This document shows positions 1-64,000 of a stretch of DNA of 64,000 bases, piece after piece. The DNA lies in assembly GCA_002421665.1 (NCBI GenBank), contig DISH01000005.1, positions 14,092 to 78,091 on the forward strand, in the 5' to 3' direction. The DNA comes from Candidatus Omnitrophica bacterium UBA6215. GTDB taxonomy: Bacteria; Omnitrophota; Gorgyraeia; Pluralincolimonadales; Pluralincolimonadaceae. A model generated the notes under the pieces. The model did no database searches. It saw only the letters and a list, made by a program, of their open reading frames with translations, and was not told the DNA's origin. How positions within the stretch are numbered: position 1 is the stretch's first letter; every line of letters starts with the position of its first letter. Both the position numbers and the translations under genes were made by a program.

Positions 1-327
1 GGCGGAGACGAACAATATCAGGAAAAATACGGGGGAAAGGAAGGTAACACATCTGATGCTATTTATACTATCCCGAGGGGCATAATCCTTATGTCTTGGT
101 GGTATGATTCGAAAGACACTTTGTGCAAAATGAAAAATACCCCTCATTTCTATGATTCGTTGGGTTTTAATTATTTAGCAGCCGGTTATAAGGATGCAGA
201 TAACATTGCTGCTTGGGCGAAAGCTACCGAAGGAAGCAAGGGATGTATGGGGATGATCGTAACTACATGGGATGGCTGGAAAAGGAATATAGAGGGTATA
301 AGATATACAGCAGAAACTGCCTGGTAA
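1..327 (+). CDS. C-terminal fragment of a gene that starts upstream of the window (hypothetical protein)
   Basis: Frame 1 is open from nt 1 to the stop at 325-327. The listed ORF 91..327 is only its tail. No recognisable catalytic motif. It is immediately followed, and probably co-transcribed, by a GT4 gene. Confidence 0.4.
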   Translation, partial: GGDEQYQEKYGGKEGNTSDAIYTIPRGIILMSWWYDSKDTLCKMKNTPHFYDSLGFNYLAAGYKDADNIAAWAKATEGSKGCMGMIVTTWDGWKRNIEGIRYTAETAW

Positions 328-331
328 AGAC

Positions 332-1522
332 ATGAAGATACTTTTCCTGACATCAAGGTTCCCTTATCCCCCTTATGGAGGGGATAAATTGAGGGTGTTT
401 AATTTCATTAAGTACCTTTCTCGGAAACATGAGATACATCTTATATCTTTTATCGAATCCGAGAACGAAAAAAAATATCTCGCGGAGATGGAAAAATATT
501 GCAAACGCATAGAGATAGTACTCCTGAGCCCCGGGAAATCATATTTAAATTGTGCCGCGTTCTCGATAACGAACTTGCCGTTCCAGGTTGCCTATTACCG
601 TGATTCCTCAATGCGAGGGAAGGTGGATGAAATGATACGCGGCGAAAACTATGATGCGGTCTATGTTCACCTTATGAGGATGGCGCAGTATGTTTACGGA
701 TGTAATAGCGTAAACAGAGTTCTTGACCTTACCGATTCCCTCTCTTTGAGCCTTTTCCGGTCGCTTAAATACAGAAGACACGTGTTCTTTTTGTTCTATT
801 TTCTGGAATGGCTTAAAGTGAAAAGATATGAACGCGCGGCTGTAAAAGTTTTCGAAAGATCTTTACTTATATCAAGCGCCGATACATGTTCGGAGACTTT
901 ACTTGCCGCGGGAGAAAAGATCTCTATTGTCGGCAATGGGGTGGACCTTGGATATTTCAAGCCTTCCAACGGTCCGTACGACAAGGATAAGATAGCTTTT
1001 GTGGGCAATATGCATAGCTTCCCTAACCGTGACGGAGTGTTATATTTTTGCGACAGGATATTGCCGGTAATAAGGAAGCGCAGGCCGGATATGAAGTTTT
1101 ATGTAATAGGCGCTAATCCTCCGGATAAGATAAAGAAACTTGATGACGGTAAGACCGTGTTTGTCACGGGTCCCGTGGATGATACAAGAAAATACCTTAA
1201 CGATGCTTTGGCGCTCGTCTGTCCAATAAGGACGGCCACAGGCATGCAAAATAAGATAATGGAAGCCATGTCCATGGGTTTGCCGGTTATTTCTACAAAA
1301 ATCTCCGCCCAGTGGCTTGAAGATAGCGATAGAGCGGGGATAATCTTGGCGGATAATGAAGAAGAATTCGCGAAAGCTGTCTTATCTGTAGTTGAAAATG
1401 ACAACTTGAGGCATGAATTGTCATTGCAAGCAAGGAGATATTCCGAAGATAATTTCTCTTGGGACGGGAATATAGAAAAGCTTGAAAAAAGTATGACAAG
1501 AGGAGCCAATGGGGACAGTTAA
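332..1522 (+). CDS. glycosyltransferase family 4 (GT-B, retaining)
   Basis: 396 aa. C-terminal GT1/GT4 signature region (GNGVD..., EAMSMGLPVISTKIS with the E-x7-E-like motif). Its start is 4 nt after the upstream stop. Confidence 0.85.
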   Translation: MKILFLTSRFPYPPYGGDKLRVFNFIKYLSRKHEIHLISFIESENEKKYLAEMEKYCKRIEIVLLSPGKSYLNCAAFSITNLPFQVAYYRDSSMRGKVDEMIRGENYDAVYVHLMRMAQYVYGCNSVNRVLDLTDSLSLSLFRSLKYRRHVFFLFYFLEWLKVKRYERAAVKVFERSLLISSADTCSETLLAAGEKISIVGNGVDLGYFKPSNGPYDKDKIAFVGNMHSFPNRDGVLYFCDRILPVIRKRRPDMKFYVIGANPPDKIKKLDDGKTVFVTGPVDDTRKYLNDALALVCPIRTATGMQNKIMEAMSMGLPVISTKISAQWLEDSDRAGIILADNEEEFAKAVLSVVENDNLRHELSLQARRYSEDNFSWDGNIEKLEKSMTRGANGDS

Positions 1523-2552
1523 ATATTTTCTCCTTACGTTTTTCGTTTCTGCCGGCACAGCGGTAGTATTGACCCCAATTATAAGAAGGATTGCTCTTAC
1601 CTTGGGAGTGGTTGATAAGCCCGGCGGAAGAAAAATACACAGGAATAATATGCCCACTCTCGGCGGAGTCGCGATCGCCGCGGCATTTTTTGCGGGCATC
1701 GCCGCGGCATTTTATGCGGTACCCGGGGCCATGGATACGTTTTCTCTGAAGTTCTCCGGATTTTGCGTAGCCGGCGCGATGATAGTCATACTCGGAATAA
1801 TAGACGACGTCAAACCCCTTAATGCGAAGCCTAAATTTTTCGTTCAGATCGTCGCGGCTGCCGTCCTTGTGGCCTGCGGGTTTATAGTCGAAGAGGTGAC
1901 AATTCCTTTTTTCGGGAAACTGTCCCTGGGGTTCCTGGGCGTGATATTCTCGATGCTCTGGATAGTTGGCATAACGAACGCGATAAACCTGCTTGACGGG
2001 CTTGACGGATTGGCAGCCGGAGTTTCCGGAATAGCCTCTTTCTTTATATTCGTCTCCGCGCTTGAGCAACATGATTATGTAGTAGCTTCCCTGGCATTTG
2101 CCCTTACGGGAGCATGTGCGGGTTTCCTGCCGTTCAATTTCTACCCGGCAAAGATATTTATGGGCAATCCCGGGAGTATGTTCCTTGGGCTGGTCCTGGC
2201 ATCCATAGCGCTGGTTAGTTTCCAGAAAAGCAGCACTATAATAACCCTTTTTATCCCCGTCATAGCCCTGGGCATACCCATAATAGATACGACCCTAGCC
2301 GTCGTCAGAAGACTGGCCAAGAAGAGGCATATATTCCAGGCGGATAAAGAACATATACACCATAAATTATTGTTCAGGGAGGAATCACAGAGAAGAGTTG
2401 TTTTGTCCCTGTATTTTCTTTCGGCATGTTTCGGCATGATAGCCCTGAGTTTCAGGGGGATAAAGGGTTTATATGCAATCGCGGCGCTTGCCATAGTTAT
2501 CGTTGTGACTTATAAATGGATGAAGGATTCCGGGTTCCTGGATTTCAGGTGA
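1509..2552 (+). CDS. polyprenyl-phosphate sugar-1-phosphate transferase, MraY/WecA (TagO) family
   Basis: 347 aa, multi-pass membrane protein. Carries the hallmark NAINLLDGLDGLAAG motif of UDP-HexNAc:undecaprenyl-P HexNAc-1-P transferases. Overlaps the GT4 gene by 14 nt. Confidence 0.85.
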   Translation: MGTVKYFLLTFFVSAGTAVVLTPIIRRIALTLGVVDKPGGRKIHRNNMPTLGGVAIAAAFFAGIAAAFYAVPGAMDTFSLKFSGFCVAGAMIVILGIIDDVKPLNAKPKFFVQIVAAAVLVACGFIVEEVTIPFFGKLSLGFLGVIFSMLWIVGITNAINLLDGLDGLAAGVSGIASFFIFVSALEQHDYVVASLAFALTGACAGFLPFNFYPAKIFMGNPGSMFLGLVLASIALVSFQKSSTIITLFIPVIALGIPIIDTTLAVVRRLAKKRHIFQADKEHIHHKLLFREESQRRVVLSLYFLSACFGMIALSFRGIKGLYAIAALAIVIVVTYKWMKDSGFLDFR

Positions 2553-2600
2553 GTTATTTGCTTGACAAAATTGCTCAAATATAGTAAATTTTAGTGACAT

Positions 2601-3425
2601 ATGGAATGCTCATTAGCTATTAAAGGCATAGCCAGCACAAGGGTCCTTCAGGAAGTGGAAGACGCTTTCCTGAAGCTTACGGGGATGGAGTTCTCTTTCA
2701 TCGACCTTAAAGGTAAACCCGTCATTATACCGCAGTACGCCGGACACTCATGCAAGTCACTGATATCTTCCAAGAAGAAAGACCAGATTTTCCTCGATCT
2801 TGTCAATAAATCGTGCGCAAGTGCCGGCAGTTCGAAAAGGACTTGTTTTGCGGAATATAATAAATTGCAGATAGCGTTCATACCTATCGTTATAGAGGAA
2901 AAGGCGATAGGTGTTATAATGATGTGTCCCGGCCAAGCGGACAATTCCGGCGTAAGGAAAGAGCAGGTAAAGAATGCCGCCGAGCTTTTATCTATCCTGA
3001 TAAATTACATCTTCAAGCATGAGTTCGATTTCCTCGTGGTTTCGGAGTCGGATAAACAATTTTCGCGCAACCAGGAAGCGGTACTAAAGGCCGTGGCTTT
3101 TATAAAAAAGAATTACCATGACAAGGATATATCGCTGCAAAAGGTAGCTTCCGAAGTATCTTTGAGCCACTATTACTTCAGCCATATTTTTAAAGATGAG
3201 CTTAAGATTACTTTCATCGAATACCTGACCAAGATCAGGATGGAAGCGGCAGCGAAGATGCTCAAGAACAGGAACCTTAACGTCAACCAGATAGCTTATG
3301 CTGTAGGATACCAGGACCCGAATTATTTCAGTAAAGTTTTCAAAAGATACATGAAAACATCTCCTATAGAATACAGGAACAGCGTACTGAAGAAGGGGGT
3401 TGAAAAGCAAATTATTACGGCATAA
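2601..3425 (+). CDS. AraC-family transcriptional regulator with N-terminal PocR-like sensor domain
   Basis: C-terminal double HTH (QIAYAVGYQDPNYFSKVFKRYMKTSPIEYR). The N-terminal ~150 aa resemble the PocR ligand-binding domain. A TTGACA-17-TAAATT promoter-like element lies at 2562-2590. Confidence 0.8.
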   Translation: MECSLAIKGIASTRVLQEVEDAFLKLTGMEFSFIDLKGKPVIIPQYAGHSCKSLISSKKKDQIFLDLVNKSCASAGSSKRTCFAEYNKLQIAFIPIVIEEKAIGVIMMCPGQADNSGVRKEQVKNAAELLSILINYIFKHEFDFLVVSESDKQFSRNQEAVLKAVAFIKKNYHDKDISLQKVASEVSLSHYYFSHIFKDELKITFIEYLTKIRMEAAAKMLKNRNLNVNQIAYAVGYQDPNYFSKVFKRYMKTSPIEYRNSVLKKGVEKQIITA

Positions 3426-3433
3426 AAGCAACA

Positions 3434-3468
3434 AAAACCGTTGACACGGTTTACTTTTGTGTTATACT
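3434..3468 (+). promoter_or_regulatory. rho-independent terminator hairpin (AAACCG-TTGACA-CGGTTT + T-tract) overlapping a TTGACA-16-TATACT promoter for the PilZ gene
   Basis: Inverted repeat 3435-3440/3447-3452 followed by ACTTTTGTGTT. The hairpin loop is itself TTGACA, with a TATACT -10 at 3463-3468. Confidence 0.45.
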
Positions 3469-3502
3469 AACCTTAACTTAAAGCAGGACAAGGAGAAATA
3501 AT

Positions 3503-3967
3503 TTGGAACGCAGAAAGTTTAAACGTGTCGAAGTTAATGTTGCTATCAGGGGAAAGCTGGTAGATCCCCAAAAGAAGATAGATATTTCAGGCAGTATCCC
3601 ATTGAGGGCAAAGAACTTAAGCGAGGGAGGGGCTTTGCTCGAGTGGCCTCGTTCGTGGAATTGCGAAACCTGTTCAAATTGCCTTGGCTGGGTCCATAAT
3701 TCAGGATGCAGGCTTAAAGAAGATAACTCCGGCGGGGAAGAATTCAATAAGGATCTCGTACCTGAGATGCACATTACCCTGAACATTATACCGGGAAACG
3801 ACCTTGAACCTGTGGATGCGCTTGCCAAGGTAAACTGGGTACGTCCGGCCATAAGTAATGATCCCGGGAATTACCATATTGGCGTATCATTCGTCGATGA
3901 CGGGAAGCAGGAGCCTGATATCAAAAAAAAGATATTAGTAATAAAGAAGTCTTTTGATAATGGTTAA
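3503..3967 (+). CDS. PilZ domain protein (c-di-GMP receptor-like)
   Basis: 154 aa. RxxxR (RRKFKRVEV) and N/DxSxxG (NLSEGGALLE) PilZ motifs. TTG start 6 nt after an AGGAGA RBS. Unusual Cys cluster CETCSNC...C inside the domain. Confidence 0.7.
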   Translation: MERRKFKRVEVNVAIRGKLVDPQKKIDISGSIPLRAKNLSEGGALLEWPRSWNCETCSNCLGWVHNSGCRLKEDNSGGEEFNKDLVPEMHITLNIIPGNDLEPVDALAKVNWVRPAISNDPGNYHIGVSFVDDGKQEPDIKKKILVIKKSFDNG

Positions 3968-4802
3968 AGCTGTTTGGTCCGTAACTTTAAGGATGATAGG
4001 CAGGCACCCGAGCGTACTGGTGCCTTTTTTTCTGAAAGCGTTATTCGAAGGGTTGGTCCTTACCGTGTTATTCTACTATCCCCGCCCGCCTCTTTCAGTC
4101 GTATTCGCGGAACCGGTGAAGACCTTTTTCGGGCCGGCTTTTCTTCATTACCCGTATAACTTCAACCTGCTGCCGACGCTTTATTATTACGGCCAACTAG
4201 TATCCATGGTAATTTTTGGTGTAATAATGTACGGCATGGCCATGTCCCTTGTTTCGCAGGCGCATTCTGCCGACGAGGAAGTCAGGTTATTTGGCAGTTT
4301 TAACAGGGCGGTAAGAAGGTATTTCCCTTTATTGGGAATATGGATCGTCATATCGGTCCTTTCAGCGCTGGTGCTCAGCGGCCCGTCGTTTATCATAAAG
4401 AAAACCATGCAGCCTACCCCCGCAGCCATAACGCTGGTGTACATATTTTCATATGCCGGCATAGCGGCCGCTTTTTTAGTGGAGACCCTTTTTATTTACT
4501 CTTACCCTGCAATAATAATCGAGAGGAGCGGTTTTATAGCGTCGATATCACGGTCTTTTGGCATGGCAAAAAAACTTTTTCTTACTACCGTATGCATAGT
4601 ATTTATCCCGAGGTTACTTGAAGTATTGTTTATGTTCGTCAAACAGAAACAGCAAGGCATAATGAATTTGACCGTGCCCGAGATGATGCTGGTCATATTA
4701 GGCGCGGGGATAGTGGTATCCTTTGTTACCGATTCGCTGGTATTCCTAAGCGCGGCCAATCTTTTTATATTAAAACAAGAAAACGAAAAAGGGAAAGACT
4801 GA
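3954..4802 (+). CDS. polytopic membrane protein, unknown function
   Basis: 282 aa with 6-8 hydrophobic helices. Overlaps the PilZ gene stop by 14 nt (co-transcribed). Confidence 0.5.
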   Translation: MIMVKAVWSVTLRMIGRHPSVLVPFFLKALFEGLVLTVLFYYPRPPLSVVFAEPVKTFFGPAFLHYPYNFNLLPTLYYYGQLVSMVIFGVIMYGMAMSLVSQAHSADEEVRLFGSFNRAVRRYFPLLGIWIVISVLSALVLSGPSFIIKKTMQPTPAAITLVYIFSYAGIAAAFLVETLFIYSYPAIIIERSGFIASISRSFGMAKKLFLTTVCIVFIPRLLEVLFMFVKQKQQGIMNLTVPEMMLVILGAGIVVSFVTDSLVFLSAANLFILKQENEKGKD

Positions 4803-4805
4803 CAG

Positions 4806-5651
4806 ATGCCCAGGACAGCGGGATTTTTATGCGCCGTATTTTTGTTTGCGGCTTGCTTAGGCGGATGCGATTCGACCAGGTATTCGGCCGAGAAGAGATT
4901 CTGGCACGCTTCAAGGGATTATAACAAATTATTAAAATCACAGGATACCGCCTCAGCCGTCGACTACCAGAGGGTTATAGATAAGTTCAGGGAGATAACG
5001 ATAAGGTATCCCATGTGGCCTAACAGCGCGCAGGCCCAATTTAATATCGCGCAGTTGTACGCCATGCAGGGCAATATGGCGAAGGGGAAGGATGAATTTT
5101 ACGTAATATTGAAAGATTACCCTGAAAACAAGGATATGTGCGCGAGAGCGTTGTTCATGATAGCTCTGGCCTATGAAATGGGTGACGATTGGCCGAAGGC
5201 TCTCGAGGAGCTAAATAGAATAACCGTTGACTACCCCGAAACAGGGATAGCTTTGCAGGTGCCGGTCCATATAGCCGAATATTACAAGATAAAAGGAAAG
5301 AATGAAGAGGCCTCGGCCGCATACTCTGCCGCGATCGAAAAATACCGTAATGTAATATCAAAAGAACCAAATACTTACGCCGCGCTGGCCGCAGTGGACT
5401 TTATTGTGTCGTGTTACGCGGACCAGGAGAAATGGAACGACGCGGTCGATTACCTCGGCTCCCTGGCCTCATCCTATGAAGATCTGGTCTTGGCGCCAAA
5501 AGCCCTGTTTGTGGAAGCGGCGATATATGAACAGAAATTGAATATGCCGGATAAGGCCGAGATCAATTACAAGAAGATCATAGAGAAATACGGCAATACT
5601 CCTTTTGCCAAGCCGGCGAAAGACCAATTGGCGGCGCTCAAGAAAAAATGA
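4806..5651 (+). CDS. TPR-repeat lipoprotein (exosortase-system-associated, PrsT-like, short)
   Basis: Lipoprotein signal MPRTAGFLCAVFLFAACLGGC followed by TPR-like helical repeats. Its stop overlaps the exosortase start. Confidence 0.65.
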   Translation: MPRTAGFLCAVFLFAACLGGCDSTRYSAEKRFWHASRDYNKLLKSQDTASAVDYQRVIDKFREITIRYPMWPNSAQAQFNIAQLYAMQGNMAKGKDEFYVILKDYPENKDMCARALFMIALAYEMGDDWPKALEELNRITVDYPETGIALQVPVHIAEYYKIKGKNEEASAAYSAAIEKYRNVISKEPNTYAALAAVDFIVSCYADQEKWNDAVDYLGSLASSYEDLVLAPKALFVEAAIYEQKLNMPDKAEINYKKIIEKYGNTPFAKPAKDQLAALKKK

Positions 5652-6481
5652 AGCTTATATCCAGGCTGGGTCCCGCTATAGCGGGTGTGCTGCTGGCGGC
5701 GGTATATTGGCCCACTTTTGTGTGGATGGCAGCACGTTTTGAAGAAGCCGATACTTATTATTCGCATGGCTATCTCGTGCCTTTTGTGTTTGCCTACATC
5801 CTTTGGATAAAACGAGACGAATTTAAAAAATGCGCTATCAAACCTCTTTCCGCCGGGCTGGCCCTTTTCCTGCCGGCACTCCTGATCCACCTTATAGCTT
5901 ATTTTTTCGAGATAAATTTTGTCTCCGGTTTCTCCATAATTTTAGCGTTGTTCGGACTCTGCCTTTATTTGTACGGGGCCGGCGCCGCGAAGAAAGCCGC
6001 TTTTGCGATAATATTCCTTACATTCATGATACCCCTCCCGCAAGTCTTGATCATAAACATTAGTTTTAATATGAAGATGATGGCTGCCAACGCGGCTACT
6101 TATATTATACAGCTGATGGGCATACCGGCGGTCAGGGAAGGCAGTATAGTATACCTTAAGCCCGGCACGTTCCTTACCGTAGGGGATCCGTGCAGCGGCC
6201 TCAGGTCGCTTATAGCGCTTACCGCGTTAGGAGCTCTTTATGCCTATCTGGTGAAAGTCTCCGCGGCGAAGAAGATGCTGCTGTTTTTATTGTCTATACC
6301 TATAGCGCTGGCAGCTAATATACTGAGGATAGTCCTCCTGTTGTTGGTAGCTTATGCGTACAACGCGCAGGTTGCCACCGGGAAGTTCGTGCATGATTTT
6401 CTCGCTTTCCTATTGTATGTGTTTGCTATAATCGGTTTAATACTGGCCGGAAGGATATTGTCTTGGGAAAAAAAGAAATAA
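5648..6481 (+). CDS. exosortase (Xrt family, short form)
   Basis: 277 aa. N-terminal W..W...YSHGYLVP...WI exosortase signature, catalytic Cys motif DPCSGLRSL, conserved Arg-containing TM helix (ANILRIVLLL). Confidence 0.85.
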   Translation: MKLISRLGPAIAGVLLAAVYWPTFVWMAARFEEADTYYSHGYLVPFVFAYILWIKRDEFKKCAIKPLSAGLALFLPALLIHLIAYFFEINFVSGFSIILALFGLCLYLYGAGAAKKAAFAIIFLTFMIPLPQVLIINISFNMKMMAANAATYIIQLMGIPAVREGSIVYLKPGTFLTVGDPCSGLRSLIALTALGALYAYLVKVSAAKKMLLFLLSIPIALAANILRIVLLLLVAYAYNAQVATGKFVHDFLAFLLYVFAIIGLILAGRILSWEKKK

Positions 6482-7113
6482 ACACACTCATATCCATAGT
6501 TGTGCTCTTTGCGTGCCTGACGGCGGTATTGTTCATTTCGTCCTTAAAGAGGACGCCGGCCAGGGATGTCAGGATACTTTCTTTCCCGATGGAATTGGCG
6601 GGCTGGCAGGGAGCCGATGTGGAATTTAAGGATAAGGAGTACCTTAAAAGGGTATACGAGATACTCGGGACAGATAAAATCCTGATACGCTCTTACCGGA
6701 ACAGCGGCGGAGAAAGGATATCGATGCAGGTTGTTTATTCCGACCAAAAGAGGCAAAGTTTTCATCCCCCGGAATATTGCTACCTTGGCAGCGGGAACAA
6801 CGAAATGTTGTACAGGGGAAAGGTTGATATCGATCTTGGCGGGGGGGAATCCTTTTCGGCGAACGAGTCGGTCTACCAGGTATCCAGGAACAAGGTTCTT
6901 ATGCTGGATTGGTATACTTCAGGGGATATCATGACCGGCAATTATTATAAACAGCAGTTGTACTTTGTCTTGAACCAGTTTAAGCATGCCAAGAACGGAG
7001 GTTCGGCAGTCAGGGTCTGGACTGTTGTTGCCTCGGATGGAGAACCTGCCGCGCTGGAAAGATGCAAGAAGTTTATAAAGGAAGTAGCGAAGGTCCTCCC
7101 CGATTACCTATAA
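6463..7113 (+). CDS. EpsI-family exosortase-associated protein
   Basis: 216 aa. N-terminal TM anchor. HPPEYCYLGSG motif typical of EpsI. Overlaps the exosortase gene by 19 nt. Confidence 0.8.
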   Translation: MGKKEINTLISIVVLFACLTAVLFISSLKRTPARDVRILSFPMELAGWQGADVEFKDKEYLKRVYEILGTDKILIRSYRNSGGERISMQVVYSDQKRQSFHPPEYCYLGSGNNEMLYRGKVDIDLGGGESFSANESVYQVSRNKVLMLDWYTSGDIMTGNYYKQQLYFVLNQFKHAKNGGSAVRVWTVVASDGEPAALERCKKFIKEVAKVLPDYL

Positions 7114-7143
7114 ATAATACCATAAAATAGCAATTTATTTCTC

Positions 7144-7172
7144 TTGACACTTCTATCTTGTTAAGGTATATT
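7144..7172 (+). promoter_or_regulatory. sigma70-type promoter TTGACA-17-TATATT for the PEP-CTERM gene pair
   Basis: Near-consensus -35/-10. Followed by a ~130-nt leader containing two 18-nt direct repeats (7183-7200 and 7270-7287). Confidence 0.5.
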
Positions 7173-7307
7173 ATAGTGGTTCATAAACACGTGTCGAAAA
7201 CTGCATGGGCAACTTCTGAATTACAAGCTCATTTAACCGGTTAACGAAAAAGTTTATTGTTCTTGAATAATAAACACGTTTCGAAAAATGGGAGCCAAGA
7301 AAGAACC

Positions 7308-7943
7308 ATGGCAAAGACGATAGTTGTTGCAGTAATGATCCTCTCCGCTATGTTGTGCCTGCCTTCTTACGCTAACGCGAATCTTTTAACCAATTCGGGA
7401 TTTGAATCCGGAGATTTCACAGGCTGGGGCCAGTGGAACGGTTCTAATACAGCGATCAATAATTGGGGTCACTCAGGGAGTTACTCTGCTTCCGGTTGGT
7501 CGGCTACGGCAACTTACCAGGATGTGGATATTACAGATCCTTCCGCCGCGCTTAAAGTCGGCGGTTATATATATGACGATGTTGCCGGAAACGAATCACT
7601 TAGGGACGGAGCCTATACCTCCTTGAGGGTTGAATTTAAGCGTTCCGACAATTCGATCGTAGGAACTTGGACAACCGGGAATCTTACCGGATTAGACCTT
7701 GCGGACAACGTTTGGAATGAGGAAACAAGTATAGTAACGCCTTTGAGCTACGGTTCCGATATCGCAAAAGCTACGCTTGTGTGGGAAGTAAACAATTCTG
7801 GCAGTGGGAACGGGAGGGGCATCTTTGACGATCTGACCATTGAATCAGCGCCCGTTCCTGAACCTGCCAGTCTTTTGTTGTTGGGCAGCGGTTTGTTTGG
7901 AGTGGGTTTCTTGAACAGGTTTAAAAACAAAAGAAAGGGGTGA
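7308..7943 (+). CDS. PEP-CTERM sorting-signal protein with N-terminal CBM4_9/galactose-binding-like domain
   Basis: Signal peptide MAKTIVVAVMILSAMLCLPSYANA, then ANLLTNSGFESGDFTGW (CBM4_9-type start). C-terminus VPEPASLLLLGSGLFGVGFLNRFKNKRKG (PEP motif, TM helix, basic tail). GGGAG RBS before the ATG at 7308. The track ORF 7257 start is an upstream extension. Confidence 0.85.
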   Translation: MAKTIVVAVMILSAMLCLPSYANANLLTNSGFESGDFTGWGQWNGSNTAINNWGHSGSYSASGWSATATYQDVDITDPSAALKVGGYIYDDVAGNESLRDGAYTSLRVEFKRSDNSIVGTWTTGNLTGLDLADNVWNEETSIVTPLSYGSDIAKATLVWEVNNSGSGNGRGIFDDLTIESAPVPEPASLLLLGSGLFGVGFLNRFKNKRKG

Positions 7944-7954
7944 GAAAGAGAAAG

Positions 7955-8581
7955 ATGGGAAAGTTAATAGCTGTAGTGTGTTTGTCTGTGTTATTGGTCC
8001 CTGGTGTTGCCAGCGCTAACTTGTTGGTCAACGGTGATTTTGAGGTGTCTGTTGACGGCGATTACTCGTATGGTTGGGAGAACAATGACGCAACCCAGGA
8101 CGCCTGGAATCCCGACAATCAGGTCGCTACGACCGATAACCCGCAGAGCGGGAGCCGTGCACTTCATAACTACAACGATGGTGGTATGTCGCAGACGGTT
8201 GCCGTTACGGCCGGTCAGACGTACAGACTTACGGGTTACGCTTGGGTTCCCGCCGGGACGGTTGCCAACGGTTGGGGTTCATACATCGGCGTCAAGTTCC
8301 TTAGGTCAAACGGTACGGTGTCGAAGAAATACACGGTTGACATGAAGGCCTTGACCAGGAATCAGTATAATCTCGGAGATACGGGTGATATAGCTGCTCC
8401 GGATGATGCTGTTTCTGCGAGGATCATGTTCGGTACGTACGCGAACGATCCGTATGAGGTACCTGGCGAAAGCGATTATGACAACTTCAACTTTGATGTC
8501 GCAGCTGTTCCCGAGCCTGCCAGCTTATTGCTTCTCGGCTCAGGATTGATCGGTTTGGTTGGTTTTTCAAGAAAGAAGTAA
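7955..8581 (+). CDS. PEP-CTERM sorting-signal protein with N-terminal CBM4_9/galactose-binding-like domain (paralog)
   Basis: Signal peptide MGKLIAVVCLSVLLVPGVASA, then ANLLVNGDFEVS...YGWEN. C-terminus AAVPEPASLLLLGSGLIGLVGFSRKK. An alternative GTG start at 7940 is possible. Confidence 0.85.
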   Translation: MGKLIAVVCLSVLLVPGVASANLLVNGDFEVSVDGDYSYGWENNDATQDAWNPDNQVATTDNPQSGSRALHNYNDGGMSQTVAVTAGQTYRLTGYAWVPAGTVANGWGSYIGVKFLRSNGTVSKKYTVDMKALTRNQYNLGDTGDIAAPDDAVSARIMFGTYANDPYEVPGESDYDNFNFDVAAVPEPASLLLLGSGLIGLVGFSRKK

Positions 8582-8609
8582 GCAAGTCAGTTTAGAAGTA
8601 GGAGGACGA

Positions 8610-8660
8610 AAAGGGCTTCCAACCTTCCGCTCCAGGAATTGGAAGCCCTTTTTCTATTTT
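8610..8660 (+). terminator. rho-independent terminator after the PEP-CTERM pair
   Basis: 13-bp stem AAAGGGCTTCCAA/TTGGAAGCCCTTT (8610-8622 / 8639-8651) followed by a T-tract TTTTCTATTTT. Confidence 0.6.
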
Positions 8661-8688
8661 ATACATTCCTCCGCCCGTTCTATAATCC

Positions 8689-8717
8689 TTGACTTAACAC
8701 CCTATAATCGCTATAAT
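8689..8717 (+). promoter_or_regulatory. sigma70-type promoter TTGACT-17-TATAAT driving tRNA-Val and the thrS-infC-rpmI-rplT-pheST cluster
   Basis: Consensus hexamers with 17-nt spacing, 15 nt upstream of the tRNA 5' end. Confidence 0.5.
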
Positions 8718-8732
8718 TTAGGTTCATTGCGT

Positions 8733-8809
8733 GGGCTTATAGCTCAGTTGGTTAGAGCGCTTCCTTGACATGGAAGAGGTCAGAGGTTCGAGTCCTCTTA
8801 GGCCCACCA
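8733..8809 (+). tRNA. tRNA-Val (anticodon GAC)
   Basis: Manual cloverleaf fold: acceptor GGGCTTA/TAGGCCC, D-arm AGCTCAGTTGGTTAGAGC, anticodon stem CTTCC/GGAAG with loop TTGACAT, T-arm GGTTCGAGTCC, 3' CCA encoded. Confidence 0.9.
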
Positions 8810-8826
8810 TTTTTCTATTTTTTACT

Positions 8827-10557
8827 ATGGAACTCGATACTTTAAGGCATTCGACCTCACATGTGATGGCCCAGGCCGTAAAAAGGCTGTTTCCGGGCGT
8901 AAAACTGGCTATAGGGCCGGCTATAGAGGACGGTTTTTATTATGATTTTGACTCTCCGCAGCCGTTTTCTGAGGAAGACTTGCCCAAGATAGAAGCCGAG
9001 ATGGCCAGGATCATAAAGGAGAACCAAAAGTTCGAAAGGTCCGAGCTCGGCAAAGTTGAGGCCGTAAAGCTCTTTGAAAAGATGGGAGAGTCCTATAAGG
9101 TTGAGCTTATTAAGGATATCCCCGATGAAAAAGTATCATTGTATAAGAGCGGGGATTTTACGGACCTGTGCAAGGGTCCGCACATAGCTTCTACTGGCCA
9201 GATAAAGGCCTTCAAGCTGCTCTCCGCTACCGGCGCATATTGGCGCGGAAGCGAAAAGAATAAAATGCTGCAACGCATTTACGGCACGGCTTTTGCGACG
9301 AAAGAAGAGCTGGAGAATTACCTTAAGGCCAAGGAAGAGGCGGAAAAACGCGACCATAATAAGGTCGGCAGGATATTGGAGATCTTTACCACTCACGAAG
9401 CCGTGGGGCAAGGCCTCCCGCTCATAATGCCGAAGGGCGCCAAGATAATCCAGATACTCCAGAGGTTTGTGGAAGATGAGGAGGAGAAGAGAGGGTATCT
9501 TCTCACCAAGACGCCTTATATGGCAAAGAGCGACCTTTACAAGATATCCGGGCACTGGGATCACTACAGGGAAGGGATGTTCATAATTAACAGTAAGGAC
9601 GAAGAGATCCTTGCCTTAAGGCCCATGACATGCCCGTTCCAGTTCATGATATATAAATCCAAGACCAGGAGCTACAAGGACCTGCCCCTTAAGTACTGCG
9701 AAAATGCGGTCCTTTTCAGGAACGAAAGCTCAGGGGAGATGCACGGGCTTACCCGCGTCAGGCAGTTTACCCTGGCCGACGCGCATATCATATGCCTTCC
9801 GGAGCAACTGGAAGAAGAGTTCAAGAAGGTTCTGGACCTGATCAAGTTCGTAATGAAGACCCTTGGCATAGAGAACGAGATATGGTACAGGTTCTCAAAG
9901 TGGGACCCGGACAACAAAGAGAAATATATAGATGACCCCAAGGCCTGGGAAGAGTCACAGAAGATAATGAAGAAGATCCTCGACGATATCAAGCTTGACT
10001 ATAAAGAGGCGGACGGGGAAGCCGCTTTCTATGGGCCTAAACTTGATATTCAGTTCAAGAACGTTTACGGCAAGGAAGACACGATCTTTACCGTGCAGGT
10101 GGATTTTGCGCTGCCGGGAAGGTTCGGGATGGAATATGTAGATAAGGACGGGTCGCTAAAGACCCCGATGGTAATACACAGGTCTTCTATAGGCTGCTAC
10201 GAAAGGACCCTTGCGCTGTTGATAGAGCACTATGCCGGGGCTTTTCCGGTCTGGCTTTCTCCGGTGCAAACTGTTATAATACCGATATCCGATGAGCATA
10301 TGGCTTATGCCGAAAAAGTTGCTCAAACCCTTCGAGACAGGGACATAAGGGTAGAGATAAACGACAAAAGCGGCAGGATGCAGCATAAGATAAGGGACGC
10401 CGAGGTCCAGAAGGTGCCCTATATGCTGATAGTGGGCGCGAAAGAAGCCCAGGCGGAGAGCGTATCCGTAAGGGAGAGGAGCAAGGGAGACCTTGGTCCC
10501 ATGAAACTTGCGGATTTTGCGGACAAGATAGTCACGGAAGTAAAAGAGAAAAAATAG
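8827..10557 (+). CDS. thrS: threonyl-tRNA synthetase lacking the N-terminal TGS (N1) domain
   Basis: Starts at the N2/editing domain (HSTSHVMAQA...LAIGPAIEDGFYYDFD). Class II core and C-terminal anticodon-binding domain present. The track ORF 8770 start runs through the tRNA and is rejected. No SD before the ATG at 8827. Confidence 0.85.
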   Translation: MELDTLRHSTSHVMAQAVKRLFPGVKLAIGPAIEDGFYYDFDSPQPFSEEDLPKIEAEMARIIKENQKFERSELGKVEAVKLFEKMGESYKVELIKDIPDEKVSLYKSGDFTDLCKGPHIASTGQIKAFKLLSATGAYWRGSEKNKMLQRIYGTAFATKEELENYLKAKEEAEKRDHNKVGRILEIFTTHEAVGQGLPLIMPKGAKIIQILQRFVEDEEEKRGYLLTKTPYMAKSDLYKISGHWDHYREGMFIINSKDEEILALRPMTCPFQFMIYKSKTRSYKDLPLKYCENAVLFRNESSGEMHGLTRVRQFTLADAHIICLPEQLEEEFKKVLDLIKFVMKTLGIENEIWYRFSKWDPDNKEKYIDDPKAWEESQKIMKKILDDIKLDYKEADGEAAFYGPKLDIQFKNVYGKEDTIFTVQVDFALPGRFGMEYVDKDGSLKTPMVIHRSSIGCYERTLALLIEHYAGAFPVWLSPVQTVIIPISDEHMAYAEKVAQTLRDRDIRVEINDKSGRMQHKIRDAEVQKVPYMLIVGAKEAQAESVSVRERSKGDLGPMKLADFADKIVTEVKEKK

Positions 10558-10569
10558 GAGGTCACGGCA

Positions 10570-11085
10570 ATCCAGTTCCAGGCTAAGTCAATAAGGGTAA
10601 ATGACAGGATAAGGATACGCGAGGTAATGGTCATTGGCGAGGATGGTAAACAGCTGGGGGTTATGCCTCCGGAAGAAGGCCTCAAACTCGCGCAACAGGC
10701 AGGGTTGGACCTGGTGGAAATAGCTCCGATGGCAAGGCCTCCGGTCTGCAGGATAATGGACTTCTCCAAGTACAAGTATGAGCAGGAGAAGAAAGAGAAA
10801 GAGGCGAGGAAAAAACAGCACGCCACACATATCAAGGAGATCAGGCTTAAGCCCAAGATCGGGGATCACGATTACCTGGTTAAACTGGGTTTTATCAAGA
10901 AGTTCCTGGAACGTAAGGATAAAGTCAAGGTAACGCTTATTTTCAGGGGCCGTGAGATGGCTCACCCCGAGCTTGGGGATAAGGTCATAGAGCGGTTAAA
11001 AGCCGATATAGCTGAGTTCGGGCAGGTGGAGAAGCCGCCCGTTAAGGAAGGCCGCGCCGTAATAATGGTTGTAGCCCCCAAATAG
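10570..11085 (+). CDS. infC: translation initiation factor IF-3, probable non-AUG (AUC) start
   Basis: The conserved IF-3 N-terminus ...IRVNDRIRIREVMVIGEDGKQLGV lies upstream of the first ATG (10627). The frame opens after TAG at 10555-10557. In-frame ATC at 10570 sits 8 nt after an AGGAGG SD. The exact start is uncertain. Confidence 0.7.
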   Translation: MQFQAKSIRVNDRIRIREVMVIGEDGKQLGVMPPEEGLKLAQQAGLDLVEIAPMARPPVCRIMDFSKYKYEQEKKEKEARKKQHATHIKEIRLKPKIGDHDYLVKLGFIKKFLERKDKVKVTLIFRGREMAHPELGDKVIERLKADIAEFGQVEKPPVKEGRAVIMVVAPK

Positions 11086-11113
11086 ATGAAAGCAACGCAA
11101 GGAGGAAGATGAC

Positions 11114-11311
11114 ATGCCTAAGATGAAGACACGCAGGGCGACCAAGAAAAGGTTCAAGATCACAAAAAAAGGCAAAATAATGAGACGCAAAGGTGGCAAG
11201 GGCCATCTTTTGACGAACAAAACAAAGAAAAGGAAGAGATCGCTCAGGAAATCGGATCTGGTCAGTAAGAGCGACCATGAAAAGATAGCAAAGCTCTTGC
11301 CTTACGCGTAA
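11114..11311 (+). CDS. rpmI: 50S ribosomal protein L35
   Basis: MPKMKTRRATKKRFKITKKG...LLPYA is canonical L35. Confidence 0.9.
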   Translation: MPKMKTRRATKKRFKITKKGKIMRRKGGKGHLLTNKTKKRKRSLRKSDLVSKSDHEKIAKLLPYA

Positions 11312-11337
11312 TAAAGACATAGAAGGAGAACAAAGAA

Positions 11338-11691
11338 ATGCCTAAGTCGAAATATCTGCCGGCAAAAAAACAGCGCAGGAAGAAGGTCCTTAAGGCGGCA
11401 AAAGGTTATTTCCTCGGCCGCTCTAAACAATATAAGAAGGCGAGAGAGACCGTAAGAAGGGCAATGGTATATGCTTACCGCGACAGGAAAGCCCACAAGA
11501 GGGAGATGCGCGCCCTTTGGGTTGTCCGCATAAATGCGGCATGCAGGAATTGCGGTATAACCTATTCCAAGTTCATCAGCGGCTTGAAGAAGCTCAAGAT
11601 CGACCTGGACAGGAAGATCCTTGCGGACCTGGCTGCAAACGATAACCCGACATTTGTCAAGCTGGCGGAAGAAGCAGGCAAAGCCAAGTAA
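11338..11691 (+). CDS. rplT: 50S ribosomal protein L20
   Basis: [18 protein letters not shown]...AYRDRK...RINAACR...[10 protein letters not shown] matches L20. Confidence 0.9.
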
Positions 11692-11694
11692 AAA

Positions 11695-12708
11695 ATGATC
11701 GAGAAGATCAAGGCCATTGAAGACGCGGCGGGCGCCGAGATCAAGGCGTCTGCCGACGTAAAGACACTCGATGATCTCAGGACCAAATACCTCGGAAGAA
11801 AAGGCCTCGTCACCGAGTTGTTGGGCCAGATTGCGTCGTTGCCTGCCGAAGAGAAGCCGCACATGGGCAAGGAGCTCAATGCCCTAAAATCCCGCATAGA
11901 AGAAGTTTTCAAGGCAAGACAGGCGGAGATCGCTAAGTCCCCAGTTTTGCCTAAGGACCACTCCGATCTTACCTTACCGGGGTTCAGGCCCCTTTCGGGC
12001 ACAAAACATCCTATTACCAAGACTATAGATGAAGTCCTTTTGACTTTCCTCGGGATGGGGTTCAAGGTAGTCGAAGGTCCTGAGATAGAAACGGAATTTT
12101 ATAATTTCGAGGCGCTAAATATAGCGCTTGACCATCCTTCGCGTGATGCTTTCGATACATTCTACGTCAGGGACCGTTACCTGCTTCGAAGCCATACTTC
12201 GCCTATGCAGGTCAGGTTCATGGAAACCGAGAACCCGCCTTTCAAGATAGTTGTTCCCGGGAAGGTGTACCGTCCGGATGCGGTAGACGCTTCGCATTCT
12301 TTCATGTTCCATCAGGTCGAAGGGCTTGTGGTAGGCGAAGACGTCACGTTCGCGGACCTGAAAGGTACCCTTAGCATGTTCATAAGAAGTTATTTTGGCG
12401 CCGGTACAAAAGTGAGGTTCAGGCCGCATCATTTCCCGTTCACCGAACCGAGCGCCGAGGTCGATGTATCCTGTTTTATATGCGGGGGCAAAGGATGCAG
12501 CGTCTGCGGCAGAAAGGGTTGGCTTGAAATACTCGGGTGCGGCATGGTGCATCCCAACGTATTCAAGGCCGTAAAATATGCTCCCGGCAAATACACTGGT
12601 TTTGCCTTCGGTATGGGGATCGATCGCATCACCATGCTTAAATACGGCATAAACGATATGAGGCTTTTATTCGAGAATGACATGCGGTTCCTGGAGCAGT
12701 TCAAATGA
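11695..12708 (+). CDS. pheS: phenylalanyl-tRNA synthetase alpha subunit
   Basis: FNFEALNIALDHPSRDAFDTFYV and class II motifs. Confidence 0.9.
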   Translation: MIEKIKAIEDAAGAEIKASADVKTLDDLRTKYLGRKGLVTELLGQIASLPAEEKPHMGKELNALKSRIEEVFKARQAEIAKSPVLPKDHSDLTLPGFRPLSGTKHPITKTIDEVLLTFLGMGFKVVEGPEIETEFYNFEALNIALDHPSRDAFDTFYVRDRYLLRSHTSPMQVRFMETENPPFKIVVPGKVYRPDAVDASHSFMFHQVEGLVVGEDVTFADLKGTLSMFIRSYFGAGTKVRFRPHHFPFTEPSAEVDVSCFICGGKGCSVCGRKGWLEILGCGMVHPNVFKAVKYAPGKYTGFAFGMGIDRITMLKYGINDMRLLFENDMRFLEQFK

Positions 12709-14750
12709 AGGTATCCTATAACTGGCTCAGGGATTACGTTCCCGTCAAGGTTTCCCCTTCTGAGATTGCCGACAAACTTACGATGGCAGGTTTGGAGGTC
12801 AAGGGTATCGAGCGGAATGGCGGAGATTCTGTTTACGAGATAGAAATAACCTCGAACAGGCCCGACTGGCTCTGCCTTCTCGGGATAGCTCACGAGATAC
12901 AGGCGCTCTATGACCTTAAGCTGAAGGTTCCGAAGAGCGTCCTCAGAAAATCCGCAAAAACGCCGAGACCTTCGATAACCGTTGAAGACAAAAAAGGCTG
13001 CCCGAGGTACGTGGGTGCCGTTATTGACGGCGTGAATATTGCTTTATCTGATGCGGGTATCGCCAGCAAGATCGAGAGCATAGGAATGAGGCAGGTCAAT
13101 AACGCCGCGGATATCACGAATTTCTGCATGATGGAGAACGGCCAACCCCTGCATGCGTTCGATCTCGATAAGCTTGAAGGCGGAAAGATAATCGTCCGCA
13201 GGGCCAGGAAAGGTGAAGAGATAGTTACGATCGACGGAGCGAAACGCTCCCTCGACGAAAATATACTGGTGATAGCCGACGCAAAAAAGCCGGTAGCGAT
13301 AGCCGGGATCATGGGCGGCAAGAATACCGAGGTAGGGTTTTCTACAAAGAGGATACTGCTCGAGAGCGCATATTTTGACCCGGTACTGATACGCCGCGGG
13401 GCAAGGCAACTCGGGATTTCTACCGAGGCCTCGTATAGGTTCGAGAGGAATGTAGATATCGGCGGATGCCTGAAAGCGGCGGAGAGGGCTGCCGCTATGA
13501 TCATGCAGGCATGCAAAGCTTCGTCGGTTTCGCTTTTTTCTGATTCATCATCCAAGAAGCAGAAAGCTATAAAGATCAAGTTAAACGTTGCAAGGGCCAA
13601 TAAGGTCCTGGGGACCTCTATCCCCGCCCAGGGGTGTGCAACAATACTCAAAGGCCTGGGACTTGGAGTAAAGCTTTCAGGTAAAGATGTGTTGTCAGTT
13701 TCAGTGCCTTCGTTCAGGAGGGACCTTAAGGCCGAGATAGACCTGGTCGAAGAGATAGCGAGGATATACGGCTATGATAATATACCGGAAACGATATCCA
13801 GGATACAGATTTGGGGCAAAGGAAGCCAGAAGGGCCGCGACAGGATCATAGAGGAAGCCGCCAGGGACCTGCTTACCGGAGCAGGTCTTAATGAGGTCAT
13901 AACCTATTCTTTAAGGTGCAAAGACCCGTATGTCCAAAAAGCCCTGGGCATACGCGACGAGGATGTATTAAAGGTCCAGAACCCCCTAAGTTCTGAATCC
14001 GAGGCTCTCAGGTCCGTGCTGCTGTGCGGGATGCTCGATGTCGTCTCGTATAACGTAAACAGGAAAGTGCAGGATGTCAGGATATTCGAACTCGGCAAGT
14101 CGTATTCATGCGACGGCGATATTCCCTGTGAAAGCGGCGTATTGGCAATGGCCGTCTGCGGCATGAAAAGGAAAGACTGGAACAAAAAAGAGGCCTTCGA
14201 TATTTTTGACATCAAAGGCATAATAGAGTCCCTTTTTGCCAGGCTGGGCATAAACGGCTATTCCTTTGATGTTAAACCGCTGCCTTTGCTTTCTCCGGCG
14301 GCCTCAGCCGTGGTGACCGTCGACGGGAAGCAGGCCGGAACGATAGGAAGGGTAGATAAAGCCCTTCTTGATAAATTTGATATAAAGACCGCCGTGTTTG
14401 TCAGCGAGCTAAGTCTCCCCGTAGTTTATGCCGCCGCAAACATGGAGAGGAAATTCATGGGCCTGCCAAAGTTCCCTTCAGCGGTGCGTGATATATCGCT
14501 TATAGTAGATGACAAGGCAACTAATTCGGATATAGTGAGCATCATAAGACAGATATGCGGAGAGCTTGCCATTAACGTGACCCCGTTCGATCTTTATCGC
14601 GGCGAACAGGTGCCAAAGGGATATAAGAGTATCCTGTATTCCGTGGAGTACAGGGCCGGAGACAGGACCCTTACCGACGAGGAAGTCAATTCCCTTGACG
14701 GGAAAGTCCGCGAGGAGCTGGTACGTAAGTTTGGAGCCAAGATACGTTAA
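12705..14750 (+). CDS. pheT: phenylalanyl-tRNA synthetase beta subunit (short form, 681 aa)
   Basis: MKVSYNWLRDYV...MAGLEVKGIE N-terminus, B3/4 and B5 regions, C-terminal FDX-ACB-like segment. Overlaps pheS by 4 nt. Confidence 0.9.
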   Translation: MKVSYNWLRDYVPVKVSPSEIADKLTMAGLEVKGIERNGGDSVYEIEITSNRPDWLCLLGIAHEIQALYDLKLKVPKSVLRKSAKTPRPSITVEDKKGCPRYVGAVIDGVNIALSDAGIASKIESIGMRQVNNAADITNFCMMENGQPLHAFDLDKLEGGKIIVRRARKGEEIVTIDGAKRSLDENILVIADAKKPVAIAGIMGGKNTEVGFSTKRILLESAYFDPVLIRRGARQLGISTEASYRFERNVDIGGCLKAAERAAAMIMQACKASSVSLFSDSSSKKQKAIKIKLNVARANKVLGTSIPAQGCATILKGLGLGVKLSGKDVLSVSVPSFRRDLKAEIDLVEEIARIYGYDNIPETISRIQIWGKGSQKGRDRIIEEAARDLLTGAGLNEVITYSLRCKDPYVQKALGIRDEDVLKVQNPLSSESEALRSVLLCGMLDVVSYNVNRKVQDVRIFELGKSYSCDGDIPCESGVLAMAVCGMKRKDWNKKEAFDIFDIKGIIESLFARLGINGYSFDVKPLPLLSPAASAVVTVDGKQAGTIGRVDKALLDKFDIKTAVFVSELSLPVVYAAANMERKFMGLPKFPSAVRDISLIVDDKATNSDIVSIIRQICGELAINVTPFDLYRGEQVPKGYKSILYSVEYRAGDRTLTDEEVNSLDGKVREELVRKFGAKIR

Positions 14751-14761
14751 GATATTCAAAG

Positions 14762-14965
14762 ATTTTCCTGCTGTGCTCGATCTGTCACGGTGTATTTTGA
14801 GCCAACACCAAAATACATAGGGAGCCCGGCCTTAATTGCGGATTGCAGGCCCCGGTCACCGGGGAGCATGAAGCCTTTAACAGGGCACCCACCTTAGCGA
14901 AAGCTCAGGTTCAAAAATTATCGGGATGGAACGGCACAGCGGGAGCAGATTTTAATCTGTCTATC
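14762..14965 (+). ncRNA. candidate structured RNA or structured leader in the GC-rich pheT-rarA intergenic region (identity unknown)
   Basis: 231-bp non-coding gap, markedly more GC-rich than its flanks, with four hairpins. These are a 9-bp stem TGTATTTTG/CAAAATACA (14793-14819), CCCCGG-TCA-CCGGGG (14850-14864), a GAAA-tetraloop hairpin ACCTTAGC-GAAA-GCTCAGGT (14891-14910) and CAGAT-TTTAA-ATCTG (14946-14959). There is also a possible long-range 7-bp helix GCTGTGC/GCACAGC (14770-14776 with 14934-14940). Confidence 0.25.
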
Positions 14966-14981
14966 AGAGGAAGTTAAAGCC

Positions 14982-16316
14982 ATGCCCGATACCTCTCAAA
15001 GCAAAGACCTCTTCGAAAAGAAAAGCCGCTCCTCTAAAACAGAACCCCTATCCTCGAGGATGCGTCCACGCAGCCTGAAAGAGTTTGTAGGCCAGCCGCA
15101 CATAATAGGTCCGGGAAAACTGCTTACCAGGGCGATCGAATCCGATACCATAACCTCTCTTATACTTTACGGTCCCCCGGGGACCGGCAAAACCACCCTC
15201 GCGCATGTTGTATCCAATGCTACAAAGGGAGATTTCGTCCAGCTCAACGCTACTACATCTAATGTCCAGGAGCTCAGGAAGGAGATAGAGGCAGCCAAAC
15301 AGCGCAAGGCGATCTACGGCAGGAAGACGATACTTTTCGTTGATGAGATACACAGGTTCAATAAGGCCCAGCAGGACGTGCTCATGCCGGATGTCGAGGC
15401 GGGGACGGTTGTCCTTATCGGCGCGACGACGCATAACCCTTTCTTCTCGATCATAGCGCCTCTTATCTCAAGGTCGCTTGTATTCGAACTGAAACCCCTG
15501 ACTTCTGCGGACATTTCAGTTATACTCAATAATGCGCTTAGGGACAAGGAACGCGGCCTGGGTAATATGCCAGTAAAACTTTCGAAAGATGCCGCTGCTT
15601 TCCTGTCCAAGCTTTCGGAAGGGGACGGCAGGCGCGCCCTGAACGCATTGGAATTGGCGGCCTTGACCACGATTGTCTCAAAGGACGGTTCTATAGATAT
15701 AAGCCTTAAAGTCGCGGAAGAATGTATACAAAAAAAGGCGGTAGTCTACGACAGGGACGAAGACGGCCATTATGATACGATATCAGCTTTTATTAAATCG
15801 ATGCGCGGCAGCGACCCCGATGCCGTCCTTTACTGGTTGGCCAAGATGATCTATGCCGGGGAAGACCCGAGGTTTATCGCCAGGAGGATAGTTATCTGTG
15901 CGGCAGAGGACGTCGGGCTCGCCGATCCGCAGGCCATTGTTGTGGCCAACGCGGCAATGCAGGTATCGGAGTTTGTTGGCCTTCCCGAGGCCCGGATCCC
16001 GCTCGCCGAGGCGGCCGTATATATAGCGTGCGCCCCGAAGTCGAATTCGGCATATCTCGGGATAGATAAGGCCTTAAAAGATGTCGAAGAAGGCAGGGTG
16101 ATGGAAGTGCCCGACCACCTCAAAGACGCTTCACTCGATTCGAAAGACCTCGGACACGGCAAGGGTTATAAATACGCTCACGATTTCGAGGAACATTTCG
16201 TCAAACAGGATTATATACCGGTAAAAACGGTATATTACGAACCCGGCGATATAGGTTTCGAGAAACAGCTTAAAGAACGGATAGAAAGGTTATGGAAGAA
16301 AAAGCAAGAGCGATAG
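14982..16316 (+). CDS. rarA: replication-associated recombination protein A (AAA+ ATPase RarA/MgsA)
   Basis: Walker A LYGPPGTGKTTLA and the C-terminal MgsA helical domain (WLAKMIYAGEDPRFIARR). Confidence 0.9.
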   Translation: MPDTSQSKDLFEKKSRSSKTEPLSSRMRPRSLKEFVGQPHIIGPGKLLTRAIESDTITSLILYGPPGTGKTTLAHVVSNATKGDFVQLNATTSNVQELRKEIEAAKQRKAIYGRKTILFVDEIHRFNKAQQDVLMPDVEAGTVVLIGATTHNPFFSIIAPLISRSLVFELKPLTSADISVILNNALRDKERGLGNMPVKLSKDAAAFLSKLSEGDGRRALNALELAALTTIVSKDGSIDISLKVAEECIQKKAVVYDRDEDGHYDTISAFIKSMRGSDPDAVLYWLAKMIYAGEDPRFIARRIVICAAEDVGLADPQAIVVANAAMQVSEFVGLPEARIPLAEAAVYIACAPKSNSAYLGIDKALKDVEEGRVMEVPDHLKDASLDSKDLGHGKGYKYAHDFEEHFVKQDYIPVKTVYYEPGDIGFEKQLKERIERLWKKKQER

Positions 16317-17302
16317 GCCTGTTCAGCGGAGGCCTGGATTCCATAATTGCCGCCAGTCTCGTAATGGAGCAGGGCATAGAAGTGGAGCTTGTTAATTTTA
16401 CCACGGTGTTTTTTGACAGGGCCTTCAAGGAATCGGTAATGGCTTCCGCTCAAAAAGCCGCGGATGGTATAGGCAAGCCCTTGACCGTTATAGACCTTTC
16501 GGCCGAATTTTTCAGCGTATTGAAGGACCCTGCCTACGGTTACGGAAGCGCGATGAATCCGTGTATAGACTGCAGGATATTCATGCTGAAGAAGGCGAAA
16601 GGATACATGGCCGAGAGGGGCGCGTCTTTTGTGTTCACGGGGGAAGTCCTCGGGCAGAGGCCTTTTTCGCAAAGAAGGGACGCTATGAGGATCATCGAAC
16701 GGGAATCCGGGCTGAAGGGGTTTCTATTGAGACCGCTTTCGGCCAGGCTCATGTCTCCGACGGTGGCGGAAGAGAAAGGTATCATCGACAGGTCAAAGTT
16801 ACTATCGATGTCCGGGAGGTCCAGAAAACCCCAGATGGCCCTTGCGAAGCGTTTCGGGATAGAAGAGTATCCTGCCTCAGGCGGAGGATGTGTGTTGACG
16901 GAAAAAGAATTTGCCGTGAAACTCCGCGATCTTATGAAGCACGAACCGGATTTTGATGCCGGTGATATCGAGTTATTAAAGCATGGCAGGCATTTCAGGA
17001 TATCCCCGGCCTCAAAACTTGTCGTGGGCAGGGATGCGCAGGAAAACTACAGGATCGCCTCCCTCGCGAGGAAGGACGACGTGATGTTCCATGCCCGGGA
17101 CCCATTGGGTCCGGTCTGCCTGTTGAGGGGATCGGATCCCGGAAGCACCTTCGAAGAAGCCATGTCCATCCTGGCCAGGTACGCGCTTGGCAAGGGGAAT
17201 GAGGGAACTGCCAGTATCAGGTGTTTTTCCTGCCGCGGGGAAGAGAGATTTCTGAGCGCACGGCCCTGTAAAGAATCGTTTGTCGAGGACAAGAGGATAT
17301 AA
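16292..17302 (+). CDS. PP-loop (SGGxDS) ATP pyrophosphatase family protein, MnmA/ThiI-like putative tRNA thiolation enzyme
   Basis: LFSGGLDS P-loop, then NPCIDCR (compare the MnmA NPxxxC region). Overlaps the rarA 3' end by 25 nt. Exact family not resolvable by eye. Confidence 0.55.
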   Translation: MEEKARAIGLFSGGLDSIIAASLVMEQGIEVELVNFTTVFFDRAFKESVMASAQKAADGIGKPLTVIDLSAEFFSVLKDPAYGYGSAMNPCIDCRIFMLKKAKGYMAERGASFVFTGEVLGQRPFSQRRDAMRIIERESGLKGFLLRPLSARLMSPTVAEEKGIIDRSKLLSMSGRSRKPQMALAKRFGIEEYPASGGGCVLTEKEFAVKLRDLMKHEPDFDAGDIELLKHGRHFRISPASKLVVGRDAQENYRIASLARKDDVMFHARDPLGPVCLLRGSDPGSTFEEAMSILARYALGKGNEGTASIRCFSCRGEERFLSARPCKESFVEDKRI

Positions 17303-17304
17303 AT

Positions 17305-18036
17305 ATGGAAAGCGGTCAAACAGCCGTAACTGTGGCGGCGGCTTTTTTCGCCGGGTTCCTGTCGTTTCTTTCCCCGTGCGTCCTGCCGTTGCTGCCCTCC
17401 TACCTGTCGTACATAACCGGCGTCACTTTCAGCGAGCTTACACAGGAATTCCCGCAAAGGAGGGTCCGCATGCTTACGCTTACCCATTCTATCCTTTTCA
17501 TAGCGGGGTTTACGGCCGTCTTCGTCCTTTTAGGGATGTCGCTTAACTTCCTGGGAGGATTCCTGCCCCAAAATAAGGTCTTGATAAGGAAAATTGGAGG
17601 CGCGGCGGTCGTTTTTTTCGGGCTTTTCATAGCGGGGATCGTCAACCCGGGCTTCATGCAGAAAGAGAAGAAAGTCGAATTGCGGTCTAAACCCGCAGGA
17701 TATGCCGGGTCTTTGCTTGTTGGAGCGGTATTTGCCGTAGGATGGACCCCTTGCGTAGGACCGATATTGGCCTCCATACTGGTGCTTAGTTCCGCCTCCG
17801 ACGGCGCGGGCAGGGGAGGTTTATTGTTGCTTGCCTATTCCCTGGGTTTGGGATTGCCGTTCCTTATATCCGGGCTGCTTATCAACAATTTCCTGTCGTA
17901 TTTTAAGGTAATAAAGAGGCATTTTAAAGTTGTGTCCGTAATAAGCGGTATTTTTCTAATTGCAATAGGGATAATGATTTTCACCAATTCGTTCGGGCGC
18001 TTTACGGGGCTGCTCGAAGGGCTGTTTTCCCCTTGA
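17305..18036 (+). CDS. ccdA: cytochrome c-type biogenesis / thiol-disulfide transporter CcdA (DsbD-like)
   Basis: Six TM helices. Conserved Cys in LSFLSPCVLPLLPSY and a second Cys in WTPCVGPIL. Confidence 0.8.
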   Translation: MESGQTAVTVAAAFFAGFLSFLSPCVLPLLPSYLSYITGVTFSELTQEFPQRRVRMLTLTHSILFIAGFTAVFVLLGMSLNFLGGFLPQNKVLIRKIGGAAVVFFGLFIAGIVNPGFMQKEKKVELRSKPAGYAGSLLVGAVFAVGWTPCVGPILASILVLSSASDGAGRGGLLLLAYSLGLGLPFLISGLLINNFLSYFKVIKRHFKVVSVISGIFLIAIGIMIFTNSFGRFTGLLEGLFSP

Positions 18037-18069
18037 CTAAAAGCCGTTTTAACTTATAATAGATAACAG

Positions 18070-18627
18070 ATGGTAGAAAAGCTAAAAAAGAACTTACGAG
18101 ATAAGATCCTTAGCAAACTAAAAATCCAAAAGGAGGAAGAAAGGCATAGTAGGAGCCTCGCTATAAAAAGGAGGCTTTTGTTGTTGCCCTCGTTCAGAAG
18201 GGCAAACGTTATAATGTTTTACGTCTCGAAAGACGGCGAAGTCGATACGATGCCTATGATCGAGGCGGCTTTGGAACGTGGTAAGGTGGTTTTGGTGCCG
18301 GTCATTAAAGCGAGAAAGAATAAAATGGTGGTATCCGAAATAATGGATCCCGATAAAGATCTGGTTAGAGGCCCTTACGGAATTTATCAGCCTAAGGCGC
18401 ATTTTGAGGTTTTTCATCCGCGTTCGATAGATCTTGCCGTAGTTCCCGGGGTTGCCTTCGACGAGAAGGGTAACCGCCTGGGTCGCGGTAAAGGCTATTA
18501 CGATAAATTCCTTACCAGGCTCCGCCCCGGAGTCCCCACGGTGGGCCTTGCGTTCAAATTCCAGGTTGTCAGGAAATTACCCACCCTTTCTCACGATAAG
18601 CCCGTCACGAAACTTCTTACCGCATAA
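18070..18627 (+). CDS. 5-formyltetrahydrofolate cyclo-ligase
   Basis: VPGVAFDEKGNRLGRGKGYYDKFL signature. Confidence 0.85.
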   Translation: MVEKLKKNLRDKILSKLKIQKEEERHSRSLAIKRRLLLLPSFRRANVIMFYVSKDGEVDTMPMIEAALERGKVVLVPVIKARKNKMVVSEIMDPDKDLVRGPYGIYQPKAHFEVFHPRSIDLAVVPGVAFDEKGNRLGRGKGYYDKFLTRLRPGVPTVGLAFKFQVVRKLPTLSHDKPVTKLLTA

Positions 18628-18666
18628 CACTGATATAGCCAGGTTTTACACAAAGGGGGAACAAAG

Positions 18667-20229
18667 ATGAACGGTGTTCTATCTATCGTCCTCTGGCTTG
18701 TTATTCTTGCGGTCGGAGGCTTATTAGGTTTTGTGGCAAGGAAGACGTATGCCGAGAAGAAGGTCCAGTCCGCCGAAGAGAGAGCCAAGCTCATTATCGA
18801 CGAGGCCGAGAAAAAGGTCCAGGAGAAGAGGAAAGAAGTCGAGCTCGAGTCGAAAGAGCTGCTCCATAATATAAGGGCTGATTTCGAGAAAGAGACGAAG
18901 GACAGGCGCGCTGAACTCCTTAACATGGAGAAACGCCTTATCCAGCGTGAAGAGAACCTCGACAAAAAGGTCGAGGTGATGGACAAGAAAGAAAAAGAAC
19001 TTACCGAAAAACTCAAGGAACTTTCCGGCAAAGAGCAGAAGCTCCATTCCATGGAAGAGGAATATAAGGTGATGTTGGCCGAAGAGAAGGACAGGCTCCA
19101 GAGGGTATCGGGCCTGACCGCCGAGGAGGCGAAGAAGCTGCTGCTTGCCAGGATGGAAGAGGATGTCAAGCAGGAAGCCGGCCTTATGATAAAGAAGATC
19201 GAGGAAGAGACGAAGCAGGAAGCCGACAAGAAAGCCCGTGAGATACTGGCTACGGCCATCCAGAGGTGCGCTGTAGAACATACGGTCGAATCGACGGTCT
19301 CGGTAGTGAACCTGCCTAATGACGAGATGAAAGGCAGGATAATCGGACGAGAAGGCCGTAATATAAGGGCCCTTGAAATGGCCACGGGAATAGATGTTAT
19401 TATAGACGACACCCCTGAGGCGGTCATCCTTTCCGGTTTCGACCCCGTTAAAAGGGAAGTGGCGCGTATAGCATTGACCCGCCTGATGGAAGACGGAAGG
19501 ATACATCCGGGCAGGATCGAGGAGATAGTCGAGAAGGTCAAGAAGGAGATGGAAGTATCCATCAAGGAAGCCGGTGAACAGGCTGTATTCGAAGTGGGCA
19601 TACGCAATATGCATCCTGAGCTTATAAAGATGCTCGGAAAACTGAAATACAGGACATCATATGGCCAGAACGTCCTTGACCACCTCAAGGAAGCTGCATT
19701 CATCATGGGGACCATGGCCAATGAACTTGGCCTGGACGCCCAGCTGGCAAAGCGCATAGGAATGTTGCACGATATAGGAAAAGCCGTAAGCCACGAAGTG
19801 GAAGGCGCACATCCGAAACTCGGCGCCGAGATGGCGAAGAAATACGGCGAGAACGAACTGGTCATCAACGCGATAGAAGGCCACCACGGCGAGATAGCTC
19901 CTATATCGATATACACGGTGCTCTCGAGCGCGGCCGATGCCGTATCGGGGGCCAGGCCCGGGGCCAGGCGCGAGACCCTCGAGACCTACATAAAGAGGCT
20001 CGAGAAACTTGAGGAGATAGCCGATTCGTTCAAGGGAGTCGACAAGGCATATGCCATACAGGCCGGACGCGAGGTAAGGGTCATCGTCGAGCCTACAAAG
20101 ATAACCGATGCCCAGGCAACCGTCCTTTCGCGCGAGATCAAGAAGAAGATAGAGGAAGGAATGGAATATCCCGGACAGATAAAGATCACCGTGATACGCG
20201 AGACACGCGCCATAGAATACGCGAAATAG
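18667..20229 (+). CDS. rny: ribonuclease Y
   Basis: N-terminal TM helix, coiled-coil region, KH domain ([15 protein letters not shown]), HD domain (HDIGKA...H). Glu/Lys-rich, which explains the long spurious antisense ORFs. Confidence 0.9.
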
Positions 20230-20233
20230 AAGA

Positions 20234-21016
20234 ATGAACATACTGTTTATAGGTGATATAGTCGGTAATCCCGGCCGTGATGCCGTGAAATCGCTGCTCC
20301 CTGCTATCAGGAAAAGGGAGAAGATAGATTTTATCATAGCGAATTCCGAGAACGCGGCCGGAGGAGCCGGCATAACGCCGGATATAGCCGATGAGATTCT
20401 TGGCATGGGTATAGACGTGCTGACTAACGGCGACCACGTTTGGGACAGGAAAGAGATAGCGGAAGGTTTTGAAAAGGAACCGAGGATATTGCGCCCCCTG
20501 AATTACGGCGAATTCGCGCCAGGCAAGGGCTCGATCATACTTGGCACGAAATCCGGGGCCAAAGTCGGCGTGATAAGCTTGGTTGGCCGCGTGTTCATGC
20601 AGGCGGTAGAATGCCCTTTCAAGACCGCACTGGCGGAGGCGGAAAAGTTAAGGAAAGAGACCCCCGTCATCATAGTCGATATGCACGCGGAAGCCACCTC
20701 TGAAAAAGTGGCCCTTTGCTATTATCTTGACGGTATGGTCACGGCGATATGCGGCACCCACACTCACATACAGACGGCGGATGAGAGGTTGTTCAAGAAG
20801 GGCACGGCGTTTATTTCCGATGCCGGAATGACCGGACCTTTCGATTCCGTCCTTGGCAGGAAGACCGAACAGGTGATAAGGCGTTTTATTACGGGTTTGC
20901 CGACCAGGTTCGAGGTGGCAGATTCCGATATCCAGCTGCAGGGTGTTATGATCTCTTGTGACGAAAAGACCGGGAAGGCGCTTTCAATAAAAAGGGTGCA
21001 GGAAAAGCTCTCTTGA
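20234..21016 (+). CDS. YmdB-like metallophosphoesterase (TIGR00282 family, 2',3'-cNMP phosphodiesterase)
   Basis: MNILFIGDIVGNPGR N-terminus. The conserved rny-ymdB gene pair. Confidence 0.85.
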   Translation: MNILFIGDIVGNPGRDAVKSLLPAIRKREKIDFIIANSENAAGGAGITPDIADEILGMGIDVLTNGDHVWDRKEIAEGFEKEPRILRPLNYGEFAPGKGSIILGTKSGAKVGVISLVGRVFMQAVECPFKTALAEAEKLRKETPVIIVDMHAEATSEKVALCYYLDGMVTAICGTHTHIQTADERLFKKGTAFISDAGMTGPFDSVLGRKTEQVIRRFITGLPTRFEVADSDIQLQGVMISCDEKTGKALSIKRVQEKLS

Positions 21017-22233
21017 TGGATTCCGGAAGGCTTGTCTATTCAGTTACACAGCTTACCAGGGAGATAAAGCTCGTACTTGAGGGCGCATTTGCGCAGGTTT
21101 GGGTCGAGGGCGAGATCTCCAACTTCAAGCTGCATTCCTCAGGCCACATGTATTTCGCGCTTAAGGACCAGGAGTCGGTCATACAGTGCGCTTTTTTTAA
21201 AGGATCCAATCAGTCGGTAAAGTTCCAGATGAAAGACGGCCTTAAGGTCCTGTGTTTCGGAAGGGTGGGTTTCTACAATAAGACCGGCCAGGCCCAGCTT
21301 TATGTCGAAAGGGCCGAACCTAAAGGCGTAGGCGAGCTCCAGCTTGCTTACGAACAGCTTAAGGAAAAATTACAGAAAGAAGGATTGTTCGACGAAGGGC
21401 ATAAAGTCCCTATACCTATGCTGCCTTCGAAGATAGGTATCGTTACTTCCCCCACGGGAGCGGTCATACGCGATATCCTGCATGTGCTAAGCAGGAGGTT
21501 TAACGATATCGAAGTGCTTATATACCCTGTCAAGGTCCAGGGCGACGGGGCTTCCGGTGAGATAGCCGCTGCGATAAACTATTTTAACGGCATGAAGGAT
21601 GTAGACGTTATGATAGTTGCCAGAGGAGGCGGAAGTATCGAGGACCTCTGGGCATTTAACGAGGAAGCCGTAGCCAGGGCCATATACGATTCCCGGGTAC
21701 CGGTTATATCGGCAATAGGCCATGAGGTGGATTATACGATAGCGGATTTTGTTGCCGATCTGAGAGCCCCCACCCCGTCGGCGGCTGCAGAACTTGTGAT
21801 ACTCAGGAAAGATGAATTGCTCGACAGGATCGAAGGTCTTGTTAAAGACCTCAAAGTCTCACTGGACGGGGCCGTCTCTTATTACGAGAACAGGCTGTCG
21901 GACCTTTCCGGAAGCCCGGCGTTCAAGTATCCTTTTGAAGCCATAGACAGATACGGACAGGAGATTGACGACCTGAAAAGATCACGCGACAGTAATTTTG
22001 TGCATGGGCTGCAGATAAGGTCCGAGAGGTTGAATTCATTTGTAGGCAGGCTTGAAGCCCTTTCACCTTTATCGATACTCAGGAGAGGCTACAGCATAAC
22101 CGTCAGCGCGGAAAAGAAAGAAGTATTAAGGAGTGTCAAAGGGATAAAACGCGGTGATATAATAGAGACAAGGATCGCCGGGGGCAGGATAATAAGCGAG
22201 GTGAAAGATGCCGTTAAGGAGGATGTCAGATGA
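21013..22233 (+). CDS. xseA: exodeoxyribonuclease VII large subunit
   Basis: OB-fold N-terminus VWVEGEISNFKLHSSGHMYFALKD. Overlaps the ymdB-like stop by 4 nt. Confidence 0.9.
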   Translation: MMDSGRLVYSVTQLTREIKLVLEGAFAQVWVEGEISNFKLHSSGHMYFALKDQESVIQCAFFKGSNQSVKFQMKDGLKVLCFGRVGFYNKTGQAQLYVERAEPKGVGELQLAYEQLKEKLQKEGLFDEGHKVPIPMLPSKIGIVTSPTGAVIRDILHVLSRRFNDIEVLIYPVKVQGDGASGEIAAAINYFNGMKDVDVMIVARGGGSIEDLWAFNEEAVARAIYDSRVPVISAIGHEVDYTIADFVADLRAPTPSAAAELVILRKDELLDRIEGLVKDLKVSLDGAVSYYENRLSDLSGSPAFKYPFEAIDRYGQEIDDLKRSRDSNFVHGLQIRSERLNSFVGRLEALSPLSILRRGYSITVSAEKKEVLRSVKGIKRGDIIETRIAGGRIISEVKDAVKEDVR

Positions 22234-22469
22234 GCACTGAGATGAAATTTGAGGACGCTTTGAAGAAACTCGAAAAGATAGTCGCGGATCTTGAGTCCGG
22301 CGAACTGTCCCTCGATGATTCCTTAAAAAAATATGAAGAAGGGATAAAGCTTTCCCAGTTCTGCTCCAAGAAACTGGACGCGGCGCGCAGGAAAGTGGAA
22401 GTCCTTGTAAAAAGCGGATCCGGCAAACTCGAGGCGAAGGCTTTCAACGAAAAAGAACTGGAGGGATAA
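22230..22469 (+). CDS. xseB: exodeoxyribonuclease VII small subunit
   Basis: 79 aa, FEDALKKLEKIV..LESGELSLDDSLKKYEEG. Confidence 0.9.
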   Translation: MSTEMKFEDALKKLEKIVADLESGELSLDDSLKKYEEGIKLSQFCSKKLDAARRKVEVLVKSGSGKLEAKAFNEKELEG

Positions 22470-23284
22470 TGGGCATCTCCGGTTACCTGAAGAGCAGGCA
22501 GAAACTGGTCGACGCGGCGCTTGATTCCTGTCTCCCCCGCGAGAACGAGTACCCCAAAGAAATACACAAGGCTATGAGGTATTCTGTCTTTTCAGGCGGG
22601 AAGAGGGTCAGGCCCATACTTGTGTTGGCGTCGTGCGAGGCTTGCGGAGGGAAGACCGGCGATGCCATGATACCGGCCTGCGCCATAGAGCTGATGCATA
22701 CATATTCGCTGGTGCATGACGACCTTCCTTCCATGGATGACGATGATTACAGGAGGGGCAAGCCGACATGCCACAAGAAGTTCGGGGAAGGTATAGCCGT
22801 ACTGGCCGGGGACGCTTTATTGACATTCGCTTTTGAGCTTTTAGCCGGCGGCAAGGATGTAAAAGCGAACAATGCCGTAATCAAGGCTGCTTCCGAAGGG
22901 ATAGGCACTTACGGAATGATAGGCGGCCAGGTTGTGGATATCTTGAACCAGCCGGACCCGGACCTTCCTACCCTGACTTACATAAATGCCCGAAAGACAG
23001 GCGCTCTTATAGCCGCTTCATGCAGGATAGGGGCTTTAGCTGCCCGCGCCTCAAGGAAACAAGCGGATGCGTTGACAAGATATGGTGAATATATCGGCTT
23101 TACCTTTCAGGTCGTAGATGATATATTAGATAAAGAAGGCTTTGCCCTGGCCCTGGGTGTGGATGGGGCCAAAAAGGAAGCTTCCAGGCTCATCAAAAAG
23201 GCCCACAAAGAGATCGAGTTGTTCGGTCGCAAGGCTAAACCCCTTGGAGATCTGGCCGATTTCATCCTGAACCGCAAAAAATAA
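22469..23284 (+). CDS. ispA: (2E,6E)-farnesyl diphosphate synthase / polyprenyl synthetase
   Basis: First DDxxD motif LVHDDLPSMDDDDYRRG and second DDILD motif. Confidence 0.85.
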   Translation: MGISGYLKSRQKLVDAALDSCLPRENEYPKEIHKAMRYSVFSGGKRVRPILVLASCEACGGKTGDAMIPACAIELMHTYSLVHDDLPSMDDDDYRRGKPTCHKKFGEGIAVLAGDALLTFAFELLAGGKDVKANNAVIKAASEGIGTYGMIGGQVVDILNQPDPDLPTLTYINARKTGALIAASCRIGALAARASRKQADALTRYGEYIGFTFQVVDDILDKEGFALALGVDGAKKEASRLIKKAHKEIELFGRKAKPLGDLADFILNRKK

Positions 23285-25185
23285 TGTATAAAATACTAGA
23301 TTCCATAAATTCTCCGCAGGACCTTAGGATATTATCGAGGGATGAGCGCGAGCTTCTTGTAAGCGAGATACGCGATTTCATCGTAAATACCATATCCAAG
23401 ACGGGAGGCCATCTTGCGCCAAGCCTGGGCGCGGTGGAAATAATCGTAGCGCTTCATTATTGCCTTAATACCCCTTACGACAAGATACTTTGGGACGTCG
23501 GGCACCAGGCATATGCGCATAAGATATTGACCGGCAGGCGCGAGAGATTCGGGACCATACGCCAATTAGGGGGGCTTAGCGGTTTTCCGAATGTTTCCGA
23601 AAGCGAATACGATACATTTACCGTAGGGCATGGTTCCACGTCGATATCGTCCGCTCTCGGGATGGCGAAAGCGAGGGACATAACGGGCGAATCCTATAAG
23701 GTGGTGGCGGTCATAGGCGACGGCTCCCTGGTCGGCGGTATGGCGCTTGAAGCCCTCAACGATGCAGGGCACAGCAAGACCAATATGCTCATCATCCTGA
23801 ATGATAACGAGATGTCTATAGCCCCGTCCGTAGGCGCTTTTTCCAAGTATCTTAATAAAATATTGATAAATCCGACATATAACAAGATACACAAGGACAT
23901 GGAAGGGCTCATAAAGAGGGTGCCGTGGTACGGTTTCAGGGTTTACAGGGCAGCGAAAAAGCTTGAAGAGAGCATGAAGGGCCTGCTGATACCCGGGATG
24001 CTTTTTGAGGAGCTTGGGCTCAGGTATATAGGTCCTGTCGACGGTAATAATCTTGAAGAGCTGATAACTACCATAGATAAAGCGATCCGCCTTGACGGGC
24101 CGATACTCATACACGCCCTTACGAAGAAAGGCAAAGGTTACCAGCTTGCCGAAAAACATCCTGAAAAATTTCACGGTACGGCGCCTTTTGATATTGAGAC
24201 CGGAGAGGTCCGCGGTTCAAAGACCGGAGGGGCGAGATCATTTACCGAGACATTCTCCGAATCGATAATAGAATTGGCTGCTTCTAACCAGAAGATAGCC
24301 GCAGTAACGGCAGCTATGCCGGAAGGCACGGGGCTGGATGCTTTCCAAAAGGCATATCCGAACCGATTCTTCAACGTAGGCATGGCCGAGCAGCATGCGG
24401 TCACATTTGCCGCGGGGCTGGCGAAAGGCGGACTTGTGCCGGTCGTAGCGATATATTCGACTTTTATGCAACGTTCATATGACCAGATAATCCATGACGT
24501 ATGCCTACAGGGCCTGCATGTGGTTTTTTGCCTGGACAGGGCCGGGCTTGTAGGCGAGGACGGGGCGACCCATCACGGGCTTTTTGATGCAGCATACCTG
24601 CGCCATATGCCGAACATGGTACTCATGGCCCCGAAGGACCAGGCCGAGCTGAAAGACATGCTCGATTTCGCAGTGAATAAATGTTCCGGTCCCGTTGCCA
24701 TAAGATACCCCAGGGGCAAGGTAACGGCCCCTCCCGTTCTCGAGACAAATGCCCCGGTCTCTCTCGGTAAGTCGGAGGTCATGTCCAAGGAGGGGGAAGT
24801 TGCCATATTGGCTGTCGGTTCTATGGTCTGGCCTGCGTGCGCCGCGGCAGGCCTCTTATTCAGCGAAGGGATAAAAACTTCGCTGGTCAACGTGAGATTC
24901 ATCAAGCCGCTGGACGAAGACCTTCTAAGGAGCCTCGCGGCAAAGACAAAGAAATTCGTTACCCTTGAAGAAGGCGTGCTTGAGGGCGGGTTCGGCAGTG
25001 CAGTCCTCGAATTTTTTGACAAAGAAAAGATGGGGGATATTTCCGTCAAGATGATAGGCTTACCCTCGAAGTTCATAGAACACGGCAAGAAAGACGAATT
25101 ATTCAAGATCTACGGGCTTGATGCTCAGGGGATAGCCTCGGAGATAAAGAAGATGTTTTCCAAGGGAAAGGCGGTCAAGGTCTGA
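23284..25185 (+). CDS. dxs: 1-deoxy-D-xylulose-5-phosphate synthase
   Basis: 633 aa. TPP-binding GDG...N motif (IGDGSLVGGMALEALNDAG), transketolase-like central and C-terminal domains. Confidence 0.9.
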   Translation: MYKILDSINSPQDLRILSRDERELLVSEIRDFIVNTISKTGGHLAPSLGAVEIIVALHYCLNTPYDKILWDVGHQAYAHKILTGRRERFGTIRQLGGLSGFPNVSESEYDTFTVGHGSTSISSALGMAKARDITGESYKVVAVIGDGSLVGGMALEALNDAGHSKTNMLIILNDNEMSIAPSVGAFSKYLNKILINPTYNKIHKDMEGLIKRVPWYGFRVYRAAKKLEESMKGLLIPGMLFEELGLRYIGPVDGNNLEELITTIDKAIRLDGPILIHALTKKGKGYQLAEKHPEKFHGTAPFDIETGEVRGSKTGGARSFTETFSESIIELAASNQKIAAVTAAMPEGTGLDAFQKAYPNRFFNVGMAEQHAVTFAAGLAKGGLVPVVAIYSTFMQRSYDQIIHDVCLQGLHVVFCLDRAGLVGEDGATHHGLFDAAYLRHMPNMVLMAPKDQAELKDMLDFAVNKCSGPVAIRYPRGKVTAPPVLETNAPVSLGKSEVMSKEGEVAILAVGSMVWPACAAAGLLFSEGIKTSLVNVRFIKPLDEDLLRSLAAKTKKFVTLEEGVLEGGFGSAVLEFFDKEKMGDISVKMIGLPSKFIEHGKKDELFKIYGLDAQGIASEIKKMFSKGKAVKV

Positions 25186-25397
25186 TGCCCAGAATAACCA
25201 TTGACAGGGACGCATGCAAAGGCTGCGGCCTATGCTCCATAAATTGCCCCGAGAAACTTATCGTAATAGACGAGACACTTAATGTCCGAGGCGTCCATCC
25301 GGCTAAATTCATCGGCCAGGAAGACCCGGACAAGTGTAAGGGATGTAAAATGTGCGCTATAATGTGCCCCGAGGTGTGCATAGAGGTGTTCAAATAA
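25185..25397 (+). CDS. 2-oxoacid:ferredoxin oxidoreductase delta subunit (2x[4Fe-4S] ferredoxin)
   Basis: Two CxxCxxCxxxCP clusters (CKGCGLCSINCP, CKGCKMCAIMCP). Start overlaps the dxs stop (TGATG). Confidence 0.85.
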   Translation: MPRITIDRDACKGCGLCSINCPEKLIVIDETLNVRGVHPAKFIGQEDPDKCKGCKMCAIMCPEVCIEVFK

Positions 25398-26488
25398 TGG
25401 CAAAGATCATGATGTGCGGTAATGAGGTGATAGGAGAGGCCGCAGTGCATGCAGGCTGCACTTTTTATGCGGGATACCCTATAACTCCCCAGAACGAGCT
25501 TACGCATTATATGTCCTTCAGGATGCAGGAAGCCGGAGGGACTTTTATACAGGCCGAATCCGAACTTGCCGCAATAAACCTTGTCTTTGGGGCGGCCGCT
25601 GCCGGAGCCAGGGCCATGACATCGAGTTCCAGTCCCGGGATAAGCCTGAAGCAGGAAGGGATATCCTACATGGCGGCGTGTCAGCTGCCCGCGGTCATTG
25701 TTAACATGATGCGCGGCGGCCCCGGGCTCGGGAACATAGCCCCGTCCCAGGCCGATTATTTCCAGGCGACGCGCGGCGGAGGCCATGGGGATTACAGGAC
25801 AATAGTTCTTGCTCCATCAACGGTGGAAGAAGCCTGGGACCTGACGCATCTTGCTTTTGACCTCGCCGATGAGTACAGGACTCCTGTGATGATATTGGGC
25901 GACGGCATACTCGGCCAGATGATGGAGCCTGTTGAGGCCGTAAGGCGACACCTGCACGGGAAAGGAACGGGGCTCAACCCGAACAAGCCCTGGGCCCTGA
26001 CCGGATGCAAAGGCAGAAAACCGAATGTGATCAAGTCACTTTTACTCGGGGAAGGCGAACTTGAGGAGCTCAACCGCATATTGCAGATAAAATACGGCAA
26101 GATAGAATCAAAAGAACCCCGCTTCGAGTCCCTTTATACGGAAGATTCCGATCTTGTCATAGTCGCTTACGGGACTACCAGCAGGATAGTCCGCTCCGCC
26201 ATTTCGAAGGCAAGACGCGAGCATTTGCACGTCGGTATGTTCAGGCCTGTAACGCTATGGCCTTTTCCGGAGACGCAACTCCAGAAATTGGCCAGAAAGA
26301 CAAAGGCATTCCTGGTAGTGGAGATGAGCGCCGGACAGATGGTCGAAGACGTCAGATTATCCATTCTCGGGCAGAGGCCCATACATTTCCACGGGAGGGC
26401 AGGCGGAGGCGTGCCTACCGAGGAGACGATAGTCGAGATGATAAGGGATATACTCAAGCCCAGGTCAAAGAAGAGAGTCTACGCATGA
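25397..26488 (+). CDS. 2-oxoacid:ferredoxin oxidoreductase alpha subunit
   Basis: MAKIMMCGNEVIGEAAVHAGC..YAGYPITPQNE N-terminus typical of POR/KOR alpha. The track ORF start 25352 overlaps the ferredoxin gene and is rejected. Confidence 0.85.
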   Translation: MAKIMMCGNEVIGEAAVHAGCTFYAGYPITPQNELTHYMSFRMQEAGGTFIQAESELAAINLVFGAAAAGARAMTSSSSPGISLKQEGISYMAACQLPAVIVNMMRGGPGLGNIAPSQADYFQATRGGGHGDYRTIVLAPSTVEEAWDLTHLAFDLADEYRTPVMILGDGILGQMMEPVEAVRRHLHGKGTGLNPNKPWALTGCKGRKPNVIKSLLLGEGELEELNRILQIKYGKIESKEPRFESLYTEDSDLVIVAYGTTSRIVRSAISKARREHLHVGMFRPVTLWPFPETQLQKLARKTKAFLVVEMSAGQMVEDVRLSILGQRPIHFHGRAGGGVPTEETIVEMIRDILKPRSKKRVYA

Positions 26489-27219
26489 AAAAGATATTTG
26501 AACGCCCCGCGTCATTGAAGAACGTCCCGACACATTATTGTTCCGGATGCGGCCACAGCATCGTTCACAGACTTTTATGCGAAGTTATAGATGAACTTGG
26601 CATACGTGAAGACGTTATAGCCGTTTGCCCGGTAGGGTGCGCGGTAATAGCTTATGAATATTGGGATTTCGATTGTTCGGAGGCTCCGCACGGCAGGACG
26701 CCTTGCGTGGCGACCGGGATAAAACGTACCCATCCGGATAAAATCGTCTTTAGTTACCAGGGAGACGGGGACCTTGCCGCGATAGGTACTTCCGAAATAA
26801 TACACACGGCCAATAGGGGCGAGAATATAACCGTGTTCTTCATTAACAACGGTGTCTATGGGATGACCAACGGGCAGATGGCCCCTACCACCCTTATAGG
26901 GCAGAAGACATCGACCTCAATAAAGGGCCGTGATCCGGTCAGGGACGGCTACCCCATAAAAATGTCGGAACTGTTAGCGCAGCTTCCGGGGGCCAAATAT
27001 ATAGAAAGGGTTACGGTCAGCAACCCGGCCAATATTTTAAAGGCAAAGGCGGCCATAAGGAAAGCCTTGAAGAACCAGATGGAGGGGAAGGGGTTCTCGC
27101 TGGTGGAAGTGCTATCCCCGTGCCCGACATACTGGGGTCTTTCTCCGAAGGACGCCTACAGGCGCATAGATGACGAGCTGACAAAACATTTCCCGCTGGG
27201 AGTGATAAAGGATATTTAG
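26485..27219 (+). CDS. 2-oxoacid:ferredoxin oxidoreductase beta subunit (TPP-binding)
   Basis: HYCSGCGHSIVHRL and GDGD..AIG TPP motif. Internal start MKKIF at 26485 overlaps the alpha stop (ATGA). The track ORF 26257 start is rejected. Confidence 0.85.
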   Translation: MKKIFERPASLKNVPTHYCSGCGHSIVHRLLCEVIDELGIREDVIAVCPVGCAVIAYEYWDFDCSEAPHGRTPCVATGIKRTHPDKIVFSYQGDGDLAAIGTSEIIHTANRGENITVFFINNGVYGMTNGQMAPTTLIGQKTSTSIKGRDPVRDGYPIKMSELLAQLPGAKYIERVTVSNPANILKAKAAIRKALKNQMEGKGFSLVEVLSPCPTYWGLSPKDAYRRIDDELTKHFPLGVIKDI

Positions 27220-27220
27220 A

Positions 27221-27763
27221 ATGAAAGAAGAGATAATATTTGCCGGTTTCGGAGGACAGGGAATAATGGTCATGGGCAAGGTGCTTGCCTGGGCCGCCAT
27301 GAAAGAGGGCCTTAAGGTTACCTGGATGCCTTCATACGGCGCAGAAGTGCGCGGAGGGACGGCCCATTCCATGGTAGTGATCTCGGATGAAATGGTCCCT
27401 TCCCCGGTAATATCGAGCCCTACCGCCTGCGTTGTAATGAACAGGCCTTCCATGGACAGGTATGAAGACACGATTACACCTTCAGGGACCCTCGTGATGA
27501 ACGCCACGCTTATAGACAGGAGCCCTTCCCGTAACGATATAGATGTCCTCAGGATTCCTGCCACGGAAATGGCCACGGATATGGGCAACACGCGTTGCGC
27601 GAACATGATAGTTCTCGGGGCCCTTAACGCCAAGCTAAAGATAGTATCCATGAGAGCCCTTATCGATGCCCTTAAGGACGTCATATCGCCTGACAAGCAG
27701 GACCTTATACCTATAAATGAAGAGGCGCTGAAAGAAGGCGCGCGTCTCGTAGCGAGGCAGTGA
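27221..27763 (+). CDS. 2-oxoacid:ferredoxin oxidoreductase gamma subunit
   Basis: IIFAGFGGQGIMVMGKVLAWAAMKEGLKVTWMPSYGAEVRGG. Confidence 0.85.
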   Translation: MKEEIIFAGFGGQGIMVMGKVLAWAAMKEGLKVTWMPSYGAEVRGGTAHSMVVISDEMVPSPVISSPTACVVMNRPSMDRYEDTITPSGTLVMNATLIDRSPSRNDIDVLRIPATEMATDMGNTRCANMIVLGALNAKLKIVSMRALIDALKDVISPDKQDLIPINEEALKEGARLVARQ

Positions 27764-27764
27764 A

Positions 27765-29075
27765 ATGGTCAAAGTGAGATTTGCCCCGTCTCCGACGGGA
27801 TTTTTGCATATAGGGAGCGCGCGCACCGCTTTATTTAACTGGCTGTTTGCCAGGCATGAAGGCGGTATTTTTGTATTCAGGATAGAAGATACCGACAAAG
27901 AACGCTCGAAAGACGAATTTCTCCAGGAAATAATCAGCTCGATGAAATGGCTCGGGATGGATTGGGACGAAGGGCCATATTACCAGACCAAGAGGATCGA
28001 TGTATACCGGGATTACGCCGGCAGATTATTAAAGGAAGGCAAGGCCTACGAGGCCGAAGGTACGCTCGGCGGGCAGAAGGCCGTAATATTGTCGATGCCG
28101 AAAGAGACGATGGTGATGGACGACATCGTGCATGGCAAGGTATCGTTCGATATGAACCTTCAGAAAGACCTCGTGCTTATAAAGTCCGACGGTTTTCCCG
28201 CTTATAACTTTGCCTGTGTTATCGACGACAATGATATGAAGATAACGCACGTCATAAGGGGCGACGACCATATCTCCAATACGCCTAAACAACTGGCAGT
28301 ATATAAGGCCCTGGGTATCGAGCCCCCGAAATTCGCGCATATTCCGCTGATACTGGGCACCGACCGGTCCCGCATGTCTAAGCGCCACGGTGCTACGTCA
28401 ATATCTGATTACAGGCAGATGGGGTTTCTCCCGGACGCCCTCGTTAATTATATATCACTTTTGGGCTGGGCACCCTCAGGAGACAGGGAGATACTGCCTA
28501 TTAAGGAGATAATAAAGGAATTCTCGCTTGAGAGGGTAGGTAAGACCGGAGCGGTATTTGATATAAACAAGCTCATATGGATGAACGGGGAATATATCAG
28601 GGCCAAAGGGCCGGAAGAACTTATGGGGATGGTCATGCCGGGCTTGAAAGAAAAAGGTATTATAAAGGGAGACCCCGATAAGGACAGGCTCCTGGATGTC
28701 GTAAAATTGTTCCATCCCAGGGCCAAGACTCTTGAAGAGCTTTCTAATTCGGCCGTTCCTTTCTTCACGGACGAAGTAGCATACGATGAGGCCGCAGTGG
28801 TCTCTGTTCTGGGAAAAGAAGGCGCCGGGAAAAAACTCGAAGCGGTGGTCGAGAGGTTTTCATCCATCCCTGTATTTGATACCCCGGGCCTGGAAAATTG
28901 CGTAAGAGACCTTGCCTCAGAATTGGGCATCAAGGCCGCCGATCTTATCCATCCGATAAGGGTTGCCGTTACCGGCAGCAAGGTAGGGGCCAGCCTGTTC
29001 GAGACGGTGGCGCTTGTCGGCAAGGAGAAAACCATAGAGCGGTTGAGATCGGCCATAGGGAAAGCAAAACCATGA
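27765..29075 (+). CDS. gltX: glutamyl-tRNA synthetase
   Basis: VRFAPSPTGFLHIGSARTALFNWLFAR (HIGH) and KMSKRHG (KMSKS). Confidence 0.9.
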   Translation: MVKVRFAPSPTGFLHIGSARTALFNWLFARHEGGIFVFRIEDTDKERSKDEFLQEIISSMKWLGMDWDEGPYYQTKRIDVYRDYAGRLLKEGKAYEAEGTLGGQKAVILSMPKETMVMDDIVHGKVSFDMNLQKDLVLIKSDGFPAYNFACVIDDNDMKITHVIRGDDHISNTPKQLAVYKALGIEPPKFAHIPLILGTDRSRMSKRHGATSISDYRQMGFLPDALVNYISLLGWAPSGDREILPIKEIIKEFSLERVGKTGAVFDINKLIWMNGEYIRAKGPEELMGMVMPGLKEKGIIKGDPDKDRLLDVVKLFHPRAKTLEELSNSAVPFFTDEVAYDEAAVVSVLGKEGAGKKLEAVVERFSSIPVFDTPGLENCVRDLASELGIKAADLIHPIRVAVTGSKVGASLFETVALVGKEKTIERLRSAIGKAKP

Positions 29076-29854
29076 AAAAGACCTTATTGTTGTGCCTGAT
29101 ATTGCTGTTGTACATTGCCGTATTGTCCGAATGCCGGGCTGATAAGATCTATTATATAGACGGCAGGATCGTTGACGAGCAGATAGCCGGCCGCAACAAG
29201 GACGTGATAAAGATACAAAGGTCTTCCGGTACGGTAAGCGTAAAGAGGGACCGCATAGACAGGATACTCAGTGATGACGGTTCGATATCAAAATATGATT
29301 ACGAAGGCATATGTAATGCCATTAGAGACAAGGTAAAGGAAGGCAATTATGCGGAAGCGGCTTCCCTGTCCGACCTGTTGCTGCAGTCATTTTCCAAGAG
29401 CGCAGAAGTTCATTACCTGAGCGCGGTCCTTAACCATAAAGCCGGCAACATTTCCAAGACCAAGGAAGATTATAATTTTGTGCTGGAGTCGGGAACCGTT
29501 GACGCGAAGATACTCAATAATCTCGGTGCAATATACGCGACAGACAGGGATAATGATAAGGCGATCGAGATGTTCAACCAGGCTATAGAAAAGGATCCCG
29601 GCTTGACCGAAGCGCATTTTAACCTGGCAGGACTTTTGCTGGAAAAGAAAGACTACCCCGCTGCGATAAACGAATACAACAAAGTAATAGAAAGGGAGCC
29701 CGATAATACGGAAGCCCTGTATAATCTGGGTGTCGCGTATTTTAACAGGAGAGATATATCGTCCGCGCGCAATAATTGGAAGAGGATCCTTTCCGTGGAC
29801 CCGGATAACAGAGAGGCCAAGGCTGCCTTGAATGCGCTTTCTTCAGGAAATTAG
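29072..29854 (+). CDS. secreted TPR-repeat protein
   Basis: Start MKKTLLLCLILLLYIAVLSEC overlaps the gltX stop (ATGA). TPR repeats (AHFNLAGLLLEKKDYPAAINEYNKVIEREPDNTEALYNLGVAY). The track ORF 28898 start is rejected. Confidence 0.75.
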   Translation: MKKTLLLCLILLLYIAVLSECRADKIYYIDGRIVDEQIAGRNKDVIKIQRSSGTVSVKRDRIDRILSDDGSISKYDYEGICNAIRDKVKEGNYAEAASLSDLLLQSFSKSAEVHYLSAVLNHKAGNISKTKEDYNFVLESGTVDAKILNNLGAIYATDRDNDKAIEMFNQAIEKDPGLTEAHFNLAGLLLEKKDYPAAINEYNKVIEREPDNTEALYNLGVAYFNRRDISSARNNWKRILSVDPDNREAKAALNALSSGN

Positions 29855-29920
29855 GGTTGAAAACCGGTTTTCTTGTGGTAAAATTATATAAGAAAAGAGG
29901 TTAGGACGAGGGAAGGCAAT

Positions 29921-31135
29921 ATGAGCAGAAAAAAAGGGGTTACATTCGTAGAGATACTACTGGCGCTCACGGTCATCGCCGTGTTCTTCGGGCTCATCTT
30001 TGCTTTTTATAAGAACGCCATAAACAAGTCTAAATACGTTGAAGCAGTTGCGACGGTCTCCAACATAACAAAAGCAGAAGAGATGTACAAGATGGATACC
30101 GGCGAATACGTAGCGGCCGCTAATACGCAGGAGGTAAATGAACGCCTTGGCATGAACATAGAGCCAAGGTGGTTTAATTATAAGGTGGTAGGGGTAACTA
30201 ACGATAACTTCATAGTGCTTGCCGAGAGGATCCGCGATGACATAGAATCCGGCAATCTTGAAGGCGATGATGTCGTTATCGCGATGGATAATTCGGGGCC
30301 CGTTTCCCCGTCCGACATTAATCGGAACGAGCCTTCCCTTGATGATACTTCCGGCGAAGGAGGGCCTCCTCCCGGCAGTAACAGCCCGGGCGGGGGTAGT
30401 CCGGGCGCGGGCAGTCCGGGCGGAGGGGCTCCGGGAGGCGATTCCGGCACTCCAGGCAGCGGGGATTCCAGCCAGAGCAATCCCACCGGAGGCGGATCGG
30501 AAAAACATGATTACGAAGATACGGTAGATGTCCCGGATGATGTCATAGCATTACTCAGCGGGACCGTAAACGGCGATTATTTTTATAATCTAATAAATGA
30601 CAACGACATAAATGTAGTTTATTTTGATTTCAGCCGTCTTTACGGGGATTTCGTTTATCTATTTCCTCTTGCAATGTGGACAGGACTGGATGATCAGCCG
30701 TATTTCGATTACTTTAACAATGACAGCGATACCCTTTACAGCAATACAATATATGTTAACTACCTGCTTGAAGAGGATACGGATATTTTTGGTTCCGCTT
30801 ACAGCGATAAAGCGATAGCTTCGGTAGTGACCCATGAAGCCACTCATGCCGATTACAGTTACAATCCGGATTTCTGGATAAATGATGCAATAGTCAATCA
30901 CGGGCAATCTCCGGAAGATATACACATAACCCAAGATCCGTATGATTCGATAGATCAGGAATATAATGCGTTTAATAATGCCACGCTAGTCTGGGGCGAG
31001 ATAAAAGGGACGGAAACTAACGAAGAGCTTGACGGTTGGCTGGATATAGTTGGAAGCGAAATCGCCATGAAACAGGAAGTTCGCTCCCGTTACTCGAGCC
31101 TAAAGGATGAAGAGGGTAATTATATAGAATTTTGA
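29921..31135 (+). CDS. prepilin-type (class III signal peptide) protein fused to a Gly/Pro/Ser-rich linker and a C-terminal HExxH putative metallopeptidase domain
   Basis: MSRKKG|VTFVEILLALTVIAVFFGLIF, with Glu at +5 after the predicted prepilin peptidase site. Pilin-like N-terminal helix. Low-complexity GGPPPGSNSPGGGSPGAGSPGGGAPGG. C-terminal D/N/Y-rich domain with VVTHEATHADY (HExxH). Confidence 0.6.
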   Translation: MSRKKGVTFVEILLALTVIAVFFGLIFAFYKNAINKSKYVEAVATVSNITKAEEMYKMDTGEYVAAANTQEVNERLGMNIEPRWFNYKVVGVTNDNFIVLAERIRDDIESGNLEGDDVVIAMDNSGPVSPSDINRNEPSLDDTSGEGGPPPGSNSPGGGSPGAGSPGGGAPGGDSGTPGSGDSSQSNPTGGGSEKHDYEDTVDVPDDVIALLSGTVNGDYFYNLINDNDINVVYFDFSRLYGDFVYLFPLAMWTGLDDQPYFDYFNNDSDTLYSNTIYVNYLLEEDTDIFGSAYSDKAIASVVTHEATHADYSYNPDFWINDAIVNHGQSPEDIHITQDPYDSIDQEYNAFNNATLVWGEIKGTETNEELDGWLDIVGSEIAMKQEVRSRYSSLKDEEGNYIEF

Positions 31136-31153
31136 AGATAGCCAGGGGGATGT

Positions 31154-31750
31154 ATGGTATATAAGAGACGCCTGTTTTTGGCAATAGTCTCAGGAGCTGT
31201 TATGATAGGCCTTTTATCAGGTTGTTCCGGCGGTTTTAAATATGATAAATATGTTACTAAGGATCCAATGCTCGGATTGCGGGTCGAATATTTAAAAGGC
31301 TGGCTTCATGGTGAGTCGAGAGGATCTAAGGAAAGTTATGCGGAAGTTTTTTTTGGTGAGCCGCCAAAAGATAAGTCGGCCAGTTTTAAGCCTTTTATGA
31401 GCATTGTCGCCAGGAACGCTTCTTCTGTAGGGATTGCAAAAAAAGACCTTTCGGGCGTAGCTGATGCCGTGATATCGGATAATATAAAGATACATCGCGC
31501 TTCAGAAATACCGGGCTCGAAAACAGCGATCAAGCTTCCCGCGGGAGACGCCATAGAGTCAACCTTCAATTTTGATACTTTCGACAGGATATATACGGTA
31601 GGGAATAAAAAGATAAAGGTGACCGAAAAGCAGGTAGTCCTCTTGAAGGGCTCTAAGGTATATATATTAAGCTACAGGAATAAACAGGAAGATTTTGATA
31701 AGTATTCCAAGGCTTTCAGGCATTTTGTTAAATCCGTCAGGTTCCAGTAA
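31154..31750 (+). CDS. lipoprotein, unknown function
   Basis: Lipobox LLSGCSGG. 198 aa. AT-rich gene like the 3' half of the preceding gene. Confidence 0.5.
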   Translation: MVYKRRLFLAIVSGAVMIGLLSGCSGGFKYDKYVTKDPMLGLRVEYLKGWLHGESRGSKESYAEVFFGEPPKDKSASFKPFMSIVARNASSVGIAKKDLSGVADAVISDNIKIHRASEIPGSKTAIKLPAGDAIESTFNFDTFDRIYTVGNKKIKVTEKQVVLLKGSKVYILSYRNKQEDFDKYSKAFRHFVKSVRFQ

Positions 31751-31817
31751 CCTTCCTTTACACAGTCCTTCGAATAGGGTATAATACATACTCTTGGATT
31801 GACAGAAGCTGATCTTC

Positions 31818-31891
31818 TGCCCCGTCGGGTAATGGTAGCCCACAAGATTCTGGATCTTGCTGTCTTGGTTCGAGTCCAAGCGGGGCAACCA
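31818..31891 (+). tRNA. tRNA-Gln (anticodon CTG)
   Basis: Manual fold: U1-A72 acceptor TGCCCCG/CGGGGCA, D-arm GGGTAATGGTAGCCC, anticodon stem CAAGA/TCTTG with loop TTCTGGA, T-arm CTTGGTTCGAGTCCAAG, CCA encoded. Confidence 0.85.
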
Positions 31892-31897
31892 CTATAT

Positions 31898-31929
31898 AAA
31901 AACCCCGGCATTAAATTGCCAGGGTTTTT
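31898..31929. terminator. bidirectional rho-independent terminator between tRNA-Gln and the convergent RND pump gene
   Basis: AAAAACCCCGGCA...TGCCAGGGTTTTT inverted repeat with A-tract and T-tract on either side. Confidence 0.6.
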
Positions 31930-31952
31930 ATTATGTCTCGGCGCCTGCACGT

Positions 31953-34900
31953 TTAGGCGTCGAGATCTTTTTTTCCTTCCAGTTTATTCCTTGCCGCATC
32001 CGAACGGGTAAGTTCGAACCTGTCGAGGAATTTTTCCTGGAACTTCTGCATATAAAGGAATATACCCGGGGTAACAAGGAGGGTTACGACCTGCGAGAAT
32101 ATAAGCCCGCCGACCACTATCAGGCCGAGAGGCTTCCTGGATGCCCCGTCGGCACCGTAGCCTAAGGCTATAGGCATGGCGCCCATTATGGCGGCAAGTC
32201 CCGTCATGAGTATCGGGCGGAACCTGACAAGGCACGCGTTATATATGGCGTCGAAATTGCTCATCTTGTTCTTGACGAGGTTCTCATTTGCGAAATCAAC
32301 CATCATGATGCCGTTCTTTGCCACGATACCCAGGAGCATGAATATGCCGACATAGGCATAAAGCGAAAGCTCGGACCTGAACAGCCAGAGAGTAGCCAAT
32401 CCTCCGAAGGTGGCTACCGGGAGCGTCGTGAGTATTGTGAACGGATGAACGTAGCTTTCGTAAAGTATCCCGAGTATGACATATTTGATGAATATGGCGA
32501 CGATTATTAGTATGCCGAGGCTCGCTATGGATTCCTTGAACTGTTCCGCCTCTCCCTGCAGCGCACCGGTCACGCCGTCGGGAAGTATCTTCCTCGTCGT
32601 CTCCTCCAGCGCCTTTGTGGCGTTGCCGAGGGGGACGTTAGGCGCGAGGTTGAAGGAGAGGGTGGATGAATTAAGCTGGTTGAGATGCGGGACGTTCTGC
32701 GGCCCTAGCGCCAGCTTCCATTTTGCCACAGAGCTTAAAGGGACCAGCTTGTTCGTTATAGAGGACCTTACGTATATCTGGGAAAGGTTTTCCGGTCTCT
32801 TTTGGAAATTCTTTGTAAGCTCCACTATGACGTCATACTGGTCGATATCGGTCTTATATTCAGTGACCTTACCTCCCGCGTAAGCCAGCGTCAGGGCGTA
32901 TTCTATGTCGTGGGCGGTTATACCGAGGGTAGAGGCCCTGTCGCGGAGTATCTCGATATCCAGTTCCGGTAAGTCCAGCCTTGTACTGTTTTGTATGTCA
33001 AGGAAGCCGGGCAGCTGTTTCATGGCTTCCTCAAGTTCAAAAGATGTCTCATAAAGTTTGTCCTGGTCCGGCCCTATGATCGTATAGGAGTATTTGCTTC
33101 CGGTGGCGGTCGCTTCTCCTCCTGCACTCAACTTCAGGGCCGGGATCGCCATGACGTAAACTACGCCGTCGGGTATACGGGATAGTTTAGCGCGCAGGTC
33201 GGGGACCACCTTTTCCATAGGCGCCCTTTTATCTATCGGTTTTAAAGTCGAGAAGAATATGCCGGTGCTTTGGTCGGCGCCGGGCTGCATGCCGGTTACC
33301 GAAATGACCTTTTCGACATTCTTATCGTTCAGGAGGACCTCGTTTATCTCTTCCTGGAAAGTCTTGATCTGTTTTGTGGATGTCCCGAGAGGCATCATCA
33401 TCTGGCCCATGACGGCGCCGCTGTCTCCTTCGGGGAGGAAGGTCTGCGGGACAATATAGAAGAAAAAGACGGTACCGCCGAAGCACAAGACCCAGGCTAT
33501 GAGCGTGGTTATCGGCCTTTGCAGGGTCCACTTGAGGGCGGCCCCGTATTTGTTTATCATGCCGTTCATGAACCTGTTTATGAGCTTCTGGAGCCAGGAC
33601 TCCTTGGAGTTCTCCTTGAGCATGCGGGCGCACATCATAGGAGTGAGCGTAAGGGAAACTATGCCTGAACACAGGATAGCCACGACGACCGTAATGGAGA
33701 ATTCACGGAATATCCTGCCTACGACCCCTCCCATAAAGACCAGCGGGACGAATATTACCGCCAGCGAAAGGGTCATTGAGATGATCGTGAAGGTTATCTG
33801 GTCGGCGCTCTCTATGGCGGCGTCCATCGGTTTCTTCCCGGATTCGATCAGCCTTACCGTGTTCTCGAGGACAACTATGGCATCATCCACAACGAACCCG
33901 ATACACAGGGTAAGGCCCATTAATGACATCTGATCGAGACTGAAGTGCATCGCGTACATGACGACGAACGTCGCTACGACCGACAGGGGAAGGGAGATGC
34001 TTGGTATTATAGTGTCCGATAAGCGTCCGAGGGAAAGGAATATAATAAAAACAACGAGAGTGATGGCTATAAGTATCGTTTCTTTTACGTCATTGACGGA
34101 CTCAACTATCTCTATGGACTTGTCGTAGAATATGTCCAGTTTTGCCGATCCTGGCAGTTCCTTCTGCAGGGAATCCACCAGCGTGCGGATCTCTTCGGAA
34201 AGGGCAACCGTATTGGACCCCGCCGCACGCGAGACGGCTATGATCACATTGTTGGCCTTCATGCCTTCTTTAGGGTTGCCGTAAGTCGGGTAGATGACGT
34301 CGTTGTCCAGGCTGTCTATGCACCTTCCGAGATCCTTCAGTCTTACCGGCGCATTGTTCCTGTAAGCGACTATCAGTTCTTCGTAATCCTTCGCCTTGAA
34401 TATCTGGCCGTCCGGCTGGATGGAGAAAGACCTGACATCGCCGTTGAGGCTTCCGCCCGGGATAAGGACGGTTCCCGTGGATACCGCCTGTGCCACTTCA
34501 TTTATTCCTATCTGAAAAGCGGATAATTTATTCGGGTCTACTTGTACCCTGACGGCCGTTTTGGCGCCCCAGACCTGCACCTGCGAAACGCCGTCTATCA
34601 TGCTTATCCTTTTTCCGACGGTCCTGTTTCCCAGATCGTATAATTGACCCGGGGTAAGCGTGTCGGAATTCAGCATGAGGTAGAGTATAGGCGTATCGGA
34701 GGGATTGACTTTCTGGTAAGTAGGAGGAGCCGGCAAGTCGGTCGGTAAATCGCCCGCGGCAGCCGAGATAGCCGCCTGGACATCGGGGGCGGCCAGGTCA
34801 ACGTTGCGGCTAAGGTCGAAAGTAAGGATTATCTGCGATTGACCTTCCGTATTGTTCGAAATAATGCTTGTAAGGCCCTGGATCTGGGTGAACTGGTTCT

Positions 34901-35102
34901 CCAGGGGAGATGCCACCGCGGAAGCCATGGTGTCCGGGCTGGCGCCCGGGTAAGACGCGGTAACGAGAATAACAGGGTAGTCTACTACCGGCAAATCGCT
35001 TATAGGCAGCGTGAAGTACGCGAATATACCGAATATAGTCACGACCACCATCAAAAGTGTGGTCATGATGGGTTTTCTTATAAAATTCTCAGAAAAGCTC
35101 AT
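31953..35102 (-). CDS. RND efflux transporter, HAE1 (AcrB/MexB-like) inner-membrane permease
   Basis: 1049 aa, 12-TM topology with two large periplasmic loops. N-terminus FIRKPIMTTLLMVVV...PVVDYPVILVTASYPGASP is typical of AcrB. Confidence 0.9.
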   Translation of the reverse strand: MSFSENFIRKPIMTTLLMVVVTIFGIFAYFTLPISDLPVVDYPVILVTASYPGASPDTMASAVASPLENQFTQIQGLTSIISNNTEGQSQIILTFDLSRNVDLAAPDVQAAISAAAGDLPTDLPAPPTYQKVNPSDTPILYLMLNSDTLTPGQLYDLGNRTVGKRISMIDGVSQVQVWGAKTAVRVQVDPNKLSAFQIGINEVAQAVSTGTVLIPGGSLNGDVRSFSIQPDGQIFKAKDYEELIVAYRNNAPVRLKDLGRCIDSLDNDVIYPTYGNPKEGMKANNVIIAVSRAAGSNTVALSEEIRTLVDSLQKELPGSAKLDIFYDKSIEIVESVNDVKETILIAITLVVFIIFLSLGRLSDTIIPSISLPLSVVATFVVMYAMHFSLDQMSLMGLTLCIGFVVDDAIVVLENTVRLIESGKKPMDAAIESADQITFTIISMTLSLAVIFVPLVFMGGVVGRIFREFSITVVVAILCSGIVSLTLTPMMCARMLKENSKESWLQKLINRFMNGMINKYGAALKWTLQRPITTLIAWVLCFGGTVFFFYIVPQTFLPEGDSGAVMGQMMMPLGTSTKQIKTFQEEINEVLLNDKNVEKVISVTGMQPGADQSTGIFFSTLKPIDKRAPMEKVVPDLRAKLSRIPDGVVYVMAIPALKLSAGGEATATGSKYSYTIIGPDQDKLYETSFELEEAMKQLPGFLDIQNSTRLDLPELDIEILRDRASTLGITAHDIEYALTLAYAGGKVTEYKTDIDQYDVIVELTKNFQKRPENLSQIYVRSSITNKLVPLSSVAKWKLALGPQNVPHLNQLNSSTLSFNLAPNVPLGNATKALEETTRKILPDGVTGALQGEAEQFKESIASLGILIIVAIFIKYVILGILYESYVHPFTILTTLPVATFGGLATLWLFRSELSLYAYVGIFMLLGIVAKNGIMMVDFANENLVKNKMSNFDAIYNACLVRFRPILMTGLAAIMGAMPIALGYGADGASRKPLGLIVVGGLIFSQVVTLLVTPGIFLYMQKFQEKFLDRFELTRSDAARNKLEGKKDLDA

Positions 35103-35108
35103 ATGAGC

Positions 35109-36326
35109 CTATTTACCTTTGGTTTGGGCCTGCTGTGTTTTAGGGGTACTTATCTCCACGTCAACGCCTTCCCGCAGCCCCATCTGTCCGGCCGTTACCA
35201 CTTTCTCTCCGGCCTTGACGCCGTCCTCTATTATGATATGGTCGTCTATCTTGTTTCCGACCTTTACATTTCTTTCGTCGGCTTTGTTATCGGATGTCAC
35301 GACGAACACATAATTATATAACGCGCCGTCTTTTTGCCCGACCTGCAGCGCCTCATAAGGGATGATCACCGCATCCTTTTCTTCTCTCAATATGAGGCGG
35401 ACCCTGGCGAACTGGCCCGGCCACAGCGATGTATCCTTGTTCGGGACGACCGCCCTCAATAGTATCGTACCGGTCGTATTGTCTACCGAGTTATCAACGA
35501 AATGCAATTGGCCTTCGTGGTCCCCGGAAGCATCATCATCCTCATCTTTTTGTGAAGCGGAGCCGCCGTTATTGCCGTCCTTTTCGAGCCGTATCAGTAC
35601 CTTCAACTGGTTCTTGGACATCGCGGCCCTTACTTCTTCCAGGTTCCTTTCGGGTATGGTGAAATCCACGTAAAGAGGGTCCACCGTCTTGATATTGACC
35701 AGGACAGGCCCGTTATTTGCGGTAACGATATTGCCGGGATCTACCTGCCGTTTGCCGCATACTCCGTCTATCGGAGAGGATATATAGCAATAGCCGAGGT
35801 TGATCTTGGCCAGTTCGATGTTGGCGTTATCGAGTTTTATCATGGCCTCGGTGGAGGTCACGTTGGTCTCGTATTTCTCGAAATCCTGCTGTGATATGAG
35901 TTCCCTGGCCAGGAGCGCCCTGTTCCTTTCCAGGGTATCCTTGTTCAACTTCAGGTTCGCGAGGTCCTGTATAAGCTGTGCCTCGGCTTTGTCCAATGTG
36001 GCCTTGTATTGGCTGGGGTCTATCGTGAATAACATATCCCCGGTTTTAACGATATCCCCGTCCTTGAAATGCACTTCTTTGATCTCTCCGGTCACCTGGG
36101 ACATCACGTTGACGTCATAGGGGGAATAGAGGTTCCCGAAGGACTCGAGGAATATATATGCGTCTTTCTGTTCCGCCTCGGCGGCTTTGACGACCTTAGG
36201 CATGGCTTTCTTCTCGGGAGGCTTACGGCTGCAGCCTTTGACTATCAGAAAAGCGGCCGCGACGGCCAGGGCTATCCAGAATACGAGTTTCAATTTTCCG
36301 AGGATCGATTCCCATAGATTTTTCAT
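35109..36326 (-). CDS. RND efflux periplasmic adaptor (membrane fusion protein, HlyD/AcrA family)
   Basis: Lipoprotein signal with Cys, coiled-coil hairpin, beta-barrel/MP domains. Directly upstream of the RND permease gene. Confidence 0.85.
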   Translation of the reverse strand: MKNLWESILGKLKLVFWIALAVAAAFLIVKGCSRKPPEKKAMPKVVKAAEAEQKDAYIFLESFGNLYSPYDVNVMSQVTGEIKEVHFKDGDIVKTGDMLFTIDPSQYKATLDKAEAQLIQDLANLKLNKDTLERNRALLARELISQQDFEKYETNVTSTEAMIKLDNANIELAKINLGYCYISSPIDGVCGKRQVDPGNIVTANNGPVLVNIKTVDPLYVDFTIPERNLEEVRAAMSKNQLKVLIRLEKDGNNGGSASQKDEDDDASGDHEGQLHFVDNSVDNTTGTILLRAVVPNKDTSLWPGQFARVRLILREEKDAVIIPYEALQVGQKDGALYNYVFVVTSDNKADERNVKVGNKIDDHIIIEDGVKAGEKVVTAGQMGLREGVDVEISTPKTQQAQTKGK

Positions 36327-37759
36327 TGTTTGGTCTCTCCGCCTGTATAGATGGTTCCCGTGGCGTAAGCAAGCTCGGCCAGCGCCACGAACAAATCCTT
36401 ATTTGATTGTATCAGACTGCTTTTCGCGTCGGAGAGTTTGCTCTCCGCGTCGATCAGGTCCAGTATGCTGTTAAGGCCGTTGCTATAGCTTTCCAGTGCC
36501 AGCTCATATGAAGTCTGGGATGTCTCCAGGAATGCCTTGCTGTATTCTACCTTCTTGATAGCCGTTTTGAAATCAAAATATTTAGTCCATACTTCCGCGC
36601 TGGCGGATATCTCCGCGTCGATCAGTTTTTCGCGCTCTACGTTCGCAAGGGCTTCTTCCTCTTTTAATTTATTGAGGTTCTTAAAACCGTCGAAAACGTC
36701 CCAGTCGAAGCTCAGGTAAGCGGCGTAGGTGCGGTCGTTGTCGCGGTCCTGCCTGTTGCCGTAATATTTATAGAAATTTTTGTCAGCGCTGGCCCCGGCG
36801 CTCAAACTTGGATAGAGGTCGGAATTCGCTGATTTTGCGGCGGCGTTTTGCGCCCTCACATTAGCCCTGAGCGCGGCTATGTCCGGCCTTTGTTCTATGG
36901 CGTCGTTTATCATAACGGTTATGTCCTGATCGTTTATTGCGGTAGGGATATCCTTTTTCGGTTCAAGGACCTCGAATTGAGTATCTGCCGGGTAACCCAG
37001 GGATTTTGCCAGGGCCGCCTTGCTGGTCTTGACGTTGCCTTTTGCGTTCTCAAGAGAATAGAGGGTCTGCTCGTAAGTGGATTTTGCCTGCAGGACGTCG
37101 AGTCTGGCTGCCAATCCTACCTCGTATCTGCGAGAGGCCGCGTCATAAGCGGCTTTCGAGTTCTTCAGGTCGGACTCTGCCGCGGCAAGGAGCGCAAGGC
37201 AGCTGTGGTAGGTGTAATAAGATTTTTCAACGTCTAGAACGACGCTTTGCATCGAACGGTTGAATTGAAAATTTGCGGCTATAAGCAGCTGGGATTGCTC
37301 TTCTACGTCAGCGCTCCTTCCGCCGAAGTCGAGCAGGAGATAGGTTATCTGTATGCCGGGCCCGTATTTAAAATAGTTAACGTCCGCGTAGTCCATCGTC
37401 GCTTTTGTGTCCTGCCTTGTGCCTGTCCCGGTTATGGTCACGGAGGGATAGTAGGCCGCTTCTTTCTGCAGTTTTACTGCCTGGACTGATTTAGCGTTTT
37501 CCCAGGCCTGCTTGGTGGACGGGTTTGTATGCAAAGCGACATCCAGAAGGTCACCCAAGGCGAGCAGTTTGGAGCTGTCCAGCTTTTGGTTGCGTATATC
37601 CTGCCAGGTGGTATCCTTTGAATCGGAAGACTGGATCTTTTTTGCGGGGATCCATTCAATGCTTGAGGACGAAGGGGCTGTCAGGGTGCGGCAACCTGCC
37701 GCAATGATCATCATAAACGCGCAAACAAAGACAGATAAGGTCCTCTTAATGGTAGCCAT
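36323..37759 (-). CDS. TolC-like outer membrane efflux protein (OMF)
   Basis: Two OEP repeats. Probable start MATIKRTLSVFVCAFMMIIAAGC, preceded by a TATAAT element. The track ORF extends further 5' to 38011 without support. Confidence 0.8.
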   Translation of the reverse strand: MATIKRTLSVFVCAFMMIIAAGCRTLTAPSSSSIEWIPAKKIQSSDSKDTTWQDIRNQKLDSSKLLALGDLLDVALHTNPSTKQAWENAKSVQAVKLQKEAAYYPSVTITGTGTRQDTKATMDYADVNYFKYGPGIQITYLLLDFGGRSADVEEQSQLLIAANFQFNRSMQSVVLDVEKSYYTYHSCLALLAAAESDLKNSKAAYDAASRRYEVGLAARLDVLQAKSTYEQTLYSLENAKGNVKTSKAALAKSLGYPADTQFEVLEPKKDIPTAINDQDITVMINDAIEQRPDIAALRANVRAQNAAAKSANSDLYPSLSAGASADKNFYKYYGNRQDRDNDRTYAAYLSFDWDVFDGFKNLNKLKEEEALANVEREKLIDAEISASAEVWTKYFDFKTAIKKVEYSKAFLETSQTSYELALESYSNGLNSILDLIDAESKLSDAKSSLIQSNKDLFVALAELAYATGTIYTGGETKQ

Positions 37760-37871
37760 ATTATCCATGTGTATTATACAAACAAACAAAACTATTGGCA
37801 ACAAAAAATCATTGAAACCCTTGTCATTTTCGAGTATTTTTGGTATAGTTATATCGCTTGGAGGAGGCCAA

Positions 37872-38588
37872 ATGCGCAACATTCCTTGTATTGTAACTTT
37901 GGCGGCCGCGGCGATCCTTTTTTCAGCCGGATATTTGACTGCCGCCGAAATAAAGTTCGAGATACTGGAATCAAGCCGAACTATCCAGGGCAATCTTTTT
38001 CCTGCAGGCACAAGGATAGAATATACCGGATCGGGAGCGGTTAATTACGCCATATTGGAGACTCCCGGAAAGATACAGGAGATCCCGTGTCTCGGATGGG
38101 TTTATTTTTATGAGTCCGGGAAGATAAAGAACGCAGAGTTGGCAAAGGAACTCTCGCTCTACGGCATGAAATTCGGCAAGGGAAGTATCCTTCACCTTTA
38201 TGAGTCAGGGAAGGTGCGTTCGGGCATCCTGGCAGACGGAAAACTTGTTGGTGAAGTCAGGCTGGGGGCAGGTTCTAGAATTTTCCTTTCGGAATCAGGC
38301 AACCTTTCCAATGTGGACTTGGCCCAAAATCAGGAGATACAGGGAATAACCTGTGCGCCGGGACAGCTGTATTTTTACGAAGACGGCAGGCTTAAGCGCG
38401 CTGTATTGGCGGAAGATGAAGAGATAGGGCGCATTAAGTTCCCGTCGGGAAGCGAGATAGAATTATATAAGTCAGGAAGGATAAAGAGGGTCGCCCTGTC
38501 GCAGGACATGAAGATAGAAGGCAAGACCTATAACAGGGGCAGCCGGGTGAATTTCGGAGAAGACGGAAAGATCCTGCCCGTGATCTGA
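37872..38588 (+). CDS. secreted protein with six tandem ~30-aa MORN-variant (YwqK-like) repeats
   Basis: GGAGGA RBS 7 nt before ATG 37872. Signal peptide MRNIPCIVTLAAAAILFSAGYLTAA. Repeats with core [YFL]-[YF]-E-[SD]-G-[KR]-[IVL]-[KR] (FYESGKIKNAEL, LYESGKVRSGIL, FYEDGRLKRAVL, LYKSGRIKRVAL). The track ORF 37512 start is antisense-overlapping and rejected. Confidence 0.65.
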   Translation: MRNIPCIVTLAAAAILFSAGYLTAAEIKFEILESSRTIQGNLFPAGTRIEYTGSGAVNYAILETPGKIQEIPCLGWVYFYESGKIKNAELAKELSLYGMKFGKGSILHLYESGKVRSGILADGKLVGEVRLGAGSRIFLSESGNLSNVDLAQNQEIQGITCAPGQLYFYEDGRLKRAVLAEDEEIGRIKFPSGSEIELYKSGRIKRVALSQDMKIEGKTYNRGSRVNFGEDGKILPVI

Positions 38589-38613
38589 TCATATAGAAGC
38601 GTATCGATCTTGT

Positions 38614-38701
38614 GCTGGGATGGCGGAATTGGCAGACGCGACAGTTTGAGGGGCTGTTGGTTGAATAAACTGTGGGGGTTCAAATCCCCCTCCCAGCACC
38701 A
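38614..38701 (+). tRNA. tRNA-Leu (anticodon GAG), type II with long variable arm
   Basis: Acceptor GCTGGGA/TCCCAGC, anticodon stem ACAGT/GCTGT with loop TTGAGGG, 16-nt variable arm, T-arm GGGGGTTCAAATCCCCC, CCA encoded. Confidence 0.85.
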
Positions 38702-38725
38702 ATCTTTTTGAATCAGCGGTGACAT

Positions 38726-39499
38726 ATGTCCGGACCCAAGATAGGCTGCCATACTCTTACCTGGGGTAATTACTTCGGAGCATATCCCCTGAAGAACGTT
38801 CTTTGTGATATAAAGGAAGCGGGATACGAAGGGGTTGAAATATATGAAGATGTACAGAACCCGTCCCTGCTAAAAAGCCAGTTTGAGGAGACCGGTTTGG
38901 AGTTGGCCGCGCTTTCTGCCAATGTCAGGGTTACCTCCGACGAGAAATCCGATATATCAGAAGCCGTGCAGAAGGTGCTTCTGGGGGGTAAGTTCGGTAT
39001 AAAGACACTCATGGTCACCGGAGGCTGGAAGAACGACGGCCTCAACAAGGATCCGGGAAGCTATAAGTTACTTTGCAGGAGGCTCGACTCCCTTAGCCGC
39101 TACGCTTCCGAATTCGGGATCTCCGTTGCCTTTCATAACCACCTGGACACGATAGTCGAGGACGAGAAGGATATATTCAACCTTCTCGAGTTTTCGAGGT
39201 CGGTCAAACTCTGCGCGGATACCGGCCACCTTGCCGCTGCGGGTTGTAACCCTGCCGCCGTGATCGAAGAACTTTCGTCATCAGTTGCCCTTGTCCACCT
39301 TAAAGATTGGGATCCCGGTATAAAGGATTTTGTAGAGCTCGGGCGAGGCGCACTTTGCCATAATATAAAAAATATCCTTGAAACTCTGAGAAGGATTAAT
39401 TATACTAACTGGATTGTTGTGGAACTTGACAGGACTATAAGCACTCCGTTGGAGAGCGCGAAAGTTTCTCGCGGTTTCCTTAGGGGGATAGGATATTAG
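38726..39499 (+). CDS. sugar phosphate isomerase/epimerase (xylose isomerase-like TIM barrel)
   Basis: 257 aa, KIGCHTLTWGNYFG...EAGYEGVEI, typical AP-endonuclease-2/XylA-like TIM-barrel family. Confidence 0.75.
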   Translation: MSGPKIGCHTLTWGNYFGAYPLKNVLCDIKEAGYEGVEIYEDVQNPSLLKSQFEETGLELAALSANVRVTSDEKSDISEAVQKVLLGGKFGIKTLMVTGGWKNDGLNKDPGSYKLLCRRLDSLSRYASEFGISVAFHNHLDTIVEDEKDIFNLLEFSRSVKLCADTGHLAAAGCNPAAVIEELSSSVALVHLKDWDPGIKDFVELGRGALCHNIKNILETLRRINYTNWIVVELDRTISTPLESAKVSRGFLRGIGY

Positions 39500-39501
39500 A
39501 C

Positions 39502-40506
39502 ATGGAGTTTAAGGTTGGGATCTGCGGCCTCGGGAGGAGCGCCCAGGAATTCCATATACCCCTTATGAAAAGGGTAGGGAAGTTCCGGATAGTGGCGGTC
39601 TGTGACACCATACAGGGCCGCAGGAGAGTCGCGGACAGGGATTACAATACAATAGCTTTTTCCGATTATAAGCATTTCCTTGACAGCGATATAGATCTGG
39701 TAGTCATTGCGACCCCTTCGAGCAGCCATTTCCGCATAGCCAAGATGGTCCTCGGGGAAGGCAAGCATTGCGTAGTCGAAAAACCGATAGCATTAACGCT
39801 GAAAGAGGTCGACTACCTTATAAAGCTTGCCGCCAGGAAAAAAGCCGTTCTTTCGGTATTCCAGAGCAGGCGGTTTGACGGGGATTTTTTAACGGTAAAG
39901 AAGATCCTGGACGAGCATCTCGTCGGCGAGCCTTTTACCATAGAGTCCAGGGCTACATCATACGGTTCTTTGAAGAATTACGGGGTAAAGGAATTCAAAC
40001 CCTCTTGGCGTTACAAGAAGGCCTACGGAGGGGGGATACTCTATGATTTCGGTTCCCATATAATCGACCAGATACTTACTCTTGTGAAAGAGACCCCGGT
40101 CTCGGTCTGGTGTGACATGAAGTCGGTACTGTGGTCGAGGGAAGTAGATGATTACTTCAAGCTGCTTATAAGGTTCCGCGGAGGGATAACCGCGCATCTT
40201 GAAGCGAGCCAGGTTTCGCGGTATAATCTACCCCGGTGGTATATCCTGGGGAGCAAGGGCGCCTTGCTCAGCGAGAATGGCGGCCACCCCATCAAGATAA
40301 AGACCCAGATAAAAGGCGAGGAGTTCGAAAGGACGTACCAGGTCGAACCAAGCTGCTGGGAGAAGTATTACGAGAATCTTTATAATGTGCTTATGCATCG
40401 CGCGCACCCTCTCATAAAACTCGACGAAGTGCGCAAGAGCGCCGCGGTCATAGATGCCGCCCAGCTTTCGGCGCACAACAGGAGAGAAGAGAAAGTCAGA
40501 TATTGA
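39502..40506 (+). CDS. Gfo/Idh/MocA-family NAD(P)-dependent oxidoreductase
   Basis: N-terminal Rossmann VGICGLGRSAQEFHIPLM..FRIVAVCD and C-terminal GFO_IDH_MocA alpha/beta domain. Confidence 0.8.
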   Translation: MEFKVGICGLGRSAQEFHIPLMKRVGKFRIVAVCDTIQGRRRVADRDYNTIAFSDYKHFLDSDIDLVVIATPSSSHFRIAKMVLGEGKHCVVEKPIALTLKEVDYLIKLAARKKAVLSVFQSRRFDGDFLTVKKILDEHLVGEPFTIESRATSYGSLKNYGVKEFKPSWRYKKAYGGGILYDFGSHIIDQILTLVKETPVSVWCDMKSVLWSREVDDYFKLLIRFRGGITAHLEASQVSRYNLPRWYILGSKGALLSENGGHPIKIKTQIKGEEFERTYQVEPSCWEKYYENLYNVLMHRAHPLIKLDEVRKSAAVIDAAQLSAHNRREEKVRY

Positions 40507-40513
40507 GATTCAC

Positions 40514-40589
40514 GGCCCCTTCGTCTAGTGGCCTAGGACGGATGGTTCTCAGCCATTAAACACGGGTTCGATTCCCGTAGGGGCTACCA
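40514..40589 (+). tRNA. tRNA-Glu (anticodon CTC)
   Basis: Same architecture as E. coli tRNA-Glu (GUCUAG..GGCC.AGGAC D-arm, 4-nt variable loop, GGGTTCGATTCCCGT T-arm). Anticodon loop TTCTCAG. CCA encoded. Confidence 0.85.
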
Positions 40590-40604
40590 AATTTTGGCAT
40601 ATTC

Positions 40605-41276
40605 ATGAAATACCTTCCTTTACTTTTTCTGATGCTGTCCCTGCTTATGCCGGGTTGCGTTAGCGCACCGCGGCAGGAACCTGTTGCACTCGGAACACTG
40701 AATAACCCGATAGTTGACAGCGACATCACATTATCCGAGGCGCTCAGGAAAGATGCCCCCGAGGAGTTCAAGAAGGACCAAAGACTGGTAGAAGTGCTTT
40801 ACTATTCTTTTGACGGGAAGGTGCATAAAGGCCAGGTGGTCATCGACTACAGGCTTGTCAGCGATATAGATGAGGTCTTTCGCGTTGCCCTCGAAGAGAG
40901 GTTCCCCATAAATTCAGCAGTCCCGATATCACACGACAGGTTCTTCACTGAAGGCAAATGGAACGAAGACGACCAGTCGATGATGTCGAACAACACCTCT
41001 GCATTCAACTACAGGTTTGCCACCGGAAGCAAGAAGCTCTCAATGCATGCTTACGGGTTCGCGATCGATATAAATCCCGTTCAGAATCCCTACATAAAAG
41101 ATGATATCGTGCTGCCTCCCGGAGCGGTATACGATATTTCCAAGAGAGGGACGCTTGCACGGGACGGCAATATAGTCCGTACGTTCCTTAATCTGGGGTG
41201 GACATGGGGAGGCGATTGGACATCCCTGAAGGATTATATGCATTTCGAGAAAAACCCAATTATTACCGAACAATAG
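40605..41276 (+). CDS. M15-family zinc peptidase-like lipoprotein (D-Ala-D-Ala carboxypeptidase/VanY-like fold)
   Basis: Lipobox LLMPGCVSA. SxHxxGxAxD motif (SMHAYGFAIDI) and MHFE (compare EWWHFE) zinc-ligand motifs. Confidence 0.6.
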   Translation: MKYLPLLFLMLSLLMPGCVSAPRQEPVALGTLNNPIVDSDITLSEALRKDAPEEFKKDQRLVEVLYYSFDGKVHKGQVVIDYRLVSDIDEVFRVALEERFPINSAVPISHDRFFTEGKWNEDDQSMMSNNTSAFNYRFATGSKKLSMHAYGFAIDINPVQNPYIKDDIVLPPGAVYDISKRGTLARDGNIVRTFLNLGWTWGGDWTSLKDYMHFEKNPIITEQ

Positions 41277-41288
41277 CAATTTCATCCC

Positions 41289-41316
41289 TTGACAAAACGA
41301 GCTCATGATATATAAT
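41289..41316 (+). promoter_or_regulatory. sigma70-type promoter TTGACA-16-TATAAT for the AraR-like regulator gene
   Basis: Consensus hexamers. A palindromic GAGTATAC element follows at 41323-41330. Confidence 0.45.
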
Positions 41317-41378
41317 ATAACCGAGTATACCAAGGTATATAATAACTGTTTTTTTGGACAAAAAAGGATGAGAAGAAT

Positions 41379-42482
41379 ATGAAAGACTCTATCGAGAAGA
41401 ATTCCCCCGTCCCCCTGTATAAGCAGCTTAAGCATATCATCGAGAACCAGATTAAGAGCGGGCAAAAGAAGCCGGGGGAGTTGATTTCTTCCGAAAAGGA
41501 ATTCTGTGAGGAGCACGGCATAAGCCAGATAACCGTCCGTAAGGCCATATTCGAGTTGGTCAACGAGGGCATTCTTTACAGGATCCCCGGGAAGGGGACT
41601 TTCATTTCAGGCCCGGAGCAGGGCCCAAGGAGCATATCCAGGTTAAAGACCGAGAACATAGGCTTCGTTATATCACGCGAACACCACCCGATATTTTCCA
41701 ATACGTTCTATTCATACGTATTTGCAGGTGTGGAAGAAGAGGCGCGCGCCCACGGCTACAACCTTATCTATCAAGTCCTTGACGAAAAGCTTATGTTCGA
41801 CCCCTCTACCTTCAAGCTGATAGAAGAGCGCAAGGTGGACGGACTGATACTTGCCGGGGAGATGTCACACAGCTTCGTATCCAATCTTAAGGCAAAGGAC
41901 ATACCCATTGTGCTTGTGGACCACTATATAGATAACTCCGGGCTTGATTCGGTCGTGACGGACAACACGAAGGGTGTCTGTGAGATGATCAAGTATCTTG
42001 CCGACCTTGGACATGAACGAATAGGTTTCCTCGGGGCCACCCTTGAGCACGGCTCCTTCATGGAGAGGTTCGAGGGATATAAGGCCGCCCTGAAGAAGAA
42101 CCGCCTGGACTTCAACGAGGAACTCGTCCAGACGGGACTGTTGTGGAACGGTTACGGCATAATGGAGAAGATGTTCCGACTTTCCAATATGCCTACGGCC
42201 ATATTTGCATGCAATGACCTTCTGGCTATACGTGCCATGGCAGCGATACAGGATAAGGGAATGAAGATACCGGATGATATAAGCATAGCGGGTTTCGATG
42301 ATATAGATATGAGCCAGCAAATACATCCGCCCCTTACGACCGTGCGAGTCCAAAAAGAAGAGATGGGCAAGACCGGCGTCAAAAGGCTCATACAGAGGAT
42401 CAAAAACAGCAGCAAGAAGCCCGAGAAGATAGTGGTGGCGACCGAACTTGTTGTCAGGAAGTCCTGTAAGTCGATCAAGTAA
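41379..42482 (+). CDS. AraR-like transcriptional regulator (GntR-family HTH fused to LacI/GalR-type sugar-binding domain)
   Basis: N-terminal GntR wHTH (PLYKQLKHIIENQI...ISSEKEFCEEHGISQITVRKAI) and C-terminal periplasmic-binding-protein type I fold with CNDLLAIRAMAAI...GFDD typical of LacI-family effector domains. Confidence 0.8.
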   Translation: MKDSIEKNSPVPLYKQLKHIIENQIKSGQKKPGELISSEKEFCEEHGISQITVRKAIFELVNEGILYRIPGKGTFISGPEQGPRSISRLKTENIGFVISREHHPIFSNTFYSYVFAGVEEEARAHGYNLIYQVLDEKLMFDPSTFKLIEERKVDGLILAGEMSHSFVSNLKAKDIPIVLVDHYIDNSGLDSVVTDNTKGVCEMIKYLADLGHERIGFLGATLEHGSFMERFEGYKAALKKNRLDFNEELVQTGLLWNGYGIMEKMFRLSNMPTAIFACNDLLAIRAMAAIQDKGMKIPDDISIAGFDDIDMSQQIHPPLTTVRVQKEEMGKTGVKRLIQRIKNSSKKPEKIVVATELVVRKSCKSIK

Positions 42483-42500
42483 CAGGAAGGGGGGCGGAAG

Positions 42501-43085
42501 ATGGCAGGAAGGATATTTTTTACCGTAGCGGTCACGGTACTCTGTTCATTGACTTATGCTCAGGAGCTGGTCTGGGAAGGTTTTGAAGGGAAGAACAACT
42601 GGGTTATGGTCGAATGGCGCAATTCGGGCAGGGGGAAGATGGAGATATCAGAAGAGCAGTCTACCGAAGGCGCCAAATCCCTGAAGGTTATAATGAACAG
42701 GGAAAGAAAGACCTACAGGGATAAGGTGGGGGTATCGAGGGAAGGATACCTAAACCTGGCCAGGGCGGATAAGGTGATAATGGACGTTTACTGCAAATCT
42801 GACGACGGCCTTGCCGTATCGATAGCTTTTGATATAGGCGATAAGGGAAATTACTATGAATCCGTCAAAAGGCCGTTAAAAAGGGGTTGGAACAAGGATA
42901 TCAGTTTTGACCTGGCGGCTGATTATTTCAAATGTGAGGGCAGCGACTGGAAATACGACAAGTCTATACCCGACAGGAGCAACATAACCAAGATGCATAT
43001 AATAATATACAGGCCTTCGAATATCATTTTTGAGGAGACCGTGTATATAGATAATATAAGGATAGACCAGAAGAAGCCCGTATAG
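42501..43085 (+). CDS. small secreted protein consisting of one uncharacterised CBM-like beta-sandwich module (copy 1)
   Basis: Signal peptide. Motifs VWEGFEGKNNW, KSLK, RGWNKDISFDL, FKCEGSDWK, YIDNIRID are shared with six other copies in the window. Confidence 0.7.
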   Translation: MAGRIFFTVAVTVLCSLTYAQELVWEGFEGKNNWVMVEWRNSGRGKMEISEEQSTEGAKSLKVIMNRERKTYRDKVGVSREGYLNLARADKVIMDVYCKSDDGLAVSIAFDIGDKGNYYESVKRPLKRGWNKDISFDLAADYFKCEGSDWKYDKSIPDRSNITKMHIIIYRPSNIIFEETVYIDNIRIDQKKPV

Positions 43086-43120
43086 GGGACGCATTTGCTC
43101 CGCGAACAAGGAGAAATTGG

Positions 43121-43681
43121 ATGAAAAGAGCGGTTTTTTTCGCTATATTGACGGCAGTAATGCTGTTCATGTATGTCTCTGTACATGCAGAGGTATTTGA
43201 CAGTTTCGAGGGGGTCAATGATTGGGGCTTCGAGAGCTGGGATAACGTCGGCGGGGTCGCGCTGTCGATAAGCGCGGAGAAGGCTTCCGACGGCAAGCAG
43301 TCGCTAAAGGCAGTCGCCAAAGAAGAACAAGAGGACTGGAAGAACAGGTTTGTGTTATCCAGGGATGCCTCGCTGGACCTTTCCGGTTCGGATATGTATA
43401 TGGACATCTATACTGATGCTTCTTCCGGGATGTCGGTTGCCGTAGCATTCGATACCGGCGGGGAATATTATGAGTCCGAAGGCAAGATCCTCAACCAGGG
43501 TTGGAATAGGGACATAAAGTTCGACCTCTCTGCAAAAGATTTCAAGTGCAAGGCAAGCGACTGGAAAAATTCGGTTCCGTTAGCAGACAGGAGCGATATA
43601 AGCAAGGTCTTCGTACTTGTGCAGCATCCGAAGAAAATGAAGGGCGCTACGGTATTCATCGATAATATAAGGTTTAAGTGA
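43121..43681 (+). CDS. small secreted protein consisting of one uncharacterised CBM-like module (copy 2)
   Basis: Signal peptide. VFDSFEGVNDW, QSLK, NQGWNRDIKFDL, FKCKASDWK, FIDNIRFK. Confidence 0.7.
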   Translation: MKRAVFFAILTAVMLFMYVSVHAEVFDSFEGVNDWGFESWDNVGGVALSISAEKASDGKQSLKAVAKEEQEDWKNRFVLSRDASLDLSGSDMYMDIYTDASSGMSVAVAFDTGGEYYESEGKILNQGWNRDIKFDLSAKDFKCKASDWKNSVPLADRSDISKVFVLVQHPKKMKGATVFIDNIRFK

Positions 43682-43704
43682 GATACTAGGACCGGTCGGT
43701 CTCA

Positions 43705-46119
43705 ATGATCAAGAGCATAGCGTTAACCATGTCTGTATTTGTTTTGGCGGCCTTTATATCCCCTGCAGAGGCGGGCATAGTCTCAATAACGGCGGACCGG
43801 GAAGAAGTGCCGGAATTCGGGAAATTGGAAATTACGGTCGGGCTTGACATTGTTTTTTCCAATCCGTTCGACCCGGAAGAAGTGGATCTGTCGGCGGTAT
43901 TTACGGGTCCTGCGGGCAGGTCATATATGGTTCCGGGTTTCCTGTATTCGGCGCAACAGGATTCATCCATGAGTTATATTAACCCCGTCTGGAAGATCAG
44001 GTTCTCTCCATGCTGTAAGGGAACTTGGAAGTATGAGGTGCGCGTGAGGACGAAAGACGGCGCGGAAAATTCCGAGGGGAAAAACTTTGAATGTGTACCG
44101 TCAAAAGCGAAGGGATTCATAAGGGTGAGCGCAGCGGATCCCCGCTATTTCGAATTTACCAACGGGGATTTCTATTATCCTGTCGGCGAGAACATATGCT
44201 GGGCATCTCTGCCCGGTTTCAGGAAATATTTCGCCGGAATGCAGAAGGCCGGGTGTAATTGGACGAGGGTATGGATGTCGAACTGGGAATCGGGATTGGA
44301 GTGGACCAAGGGCTCCGGATACAGGGGACTTGGCAGGTATAATCTCGAGAAAGCAGATAAATTGGATAAGATAATAGAGCTTGCGCAGGAACACGGCCTG
44401 TACGTGCAGCTTGTGATCAACCACCACGGCCAGTTAAGTACCAGGGTAAACCCGCAATGGGATGATAACCCCTATAATGCCGGGAACGGCGGCCCATGCA
44501 AAGAACCCAAGGATTTTTTTACCGATCCCTTGGCAAAAAAACATTTCAAGAACAGGATGCGCTATATCGTGGCACGCTGGGGATACAGCCCTAATCTAAT
44601 GGCATGGGAATTATGGAATGAATTGACATTCATCGATGACCTTGACCTCGAAAGGGACGCAGCTTGGCACAAGGAAATGGCCTCGTATATCAAGGAGACC
44701 GACCCTTACAAACACTTGATAACCACGAGTTACGCCGGGACCTTTCACGATTACGGTTTTAACGAAAAAGTCTGGGAGATACCCGAGATAGATTATACGC
44801 AATTCCATATGTATACGCAGGATGTCGTCTCGGCTATAATAGGCGCCTACAGGCTTATGAGCCGGTTCGACAAACCGTATTTCATGGCGGAGATAGGTAC
44901 GGATTCGACCGAGGGCGTAGACAAGAAAGACCTCGACGGCGCTTACCTCCATGCGGCTATCTGGTCGGAATATATGCTTTCCTGCGCAGGCAACGCGATG
45001 CCTTGGTGGTGGGACAGCTACGTGCATCCGAGGGGTATGTATTACCATTGGGCGGCGCTTACGGCTTTTAACCGGGGGACCGACAGGAGGGGCAAGGGAT
45101 ATTGCACGTCGACATCACGCGTGCTTGCAGAGATCGAAGGGTTGAAGACGTCCGTGTCCGCAGTAGGCATGATGAACGACAGGGAAGCTTTTATATGGGT
45201 CTTCGACCCGAAATGGACCAGGTTTGAACCGGGCCATCCGGAGCCTCCGGAGATAAAGGATGCATCGGTGAGGATAAACGGTATGGCCGGAGGAAGATAT
45301 CTGATAGAATTCTGGGATACGTTGTCCGGGGCAGTAACGGGAAAAGTGGAAAAGGGTTCCGATGAGAACGGGCTGGACATAACCATCCCTCCTTTCAGAA
45401 GAGATATCGCGGTTAAAGTAATACCCGTTGAGGTCAAGTCTTCCGGCCGCAGGAAGGCAGCCCTGGCAGATACTGTTCCCGCACCTATCGGTTTTTCCAG
45501 GCAGTCTGTAACGGCCGGGAGGGCGAGACAGCATATAAAAGTAGATGGCGACCTTTCGGAATGGTATCTGTCCGGTTTTGCCGGCGACCGGATAGCCTCG
45601 GCGGATAAAGGTGCTGCCAGGTTCTACCTTTTATATGACAAAGACAACCTTTATCTGGCCGCTGAGGTCGAGGATGAGTCCGTTATAGGCAACCAGAGCG
45701 GCGTTGACATTTGGCGTGATGACGCGATAGAGTTCTGGATAGACGCCCGGGGGGACGCGGATACATTCAATAACATGCCTTTCAACCCGGGTTGCTACCA
45801 GGTGAATATCGCGCCTATTACAAAAGACGGGACCGCGGGTGTCTATGTTTACAGGAATATCAATACGAGGTCTCTCGCGGAAGCGGTCAAAGCCGCCTCA
45901 AAAGTATCGTCCGACCCTAAGAAACCGGGCTATACCATAGAAGCGGCTATACCGATACGCTCAGTTGACGGACTTGAATTGAAGGACGGCAAGACCCTCG
46001 GAGTGAATTTTTCCGTTACCGACAGGGACACGGAAAAAGGACAATGGCGTCACGTCATATGGTCGGGGCAACGGGAGGATGACGCCACGCAATGGGGCAT
46101 ATTGAAGGTAAAAAACTAA
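43705..46119 (+). CDS. secreted glycoside hydrolase: N-terminal beta-sandwich (DUF5060-like) + GH-A clan TIM barrel (DUF4038/GH5-like) + C-terminal CBM9-like domain
   Basis: Signal peptide. WELWNELT (putative NE acid/base), W-rich TIM-barrel motifs. C-terminal ~190 aa DGDLSEWY...RFYLLYDKDNLYLAAEVEDESV...WRDDAIEFWID resembles the CBM9/DOMON-like fold. Paralog of the central region of 53394..56267. Confidence 0.65.
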   Translation: MIKSIALTMSVFVLAAFISPAEAGIVSITADREEVPEFGKLEITVGLDIVFSNPFDPEEVDLSAVFTGPAGRSYMVPGFLYSAQQDSSMSYINPVWKIRFSPCCKGTWKYEVRVRTKDGAENSEGKNFECVPSKAKGFIRVSAADPRYFEFTNGDFYYPVGENICWASLPGFRKYFAGMQKAGCNWTRVWMSNWESGLEWTKGSGYRGLGRYNLEKADKLDKIIELAQEHGLYVQLVINHHGQLSTRVNPQWDDNPYNAGNGGPCKEPKDFFTDPLAKKHFKNRMRYIVARWGYSPNLMAWELWNELTFIDDLDLERDAAWHKEMASYIKETDPYKHLITTSYAGTFHDYGFNEKVWEIPEIDYTQFHMYTQDVVSAIIGAYRLMSRFDKPYFMAEIGTDSTEGVDKKDLDGAYLHAAIWSEYMLSCAGNAMPWWWDSYVHPRGMYYHWAALTAFNRGTDRRGKGYCTSTSRVLAEIEGLKTSVSAVGMMNDREAFIWVFDPKWTRFEPGHPEPPEIKDASVRINGMAGGRYLIEFWDTLSGAVTGKVEKGSDENGLDITIPPFRRDIAVKVIPVEVKSSGRRKAALADTVPAPIGFSRQSVTAGRARQHIKVDGDLSEWYLSGFAGDRIASADKGAARFYLLYDKDNLYLAAEVEDESVIGNQSGVDIWRDDAIEFWIDARGDADTFNNMPFNPGCYQVNIAPITKDGTAGVYVYRNINTRSLAEAVKAASKVSSDPKKPGYTIEAAIPIRSVDGLELKDGKTLGVNFSVTDRDTEKGQWRHVIWSGQREDDATQWGILKVKN

Positions 46120-46136
46120 AAAGACAAAAGGAAAAA

Positions 46137-48182
46137 ATGAAGAAAAAAGCGGAAATAAAGGAAGGCATATTCTATCTCGGAGGAAAACCAACGTTCCTTG
46201 TAAGCGCGGATTACCCTTATTATCGCGATGATGCCGCGAACTGGAACGACAGGTTAAAGAAGATAAAAGATGCCGGGATCGATGCCGTTACGTTCTATAC
46301 TCCCTGGAGGCACCATGTTCTAAGGGACGGAGAAGGTTTCATCGAGGATTTCAACGGCAAGACGCGCCCGAACCGCAACGTTGAACTGTTCCTTAAATTA
46401 TGCCGTGACAACGGCCTTTGGGCTATAGTAAAACCCGGGCCTTTTATACATGCAGAGTTGACGTTCGGAGGTCTTCCGGATTGGGCTGCCGCCGAAAAAA
46501 GCTCCGGCCTGGAGACCTTCCCGAACAACAAGGGCGAGCCTATGCTCGACCCGTTCCGTAAACCAGACACATACGGCAGGCCCATGCCCGCCCCTCTTTG
46601 TAAAAAATTCAGGTCGATGACCAGGCAGTGGTACAAGACCGTATATGACAAAGTGATAAAAGGCAATATATATCCGGAAGGCAATATAATAGCGGTTCAG
46701 GTCTGCAACGAGGGGCTCTATTCCAACGGGCCTGCCTCGATAACCGATTATGATTATTCGGACTCATCGCTTGAACTATTCAGGAAATTCACCGGACGAA
46801 AGGACCTGAAGGTAGCAAGGAGGCTCTACGGGATAAAGAGGCTTTCCGACCTCAAGGACTACCTTGATTGGGCCAGATGGCAGTCGGAGTATATGAGGTT
46901 AATATATACGGAATTCTCCGCGGTCGTCCACGGCAAACTACCTATCGTAATAAATATCAATCCTCCGTGCGAGGGCAGGAAGCTTGACCATTGGCTGACC
47001 AGGGTAATACCGGAGAACTGGCCTACGATAAACTACGGTTTTACGAACTGGCTGCGGCCCGTTTCCGAGGACCGTTCATCCTTTGATCGTTACAGCCTTT
47101 TATCCAAGCGCAAAAGAGGCATAAATTTCGAGGAGAACTGGGGATTTTCCAAGATATACGATTACCATTTCCAGTATCCCGTGATCTGCGTATTCGAGAC
47201 CATGCTGGCGATAGCAAACGGAGCGACCGGCTTCAATGTCTATACCGCAGTCAATACCGCCTCATGGGATGATTCCATAGACAGCCAGCATGAAAGACCG
47301 TATCCGGATTCTTCTCCCATAAAAGAAGACGGTTCGCTGACCAAAAAGTACGAAGTATTAAGCCTTATATCGCATTTCTTTGAGACCGAGGGCCCCGCCT
47401 TCCTTAAATGTTCCGCAGATACGCCTATAGCGTGGGGCTTTTATCCGCCCTATGCGTTCCTGGCGGCGTGGGACATACCTAAGGAAGACTGGGACAGGCT
47501 TCACATGGACCCGGTAAGGTGCGGTTATGAAGGGTTGGACAAGTTCCAAAGGGTACTTAGGGACCGGAACATCGATTTCCATATAGTCAATCTTGAGACC
47601 GCCAGCCTAAAGGAATTGAAGCAGAATAAATTCATAGTCCTTAACGGCGGTTTCTTCATGGACAGGAAGACCCAACAGAAACTTGCCTCTTTTGCGGCGG
47701 GAGGCGGAAAGGTTATATTCATAGGAGAGACGCCCCGCGCGGATGAAAATTTCAATGACTGCAGGATATCACAGAAAAACAGTTTCTGTTTGCTTAAGAT
47801 AGAGGATATAGGCGGAATATTGGCGCGTTATCATTCAAAGCTTAAGGTTAACGACCCCGAGACCCAGGTATGGGCTTATGACGATCCCGCTTCCGATACG
47901 CAGTTTTTCTTTATCCTTAACCTGTCGATAAACGCGGGTGCCCGATACTTCGATTATGACGGCGTAAATGGGAGTGTTGTAATGCCGGATAAATCCGCGG
48001 CTGTGATCAAGGTCAAGAAGGGCAAGCTTGATTCACTGTTTATAAAAGGCATCAACGAGATGAACAATACGTCAGTGGTCCCGGCGGCCTCGTTCGGCAG
48101 GGATGTTTTCAGGTCGGAGAAGGCATGTGACGTCCTGGCTTACAGGAAGGCGAATAAATGGCAGGCAAAAATCGTATTATAA
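46137..48182 (+). CDS. GH35/GH42-like beta-galactosidase family protein (cytoplasmic)
   Basis: GH35 N-terminal pattern: YPYYR...W.DRLKKIKDAGIDAVTFY.PW..H, then AIVKPGPFIHAELTFGGLPDW and VQVCNEGLY (compare VQVENEYG, acid/base Glu). No signal peptide. Start set to ATG 46137 after the upstream stop. Confidence 0.65.
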   Translation: MKKKAEIKEGIFYLGGKPTFLVSADYPYYRDDAANWNDRLKKIKDAGIDAVTFYTPWRHHVLRDGEGFIEDFNGKTRPNRNVELFLKLCRDNGLWAIVKPGPFIHAELTFGGLPDWAAAEKSSGLETFPNNKGEPMLDPFRKPDTYGRPMPAPLCKKFRSMTRQWYKTVYDKVIKGNIYPEGNIIAVQVCNEGLYSNGPASITDYDYSDSSLELFRKFTGRKDLKVARRLYGIKRLSDLKDYLDWARWQSEYMRLIYTEFSAVVHGKLPIVININPPCEGRKLDHWLTRVIPENWPTINYGFTNWLRPVSEDRSSFDRYSLLSKRKRGINFEENWGFSKIYDYHFQYPVICVFETMLAIANGATGFNVYTAVNTASWDDSIDSQHERPYPDSSPIKEDGSLTKKYEVLSLISHFFETEGPAFLKCSADTPIAWGFYPPYAFLAAWDIPKEDWDRLHMDPVRCGYEGLDKFQRVLRDRNIDFHIVNLETASLKELKQNKFIVLNGGFFMDRKTQQKLASFAAGGGKVIFIGETPRADENFNDCRISQKNSFCLLKIEDIGGILARYHSKLKVNDPETQVWAYDDPASDTQFFFILNLSINAGARYFDYDGVNGSVVMPDKSAAVIKVKKGKLDSLFIKGINEMNNTSVVPAASFGRDVFRSEKACDVLAYRKANKWQAKIVL

Positions 48183-49693
48183 AAGCGGTCCTTATCGCAG
48201 CGATCCCGGCCCTATTATCACAGGCCCGGGCCGATGAAGGGAGACTCGTTTACCTTAACCCTTTTACGGTAGCGGCTTCGTCTTTTGATGACAGTGAGTG
48301 GGCGCCGGAACCCGAGCCTTCGGCCGTATCCGACGGCGATTTCAACACTCGCTGGTCATCCGTCATGGGCAAGGATAACGAATGGATATACCTTGACTTC
48401 GGTAAGCAGAAGACCGTTACGGAAGTTATTATATACTGGGAACGTGCTTATGCTACGGAGTTCGAGATACAGTCATCCGATGACGCAATGAACTGGAAGA
48501 CCATCGCCCGGGTGAAAAACGGAAAGGGCGAGAAAGAGACGGTTTCAGTCCCCAAGACGACTGCGCAATACCTCAGGCTGGTCGGCTTAAAGAGGGTCAA
48601 CCCCGACTGGGGGTTCTCGGTCTGGGAGTTCGAGGCGTACGGTCCGCCAGAGCTCAATCCCCAGGACTTTCCGGTCGAGGAGGTGTTCCCCGGCAGGAGG
48701 CCGCGAGAAGAGGTCAAGCTTGTTATGGAGGAACCGGTGAGGTCACCCGGGGCCATCGGGCCCGGGGAGTTCCAAAAAGGCGTCAATTATTCGTCTTATA
48801 ATGAGGTGGACCTTGCCCTGCAGGAATCCGATGAAATACTGGCTTATCTCAAGACGATGAACGTGACGGATGTATGCATTATCGTGACGTGGTACCAGGA
48901 CAGCCTGGAGTCGATGTCCATGTCGCCTGATGCCGTCGGAGGAAGGACCCCGCGCGACGAAGCGCTCATCCATGCTATAAATAAGGCGCATTCCCTGGGT
49001 TTCAAAGTTATGTTAAAGCCTCATATAGACATACAATCCGGCGAGTTTCGCGGGGATATCCCCGGCGAGGAAGAATGGTTCGGGAATTACGGAGATTTCA
49101 TATTGAAATATGCAGGCATCGCGCAAAAATTCAATGTCGAACTCTTCTGTATCGGGACCGAGCTTTCCGGCACTCCTACAAAATGGGAACCAAACTGGAG
49201 GAAGATCATAAAGGATATACGCGCCGTATACTCCGGGCCGATAACCTACGCCGCGAACTGGGACGAATACAAATATGTCCCTTTCTGGAACGACCTGGAT
49301 TATATGGGCATAGACGCCTATTTCCCCCTTACCAACAAGAATGAGCCTTCGAAAGAAGAACTCCTTGTTGCCTGGAAACGGGAGGCAGATAATATAGAAA
49401 ATTTTTTGAAGAAGAAAGGCATAAACAAACCGGTCATCTTTACCGAAGCCGGTTATGCCAGTTCGGACGGCGCCAACAAGAGGCCGTGGGAAGTCACATC
49501 TAAGACCGAAGACCAGAGGGAGCAAGCGGACTGTCTGGATGCGCTTATGACGGTCATGACAAATCGGGTGTGGTTTTCGGGACTTTACGTGTGGAATGTA
49601 TTCCCCCAGGATATCTCCAGCCCGCTTGGTTTCCCGGTTAAGGGGAAATTGGCTGAAAAGATACTTGCCGACTGGTATGCGAAGCTGAAGTAA
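48158..49693 (+). CDS. secreted F5/8 type C (discoidin, CBM32-like) domain + GH-A clan TIM-barrel glycoside hydrolase
   Basis: Signal peptide. Discoidin signature FNTRWSS...EWIYLDFG...VWEFEAYG. C-terminal TIM barrel with FTEAGY (nucleophile-like TE) and WNDLDYMGIDAYFP. Paralog of 50372..51553. Confidence 0.65.
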   Translation: MAGKNRIIKAVLIAAIPALLSQARADEGRLVYLNPFTVAASSFDDSEWAPEPEPSAVSDGDFNTRWSSVMGKDNEWIYLDFGKQKTVTEVIIYWERAYATEFEIQSSDDAMNWKTIARVKNGKGEKETVSVPKTTAQYLRLVGLKRVNPDWGFSVWEFEAYGPPELNPQDFPVEEVFPGRRPREEVKLVMEEPVRSPGAIGPGEFQKGVNYSSYNEVDLALQESDEILAYLKTMNVTDVCIIVTWYQDSLESMSMSPDAVGGRTPRDEALIHAINKAHSLGFKVMLKPHIDIQSGEFRGDIPGEEEWFGNYGDFILKYAGIAQKFNVELFCIGTELSGTPTKWEPNWRKIIKDIRAVYSGPITYAANWDEYKYVPFWNDLDYMGIDAYFPLTNKNEPSKEELLVAWKREADNIENFLKKKGINKPVIFTEAGYASSDGANKRPWEVTSKTEDQREQADCLDALMTVMTNRVWFSGLYVWNVFPQDISSPLGFPVKGKLAEKILADWYAKLK

Positions 49694-49718
49694 AGGTACG
49701 GGAAAGGAGGCAGTAACG

Positions 49719-50303
49719 ATGGGCAGGTTAATGGCAGCAGCATTGCTGGTCGCGTCACTTCTTGCGTTGAGCAGTGTCCCTCACGCGGCTGAAACGGTGC
49801 TCTTCGGGTTCGAGGATGACACCGGGGGTTGGCGCGTCCCTGATTGGGCGCTTGAAAAAGAAGACCATGTAGCGAGGGACCTCTCCCTCTCTACCGATTG
49901 GGCTTCCGAAGGGAAGAAGTCCATGAAGGTCACTTCCGAGTTCCTCGGGGGCAAATGGTCGGGCGCGTATGTCGAGATAGAAGAATATTTCGACTGGTCG
50001 CCTTACAGCAAGCTTTTGGTCGATGTGTACATACCAAAAGATGCCCCGGCCGGGCTTAAAGGTAAGATAATCCTTACCGTAGGTGATGAGTGGAAATGGA
50101 CCGAGATGAGCAAGACCGTGCCGCTTACCCCGGGCCAAGTCACCACGATAACGGCCGATATAGCCCCGGGAAGCAAGGATTGGAAGAACACGATCGTCGA
50201 TGATAACTTCAGGAAAGATGTCCGGAAATTCGGTGTAAGGGCGGAAAACAACAGGACCGAGTGGAAGGGCGCCTATTATGTCGACAACATAAGGTTGGAA
50301 TAA
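49719..50303 (+). CDS. small secreted protein consisting of one uncharacterised CBM-like module (copy 3)
   Basis: Signal peptide. LFGFEDDTGGW, KSMK, KDWKN, YYVDNIRLE. Confidence 0.65.
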   Translation: MGRLMAAALLVASLLALSSVPHAAETVLFGFEDDTGGWRVPDWALEKEDHVARDLSLSTDWASEGKKSMKVTSEFLGGKWSGAYVEIEEYFDWSPYSKLLVDVYIPKDAPAGLKGKIILTVGDEWKWTEMSKTVPLTPGQVTTITADIAPGSKDWKNTIVDDNFRKDVRKFGVRAENNRTEWKGAYYVDNIRLE

Positions 50304-50313
50304 TGGCTGTTAC

Positions 50314-50351
50314 GCGGGGCCGCAAAAACCGGCCCCGCGCGACACCTTTTA
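50314..50351 (+). terminator. rho-independent terminator
   Basis: Perfect 9-bp GC stem GCGGGGCCG-CAAAAAC-CGGCCCCGC (50314-50338) followed by TTTTAT. Confidence 0.65.
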
Positions 50352-50371
50352 TAAGTCTTAAGGAGAGCAAG

Positions 50372-51553
50372 ATGTTTTTCAGGAGAAAGTTATTAATATT
50401 CATTCTGGTAGCAGCCGCGTTCCTGGCCGGCTACCTGGCCAGCGTAATGGCCCCGCGCGTGTCCTCGCAGAAGCCGGTCGAGACCAAGTTTGCTTTTGGC
50501 GCGGGAAAGAAGGTGTCCGGAGCTCCTCAGGAAGCAGCCGGTCCCTCAAGGGAGCAGGCCCCTGCGGCCGCGGCCCAGAAAAAAGTAGACAGGCCCCCTT
50601 TCCCTCAATTCCAGAAAGGGATGACCTATGTGACATGGGACAGGTCCGCGTACGGCAAAGGTTTTTCAGACATGTCCCTGGAAAAACTCGCCTCGATAGG
50701 CTGTGGTTATGTTGCCATAATAACCACCTGGTACCAGGGTGATTATAATATTACCCAGATAAAGCGGGGAGGCAGCACGCCTACCGATGAAAGCCTGATA
50801 CATGCAATAGAGTCGGCGCATAAAGCGGGCTTAAAGGTCATGCTTAAGCCGCACCTTGACCTTGTAAAAGGCGGCTGTTGGAGGGGGGAGATACAATTTG
50901 GCAACGATACCGATTGGGAAACATGGTTTGCCAGCTACGGGGATTTCATAACTCACTACGCTAAACTTGCGGAAGATAACGGTGTAGAGATATTCTGTAT
51001 CGGAGTGGAGCTTACGGTGCCCGCGGTAGAGAAGCCGGATATGTGGGTAACGAAAGTCATAGAGCCCGTGAGGAAAGTTTTTTCAGGCCCGATAACTTAT
51101 GCAGCGAACTGGAACGAGGAATACCAGAACGTTGAATTCTGGGATAAGCTCGATTATGCAGGTTTGGACGCCTATTTTCCTCTTTCTGATAAAGAAGACC
51201 CGTCGCTCGATGACTTGAGGCAGGGATGGAAACCCCATATGGAAGCTATCGAAACCTGGCAGAAGTTCATAAATAAGCCGGTCCTGCTTACCGAGGTAGG
51301 TTATAAGAGTTCAACGGGCACGGCCAGGACCCCGTGGGAGCACCAGCTCGGCAGGGAAGTGGATCTGAAACTGCAAAGCGATTGCTACACGGCTATGTTG
51401 GAAGCTTTTTGGGATAAACCCTGGTTTTATGGGATGTACTGGTGGTATTGGGGGACGAATGATAGAATGGGAGGCAGCACCGACCGCGGGTTCAATGTGC
51501 AGAACAAACCTGCGCAGGCCGTGGTCAGGGATTGGTACGCCAAAGGGCGCTAA
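50372..51553 (+). CDS. membrane-anchored/secreted GH-A clan TIM-barrel glycoside hydrolase (paralog of the 48158 catalytic domain)
   Basis: AGGAGA RBS before ATG 50372. N-terminal signal anchor. LLTEVGY, WDKLDYAGLDAYFP and YAANWNEEY motifs shared with the 48158 protein. The track ORF start 50261 is rejected. Confidence 0.65.
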   Translation: MFFRRKLLIFILVAAAFLAGYLASVMAPRVSSQKPVETKFAFGAGKKVSGAPQEAAGPSREQAPAAAAQKKVDRPPFPQFQKGMTYVTWDRSAYGKGFSDMSLEKLASIGCGYVAIITTWYQGDYNITQIKRGGSTPTDESLIHAIESAHKAGLKVMLKPHLDLVKGGCWRGEIQFGNDTDWETWFASYGDFITHYAKLAEDNGVEIFCIGVELTVPAVEKPDMWVTKVIEPVRKVFSGPITYAANWNEEYQNVEFWDKLDYAGLDAYFPLSDKEDPSLDDLRQGWKPHMEAIETWQKFINKPVLLTEVGYKSSTGTARTPWEHQLGREVDLKLQSDCYTAMLEAFWDKPWFYGMYWWYWGTNDRMGGSTDRGFNVQNKPAQAVVRDWYAKGR

Positions 51554-51568
51554 AAACAGGAGGATAAT

Positions 51569-52498
51569 ATGAGGTTTGTCTGCAAGAAATACGAAAAGAA
51601 CCCGATAATAACAAAAGAAGATATGCCTTACCCGTGCGAATGCGTATATAACGCGGGTGCGGCAAAGTACAAGAATAAATATATACTCTTGCTCAGGGTT
51701 CTTCTGCTTAACGGTAACTGCGTATTCGGGCTCGCCGAGAGCGATGACGGTTTCGATTTCAGGATCCACCCGAAACCGGTTATGGTCCCGGCGACTACAG
51801 GGCCTTTCGCCAGGTATGAGGAGAAGGGCATCGAAGACCCGCGTATCACCAAGATCGGGGACACCTATTATATCTTCTACAGCTGCTATTCAGGGCTCGG
51901 GATGAGGATAGGGCTCGCCAAGACCAAGGACTTCAGGAAATTCGACCGTATCGCCATGACGACCACCATAGATTATCGCAATTCGGTCCTGTTCCCGGAG
52001 AAGATCAACGGCAAATATTGCCGTTTCGAGCGCCCGAACGTGGGACGCCAGGGGATATGGGTCTCTTACTCTCCGGACCTGATACATTGGGGCGAGCAGG
52101 AGCATATAATGGCCCCTTACGGCAACCATATTTGGGAAGACCATAAGATCGGCGCCGGCGCTCCGCCTATCAAGACCAAGAAGGGCTGGCTGAGTATCTA
52201 CCACGGCGTTACCTGGACGATGGACGGAATGACTTACAGGCTTGGAGCAGCTATGCATGACCTGAAGAACCCGGCAAAGATCCTCGGGATAGCCGACCAA
52301 TTCATACTCAGCCCCGATGAGATCTTTGAAAGGGTGGGGTATGTCCATAACGTCGTTTTTACCTGCGGCGCAATACCCGAACCTGACGGGACGGTCAAGA
52401 TATATTACGGCGGTGCCGATACGGTAATGTGCGTTGCCGTTGCAAAAATAGAAGACCTTATAGATATAGCGCTTAAAGGCAAGAGGAAACCGCTATAA
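51569..52498 (+). CDS. GH130-family glycoside phosphorylase (beta-1,4-mannoside phosphorylase-like)
   Basis: 309 aa, no signal peptide. NPIITKEDMP...VYNAGAAKYKNKYILLLRV N-terminus and VVFTCGAIPEPDGTVKIYYGGADTVMCVAVAKIEDL C-terminus are characteristic of the five-bladed beta-propeller GH130 family. Confidence 0.75.
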   Translation: MRFVCKKYEKNPIITKEDMPYPCECVYNAGAAKYKNKYILLLRVLLLNGNCVFGLAESDDGFDFRIHPKPVMVPATTGPFARYEEKGIEDPRITKIGDTYYIFYSCYSGLGMRIGLAKTKDFRKFDRIAMTTTIDYRNSVLFPEKINGKYCRFERPNVGRQGIWVSYSPDLIHWGEQEHIMAPYGNHIWEDHKIGAGAPPIKTKKGWLSIYHGVTWTMDGMTYRLGAAMHDLKNPAKILGIADQFILSPDEIFERVGYVHNVVFTCGAIPEPDGTVKIYYGGADTVMCVAVAKIEDLIDIALKGKRKPL

Positions 52499-53397
52499 AA
52501 TATTATCTCGGGATTGACATAGGTGGCACGAACATCCGCCTGGGTGTCGTAGACGGCCGCGGCAAGGTACTGGCAAGATATCGGATGCCTACCTTGAGAA
52601 GGCAGGGAAGGGACAGGGTCATATCGAGACTGTTCGACGCCATAAAGGATATCGCGGCGTCGTATGACATAAAAGCGATAGGGATAGGTTGCCCCGGACC
52701 GCTTGACAGTAAAAAGGGGATAGTGCTCTCTCCTCCTAATCTGCCCGGCTGGCGCAACGTGCGGATAAAAGAGATGGTCGGCAAGAGGTTCCGCGTCCCG
52801 GCGGCGGTCGAGAACGATGCCAATTGCGCGGGGTTGGGGGAATCCGTTGCCGGCGCAGGGAAGCGCGCCTCGAGCATGGTCTTGCTTACTCTCGGCACTG
52901 GTATAGGCAGCGCAATAGTCCTGGAAGGGAGATTATGGACGGGTAAGGGAGGCTTTGCTTCCGAGTTGGGCCACGTATCGGTGGATATTAACGGTCCGAG
53001 ATGCGAATGCGGCAACAGGGGCTGCATAGAATTATATGCTTCGGCAACAGGAGTCGTCCGCCGCATGAAAAAGGCATCCTGGAGCAAGGCTGCCTTGACG
53101 GCTGAGGATGTATTTCGCAATGCCGGCAGAGGAGACAAGAAAGCGCGCAAGATAGTCGATGAGACGGCCTATTACCTTGGGTGCGCGCTTGCCAATATAG
53201 TTAACGCGCTGGACCCCGAGCTTATAGTGCTTGCCGGAGGAATGACAAGGGCCGGGCGCGGATTTGTGCGCAAAGCCGAACAAATAATGAGGAAGAGGGC
53301 TTTGAGGGAATCATCACGAGCAGTCAAAGTAACTGTCTCTAAACTTGGAGATGATGCCGGTTTGATCGGCGCCGCTTGGAGGGCGAAGGAGCTATGA
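52495..53397 (+). CDS. ROK-family sugar kinase with non-canonical start codon (or 5' disruption)
   Basis: The conserved ROK N-terminus YYLGIDIGGTNIRLGVVDGRGKVL (52501-52572) lies upstream of the first in-frame ATG (52585). The frame opens at 52477 with no ATG/GTG/TTG. In-frame ATA at 52495 sits 7 nt after an AGAGGA SD. ROK motifs ENDANCAGLGE and CECGNRGC (Zn) are present. The 5' boundary is uncertain. Confidence 0.6.
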   Translation: MKYYLGIDIGGTNIRLGVVDGRGKVLARYRMPTLRRQGRDRVISRLFDAIKDIAASYDIKAIGIGCPGPLDSKKGIVLSPPNLPGWRNVRIKEMVGKRFRVPAAVENDANCAGLGESVAGAGKRASSMVLLTLGTGIGSAIVLEGRLWTGKGGFASELGHVSVDINGPRCECGNRGCIELYASATGVVRRMKKASWSKAALTAEDVFRNAGRGDKKARKIVDETAYYLGCALANIVNALDPELIVLAGGMTRAGRGFVRKAEQIMRKRALRESSRAVKVTVSKLGDDAGLIGAAWRAKEL

Positions 53398-56267
53398 AAA
53401 GAATACTGTTAACCGTGTTCACTGGTGTTGTAGCATCGGTATTTTTGCAGGTCTTTGCGTTCTCTGCCGCGACGGAAGCGGTCCCGGCGGCAGGAGGGAC
53501 CGAAACCATCGTCTGGGACAGTCTTGAGTCGAAACACCTCTGGAGCATAGCCCAGTGGGGCGACGCCGCGAAACTGGCCGTAGCCCCTGACAATAAGACC
53601 GAGGGCGAAAAATGTTTCAAGGTGTCGTTCGGGCCGGAAGGCAAGCAGAACCCGCCGAAGGGCGTAGTCCTTGAGCGCGAGCAGTCGGCAATAGACCTCG
53701 ATACGTCCAAAAAACTTACCGTCGATGTATATAATGACGGCCCGCCTCTCGAGATGGCGCTTGTACTGTATACCGATGAATTCATAGAAAGCTCCACGGC
53801 GACCATAAAGAAAGGGTTGAACAAGGACATAACCTTCGACCTCCATGCCAAGGACTTCAAGAGTCCCACGAGTAAATGGCAGTATAATTATTCTCCTCGT
53901 CCCGGAACGATCGCGTGGCGCATAATGTTCATAATGTATACGGAAGACCCGGACATCAAAAGCACGGTATGTTTCGATAATATACGCCTTGAAAGGACGC
54001 CGAGGATAACCAGCGAACAGAAGATAATTGCCTTGGCCGATTACAAAGAGCCAAGGATAACCGCGGTAAAGACCGGCAATGAGAAAGTCGAGCAGTACGA
54101 GAAACTGGAGATCACCGTGGATTTCGAGGGAACCTACCAGTACCCCTATAATCCCGATAATATAGACCTGACGGCTTACTTTACGGCCCCTGACGGGAAA
54201 AAATATATCATGCCGGGCTTCCTTTATTCGGGGAAGGTGGACGGGGTCAACATCTCCGACGCGGTTTGGAAGGTGAGGTTCACGCCGGTGATAGCCGGGG
54301 AATGGGAATACTACGTAGAGGTCAGGAACCCGAAAGGCAAGGCGAAGTCGGAGAAATTTTCATTCGAATGCTTTGCCCCCGCATCGCCCAAGAAGGGTTT
54401 CGCGCGTATAAGCAGGAGAGACCCCTTATTTTTTGAGTTCGAGAACGGGGAGTATTATTATCCGATAGGCCAGAACGTGGCGTGGGCGCCGTCGGTGCAG
54501 ATGTTCGACCATTATTTCTCAAAGATGCACGAGAATATGTATAACTGGACGCGCGTCTGGATGTCAAGCTGGCAATGCGCGATAGAATGGCTGGATGTCG
54601 GGGATTACCACGGGCTTAACAACTATAACCTGAAGAACGCGAAATTGCTCGATGATATAACCGACCTGGCGAAGAAATACGACCTGTATTTCCAGCTTGT
54701 CCTTAACCAGCACGGGCAGTTGAGCACTAAGGTCGATCCCGAATGGCTCAATAACCCGTATAACAAGAAAAACGGCGGTCCATGCGAGAAGCCGGCTGAT
54801 TTCCTTACTGATCCCGAGGCGAAGAGGTTGTATAAGATGCGCATGCGTTATATAGTGGCCCGTTGGGGGTATTCTACCAACATACTCGCTTGGGAGCCGT
54901 GGAACGAGCTGACCCTCATGGACAACTATGACTCGAACCTGGATATCCCCTGGCAGAAAGAGATGGGCTGTTACCTGAATTCCATCGATCCTTACAGGCA
55001 CATGATAACGACCAGCTATTTCGGGAACTTCCCTAAGGAGATATGGAAACTGCCGGAGATAAGCTATGGGCAGATCCATATGTATACCCCGGAGATAGTT
55101 ACCACCCTGGACGGTCTTTACATGATAATGAAGGATTACAAGAAGGCCTATTTCGTCGGGGAATACGGCGGAAGCAACCTCAGCGGAATAGACATCCAGG
55201 ATCCCGATGCGACCGTCCACCACAACGGCATATGGGCTGCCTACATGACCGTGTCCTCCGGCGATGCCATGCCCTGGCAATGGGACGATTATATCGACCC
55301 GAGGAACCTGTATTTCCACTGGCGCGCACTTTCCAAGTTCAACGAGGGCGAGGACAGGCGCGGACAGAAATACCAGTACAGCCGCGGCACCATGGAGTTC
55401 GATGACGGGACCATATTGATGGCACAGGGCATAATGAACAACAATAAGGCCCTGGTATGGGTCTATGACCTTTATGCTACCAAGTTCAATCAGGGGGAGT
55501 TCAAGCCGCTTGACGTCAAGGGCGCCGTCCTGACCGTGGCGGGAATGGACAAAGGCGACTACAAGATAGAGTTCTGGGATACCTACAAGGGTATCGTGAC
55601 AGGCACGGCCGATACAAAATGCGACGGCAGGAAACTCGATATCCCGCTGCCTGAGATAAAGAAGGATATTGCGGTCAAGATCACGGCCTGCAATGAAAAT
55701 GCGCGCCCAAGGTCGGGCAAGATATACATTGAATCGAAATATGCAGAGAAAGACGTCCCTGAAGAACCGCGCAAACTTTGGGAAGGTTTTGAGGTACAGG
55801 GGGACTGGGATTACGCCGGCTGGGGCGATAAAGTGAAAGTATCTCTTGCCGGTAATAAGGTAACGGAAGGGAAAAAAGCGATCAAGGTTGTCTTCGACAA
55901 AGCGGGCAGGAGGACCGACGGGAAAGGTATCTGTGTCCAGAATACCAAGCTGAACCTTGACCTGTCGAAAGAGAAGAAGATGGTATTTGATGTCTATCTC
56001 GATGCGCCTAACTCCATAGAGGTATCGGTCGTACTTAACAGCAAAGGTTTCTGCGAAAGCGTGCGCAGGATCATAGTCCCCGGCTGGAACAGGAATATCA
56101 CTTTTGACCTTAAGGCAAGGACGTTCAAGAAAGAATCTACCAAGTGGCAACACAAAGGAGAGATAGACAGGGAAGAGCCGATGAAGGAAGTGATGTTCAT
56201 GTTCTACCCGTGGGATGTGGAATCGGGGAGCTTCTATATAGACAACGTAGGGTTCCTGAATAATTGA
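53394..56267 (+). CDS. secreted multidomain glycoside hydrolase: CBM-like module (copy 4) + DUF5060-like beta-sandwich + GH-A TIM barrel + CBM-like module (copy 5)
   Basis: ATG 53394 overlaps the ROK stop (ATGA) and follows a GAAGGAG SD. Signal peptide. N-module 53500-54000 (TIVWDSLESKHLW...GLNKDITFDL...CFDNIRLE). Central region is paralogous to 43705..46119 (WEPWNELT). C-module 55776-56264 (LWEGFEVQGDW...PGWNRNITFDL...YIDNVGFL). Confidence 0.7.
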   Translation: MKRILLTVFTGVVASVFLQVFAFSAATEAVPAAGGTETIVWDSLESKHLWSIAQWGDAAKLAVAPDNKTEGEKCFKVSFGPEGKQNPPKGVVLEREQSAIDLDTSKKLTVDVYNDGPPLEMALVLYTDEFIESSTATIKKGLNKDITFDLHAKDFKSPTSKWQYNYSPRPGTIAWRIMFIMYTEDPDIKSTVCFDNIRLERTPRITSEQKIIALADYKEPRITAVKTGNEKVEQYEKLEITVDFEGTYQYPYNPDNIDLTAYFTAPDGKKYIMPGFLYSGKVDGVNISDAVWKVRFTPVIAGEWEYYVEVRNPKGKAKSEKFSFECFAPASPKKGFARISRRDPLFFEFENGEYYYPIGQNVAWAPSVQMFDHYFSKMHENMYNWTRVWMSSWQCAIEWLDVGDYHGLNNYNLKNAKLLDDITDLAKKYDLYFQLVLNQHGQLSTKVDPEWLNNPYNKKNGGPCEKPADFLTDPEAKRLYKMRMRYIVARWGYSTNILAWEPWNELTLMDNYDSNLDIPWQKEMGCYLNSIDPYRHMITTSYFGNFPKEIWKLPEISYGQIHMYTPEIVTTLDGLYMIMKDYKKAYFVGEYGGSNLSGIDIQDPDATVHHNGIWAAYMTVSSGDAMPWQWDDYIDPRNLYFHWRALSKFNEGEDRRGQKYQYSRGTMEFDDGTILMAQGIMNNNKALVWVYDLYATKFNQGEFKPLDVKGAVLTVAGMDKGDYKIEFWDTYKGIVTGTADTKCDGRKLDIPLPEIKKDIAVKITACNENARPRSGKIYIESKYAEKDVPEEPRKLWEGFEVQGDWDYAGWGDKVKVSLAGNKVTEGKKAIKVVFDKAGRRTDGKGICVQNTKLNLDLSKEKKMVFDVYLDAPNSIEVSVVLNSKGFCESVRRIIVPGWNRNITFDLKARTFKKESTKWQHKGEIDREEPMKEVMFMFYPWDVESGSFYIDNVGFLNN

Positions 56268-56321
56268 AGACCCTTCGTAGAATATAGCAAATATTTCCTA
56301 TAAAATAACAATAATATTATC

Positions 56322-56350
56322 TTGACAAAGGAATCTTAAAATGGTATTAT
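56322..56350 (+). promoter_or_regulatory. sigma70-type promoter TTGACA-17-TATTAT for the second PEP-CTERM gene pair
   Basis: Consensus hexamers in a 210-bp very AT-rich intergenic region. The ~130-nt leader carries two copies of the palindrome AGTATACT (56373-56380, 56440-56447). Confidence 0.5.
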
Positions 56351-56480
56351 TTCCCCGAAATAGTTATACCAGAGTATACTTGCCTTGTTATCTAATACTT
56401 AGTTAAACTTTATCCAAACATCTTTTGTTTTTATAACATAGTATACTCGGTTATACTAATCAGTGAAAGGGGGCGGTATA

Positions 56481-57110
56481 ATGGTAAAGAATTTTCTGGT
56501 AATAGCGGTTACAGTGATAGCGTCGCTGTCAATTTCCGTTGCGGCGCACGCTACTGTCCGGTTCGATTTTGCAGATTCAACCCAGGGTTGGGCTGCCGAG
56601 GATTGGGGTTACGGCCTTCCTGCTTTAGCGCAGGTAGGTTGGTCGAAGGACCCTGATACGGGGAGCCTCGAATCGAACAGTTCTTCCATGACATATACGC
56701 GCGCTGACAGCCAGAACTGGACAAAAGTGTACCTGAAAGGCGACTTCGCTTCCTCGCAAGACCTCACGTCGGAAGCTGTGTATACCATGGATCTCTATAT
56801 ACCCGATAACATTTATTTTGGTAAAGCGAAACTCGGGGTCAGGACGGGCAACTCATGGGACCTTTTTGAATCGGATGAGATCAGTTTGGAGCAGGGCTGG
56901 AACGGCCTGTCTTGGAACATGGGCGGTGTTTCGAATATTGCGGACGCCAGGCAGCTGGGGGTCGAGATATCGGGATGGTTCCCGGTCAGCGACGACGCGA
57001 AGTGGAATATCGATAACGTTGCCACTAATTCCGTGCCCGAGCCGGCAAGCATGTTTCTGCTGGGTGCGGGTCTCGCAGGTATCTTTACAATCAAAAAAGG
57101 AAGGAGGTGA
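56481..57110 (+). CDS. PEP-CTERM sorting-signal protein carrying the locus-specific CBM-like module (copy 6)
   Basis: Signal peptide MVKNFLVIAVTVIASLSISVAAHA. RFDFADSTQGW, EQGWNGLSWN, WNIDNV echo the module motifs. C-terminus SVPEPASMFLLGAGLAGIFTIKKGRR. Confidence 0.8.
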   Translation: MVKNFLVIAVTVIASLSISVAAHATVRFDFADSTQGWAAEDWGYGLPALAQVGWSKDPDTGSLESNSSSMTYTRADSQNWTKVYLKGDFASSQDLTSEAVYTMDLYIPDNIYFGKAKLGVRTGNSWDLFESDEISLEQGWNGLSWNMGGVSNIADARQLGVEISGWFPVSDDAKWNIDNVATNSVPEPASMFLLGAGLAGIFTIKKGRR

Positions 57111-57778
57111 AGACAATCATGACGAAGTATTTTATAGCTGTCACGGCTGTTTTGCTTATCGGACAGGCAGCATTCGGCGCGACTCTGTATGATTTTGAAA
57201 GCGGCACCCAGGGTTGGACATACCAGGATTATACGGACAGTCAGGCCATAACGGCTGCCGCGCAGTCCGGCACGCAGGCTAAGTCCGGTTCCTACTCGTT
57301 GATGGGGACCACCCACCTGGTGCCGGGTGACGTCAACTACAGCAAAGGCGAACTTCTTGTGACAAGGACGCAGGCCGACAAACTGGACCTGAACGGTCTT
57401 ACGACATCGGTATCCGTCTACGGGCCCACGGGAGCGGCAGGGACCAACCCCTCGTCTCCCAACGGCTGGCAGATGTTCTTTAAGGACGTCAACTACAAGG
57501 CATGGTACGGTCCGTGGACCAACATGGTCGAGAACAGCTGGACTACCCTCTCTTCAACAATAGGGACCACGACCCCGGCTTTTGTCGATTCGGGATTCGA
57601 CCCGACGCAGATCGTTACACTCGGTGTCAAGATCGGCACCGGCGGTTCTTCAACCGGTACCTATGACGGCGCTGTCTATGTCGATGATTACACGGTAGTC
57701 CCGGAACCGGCCAGCATGCTCCTTCTCGGCAGCGGTTTGATAGGCATACTTGGTTTTGCGAGAAAGAAGAGAGCGTAA
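57107..57778 (+). CDS. PEP-CTERM sorting-signal protein carrying a divergent copy of the CBM-like module (copy 7)
   Basis: Signal peptide. LYDFESGTQGW, PNGWQMFFKDV, VYVDDYTV. C-terminus VVPEPASMLLLGSGLIGILGFARKKRA. Overlaps the previous gene by 4 nt. Confidence 0.8.
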   Translation: MKTIMTKYFIAVTAVLLIGQAAFGATLYDFESGTQGWTYQDYTDSQAITAAAQSGTQAKSGSYSLMGTTHLVPGDVNYSKGELLVTRTQADKLDLNGLTTSVSVYGPTGAAGTNPSSPNGWQMFFKDVNYKAWYGPWTNMVENSWTTLSSTIGTTTPAFVDSGFDPTQIVTLGVKIGTGGSSTGTYDGAVYVDDYTVVPEPASMLLLGSGLIGILGFARKKRA

Positions 57779-57829
57779 AAGTAACGTTAACAAGGCAAGT
57801 AAAAAGATAATAAAGGGGGTATTAGAGCT

Positions 57830-60208
57830 ATGAGGAAAGTTGTAAAAGACTTGCTCCCTCACCCGAAAATAGCTTTAAGCACCCCCTTTTTTATCCGTTT
57901 CCGGCGCAGGGGTGGGGTGGCCCTCATACTGACCGTCGGGGTGCTGGCTTTGATAGCCCTGATAGGGACGTCTTTTGCCGTGAGCATGTTCGCGGATTAC
58001 AAAGCGGCAAAGAATTTCCATCACCTGGCCGATGCCCGCAATCTTGCCGAAGCTGGGGTAAACAGGGCGATAGCGGAGCTTCTATACGGGACCCAGGGGT
58101 TTGTATCGGATGCCGTAGATTCCTCTACAGAGACATGGGCAGGGACCGATCCGTTCTCCGCGAATATAGGCCCTGATAACAGCGGTTACGTGGTCAACAA
58201 GATATCTGACTGTGCCGGGCGGATCTACCTGAACGATACAAATCCCAACCTTAGGGTTATGCTTGGGAACCTGGCGTTCGCATGCGGGCTCGCTGTTTCA
58301 GACGGCCAGGCGATATTCGACAACCGTCCGGCAGCGGGATACTCCTCGCTCGAGGAGATAAAGATGGTCCCTGGTTTCGACGCGGCCAAGTATGCCGCGA
58401 TATCCGATTTCCTTACGACATATGCTTACATTGACGCGGACGTCTCATCAACGGCATATCCGTATTCCGCGGCACCCCGGGCGCCTGTTAATGTCAATAC
58501 GGCGTCAAGGGAAGTCCTCATCGCCGTTCTGTCGGGGATAAGCAATGGCGCAAATACAGTTTCGCAGGCAGAAGCGGCTTCTCTTGCCGGCCACCTTATC
58601 AACGGCCGGCCCTATTCAACTTATGACAACCTATGGGACAGGCTGCTGACGGCCGAAACGCTCGGATATATCTCAGACGGCGACGCAGCGGTGGTAATGG
58701 CTAATGCCAACCCGAACACCGATATGATGAGGTTCAACCCTAACTATTCGTGGAGGTATAAACACGTCTCAAAAGGAGATCCGTCCAATGCCTCGGGTTA
58801 TGACGGTAACGGTATGCCCTATGCGGTGGACAAGACATCGCTGACATCATATACGACGGAATTCTCGTTCAATTCAGGAGGTTATTACGAGATAATTTCG
58901 ACAGGCGTTGTCCGGAATACAGCGGGCGCGCAGCTGGCAACCAGGAGTATCCGCGCTTGCGTCAAGATTTTTGATATCTGGAGGCAGACTACCCAGGCGC
59001 AATTTGCCGCGGGTTTATCAAGCAATGTGTCATCGTACCCGGAGCCTACGGCAGTCACGGCAGCGTCTTATGACGGGCAAGTCATGCTGTCGTTCCTGCA
59101 TTCGTCCGAACCGGTAAGCGGCACTCCGCATTTCCTCCACAAGATGGCCTCGCTCGACGCTTTCAGCGCAGGAGGCAATCCTAACAGGTCCAGTTCTGCC
59201 TGGGTCCCCATGAATCCGAATGCAGCCAGTGTTATAGACGCTTCCGACCCAGGCAACCTTTATCCTGACGGGCTTTTCTTCCCGAGGGACGATACCGTTA
59301 CCAACTACTGGTTCTATCCGGAGAACAACATCGATTCAGCTGACGGGACGCTCGAAATATGGTTCAAGCCCAACTGGCAGTACCATTACGCAACGTTCAA
59401 CAATTCCTGGCATTCGGCCAAGGTCTTTGAGGCGCAGAACAGGGGGACGGGCGGGGGAGGCTTCAGCTGGTCGAATTCGTCCATGGACATATATATAGCA
59501 TCCGACGATGATACTATACGCTGGAGGATAAATAACAAGAACGGCACCCAGTATACCTGGCCGATGTCAATGCCCGTTACCTGGAAACCCGGGACATGGC
59601 ACCAGATAGCAGTAACGTGGGATTATGAAGATTATTCTGGAGACCCTGCGAGGGCCCAGGTATTCTATATCGACGGTATAGGCGCACCCGCGTGGAACAT
59701 AAAAGACGCCCCTAACCAGTTTCTCGGTGACAACGGGCTGGAATTCGGATGTGATACCCCTTACCAGGAACCGCCGAATGCCACTTACGGGGAGATCCGG
59801 ATATTCGCTTCAAGCACTGCCACGTCGCCGGGAATCGATTATGCCACAGGGGTCTATTATGATGTCGGTGACGCGAATTTTGTCTCTTCTTCGGAAACTA
59901 TAGGCGCGGCCAGGCTCGGCACGATATCATGGACGGAGCATATAGCCGATTCATCCGGCAACCCCGTAGTGCCCGGGGCCGACCTTACTTTCGATGTCTT
60001 TGACGGGACCAGCTGGCTCGGCAACAGCGCCGGAAGGTCAAACCCGTCCGGCAACCCACTCAACGTCATTACTGCGGGAGCGGGCGCCGTCCAATACAGG
60101 GTAAATTTCCTCGAGAACGGCAGCGGGCTTTTCGATACTCCGGTGCTGGACGACGTGACTATAACGTATACAAGAAAGGCGGAGATCCTTTACCGGAGGG
60201 ATATTTAA
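57830..60208 (+). CDS. GspK/PilX-like minor pseudopilin fused to a C-terminal LamG/ConA-like lectin domain
   Basis: N-terminal RRRGGVALILTVGVLALIALIGTSFA hydrophobic segment as in T2SS GspK. Two helix-hairpin-helix-like segments including PVNVNTASREVLIAVLSGI. C-terminal ~250 aa with LEIWFKPNW...WHQIAVTWDYEDY...AQVFYIDG resembling a laminin-G/concanavalin-A-like jelly roll. Confidence 0.55.
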   Translation: MRKVVKDLLPHPKIALSTPFFIRFRRRGGVALILTVGVLALIALIGTSFAVSMFADYKAAKNFHHLADARNLAEAGVNRAIAELLYGTQGFVSDAVDSSTETWAGTDPFSANIGPDNSGYVVNKISDCAGRIYLNDTNPNLRVMLGNLAFACGLAVSDGQAIFDNRPAAGYSSLEEIKMVPGFDAAKYAAISDFLTTYAYIDADVSSTAYPYSAAPRAPVNVNTASREVLIAVLSGISNGANTVSQAEAASLAGHLINGRPYSTYDNLWDRLLTAETLGYISDGDAAVVMANANPNTDMMRFNPNYSWRYKHVSKGDPSNASGYDGNGMPYAVDKTSLTSYTTEFSFNSGGYYEIISTGVVRNTAGAQLATRSIRACVKIFDIWRQTTQAQFAAGLSSNVSSYPEPTAVTAASYDGQVMLSFLHSSEPVSGTPHFLHKMASLDAFSAGGNPNRSSSAWVPMNPNAASVIDASDPGNLYPDGLFFPRDDTVTNYWFYPENNIDSADGTLEIWFKPNWQYHYATFNNSWHSAKVFEAQNRGTGGGGFSWSNSSMDIYIASDDDTIRWRINNKNGTQYTWPMSMPVTWKPGTWHQIAVTWDYEDYSGDPARAQVFYIDGIGAPAWNIKDAPNQFLGDNGLEFGCDTPYQEPPNATYGEIRIFASSTATSPGIDYATGVYYDVGDANFVSSSETIGAARLGTISWTEHIADSSGNPVVPGADLTFDVFDGTSWLGNSAGRSNPSGNPLNVITAGAGAVQYRVNFLENGSGLFDTPVLDDVTITYTRKAEILYRRDI

Positions 60209-61072
60209 ATGAAGATATGGGCGGCCCTGGCCGCCGTTATGCTGTTTATGTTCCCTGCACACGCGCAAGAGATGAAGGCGGAGGGCTACGGGAGGGCTGC
60301 AGCGTCCAAATATGAGCTCAGCGTCTCGGCAGAAGTAAGGAAACTTACCTCGGGGGACGCCGTTCTCGTAAAATACAAGACCAACCTGCCGCAGAAGACA
60401 GTGCTATACATGACCGTAAGGGCCCTCGGCCAGGTCCTTGTCACGCGCAAGCAGACGGTGGAAGGTCCGACCTTTGCTATAAGGTTCGGCCCGTTCGATG
60501 ACAAGAGTTTTGCGCCGGGTATATATGTTGTTGATGTCTCATGCCTGCCTTCCCGCCAGGAGAGCGCGTCGGTAAAGGAAGAGCTCGCAGGCATGGATGA
60601 TCTTGTCGCTTCCGCTGAGTTAAGGGTAGGGTCCCCGGAGGAATACGAAGTCACAACGCTCAGGCGCAAGGCCGAGCTCACCTCTGAGCTGGAAGACCTG
60701 GCGGCCTTGTATTCCGCGATAAACACCGAATACGTTTCCCAGAAGAAGGATTTTGACGGGGAGAGATGGGAAGCATTTTCCGCGTCGTGGAAGGAGAAGA
60801 TTGGCGCGATCCGGCAGAAAGACATCCAATACCGCGCCCGGATGCTCGTTATGGATTATGCGGCTCAGGAGAACATAAAGATGATGATGGTTGACACCCT
60901 TGATAAACTCTGGACCAGGTATATGGAAGACCTTTCACAGGAGAACGGCCTCGGTTTCAAGGCCCCGCCTTCACCGGACAACAGGCCTGCGGAGATGCTT
61001 AAAAGCGTTATGCAGGAATTGCTCGTCAACTCGGATAGTTTCGTCTTGACTTTTTCCAAGCAGAAAGATTAA
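60209..61072 (+). CDS. secreted hypothetical protein
   Basis: Signal peptide MKIWAALAAVMLFMFPAHAQ, 287 aa, no recognisable motif. Start codon abuts the previous stop. Confidence 0.45.
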   Translation: MKIWAALAAVMLFMFPAHAQEMKAEGYGRAAASKYELSVSAEVRKLTSGDAVLVKYKTNLPQKTVLYMTVRALGQVLVTRKQTVEGPTFAIRFGPFDDKSFAPGIYVVDVSCLPSRQESASVKEELAGMDDLVASAELRVGSPEEYEVTTLRRKAELTSELEDLAALYSAINTEYVSQKKDFDGERWEAFSASWKEKIGAIRQKDIQYRARMLVMDYAAQENIKMMMVDTLDKLWTRYMEDLSQENGLGFKAPPSPDNRPAEMLKSVMQELLVNSDSFVLTFSKQKD

Positions 61073-61081
61073 TATAAATCC

Positions 61082-62329
61082 ATGCATGGCCGGGATATAC
61101 CAATAGCGATCGCAAAGGCACTGGTCTTTTCTTTGATGATTTTTACCGTGTTTTGCCTTGCGGGCTGCGGCAAGGTCCCGGAAGAGAAGAAGATATTGAT
61201 GTGGCTGGTAGGTTCGGAGAAACAGGCCCAGAAGATAACGGAACTGGGCCTCGATTTTTATAAGCAGACCGGCGTTAAGGTCAGCTGCGAGGCCATATCG
61301 TGGGGCGAAGCGCATTCTAAATACCTTACCTCTGTCGTCGGAGAAGTAACGCCCGATATAGGCACTATGGGGTTGACCTGGGGTACGGAATTCGGGAATC
61401 TCGGGGCCATGGTGGACCTGAACAGGGAATTCCCGGACGATCTCAGCGAACTGACATCCAGCATCTTCCCGGGACTGGCGGGTTCCATACGATATAACGA
61501 CAGTATATTCGCGGTCCCGTTTGACATGAGCGAATATATAATGTTTTACAGGTGCGATATCATAAAGGAGCCTCCTCGCACATGGAAAGACCTTACCTCT
61601 CTGCTTTCCGAGCTTAATTCTTCCGGCAGATCCATGATAATAGACTGGGGCGGCATGGGATGGATAGGCTATTCCCCGTTCCTGTGGCAGAACGGCGGGG
61701 ATTATTACGACAAGGACATGACCTCCGCTACCTTAGACAGCGATAAGGCCCTTGAAGCGATGAAGTTCTTTACCAGCCTCTATAAGGCATATGAAGTCCC
61801 CGTGGAGAACAGGCCGGTCGAGCAAAGTTTCAAGATCGGGGAGTACCCTATTTTCATATCGGGTAACTGGAAGATGAAGAGCCTTTCAGATATAGCGCCG
61901 GAGCTCAAAGGCAAGTGGGCCATAGCAACGCTTCCCGCAGGTCCGACGGGCAAGAAGACGGGTTTTATCGGAGGCAGGGTCATGGGTATATTTTCCCTTT
62001 CGAAGCATAAGAAAGAAGCATGGGAATTTATAAAATACCTGTCGAGGCCGGATATACAGATAAAGCTTTACGAGGACACGCTTGAATCGCACGACACCTA
62101 TCTTCCGCCGAACATAAAGACCTGGAACTTATTGCCGATGGAAGATTCTTTCAAACGGCCTCTCCTGGATCAGGCGATGGACTCAAAGGGTCCGCCTTCG
62201 GTACTGGGCTGGGATGACAGCACAAGGTTCATAGACACGGCCATACAGATGGTGGTGCTTAAGAATAAGGATGCCGGCGCCGCCTTGAAAGATGCGGATA
62301 ACGAGCTCGAGAGGAGGATCAGGCGATGA
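61082..62329 (+). CDS. sugar ABC transporter substrate-binding lipoprotein (solute-binding protein family 1)
   Basis: Lipobox FCLAGCGK. 415 aa with the overall composition of the MalE/UgpB-type SBP fold. Confidence 0.75.
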   Translation: MHGRDIPIAIAKALVFSLMIFTVFCLAGCGKVPEEKKILMWLVGSEKQAQKITELGLDFYKQTGVKVSCEAISWGEAHSKYLTSVVGEVTPDIGTMGLTWGTEFGNLGAMVDLNREFPDDLSELTSSIFPGLAGSIRYNDSIFAVPFDMSEYIMFYRCDIIKEPPRTWKDLTSLLSELNSSGRSMIIDWGGMGWIGYSPFLWQNGGDYYDKDMTSATLDSDKALEAMKFFTSLYKAYEVPVENRPVEQSFKIGEYPIFISGNWKMKSLSDIAPELKGKWAIATLPAGPTGKKTGFIGGRVMGIFSLSKHKKEAWEFIKYLSRPDIQIKLYEDTLESHDTYLPPNIKTWNLLPMEDSFKRPLLDQAMDSKGPPSVLGWDDSTRFIDTAIQMVVLKNKDAGAALKDADNELERRIRR

Positions 62330-63228
62330 ACTCCGTATTAAAAGAGCTCAATAAGCAGAAATCGGCTTATATCTTTATCGCTCCGTCCTTTATAATATTT
62401 ACGGTTTTTTTGATAATACCCGTCTTTGCATCGCTTTATTGGAGCCTTACCGAATACAATATACTGCAGCCCCCGAAGTTCGTGGGTTTCCAGAACTATA
62501 TAAACATACTATTTCACGATCCCCGTTTCTGGAAGGCGATGGCCAATACCGTGATATTCGTTGCGGGCACAGTTCCTACCAGTATCGCAATATCGCTTCT
62601 CCTGGCCATAGCTATAGACCAGAATATAAGGTTCAAGAACTGGTTCAAGACATTTTTTTTCATACCGAGCATAACTTCCATAATAGCCATATCGGTGATA
62701 TGGAAGTGGCTCTATGCCAGCGGCAAATACGGGCTGTTTAACCACCTGCTGACCTCAATAGGCCTGCCTTCGGTCAACTGGCTGGGCGTCACCTGGACCC
62801 TGCCGTCGATAATCCTCATGAGCGTATGGGGAGGGCTCGGTTATAACATGATATTATTCCTGGCCGGCCTGCAAGGCATACCACATGTATTCTATGAAGC
62901 GGCTGAGGTCGATGGGGCAAGCGAATGGGACAAGTTCAGGAACGTTACGCTGCCTTTGCTGAGGCCTACCATGCTTTTTGTCACTATAATGTCCGTAATA
63001 AGCGCTTTCCAGGTATTCGAGCAGGTATATATAATGACATATAATTCCGAAGGCGCCGTTGGCGGGACCCTTGATTGCGCCCTGACCATAGTCGCGTACC
63101 TTTACGAGACCGGTTTCCAGAGGTTCTCGATGGGTTATGCTTCGGCCCTCGCTTACCTGATATTTTTCATATTGTTCATAGTGACCATAGTTAACATGAA
63201 GATCGTAGAAAAGAAGGTAGAGTATTGA
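62326..63228 (+). CDS. carbohydrate ABC transporter permease (MalF/UgpA-like)
   Basis: Six TM helices. EAA loop EAAEVDGASEWDKFRNVTLPLLRP. Confidence 0.85.
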   Translation: MNSVLKELNKQKSAYIFIAPSFIIFTVFLIIPVFASLYWSLTEYNILQPPKFVGFQNYINILFHDPRFWKAMANTVIFVAGTVPTSIAISLLLAIAIDQNIRFKNWFKTFFFIPSITSIIAISVIWKWLYASGKYGLFNHLLTSIGLPSVNWLGVTWTLPSIILMSVWGGLGYNMILFLAGLQGIPHVFYEAAEVDGASEWDKFRNVTLPLLRPTMLFVTIMSVISAFQVFEQVYIMTYNSEGAVGGTLDCALTIVAYLYETGFQRFSMGYASALAYLIFFILFIVTIVNMKIVEKKVEY

Positions 63229-63229
63229 C

Positions 63230-64000
63230 ATGGATATCGCTGAGATAAAAAGATTGGAGGCGGAGGGGCCGGGAAGGCCTGCCAGCAAGAAGAGACAGCA
63301 GCAGGTCCTTAAGGCCTTCGTCTATATCTTCCTTATGGTAGGATCATTTGTTATGATAGTGCCTTTTGTATGGATGATAGTAACATCGTTCAAGCCGCTC
63401 GAAGAGATAAATACTTATCCTCCGAGTTTCTTCATCAGGAAACCGACCATAGCCGCTTACATAGAGTTGTTCAGCATCATACCCATGGGAAGATATTTCC
63501 TTAACAGCCTGATAGTCACCTGCTCTATAACGCTTGCGAATATATTCTTCTGTTCACTTGCCGGATACGCTTTTGCCAAGCACCGTTTCTTCGGCCGCGA
63601 CAAGCTTTTCCTGCTTTTAGTCGGGTCAATGATGATACCCTGGCAGGTCAACCTTATACCAAGTTTTGTCATAGTAAAAAAATTCGGGTGGCTCAACTCT
63701 TTCTACGGCCTGATAATACCTGCTATGTCGGGCGCATTCGGCATCTTCCTGATGAGGCAATTCATTATGAACATACCGGATGACCTTATAGACGCCGCGA
63801 AGATAGACGGTTGCAGCGAATTCACCATATACAGGAGGGTGATCCTGCCGCTCATCCAGCCGGCCCTCGCCTCACTGGCGATTTTTACCTTTATGGGGCA
63901 ATGGAACAATTTTGTCTGGCCCTTGGTTATCGTATATTCGTCCAAGATGAGGACCATACCCATTGCGTTGTCGGTGCTCAACGGCCAGTTCGGGACGAAT
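63230..64000 (+). CDS. carbohydrate ABC transporter permease (MalG/UgpE-like), 3'-truncated by window end
   Basis: Not in the ORF track because there is no stop before the window end. ATG 63230 opens a frame encoding MDIAEIKRLEAEGPGRP...DAAKIDGCSEFTIYRRVILPLIQP (EAA loop) through nt 64000. Confidence 0.8.
   Translation, partial: MDIAEIKRLEAEGPGRPASKKRQQQVLKAFVYIFLMVGSFVMIVPFVWMIVTSFKPLEEINTYPPSFFIRKPTIAAYIELFSIIPMGRYFLNSLIVTCSITLANIFFCSLAGYAFAKHRFFGRDKLFLLLVGSMMIPWQVNLIPSFVIVKKFGWLNSFYGLIIPAMSGAFGIFLMRQFIMNIPDDLIDAAKIDGCSEFTIYRRVILPLIQPALASLAIFTFMGQWNNFVWPLVIVYSSKMRTIPIALSVLNGQFGTN

Follow-up and report, generated by a model that had tools for sequence, protein, structure and literature searches.

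The window (the whole 64,000-nucleotide stretch of DNA that was analysed) carries two adjacent PEP-CTERM genes, PEP1 and PEP2, behind the hydrolase genes of a mannan-type locus, and we lean, with some reserve, to the explanation that their products are exosortase-processed, envelope-attached glycan binders which would hold mannan-type glycans for ABC import. Conserved regulation, an exosortase link and synteny, all given below, therefore tie both genes functionally to glycan uptake, and envelope-level glycan capture appears a plausible use of PEP-CTERM sorting. In the proposed mechanism PEP1 and PEP2 would be non-catalytic, CBM59/CBM27-like putative glycan binders, exported by Sec, held by their C-terminal helix and processed by the exosortase encoded from 5648, which would lead to attachment to the cell envelope. 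There they would keep beta-mannan/glucomannan, or oligosaccharides from the secreted GH5/GH113 enzymes, so that the products may reach a lipoprotein substrate-binding protein and its importer rather than diffusing off. Such a capture role was the core of the original prediction; it gains from recurrence, operator conservation, fold and the exosortase link of a homologue, while its binding and location part is what we infer.

Gene pair and C-terminal tails

56481-57110, + strand: PEP1, 209 aa, with signal peptide ending in AHA before TV, Mann_GBD/CBM59-like beta-sandwich and PEP-CTERM tail VPEPASMFLLGAGLAGIFTIKKGRR
57119-57778, + strand: PEP2, with signal peptide, divergent Mann_GBD-like beta-sandwich and PEP-CTERM tail VPEPASMLLLGSGLIGILGFARKKRA

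The ATG of PEP1 has a GGGGG Shine-Dalgarno sequence directly 5′, and PEP2 follows 8 nt behind PEP1. Both open reading frames predicted after the hydrolase genes are present with tails above threshold, and only the start of the second had to be moved; it is most likely ATG 57119 and not GTG 57107, as indicated by a GGAGG Shine-Dalgarno sequence at 57101-57106 and by other gene callers, whose protein is likewise of 219 aa. PEP1 and PEP2 score 29.4 and 29.9 bits with PF07589 (PEP-CTERM; cutoff 20.7) and 23.3 and 24.4 bits with TIGR02595 (cutoff 16), and each C-terminus runs from a Pro-Glu-Pro motif through a hydrophobic helix to a basic cluster at the extreme end. As the alignment indicates, the tail is under selection, since P-E-P, S190, G197 and G200 are invariant in 19 orthologues (to 41% identity).

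Sec signal peptides were assigned by inspection only, from a hydrophobic N-terminus ending in AHA before TV (PEP1) or in AFG before AT (PEP2); a lipobox was not found on either protein, both having type-I signal peptides and PEP-CTERM tails instead. The four PEP-CTERM proteins of the window contain 0-1 Cys, 21-26% S+T+N and 5-7% K+R, against 12-16% K+R in the untagged glycan-binding domain (GBD) proteins, a composition that agrees with the PEP-CTERM profile given in Haft 2006 (PMC1569441).

Locus and operon

The pair stands within the following series of genes.

42501-43085 and 43121-43681, + strand: two secreted stand-alone GBD modules, close relatives of the modules of the 963-aa enzyme
43705-49693, + strand: three enzymes, namely a secreted DUF5060-GH5-CBM9, a GH35-like/GLMA without signal peptide and a secreted F5/8C-GH113
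49719-50303, + strand: secreted stand-alone Mann_GBD (PF21253, 39 bits), closest in-locus relative of PEP1
50372-56267, + strand: GH113, GH130 phosphorylase, ROK kinase and 957-963-aa GBD-DUF5060-GH-GBD enzyme
57830-60208, + strand: GspK/PilX-like minor pseudopilin, N-terminus RRGG before VALILTVGVLAL, without Glu5, with INVNTA helix-hairpin-helix and Laminin_G_3 (ConA-like lectin)
60209-61072, + strand: secreted 287-aa protein, no family match, recurrent partner of GspK-like genes
61082-62329, + strand: sugar ABC substrate-binding protein, lipobox LAG before C
62326-64000, + strand: ABC permease 1 (62326-63228) and start of permease 2, which runs past the window end

From PEP1 onward the operon has gaps of -4 to 51 nt, and no terminator after PEP2 was predicted in the scanned stretch to 58100. 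PEP1 and PEP2 would be the leading genes of an operon in which the GspK-like lectin pseudopilin and its 287-aa partner come next, followed by a sugar ABC importer of the CUT1 type. A pseudopilin-lectin fusion and an importer had been expected directly after the pair, and profile searches recovered the GspK-like/LamG protein, the substrate-binding protein and the permease. The import system of the locus is of the ABC type; neither a SusC-like TonB-dependent transporter nor a SusD-like protein was seen in the stretch 41.4-64 kb or within the 10-kb flanks around related loci. The earlier comparison with Sus/SGBP-mediated capture keeps its value as a functional analogy and fails in its parts, as both the SusC/D pair and the lipoprotein anchor are missing.

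Family and fold of the passenger domains

PEP1 matches PF21253 (Mann_GBD_bact) with 30.4 bits, above the gathering score of 27; PEP2 stays under this threshold with 22.2 bits, and the match is present in many PEP2 orthologues. An hhalign comparison of the two family profiles covered both from end to end (probability 99.6%, E 4.5e-25), and the PEP1 family profile matches in sequence (E 6e-10) the module of PDB 1WKY, which belongs to CBM59 (PMC8952944). In Foldseek searches with AF2 models of the PEP1 and PEP2 passengers (pLDDT 78.4 and 83.0), the top match of both was 1WKY (E 2e-8 and 2e-9), the CBM of a Bacillus mannanase, followed by CBM27, CBM11, CBM22, CBM4 and CBM16 and, for PEP2, also by Bacteroides SGBP-B. 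As modelled, both passengers are CBM-type beta-sandwiches of jelly-roll fold, for which the CBM59 of GH5_8 mannanases (1WKY) and CBM27 are the best sequence and fold matches, at an identity of only 19-21%. Those modules are appended to a catalytic domain, whereas the PEP1 and PEP2 modules, putative carbohydrate binders, are stand-alone and tail-anchored.

Within the PEP1 family the tryptophans W37, W42, W80, W126, W140 and W145 are conserved, of which only W37 and W140 are kept across the merged PEP1/PEP2 family. The residues conserved in the merged family (W37, G61, G160, D178 and the FE..GW and IDN motifs) look structural, and a mannan specificity of the two proteins is our guess from gene context.

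The passengers had been described as copies of a module specific to the locus, and this description was rejected. In pairwise phmmer comparisons with the tails removed, PEP1 reached E 3e-6 with the stand-alone GBD at 49719 and about 1e-3 with that at 43121, no relation to the modules of the 963-aa enzyme was seen, and PEP2 gave only marginal pairwise similarity. Both modules are, by sequence, distant members of a Pfam family that is large and not locus-specific; at E<=1e-3 it counts 12,999 cluster representatives. Other, distant members of the family carry lipoboxes in place of PEP-CTERM tails, and some untagged relatives are named 'glycan-binding surface protein' by NCBI; no NCBIfam model matched the stand-alone GBDs or a relative so named, and cluster look-ups of the PEP-tagged representatives added almost no taxonomy.

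The locus contains seven GBD-type modules, including one at either end of an enzyme. This number, together with the position of the PEP pair 5′ of the GspK-like gene in every locus except L009 and L018, would suit a role of the beta-sandwiches as protein-protein scaffolds that bind no sugar, a minimal cohesin-type anchor through which the 963-aa enzyme, the stand-alone GBDs or the GspK-like pseudopilin would be fixed to the envelope. We consider such a role very improbable, as the closest relatives of known structure all bind carbohydrate and no sign of homotypic GBD interaction was seen.

Promoter, operators and regulator

The sole intergenic gap of more than 90 nt in the 22-kb locus lies before PEP1 and holds a promoter; the elements found there and at the regulator gene are as follows.

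56322-56350, + strand: sigma-70-type promoter TTGACA-17-TGgTATTAT, extended -10 TG, 11/12 matches
56364-56379, unstranded: operator-like palindrome O1, TTATACCAGAGTATAC, just 3′ of the -10 element
56431-56456, unstranded: operator-like site O2, overlapping palindromes TATAACATAGTATAC and GTATACTCGGTTATA(C)
41289-41342, + strand: regulator promoter TTGACA-16-TATAAT, 12/12 consensus, with operator TATAACCGAGTATACCAAGGTATATAA directly after
41379-42482, + strand: AraR-type regulator, GntR helix-turn-helix (PF00392) with LacI-type sugar-binding domain (PF13377/PF00532)

The regulator is called AraR-type by this domain architecture and by the operator-like site abutting its own consensus promoter, and its gene lies 15 kb from the operator-like sites of PEP1/PEP2. 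The reverse complement of O2 includes the 15-mer TATAACCGAGTATAC of the regulator promoter, which has exactly two exact copies in the 64 kb, at 41316 (+) and 56441-56455 (-). Two further copies with two mismatches lie at 56365 and 56432, and at three mismatches or fewer the window holds 5 matches in total against about 1 expected from shuffles. A dedicated promoter with palindromes matching one at the regulator gene, as first proposed, is thereby confirmed, the 15-mer being identical at both. A looser operator pattern gave only intragenic, chance-level matches over the whole window, and in these scans the motif was absent from the exosortase locus. One operator is common to the PEP operon and the upstream 15-kb enzyme operon, and the AraR-type repressor (41379) presumably binds to it.

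The promoter is conserved in the related loci L007, L009 and L011, and the operator pair is likewise conserved in these orthologous loci; O1 has the same sequence in L007 and a single-base change (GTATACCAGAGTATAC) in L009, and the O2 core GTATACTCGGTTATA is present in L011 too.

Distribution in related genomes

The recurrence of PEP-CTERM proteins with CBM-like passengers beside CAZyme genes, which had been suggested as a check, was found. The cassette of PEP1-PEP2, GspK-like/LamG gene, 287-aa partner and ABC importer is kept in Omnitrophota to 41% identity; Omnitrophota MAGs show PEP1-PEP2, the GspK-like/LamG gene and the genes of the substrate-binding protein and permeases in synteny at about 70% and again at 41% identity, and at 44% identity the same enzymes are followed by both PEP genes and then by the contig end. 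Synteny of PEP1/PEP2 with the ABC importer holds in 3/4 lineages examined; in the fourth, that of L009, PEP1 alone is found (an orthologue 49% identical), with no pseudopilin or ABC genes after it. The GspK-like gene is preceded by the pair in all loci but two: L009 lacks the gene, and the L018 contig ends after PEP2. A scan of the genome collection for the family with a narrow pattern gave seven loci, of which six bear the Omnitrophota label.

The neighbours of the cassette are mannanases in the window, L007, L013, L017, L018 and L019, and GH94/GH116 in L011. Because this last cassette has the same operator core, neither the ligand nor the inducer may need to be mannan-specific.

Exosortase locus and final location

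5648-6481, + strand: exosortase, TIGR02602 154.6 bits (cutoff 105.55), TIGR04178 66.1 (23), DPCSGLRS motif
6463-7113, + strand: EpsI, TIGR02914 88.9 bits (cutoff 42.8)
7257-8581, + strand: PEP3 and PEP4, two PEP-CTERM proteins of about 210 aa with common VPEPASLLLLGSGL tail

The window thus has four PEP-CTERM genes in 64 kb, plus exosortase and EpsI, and the tail flavour is identical in all four proteins. The exosortase reaches no named subtype (XrtA 174.8 bits, where 208 would be needed). An exosortase/EpsI pair with two CBM-type PEP-CTERM proteins had been placed upstream: the genes at 5648-8581 are there above threshold, and the CBM nature of PEP3 and PEP4 is the weaker part, as they, orthologues included, give Pfam CBM_4_9 and CBM_11 matches only under threshold, and hhalign against the merged PEP1/PEP2 profile aligns essentially the tail alone. 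A link to the exosortase is given by the related genome L049, where the orthologous exosortase-EpsI pair is followed directly by a PEP1/PEP2 homologue, a PEP-CTERM protein of the GBD type (E ~1e-19).

The same genome leads to another explanation, as this homologue and four other CBM-like PEP-CTERM proteins flank exosortase/glycosyltransferase genes and not CAZymes, a setting that fits a classical EPS-associated role equally. PEP1 and PEP2 would then be lectins of matrix or adhesion, binding the cell's own exopolysaccharide or gluing the cell to plant particles, and their placement in a mannan locus would merely time matrix building to the presence of substrate. The GT1, WecA-like GT4, PilZ and TPR genes of the exosortase locus and the link of PEP-CTERM to EPS (Haft 2006, PMC1569441) point the same way. 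With the tight synteny to the importer in three of the four lineages, the catabolic operator common to PEP1/PEP2 and a mannanase CBM as closest structural relative, we find this account unlikely, although it deserves attention.

With genes for a TolC-like protein and an RND pump in the window, the organism is taken to be a diderm. To our knowledge it is not established what becomes of bacterial PEP-CTERM proteins once the exosortase has acted on them, and we know of no route by which they are translocated across the outer membrane; in a diderm the processed proteins could stay at the inner membrane. The tail would in that case keep the CBM on the outer face of the inner membrane with no display outside the outer membrane, and would concentrate imported oligosaccharides there to serve the lipoprotein substrate-binding protein; the importer is indeed an inner-membrane ABC system whose binding protein has a lipobox. 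A soluble periplasmic or secreted role is already covered by the three untagged GBD paralogues of the locus, however, and the S/T/N-rich, Cys-free, low-basic composition is like that of surface proteins, so that we rate this periplasmic tethering as rather doubtful and keep to envelope-attached capture.

Pseudopilin and partner protein

The label GspK/PilX-like was chosen because of the N-terminal motif, the INVNTA region and the paralogues of the gene, which sit 3′ of GspH/I/J-like genes. Equivalog level is not reached, as NF037980 gives 37.9 bits where 130 is required; Pfam T2SSK gives 27.1 bits (cutoff 24.2) with no single stretch passing, and a PDB sequence search gave no match. The genes 3′ of the paralogous GspK arrays were considered as secretion machinery and rejected, as they are housekeeping genes (EF-G, YebC, RuvAB).

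A wider and speculative extension, to which we give only a slim chance, is a three-part, non-Sus glycan capture in one substrate-regulated operon, made of a coat of small CBM lectins (PEP1/PEP2) put in place by the exosortase, an interchangeable LamG tip pseudopilin with its 287-aa partner, and the ABC importer. The tip pseudopilin would be substrate-specific and sit on a T2SS/T4P-type fibre, and a core minor-pilin operon elsewhere would carry arrays of alternative tip/partner pairs. If true, the exosortase clients of the lineage would all be lectins, and PEP-CTERM sorting in the phylum would serve mainly nutrient acquisition and not biofilm. The GspK-like lectin pseudopilin and its 287-aa partner recur together and deserve their own study.

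Relation to known systems

Cell-surface-anchored CBMs beside an ABC importer are an established logic of Gram-positive mannan loci, as in the Roseburia intestinalis MUL (PMC6385246). Common to both are an extracellular endo-mannanase, CBM27-type mannan recruitment, a CUT1 ABC importer with dedicated substrate-binding protein (capture being putative here), cytoplasmic GH130 phosphorylases with GH113, a LacI/GntR-type regulator and a beta-sandwich mannan-type CBM that is, here presumably, held at the cell. In Roseburia the CBMs are enzyme modules with Ig-like/Pro-Gly-rich cell-wall-binding regions, whereas here they are separate proteins of about 210 aa with a PEP-CTERM/exosortase anchor in a diderm, and a GspK-like lectin pseudopilin is added to the operon.

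With the SGBP-A/B of Bacteroidota the pair shares that non-catalytic putative glycan binders are encoded in, and co-regulated with, a polysaccharide locus; a stand-alone GBD matches PF18329 (SGBP_B_XBD) below threshold (E 2e-4), and Foldseek gives a match to 7k44 (E 3.6e-4). PEP1 and PEP2 differ in having no lipoprotein anchor and in being joined to ABC import in place of SusC/SusD and a TonB-dependent transporter. By analogy, the concept is an exosortase counterpart of the SGBPs of Sus and of Gram-positive cell-attached CBMs.

PepA of Zoogloea, a flocculation protein, reportedly belongs to the PEP-CTERM/exosortase system. Tail architecture, several paralogues, exosortase with EpsI and S/T/N-rich, Cys-poor composition are all as in that system (Haft 2006, PMC1569441), whose classical members are tied to EPS loci and sigma-54 regulation and lack a recognisable passenger domain; here, in contrast, the passengers are single CBM-like domains, and two of them stand under sugar-catabolic operator-like sites and a sigma-70 promoter. 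A parallel to PEP1/PEP2 with GspK-like/LamG is found in the tapirins and type IV pilus loci of Caldicellulosiruptor, where non-catalytic, polysaccharide-responsive polysaccharide binders are encoded beside pilus genes (bioRxiv 10.1101/359786, 10.1101/614800). The tapirins are of unrelated fold, in a Gram-positive host, with no exosortase involved and a complete pilus locus, whereas here only a tip-type pseudopilin and partner are seen.

Value of the findings

The role of PEP-CTERM/exosortase clients has stayed open since 2006 because most have no recognisable passenger domain. This question now becomes testable, as the clients seen in the present lineage are single CBM-like domains of about 200 aa (with likeness below threshold for PEP3/PEP4), and two of them, in a conserved operon with an operator common to a catabolic locus, give a concrete hypothesis. 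Omnitrophota are discussed mostly as predators or parasites, and some of them may take up plant hemicellulose without Sus-type machinery. The host organism is uncultured.

The novelty first claimed for a nutritional PEP-CTERM role was somewhat overstated, since the tail is a generic sorting tag and anchored CBMs with ABC import are known (PMC6385246); it stands in so far as a literature search on PEP-CTERM/exosortase with CBM, glycoside hydrolases, CAZymes, polysaccharide utilisation or Omnitrophota found no such system described. The sole related item was a PEP-CTERM protein mentioned in passing among the dbCAN matches of a Microbulbifer cellulase cluster.

Genes and layout of the window

PEP1 and PEP2, which open the second operon of a beta-mannan utilisation locus, are genuine PEP-CTERM proteins and belong to the Mann_GBD/CBM59-like family. 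The window is composed of three blocks, and the TolC-like protein encoded in the second of them identifies the source organism, an uncultured Candidatus Omnitrophota bacterium, as a diderm. The exact PEP1 protein was also found on contigs of JGI metagenome 3300001592, in MAG GCA_964484255.1 and in several Logan assemblies, and the named homologues are Omnitrophota MAG proteins. The features are as follows.

0.3-8.6 kb: glycosyltransferase/exosortase locus, with GT1, WecA-like GT4, AraC/PocR regulator, PilZ protein, 282-aa membrane protein, TPR protein, exosortase, EpsI and two PEP-CTERM proteins (PEP3 and PEP4, 7257-8581)
8.7-41 kb: housekeeping genes and RND/TolC efflux system
41.3-64 kb, every gene on + strand: beta-mannan utilisation locus
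41379-56267, + strand: enzyme operon, in the order regulator; two secreted GBDs; secreted DUF5060-GH5-CBM9 enzyme; GH35-like/GLMA protein without signal peptide; secreted F5/8C-GH113; secreted Mann_GBD; GH113; GH130 phosphorylase; ROK kinase; secreted GBD-DUF5060-GH-GBD enzyme
from the PEP1 promoter, + strand: second operon, with PEP1 (56481-57110), PEP2 (57119-57778), GspK-like/LamG protein, 287-aa secreted protein, substrate-binding protein and two permeases

Gaps between the genes of the second operon measure -4 to 51 nt, and the stretch scanned to 58100 contains no predicted terminator after PEP2. The GspK-like pseudopilin-lectin fusion and the sugar ABC importer that were expected directly downstream of the PEP genes are both present. 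The former is a 792-aa protein having a GspK-type N-terminus (RRGG/VALILTVG..., Glu5 absent), an INVNTA region and a Laminin_G_3 lectin domain, and it scores below the GspK equivalog cutoff. The substrate-binding protein carries a lipobox; the two permeases are followed, past the window end, by a LacI regulator and a 1,529-aa GH2.

Two side observations concern other genes. The mechanical ORF of the second GH113 begins at GTG 50261 and overlaps the preceding gene, while the start given by other gene callers lies about 37 codons further on (MFFRRKLL..., window 50261-50372) and opens with a membrane-anchor-like helix. A 404-aa protein whose N-terminus is of the GspG prepilin type (MSRKKGVTFVEILLAL...), together with an adjoining 198-aa lipoprotein (29921-31750), is isolated between housekeeping genes and the RND efflux operon.

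PEP-CTERM tails and passenger domains

Both PEP-CTERM ORFs of the original prediction were recovered, with one correction. PEP1 encodes 209 aa and its ATG is preceded by a GGGGG ribosome-binding site. PEP2 had been started at GTG 57107, which overlaps the ribosome-binding site GGAGG (57101-57106); since independent gene calls also give 219 aa, its start is most probably ATG 57119. Each protein has a hydrophobic signal peptide, a single ~160-aa domain and a tail that fits the pattern VPEPASM(F/L)LLG(A/S)GL.GI...(K/R)n, and both tails score above the curated cutoffs of PF07589 (Pfam) and TIGR02595. Across 19 PEP1 orthologues, down to 41% identity, the PEP motif and several glycines of the tail do not vary. 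The four tagged proteins of the window have 0-1 Cys, 21-26% S+T+N and 5-7% K+R, as against 16-17% S+T+N and 12-16% K+R in the untagged GBDs, which matches the PEP-CTERM compositional profile described by Haft et al. (PMC1569441).

The CBM-like nature of the passenger domains is well supported by sequence profiles and predicted folds together. PEP1 passes the threshold of PF21253 ('Mannanase, galactose-binding domain-like'; 30.4 bits, threshold 27); PEP2 remains below it at 22.2 bits, and many PEP2 orthologues do carry the match. hhalign matches the two family profiles to each other from end to end (probability 99.6%, E 4.5e-25), and the profile built from the 19 PEP1 orthologues matches one solved structure by sequence, the Bacillus mannanase 1WKY, whose module is classed as CBM59 (PMC8952944). 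The AlphaFold models of PEP1 and PEP2 (mean pLDDT 78.4 and 83.0) are all-beta, and in Foldseek searches of the PDB both retrieve 1WKY first and then CBM27, CBM11, CBM28, CBM22, CBM4 and CBM16, the PEP2 model additionally retrieving Bacteroides SGBP-B (E 3.6e-4). That the domains act as protein-docking scaffolds appears very improbable.

The further statement that the passengers are copies of a locus-specific module was not sustained, as pairwise similarity is distant and the module is not locus-specific. Without signal peptide and tail, PEP1 matches the stand-alone module 49719 at E ~3e-6 and 43121 weakly (~1e-3), and PEP2 gives marginal pairwise matches only. A tight subgroup comprises modules 42501 and 43121 together with the two modules (N- and C-terminal) of the 963-aa enzyme; neither PEP1 nor PEP2 showed pairwise similarity to it. 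A profile search of 1.84 billion cluster representatives matched 12,999 at E<=1e-3 and, at E<=1e-10, 685; multi-copy giant proteins are numerous among them. PEP-CTERM tails occur in 52 of 139 members from word-indexed searches; of the top 147 distinct cluster representatives (50% identity), 13 have such a tail and 11 a lipobox-like N-terminus, and thus the same binding module occurs free, lipid-anchored or exosortase-tagged. Four members (P0131, P0134, P0136, P0139) carry lipoprotein signal peptides (e.g. ...GCGKK) and no PEP-CTERM tail.

Promoter and shared operator

The 213-nt gap upstream of PEP1 is the sole intergenic gap >90 nt between 41.4 and 63.2 kb. It contains a promoter (TTGACA-17-TGgTATTAT, 11/12 matches), followed by the operator-like palindrome O1 (TTATACCAGAGTATAC, at 56364) and the double palindrome O2 (56431-56456). 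The predicted match to a site at the AraR-like regulator gene is exact: the 15-mer TATAACCGAGTATAC is found exactly twice in the window, within O2 and at 41316, where it abuts the perfect TTGACA-16-TATAAT promoter of regulator gene 41379 (GntR helix-turn-helix and LacI-type ligand domain). The calculated chance expectation of an exact 15-mer is ~1e-4 in 128 kb of two-strand sequence, and at <=3 mismatches 5 matches were observed versus about 1 in shuffles. No operator site was found near the exosortase locus in a scan of the window.

By phylogenetic footprinting, the positions of O1 and O2 are kept in two related loci (L007, PEP1 ~70% identical; L009, 49%), and a third (L011, 41%) preserves the O2 core GTATACTCGGTTATA ahead of its cassette. 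The L011 cassette (9234-9470; 1339-5905) lies with GH94/GH116 enzymes and has the same core as the mannan locus; the regulator may therefore respond to an inducing sugar that the two pathways share, and not to a mannan-specific one.

Conservation of the cassette and link to the exosortase

The PEP and CBM cassette recurs with CAZymes and importer in Omnitrophota MAGs. Four loci with about 70% PEP1 identity (L007, L013, L017, L019) preserve the arrangement in full; in L018 (44%) both PEP genes lie downstream of the same enzymes and the contig ends thereafter; and L009 (49%) has PEP1 only, followed by a 3,164-aa GH5/Mann_GBD/DUF5060 protein. This protein (L009 10721-20215; Mann_GBD, GH5 mannosidase, DUF5060 and CarboxypepD_reg) stands in place of PEP2, the pseudopilin and the ABC genes, and exemplifies the giant proteins that have been described from Omnitrophota. 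The most informative loci are L011 and L012 (41%), which have an extra untagged GBD, PEP1, PEP2, a 797-aa GspK-like protein (40% identical to the window copy), substrate-binding protein and permeases, and whose upstream enzymes are GH94, GH116 and oxidoreductases, mannanases not being among them. The cassette thus travels with the importer while the enzymes change, which argues for an uptake or capture role and against chance insertion.

The exosortase of the window exceeds the EpsH family and signature thresholds and reaches no named subtype; EpsI exceeds its own threshold, and PEP3 and PEP4 have the same tail flavour as PEP1/PEP2. The enzymes and tails attributed to this upstream locus were hence confirmed, while the CBM nature of PEP3 and PEP4 depends on sub-threshold CBM_4_9 similarity. 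L049, a 2-Mb contig of a more distant relative, has in unchanged order the orthologues of GT4, the 282-aa membrane protein, the TPR protein, the exosortase and EpsI of the window. Next after EpsI come a 208-aa Mann_GBD PEP-CTERM protein which is a full-length homologue of PEP1/PEP2 (E ~1e-19), a PEP4 orthologue, a LacI regulator, a PEP3 orthologue and two further PEP-CTERM proteins; the neighbours of the Mann_GBD protein have CBM_4_9 and CBM_11 matches, all sub-threshold. The block with its five ~205-aa PEP-CTERM proteins, one of Mann_GBD type, and LacI regulator spans L049 7581-15255. This arrangement favours the view that the exosortase at 5648 is the cognate enzyme, and it suggests that the exosortase clients so far seen in this lineage are, without exception, small CBM-like domains. 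It also places a family member outside CAZyme loci, which keeps alive the classical EPS-linked reading, in which the proteins would be self-EPS or adhesion lectins; we regard this as unlikely.

The AraC/PocR-type regulator and PilZ-domain protein just upstream of the window's exosortase block (2601-3967) hint that the sorting machinery is controlled separately, possibly via c-di-GMP.

Proposed capture mechanism

We lean slightly towards PEP1/PEP2 being envelope-tethered proteins that hold glycan for ABC import. The inducing sugar would release the AraR-type repressor, the presumed ligand of the shared operator, and both operons would then be transcribed. Secreted GH5, GH113 and GH5-like enzymes would cut mannan or glucomannan, aided by free and enzyme-borne GBDs. 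Sec would export PEP1 and PEP2, the C-terminal helix would retain them and the exosortase would process them. If sortases and archaeosortases, for which alone such attachment is established, are a guide, the two proteins may end up attached to the envelope and there hold polymer or oligosaccharides near the cell through the putative sugar binding and specificity of their passengers. A periplasmic or inner-membrane-tethered position, with the proteins as oligosaccharide holders, is a still less likely alternative than the EPS or adhesion role. In the favoured scheme, the lipoprotein substrate-binding protein and CUT1 permeases would import the oligosaccharides, and GH130, the GH35-like protein, GH2 and ROK kinase would complete cytoplasmic catabolism. 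Observed for the predicted glycan-capture system were its gene structures, domain and fold classes, conserved tails, synteny, an operator that is both shared and conserved, and the genomic association with the exosortase; from these we infer sugar binding and specificity, processing by the exosortase, the compartment and which regulator binds the operator.

PEP-CTERM serves as a sorting tag in general, and CBMs anchored to the cell next to ABC importers are already established. The concept is close to known surface glycan-binding strategies, though inferential throughout. In enzyme content and ABC import the locus matches the beta-mannan loci of Gram-positive bacteria as described in Roseburia intestinalis (PMC6385246). 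It would work like such a Gram-positive mannan PUL and, less closely, like Sus SGBP-mediated capture, but it has neither a lipoprotein anchor on PEP1/PEP2 nor a SusC/D pair and is not a Sus family member. A full-text literature search found no papers on PEP-CTERM-tagged CBMs as part of a polysaccharide utilisation locus or on exosortase in Omnitrophota; the sole related item was a Microbulbifer genome announcement with a PEP-CTERM protein among the dbCAN matches in a cellulase cluster (PMC7409859). As an interpretation, the original prediction is supported in part: it forms a coherent hypothesis that has comparative support and can be tested, in a phylum of which little is known.

The GspK-like/LamG pair

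The GspK/PilX-like LamG gene and the 287-aa gene (57830-61072) form a recurrent pair. A metagenome scan gave paralogous clusters (L028-L035, 29-36% identity) in which GspH/I/J-like pseudopilin genes are followed by two to three tandem sets of a GspK-like gene (~1,000 aa) with one or two partners (~375 aa), and then by housekeeping genes. The mannan-locus pair looks like a satellite tip-pseudopilin/partner pair under sugar control, and the pairs in these clusters very tentatively suggest exchangeable lectin tips for a T2SS/T4P-type fibre. On this idea is based a three-part, non-Sus glycan capture apparatus of Omnitrophota, comprising an exosortase-displayed CBM coat, exchangeable lectin pilus tips and the ABC importer, which we hold to be quite doubtful. 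In L028 a 371-aa PEP-CTERM protein with IYGNxVVWxDxR repeats (1128-2240) lies between the GspJ-like and GspK-like genes, a second instance of a PEP-CTERM gene adjoining a GspK-like gene.

Follow-up and report, generated by a model that had tools for sequence, protein, structure and literature searches.

The priming and capping of all type 4 filaments are attributed to the H-I-J-K minor pilins; the origin of filament-specific functions is an active question. The K subunit, which lacks Glu5, caps the HIJK complex (PMC9934059). PilC of S. sanguinis is a modular pilin that sits at the tip and bears a ConA-like lectin module (PMC9934059). A verrucomicrobium carries a PulG-like pseudopilin within an alginate-induced cluster (PMC13274419), and pili-like fibres of Planctomycetes bind dextran (PMC5394234).

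Here we describe a 792-aa open reading frame (57830..60208, + strand) in a 64,000-nt stretch of Omnitrophota DNA, which we call the window. It is a conserved, real gene with about 25 full-length homologues in Omnitrophota. Its ATG at 57830 follows the Shine-Dalgarno sequence AAAGGGGG (57812-57819), located 10 nt 5' of the start. The sequence-only reading had proposed a GspK-like pseudopilin joined to a LamG/ConA-type domain, in a glycan locus with PEP-CTERM genes adjoining. This architecture was supported by HHalign and by a jelly-roll model, and both domain assignments (Pfam T2SSK and Laminin_G_3) were better than chance. The protein is made up of the following parts.

57830..57916, + strand: leader (aa 1-29), MRKVVKDLLPHPKIALSTPFFIRFRRRGG, ending at the invariant Gly29, a putative prepilin-peptidase site judging by the conservation of G29
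57914..58630, + strand: region homologous to GspK by profile (aa 29-267), with the hydrophobic alpha-1 helix without Glu+5, the first beta-strands and a helical HhH-like insert (HHalign, Pfam, NCBIfam)
58631..59014, + strand: rest of the pilin-like N-domain (aa 268-395), loops and three beta-strands (aa 352-386) closing the sheet (AF2 model)
59252..59815, + strand: LamG/ConA-like jelly roll (aa ~475-662), the fastest-evolving part of the protein (Pfam, Foldseek, family profile)
59816..60208, + strand: C-terminal beta-rich module shared by the whole family (aa 663-792), with DTPVLDDVTITY..ILYRR and the stop codon at its end (family alignment)

Profile comparisons indicate that the N-domain is homologous to the minor pseudopilin GspK (K-type, GspK/PilX-class), in line with the resemblance noted from the sequence. 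Compared with 22 authentic GspK sequences in HHalign, aa 29-267 matched GspK 7-256 over 211 columns (probability 98.7%, E=3.9e-16). Without the hydrophobic TM helix the probabilities were 96.6% and 96.3%, the reversed control gave 0.3%, and at low stringency the alignment reached GspK residue 326. Pfam T2SSK (PF03934) scored 27.1 bits (cutoff 24.2) and NCBIfam T2SS_GspK gave E=1.5e-9. The C-terminal beta-part of the pilin domain, compared alone with GspK in HHalign, gave a non-significant 4%. With the NCBIfam GspK equivalog NF037980 the protein reached 37.9 bits, below the 130-bit cutoff. Pfam T2SSK_1st (PF21687), which authentic GspKs carry, was not reported for it, and a Foldseek search of the PDB with the N-terminal model gave nothing significant, GspK structures being absent from the matches. 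Because of these three results we consider the protein a divergent GspK paralogue, not a canonical GspK. A phmmer search of PDB sequences with the protein gave no match, and the family profile found, for GspK-type entries in the PDB, just XcpX at the PVNVNTA motif (E=0.19).

The N-terminus is class-III-type, with the basic leader RFRRRG, G29 at -1 and then VALILTVGVLALIALIG, with about 20 hydrophobic residues. The basic stretch, helix and HhH-type motif noted earlier are all present: RFRRRG stands directly before GVALILTVGVLALIALIGTSFA (aa 29-50, nt 57914-57979), and PVNVNTASREVLIAVL occupies aa 219-234 (nt 58484-58531), with PVNVNTA at 58484-58504 inside the helical HhH-like insert. G29 was invariant in alignments of 28 and 43 sequences. 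Residue +5 is leucine, not glutamate, and is hydrophobic in 66/68 family members. The AF2 model of aa 29-400 (pLDDT 87, pTM 0.84) shows a helix, two strands, the helical insert and further strands, in this order. A Sec signal peptide (SFA/V) was rejected, since the model shows residues 29-86 as a single unbroken pilin-type helix, which aligns to GspK alpha-1.

With GspK of the T2SS and PilX of the T4aP, the K of the H-I-J-K tip complex, the protein shares Gly-1, a hydrophobic alpha-1 helix that lacks Glu+5, profile homology that is colinear over about 240 residues and the helical HhH-like insert with its (P)xNVNTA motif. Moreover, its relatives occupy the slot after gspJ. It differs in its size (792 aa compared with about 320), in the added LamG and family-specific C-terminal modules, and in its position in a glycan operon away from pilin and assembly genes, with several paralogous copies per genome. 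N-terminal similarity to the Verru_Chthon cassette protein A (TIGR02600; E=1.4e-6) covers 76 residues only, and the score of 26.6 bits lies well below the 332-bit full-length cutoff.

The sequence-only reading had allowed for a C-terminal domain that does not fold as a jelly roll. We found that the C-terminal part models as a ConA/LamG-type jelly roll. In Foldseek, this model matched BoNT Hc-N, thrombospondin-N, collagen IX NC4 and galectins (E 4e-7 to 1e-5), and the top 50 PDB matches were all ConA/LamG-type domains (E 4e-7 to 5e-5, probability 1.00). Pfam Laminin_G_3 matched aa 491-660 with 31.5 bits (cutoff 27.6), and for the LamG part the family profile found CBM40 (E=1e-4), an arabinanase CBM and a pappalysin LamG in the PDB. 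The entire C-terminal ~250 residues had been assigned to LamG; the jelly-roll model and Pfam confirm this for aa ~475-662, while aa 663-792 form a distinct module. The LamG module has 19-30% identity compared with 45-55% in the flanking parts, and such rapid divergence is as expected of a specificity determinant. Although the fold does not imply binding, the hypervariability of the module and the context of glycan loci suggest that it may bind carbohydrates. Sister paralogues carry PA14, another carbohydrate-binding/adhesin module.

Strands were predicted at aa 682-791 of the C-module, and aa 671-792 matched no Pfam family. Its end motif is present in 79/90 family members, across all context classes and phyla. 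We considered whether this conserved extreme C-terminus folds back on the K body in the manner of the PilY1 'plug'; we kept this idea out of the explanation as speculation, since the motif seems to close a larger conserved beta-module.

The gene lies at the following place in the window.

41379..56267, + strand: upstream beta-mannan-type enzyme set, with a GntR/LacI-type regulator, CBM-like proteins, GH5+CBM9, GH35, two GH113, GH130, a ROK kinase and a DUF5060 protein (Pfam)
56322..56350, + strand: sigma-70-like promoter candidate TTGACA-17-TATTAT (11/12, with TG extension), 5' of the PEP-CTERM/GspK-like/ABC run, from a consensus scan only
56463..57110, + strand: first of two small CBM-like surface proteins that have a PEP-CTERM sorting signal (Pfam; Mann_GBD_bact 30.3 bits, PEP-CTERM 29.3 bits)
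57107..57778, + strand: second of these proteins, its PEP-CTERM signal scoring 29.9 bits in Pfam and Mann_GBD_bact, with 22.2 bits, staying below cutoff
57806..57895, + strand: conserved RNA hairpin enclosing the Shine-Dalgarno sequence and AUG of the GspK-like gene (folding, conservation, covariation)
60209..61072, + strand: partner gene for a secreted 287-aa protein, with a fold without known relative (junction, recurring neighbour)
61082..64000, + strand: sugar ABC importer, with the SBP (61082-62329; Pfam SBP_bac_1 126 bits), a permease (62326-63228) and a second permease that extends past the window edge

The upstream set is syntenic in L001 and L012-L019, and on the identical contigs L008 and L009 the permeases are followed by LacI and GH2. 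Genes 3' of the promoter candidate are tightly packed, with gaps from -4 to 51 nt. The GspK-like gene had been placed between the surface CBM proteins and the sugar ABC transporter. Both do flank it, but the partner gene separates it from the ABC genes. Similarly, the claim that the window holds no other pseudopilin or assembly genes stands only in its second part: another prepilin-type gene is present at 29921-31135 (N-terminus KKG/VTFVE), and no pilus assembly genes were found in the window. Within 10 kb of the GspK-like gene there were no pilin genes, and it does not occupy the K-slot position after gspH-I-J.

The start of the partner gene abuts the stop of the GspK-like gene (TAAATG), and its Shine-Dalgarno sequence GGAGG lies inside the last codons of the latter. 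Partner homologues adjoin 38/90 family members, class B pilin operons included. The partner gene belongs with the GspK-like gene. Its product has no Pfam, NCBIfam or PDB relatives, and the homologues are named 'hypothetical protein' throughout.

The hairpin at the translation start folds with an MFE of -36.6 kcal/mol (z=-5.25), and 0/200 shuffles folded equally well. Over about 85 nt it is nearly invariant in 10 orthologous loci, synonymous sites included. In the alignment 97% of cells were paired, five pairs had double changes, and the covariation score was above 500/500 shuffles. Rfam gave no match for it. The hairpin probably sequesters the Shine-Dalgarno sequence and AUG, judging by its position. 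When the other glycan-locus paralogues were compared, hairpins over the translation start were confined to the mannan-locus orthologues, and we dropped the idea of a shared hairpin control for all glycan-locus paralogues.

The family has hundreds of members (812 clusters at E<=1e-30). Since databases label them only 'LamG-like jellyroll' or 'hypothetical', their pseudopilin nature has been overlooked. Glycan-type neighbours were found for 26/90 members and pilin neighbours for 24/90, with both in one member only. Among the 26 glycan-context members, 17 have a PEP-CTERM neighbour and 20 a small CBM-like neighbour. A LacI-type regulator lies at most four genes away in 11 of them, and further downstream in most C1 loci. 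Distant family members directly follow gspH-I-J, in the K slot of complete pilus/T2SS operons, in at least 10 cases (class B loci L035, L042, L043, L046, L047, L049-51, L055 and L078). The L055 operon also encodes two T2SSE, PilT, T2SSF, T2SSG, T2SSJ and PilM. In the MAG CAZAEH01, which has a 93% identical orthologue (L011), gspH-I-J and three paralogues are found on another contig (L031). The context of P0046 (L006) was uninformative.

Closer paralogues occur several per genome, scattered over at least five glycan-locus types: mannan, GH94/GH116 (L002), GH94+GH9/CBM30 (L021), GH26/CBM9+GH94 (L037) and GH94+ABC (L028). Their usual company consists of PEP-CTERM CBM-like proteins, the conserved partner gene and a LacI-type regulator, often with an ABC importer. 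We rejected chance co-location with glycan genes, since non-homologous loci of at least five types show the association.

We propose that the protein is an orphan K-type minor pseudopilin paralogue in a beta-mannan operon and that it serves as a locus-specific, exchangeable pseudopilus cap with a hypervariable binding module, a reading to which we give an even chance. On induction of the mannan locus, it would be made in small amounts together with the partner protein, the hairpin over the ribosome-binding site possibly keeping its output low. The hydrophobic helix would insert it into the inner membrane, and prepilin peptidase would presumably cleave it after Gly29. It would join the H-I-J minor pseudopilins, whose genes lie elsewhere in the genome, and, with them, prime and cap the fibre of the genome's single T4P/T2SS-type machine, which would put it at the tip. 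The tip-exposed LamG module may bind mannan or manno-oligosaccharides. Such binding would tether the substrate or the cell near the PEP-CTERM-anchored CBM proteins and glycosidases, and the adjoining ABC importer would take up the products. The sister copies in other sugar loci suggest a single pilus machine that receives different tips, each specific to a sugar; paralogues of other glycan loci could then re-tip the same machine for other substrates, if the caps are exchangeable.

The same domains could also serve secretion. The protein would then cap a short periplasmic T2SS pseudopilus acting as a piston, and LamG would select cargo proteins, the glycosidases and CBM proteins of the locus, and not glycans, each locus bringing its own cargo-selecting tip for outer-membrane export. 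The canonical role of the GspK family is in the T2SS, the machine operons include a GspG-type major pseudopilin (T2SSG), and protein binding is common among LamG domains. A TolC-like OEP was found, the organism is a diderm, and such a cell must export large enzymes (GH5+CBM9, GH113 and the DUF5060 protein). T2SS export of alginase has been proposed for the pseudopilin-containing alginate cluster of V. alginivorum (PMC13274419). However, the machine operons also contain genes for PilM and a PilT-like ATPase, which are typical of retractile T4aP, and the PA14 of the sister paralogues points to sugars or adhesion. A cap extension of about 400 aa seems bulky to pass under or through the secretin, and there is no evidence for a common recognition feature among the cargo. 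We consider secretion unlikely as the role of this protein.

A receptor without any fibre is about as improbable in our view. Here the pseudopilin body would be an inner-membrane anchor or stalk only, and LamG and the partner would capture periplasmic oligosaccharides and deliver them to the SBP/ABC importer or signal to the regulator. The absence of pilin genes nearby and the long, atypical leader agree with this, as does the position of family genes directly beside SBP and permease genes in the mannan, L002 and L028 loci; moreover, the dedicated secreted partner could stand in for H-I-J contacts. On the other hand, partner homologues are also found inside H-I-J operons, and the glycan loci L004, L021 and L037 have no adjacent ABC importer. 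Conservation is strict for Gly-1 and the K-type helix. The whole GspK-like body and the C-module are likewise conserved between glycan-locus and K-slot copies, which is hard to explain for a mere anchor.

Least probable of all is a lectin-tipped pilus that binds surface glycans of a host or prey, with the locus degrading host envelope polysaccharides: host dependence has been proposed for Omnitrophota, and T4aP have been linked to their attachment (PMC10066038), and S. sanguinis lectin-type tip pilins mediate host adhesion (PMC9934059), but an enzyme set of GH5, GH113, GH130, GH2, GH35, GH26, GH9 and GH94 typically serves the use of beta-mannans and beta-glucans from plants or algae, combined with ABC uptake and phosphorolytic salvage, and is atypical of cell-wall lysis.

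The proposed exchangeable cap resembles PilC and PilB of S. sanguinis in its architecture, with a pilin moiety and a grafted ConA-like lectin module in one polypeptide; theirs are proposed or shown to be at the tip and to bind glycans (PMC9934059). PilC, however, has a short non-K pilin moiety, belongs to a pil locus of a monoderm and recognises host glycans (PMC9934059), whereas in our case the carrier is a K subunit of a diderm, dispersed into catabolic loci with a conserved partner gene and C-module. The PilC/PilY1 tip adhesin, whose C-terminal plug binds PilK (bioRxiv 10.64898/2026.09.18.752573), likewise places a large adhesive mass on the K subunit at the tip, and in the family described here the extreme C-terminus is strongly conserved. 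As a non-pilin, PilY1 is a protein of its own, while in the present family the putative adhesive mass is part of the K polypeptide. Pseudopilin-type expansions are seen elsewhere in the PVC group, in TIGR02600 and in polysaccharide clusters with PulG-like pseudopilins (PMC13274419), some of them in glycan-induced clusters. The V. alginivorum pseudopilin is a small G-type subunit (PMC13274419), not a K-type subunit with a lectin module.

In this family, the cap subunit itself has turned into a modular carrier for binding domains; its copies have increased in number within genomes and entered catabolic operons under their own regulators. In Bacteroidota PULs, SusD/SusE-type surface glycan-binding proteins are substrate-specific and fast-evolving, and are encoded beside the importer and the enzymes. 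Our analogy to them is functional only, since fold and anchoring are unrelated (a lipoprotein and TonB-dependent transporter versus a pseudopilin and ABC importer). More tentatively, and with clearly lower confidence than for the single locus, Omnitrophota and possibly related PVC-type phyla may have a 'programmable' pseudopilus, in which each glycan regulon brings its own K-type lectin cap and partner to re-tip one machine for each sensed polysaccharide. If so, the Bacteroidota SusD/SGBP logic would have a fibre-borne counterpart, and the polysaccharide-binding fibres of Planctomycetes a molecular candidate. Should the cap model proposed for the mannan locus hold, it would account for the capture of insoluble or polymeric glycans by uncultured Omnitrophota in the absence of TonB/Sus systems. 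The family would also give a sequence handle on the fibres with which PVC-group bacteria have long been observed to bind polysaccharides, and natural swappable tip modules with which to study or engineer pilus specificity.

The gene under study, an ORF of 792 aa, lies exactly where it had been placed from the sequence alone, at 57830..60208 on the forward strand, and has a AAAGGGGG Shine-Dalgarno sequence 10 nt 5' of its ATG. Both motifs quoted in that sequence-only reading were found in the protein, GVALILTVGVLALIALIGTSFA at residues 29-50, directly preceded by RFRRRG, and PVNVNTASREVLIAVL at residues 219-234. Among 5.8 billion proteins searched, there were ~25 full-length homologues (~800 aa, 36-93% identity) and ~65 more distant ones. 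The named homologues all come from Candidatus Omnitrophota or from MAGs labelled Planctomycetota, the best annotation among them being 'LamG-like jellyroll fold domain-containing protein', and an identical protein is encoded on 84-kb metagenome contigs. When 1.84 billion cluster representatives were searched with the profile of the family (the target and its homologues), 812 matched at E<=1e-30 and 3,119 at E<=1e-10. The gene is real and conserved.

The N-terminal part had been read as GspK-like, and profile comparison bore this out. Pfam T2SSK matches with 27.1 bits (cutoff 24.2) and NCBIfam T2SS_GspK with E=1.5e-9, its 37.9 bits staying below the equivalog cutoff of 130. NCBIfam Verru_Chthon cassette protein A also matches at the N-terminus. 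We aligned 22 authentic GspKs, with E. coli K-12 gspK as the seed, and compared them by HHalign with the N-terminal region of the family. The probability was 98.7% (E=3.9e-16, 211 aligned columns), pairing target residues 29-267 with GspK 7-256 of 327. It was 96.6% (E=6.7e-10) without the hydrophobic helix and 96.3% (E=1.9e-9) for the part beyond the long helix only, while the reversed-profile control gave 0.3%. Gly29 is invariant in the family alignments and the position five residues on is hydrophobic, not Glu, in 66/68 members, a hallmark of K subunits (PMC9934059). However, a Foldseek structure search of the N-terminal model gave no support for a GspK fold. Paralogues in GH94/GH9 loci carry a zinc-ribbon-like insertion (CxxCxGxG...CxxCxGxG) directly after PVNVNTA of the GspK-like helical domain, at residues ~216-240 of the L021 protein (9974-12439) and also in P0022, P0024, P0025 and P0027-P0029, with a weak Pfam DnaJ_CXXCXGXG hit.

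The LamG assignment of the C-terminal region held, except at its end. Pfam Laminin_G_3 matches residues 491-660 with 31.5 bits (cutoff 27.6). The top 50 PDB matches of the full-length model (pLDDT 76, pTM 0.76) are all ConA/LamG-type jelly rolls, with E from 4e-7, among them BoNT Hc-N, thrombospondin-N, collagen IX NC4 and galectins; the family profile matches CBM40, an arabinanase CBM and the pappalysin LamG domain. The final ~130 residues, however, form a separate beta-rich C-module, for which we found no Pfam family. It ends in (D/E)TPVL(D/E)DVT(I/V)TY..ILYWR, a motif present in 79/90 family members of all kinds. LamG is the fastest-diverging region, with 19-30% identity where the GspK-like body and the C-module keep 45-55%.

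The target sits in a tight co-directional gene run. The main features of the window are as follows.

Features of the window
5648-6481 (+), exosortase EpsH
6463-7113 (+), DUF3485 protein
7257-8581 (+), two PEP-CTERM proteins
29921-31135 (+), prepilin-type protein, 404 aa, N-terminus KKG/VTFVEILLALTVIAV (starting KKG/VTFVE), weak match to PilA
31953-38011 (-), RND efflux operon: AcrB-type pump, membrane-fusion protein, TolC-like OEP
42501-43085, 43121-43681, 49719-50303, 56463-57110 and 57107-57778, five CBM-like paralogues
56322-56350, near-consensus promoter-like site
56463-57778, the last two of the five CBM-like paralogues (Mann_GBD_bact), which carry PEP-CTERM signals, upstream of the target
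57806-57895 (+), RNA hairpin, -36.6 kcal/mol, z=-5.25
60209-61072 (+), secreted 287-aa partner of no assigned family, directly after the target

The target had been placed between PEP-CTERM CBM proteins and ABC transporter genes. The CBM genes are indeed upstream, but the partner gene, which had been overlooked, intervenes on the other side. Its ATG abuts the target TAA and its GGAGG Shine-Dalgarno lies inside the last target codons; an SBP and ABC permeases follow. Further upstream are a GntR/LacI-type regulator, more CBM-like proteins, GH5+CBM9, GH35, two GH113, GH130, a ROK kinase and a DUF5060 protein, and the contigs with the identical protein continue downstream with a LacI regulator and a large GH2. 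Taken together, these genes make the region a beta-mannan-type utilisation locus. Only the last two of its five small (~190-220 aa) Mann_GBD_bact-type paralogues are PEP-CTERM-anchored, and by eye the 963-aa DUF5060 protein (53376-56267) has similar modules at either end. The exosortase cluster at 3503-8581 (+), which also encodes a PilZ-domain protein, a 282-aa protein of no known family and a TPR protein, is likely the sorting system for the PEP-CTERM CBM proteins beside the target.

No pilus assembly genes were found within the 64 kb, as had been stated; the accompanying claim that no other pseudopilin is present did not stand, given the prepilin-type gene at 29921-31135. Its product combines a long Gly/Ser/Pro-rich linker with a C-terminal domain of ~200 aa without a Pfam match, which may be a pilin-borne metalloprotease-like module, judging from the HExxH-like motif VVTHEATHA. 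The RND operon is the sole sizeable minus-strand block in the window.

The context survey covered metagenome loci and 77 loci from GTDB species representatives, among which 222 relatives had been found. For annotation we called the ORFs ourselves and compared them by phmmer with labelled references. Three classes were seen.

Gene contexts of family members
Class A, directly after GspH-I-J in complete machine operons: L055 (T2SSE x2, PilT-like ATPase, T2SSF, T2SSG, several pilins, T2SSJ, family member, PilM); also L035, L042, L043, L046, L047, L049-51, L078
Class B, GspH-I-J, then three large paralogues (one with PA14) alternating with partner homologues: L007 (3171-17281), L030, L031, L033, L034, L044
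Class C, no pilins within 10 kb, the gene being embedded in one of at least five kinds of glycan locus:
mannan locus: the window, L001, L011-L020, L026
GH94/GH116, three CBM-PEP-CTERM genes, ABC importer: L002
LacI + GH94 + GH9/CBM30: L021-L025
CBM-PEP-CTERM + GH26/CBM9 + LacI + GH94: L036-L040
GH94 + partner + ABC + GH113-like enzyme: L028
GH5 + LacI + GH2: L004

Since three tandem K-type paralogues follow GspH-I-J in class B, several alternative caps per single H-I-J set are suggested. These giants measure ~960 aa (with PA14), ~1040 aa and ~1030 aa, and EF-G is always next. Among 90 family members in 75 non-redundant loci, 24 have a pilin neighbour, 26 a glycan-type neighbour, one both and 41 neither, the last being mostly from Planctomycetota MAGs beyond annotation by the reference set used. 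Single genomes carry numerous paralogues, for example CAZYUB01 (L013, L021, L029, L033, L037) and the CAZAEH01 MAG, which has an orthologue 93% identical to the target in a mannan locus (L011) and, besides, a GH94-type locus (L025) and H-I-J with three paralogues (L031).

The partner adjoins 38/90 GspK-like proteins of the family, H-I-J operon copies among them (homologues at L001 12431-13510; L004 6602-7663; L007 7702-8733, 8790-10001 and 13130-14197). We found no relatives in Pfam or PDB. In the partner family, a beta-rich region precedes a helical one that holds an invariant Trp, and some proteins are extended at the N-terminus by a 'LKNGxxxEGEI' domain.

The hairpin pairs both the Shine-Dalgarno and the AUG of the target. 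A stretch of ~85 nt around the start codon is near-invariant, synonymous sites included, across 10 orthologous mannan loci encoding proteins of 45-93% identity. In this alignment, 97% of cells pair, compared with 42-61% when the partners are slid; compensatory double changes occur in five pairs, and none of 500 shuffles reaches the covariation score. The hairpin is restricted to mannan-locus orthologues and has no Rfam match. It might plausibly hold down translation, or switch it, for a cap subunit of low copy number in a highly expressed operon. The same region also codes for the conserved leader MRKVxKDLLPHPKIALSTPFF.

The target is homologous to GspK/PilX and may resemble it in function. 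However, it is not a canonical member, since it stays below the equivalog cutoff, is more than twice as long and lies outside any gsp or pil operon. Of the functional precedents, S. sanguinis PilC comes closest: this modular minor pilin sits at the tip and binds glycans through a ConA-like lectin module (PMC9934059), although PilC has a non-K pilin moiety, a monoderm pil locus and a role in host adhesion. Polysaccharide clusters of PVC bacteria are on record as containing pseudopilin genes: the alginate-induced cluster of V. alginivorum has a PulG-like gene, which has 67 paralogues (PMC13274419), and pili-like fibres of Planctomycetes bind dextran (PMC5394234). Our literature search found no paper combining GspK and LamG, and recent Omnitrophota genome surveys do not mention the family. 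Modular minor pilins and GspK are already known; the spread of cap-subunit paralogues into glycan-utilisation loci is unreported.

The best-supported reading, to which we give about half of our belief, takes the target for a K-type cap subunit that is exchangeable and specific to its locus. The protein could instead be a cargo-selecting T2SS tip, which we consider unlikely; the machine has a GspG-type pilin, and a diderm, as the RND pump with its TolC-like OEP indicates, must export large enzymes. We regard a fibre-independent, membrane-anchored receptor feeding the adjacent SBP as similarly improbable. Operon and orphan copies alike strictly conserve Gly-1, the K-type helix, the body and the C-module, which argues against an anchor alone. 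A host-cell adhesin is the least probable, although host-cell adhesion has been proposed for Omnitrophota pili (PMC10066038).

The cap-subunit reading builds on the GspK homology, the LamG fold, relatives in the K slot, repeated embedding in glycan loci, LamG hypervariability and the conserved partner. The earlier reading, a GspK-like pseudopilin with a LamG/ConA-type domain in a glycan locus, is supported overall, amended by the separate C-module, the partner, the second prepilin and the Foldseek result. In the H-I-J-K complex, which primes type 4 filaments, K is added last, lacks Glu5 and forms a bulky cap (PMC9934059). In this lineage, K would have gained a variable module, LamG in the target and PA14 or others in paralogues, between the conserved pilin-like body and the conserved C-module, and copies would have moved into catabolic operons. 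Upon induction of the mannan locus, the target would be made together with its partner, processed after Gly29 and assembled, presumably interchangeably with other caps, onto H-I-J encoded elsewhere in the genome. The target would sit at the tip of the fibre that the genome's machine builds and bind mannan close to the PEP-CTERM-anchored CBM proteins and glycosidases, with the adjacent ABC importer taking up the products.
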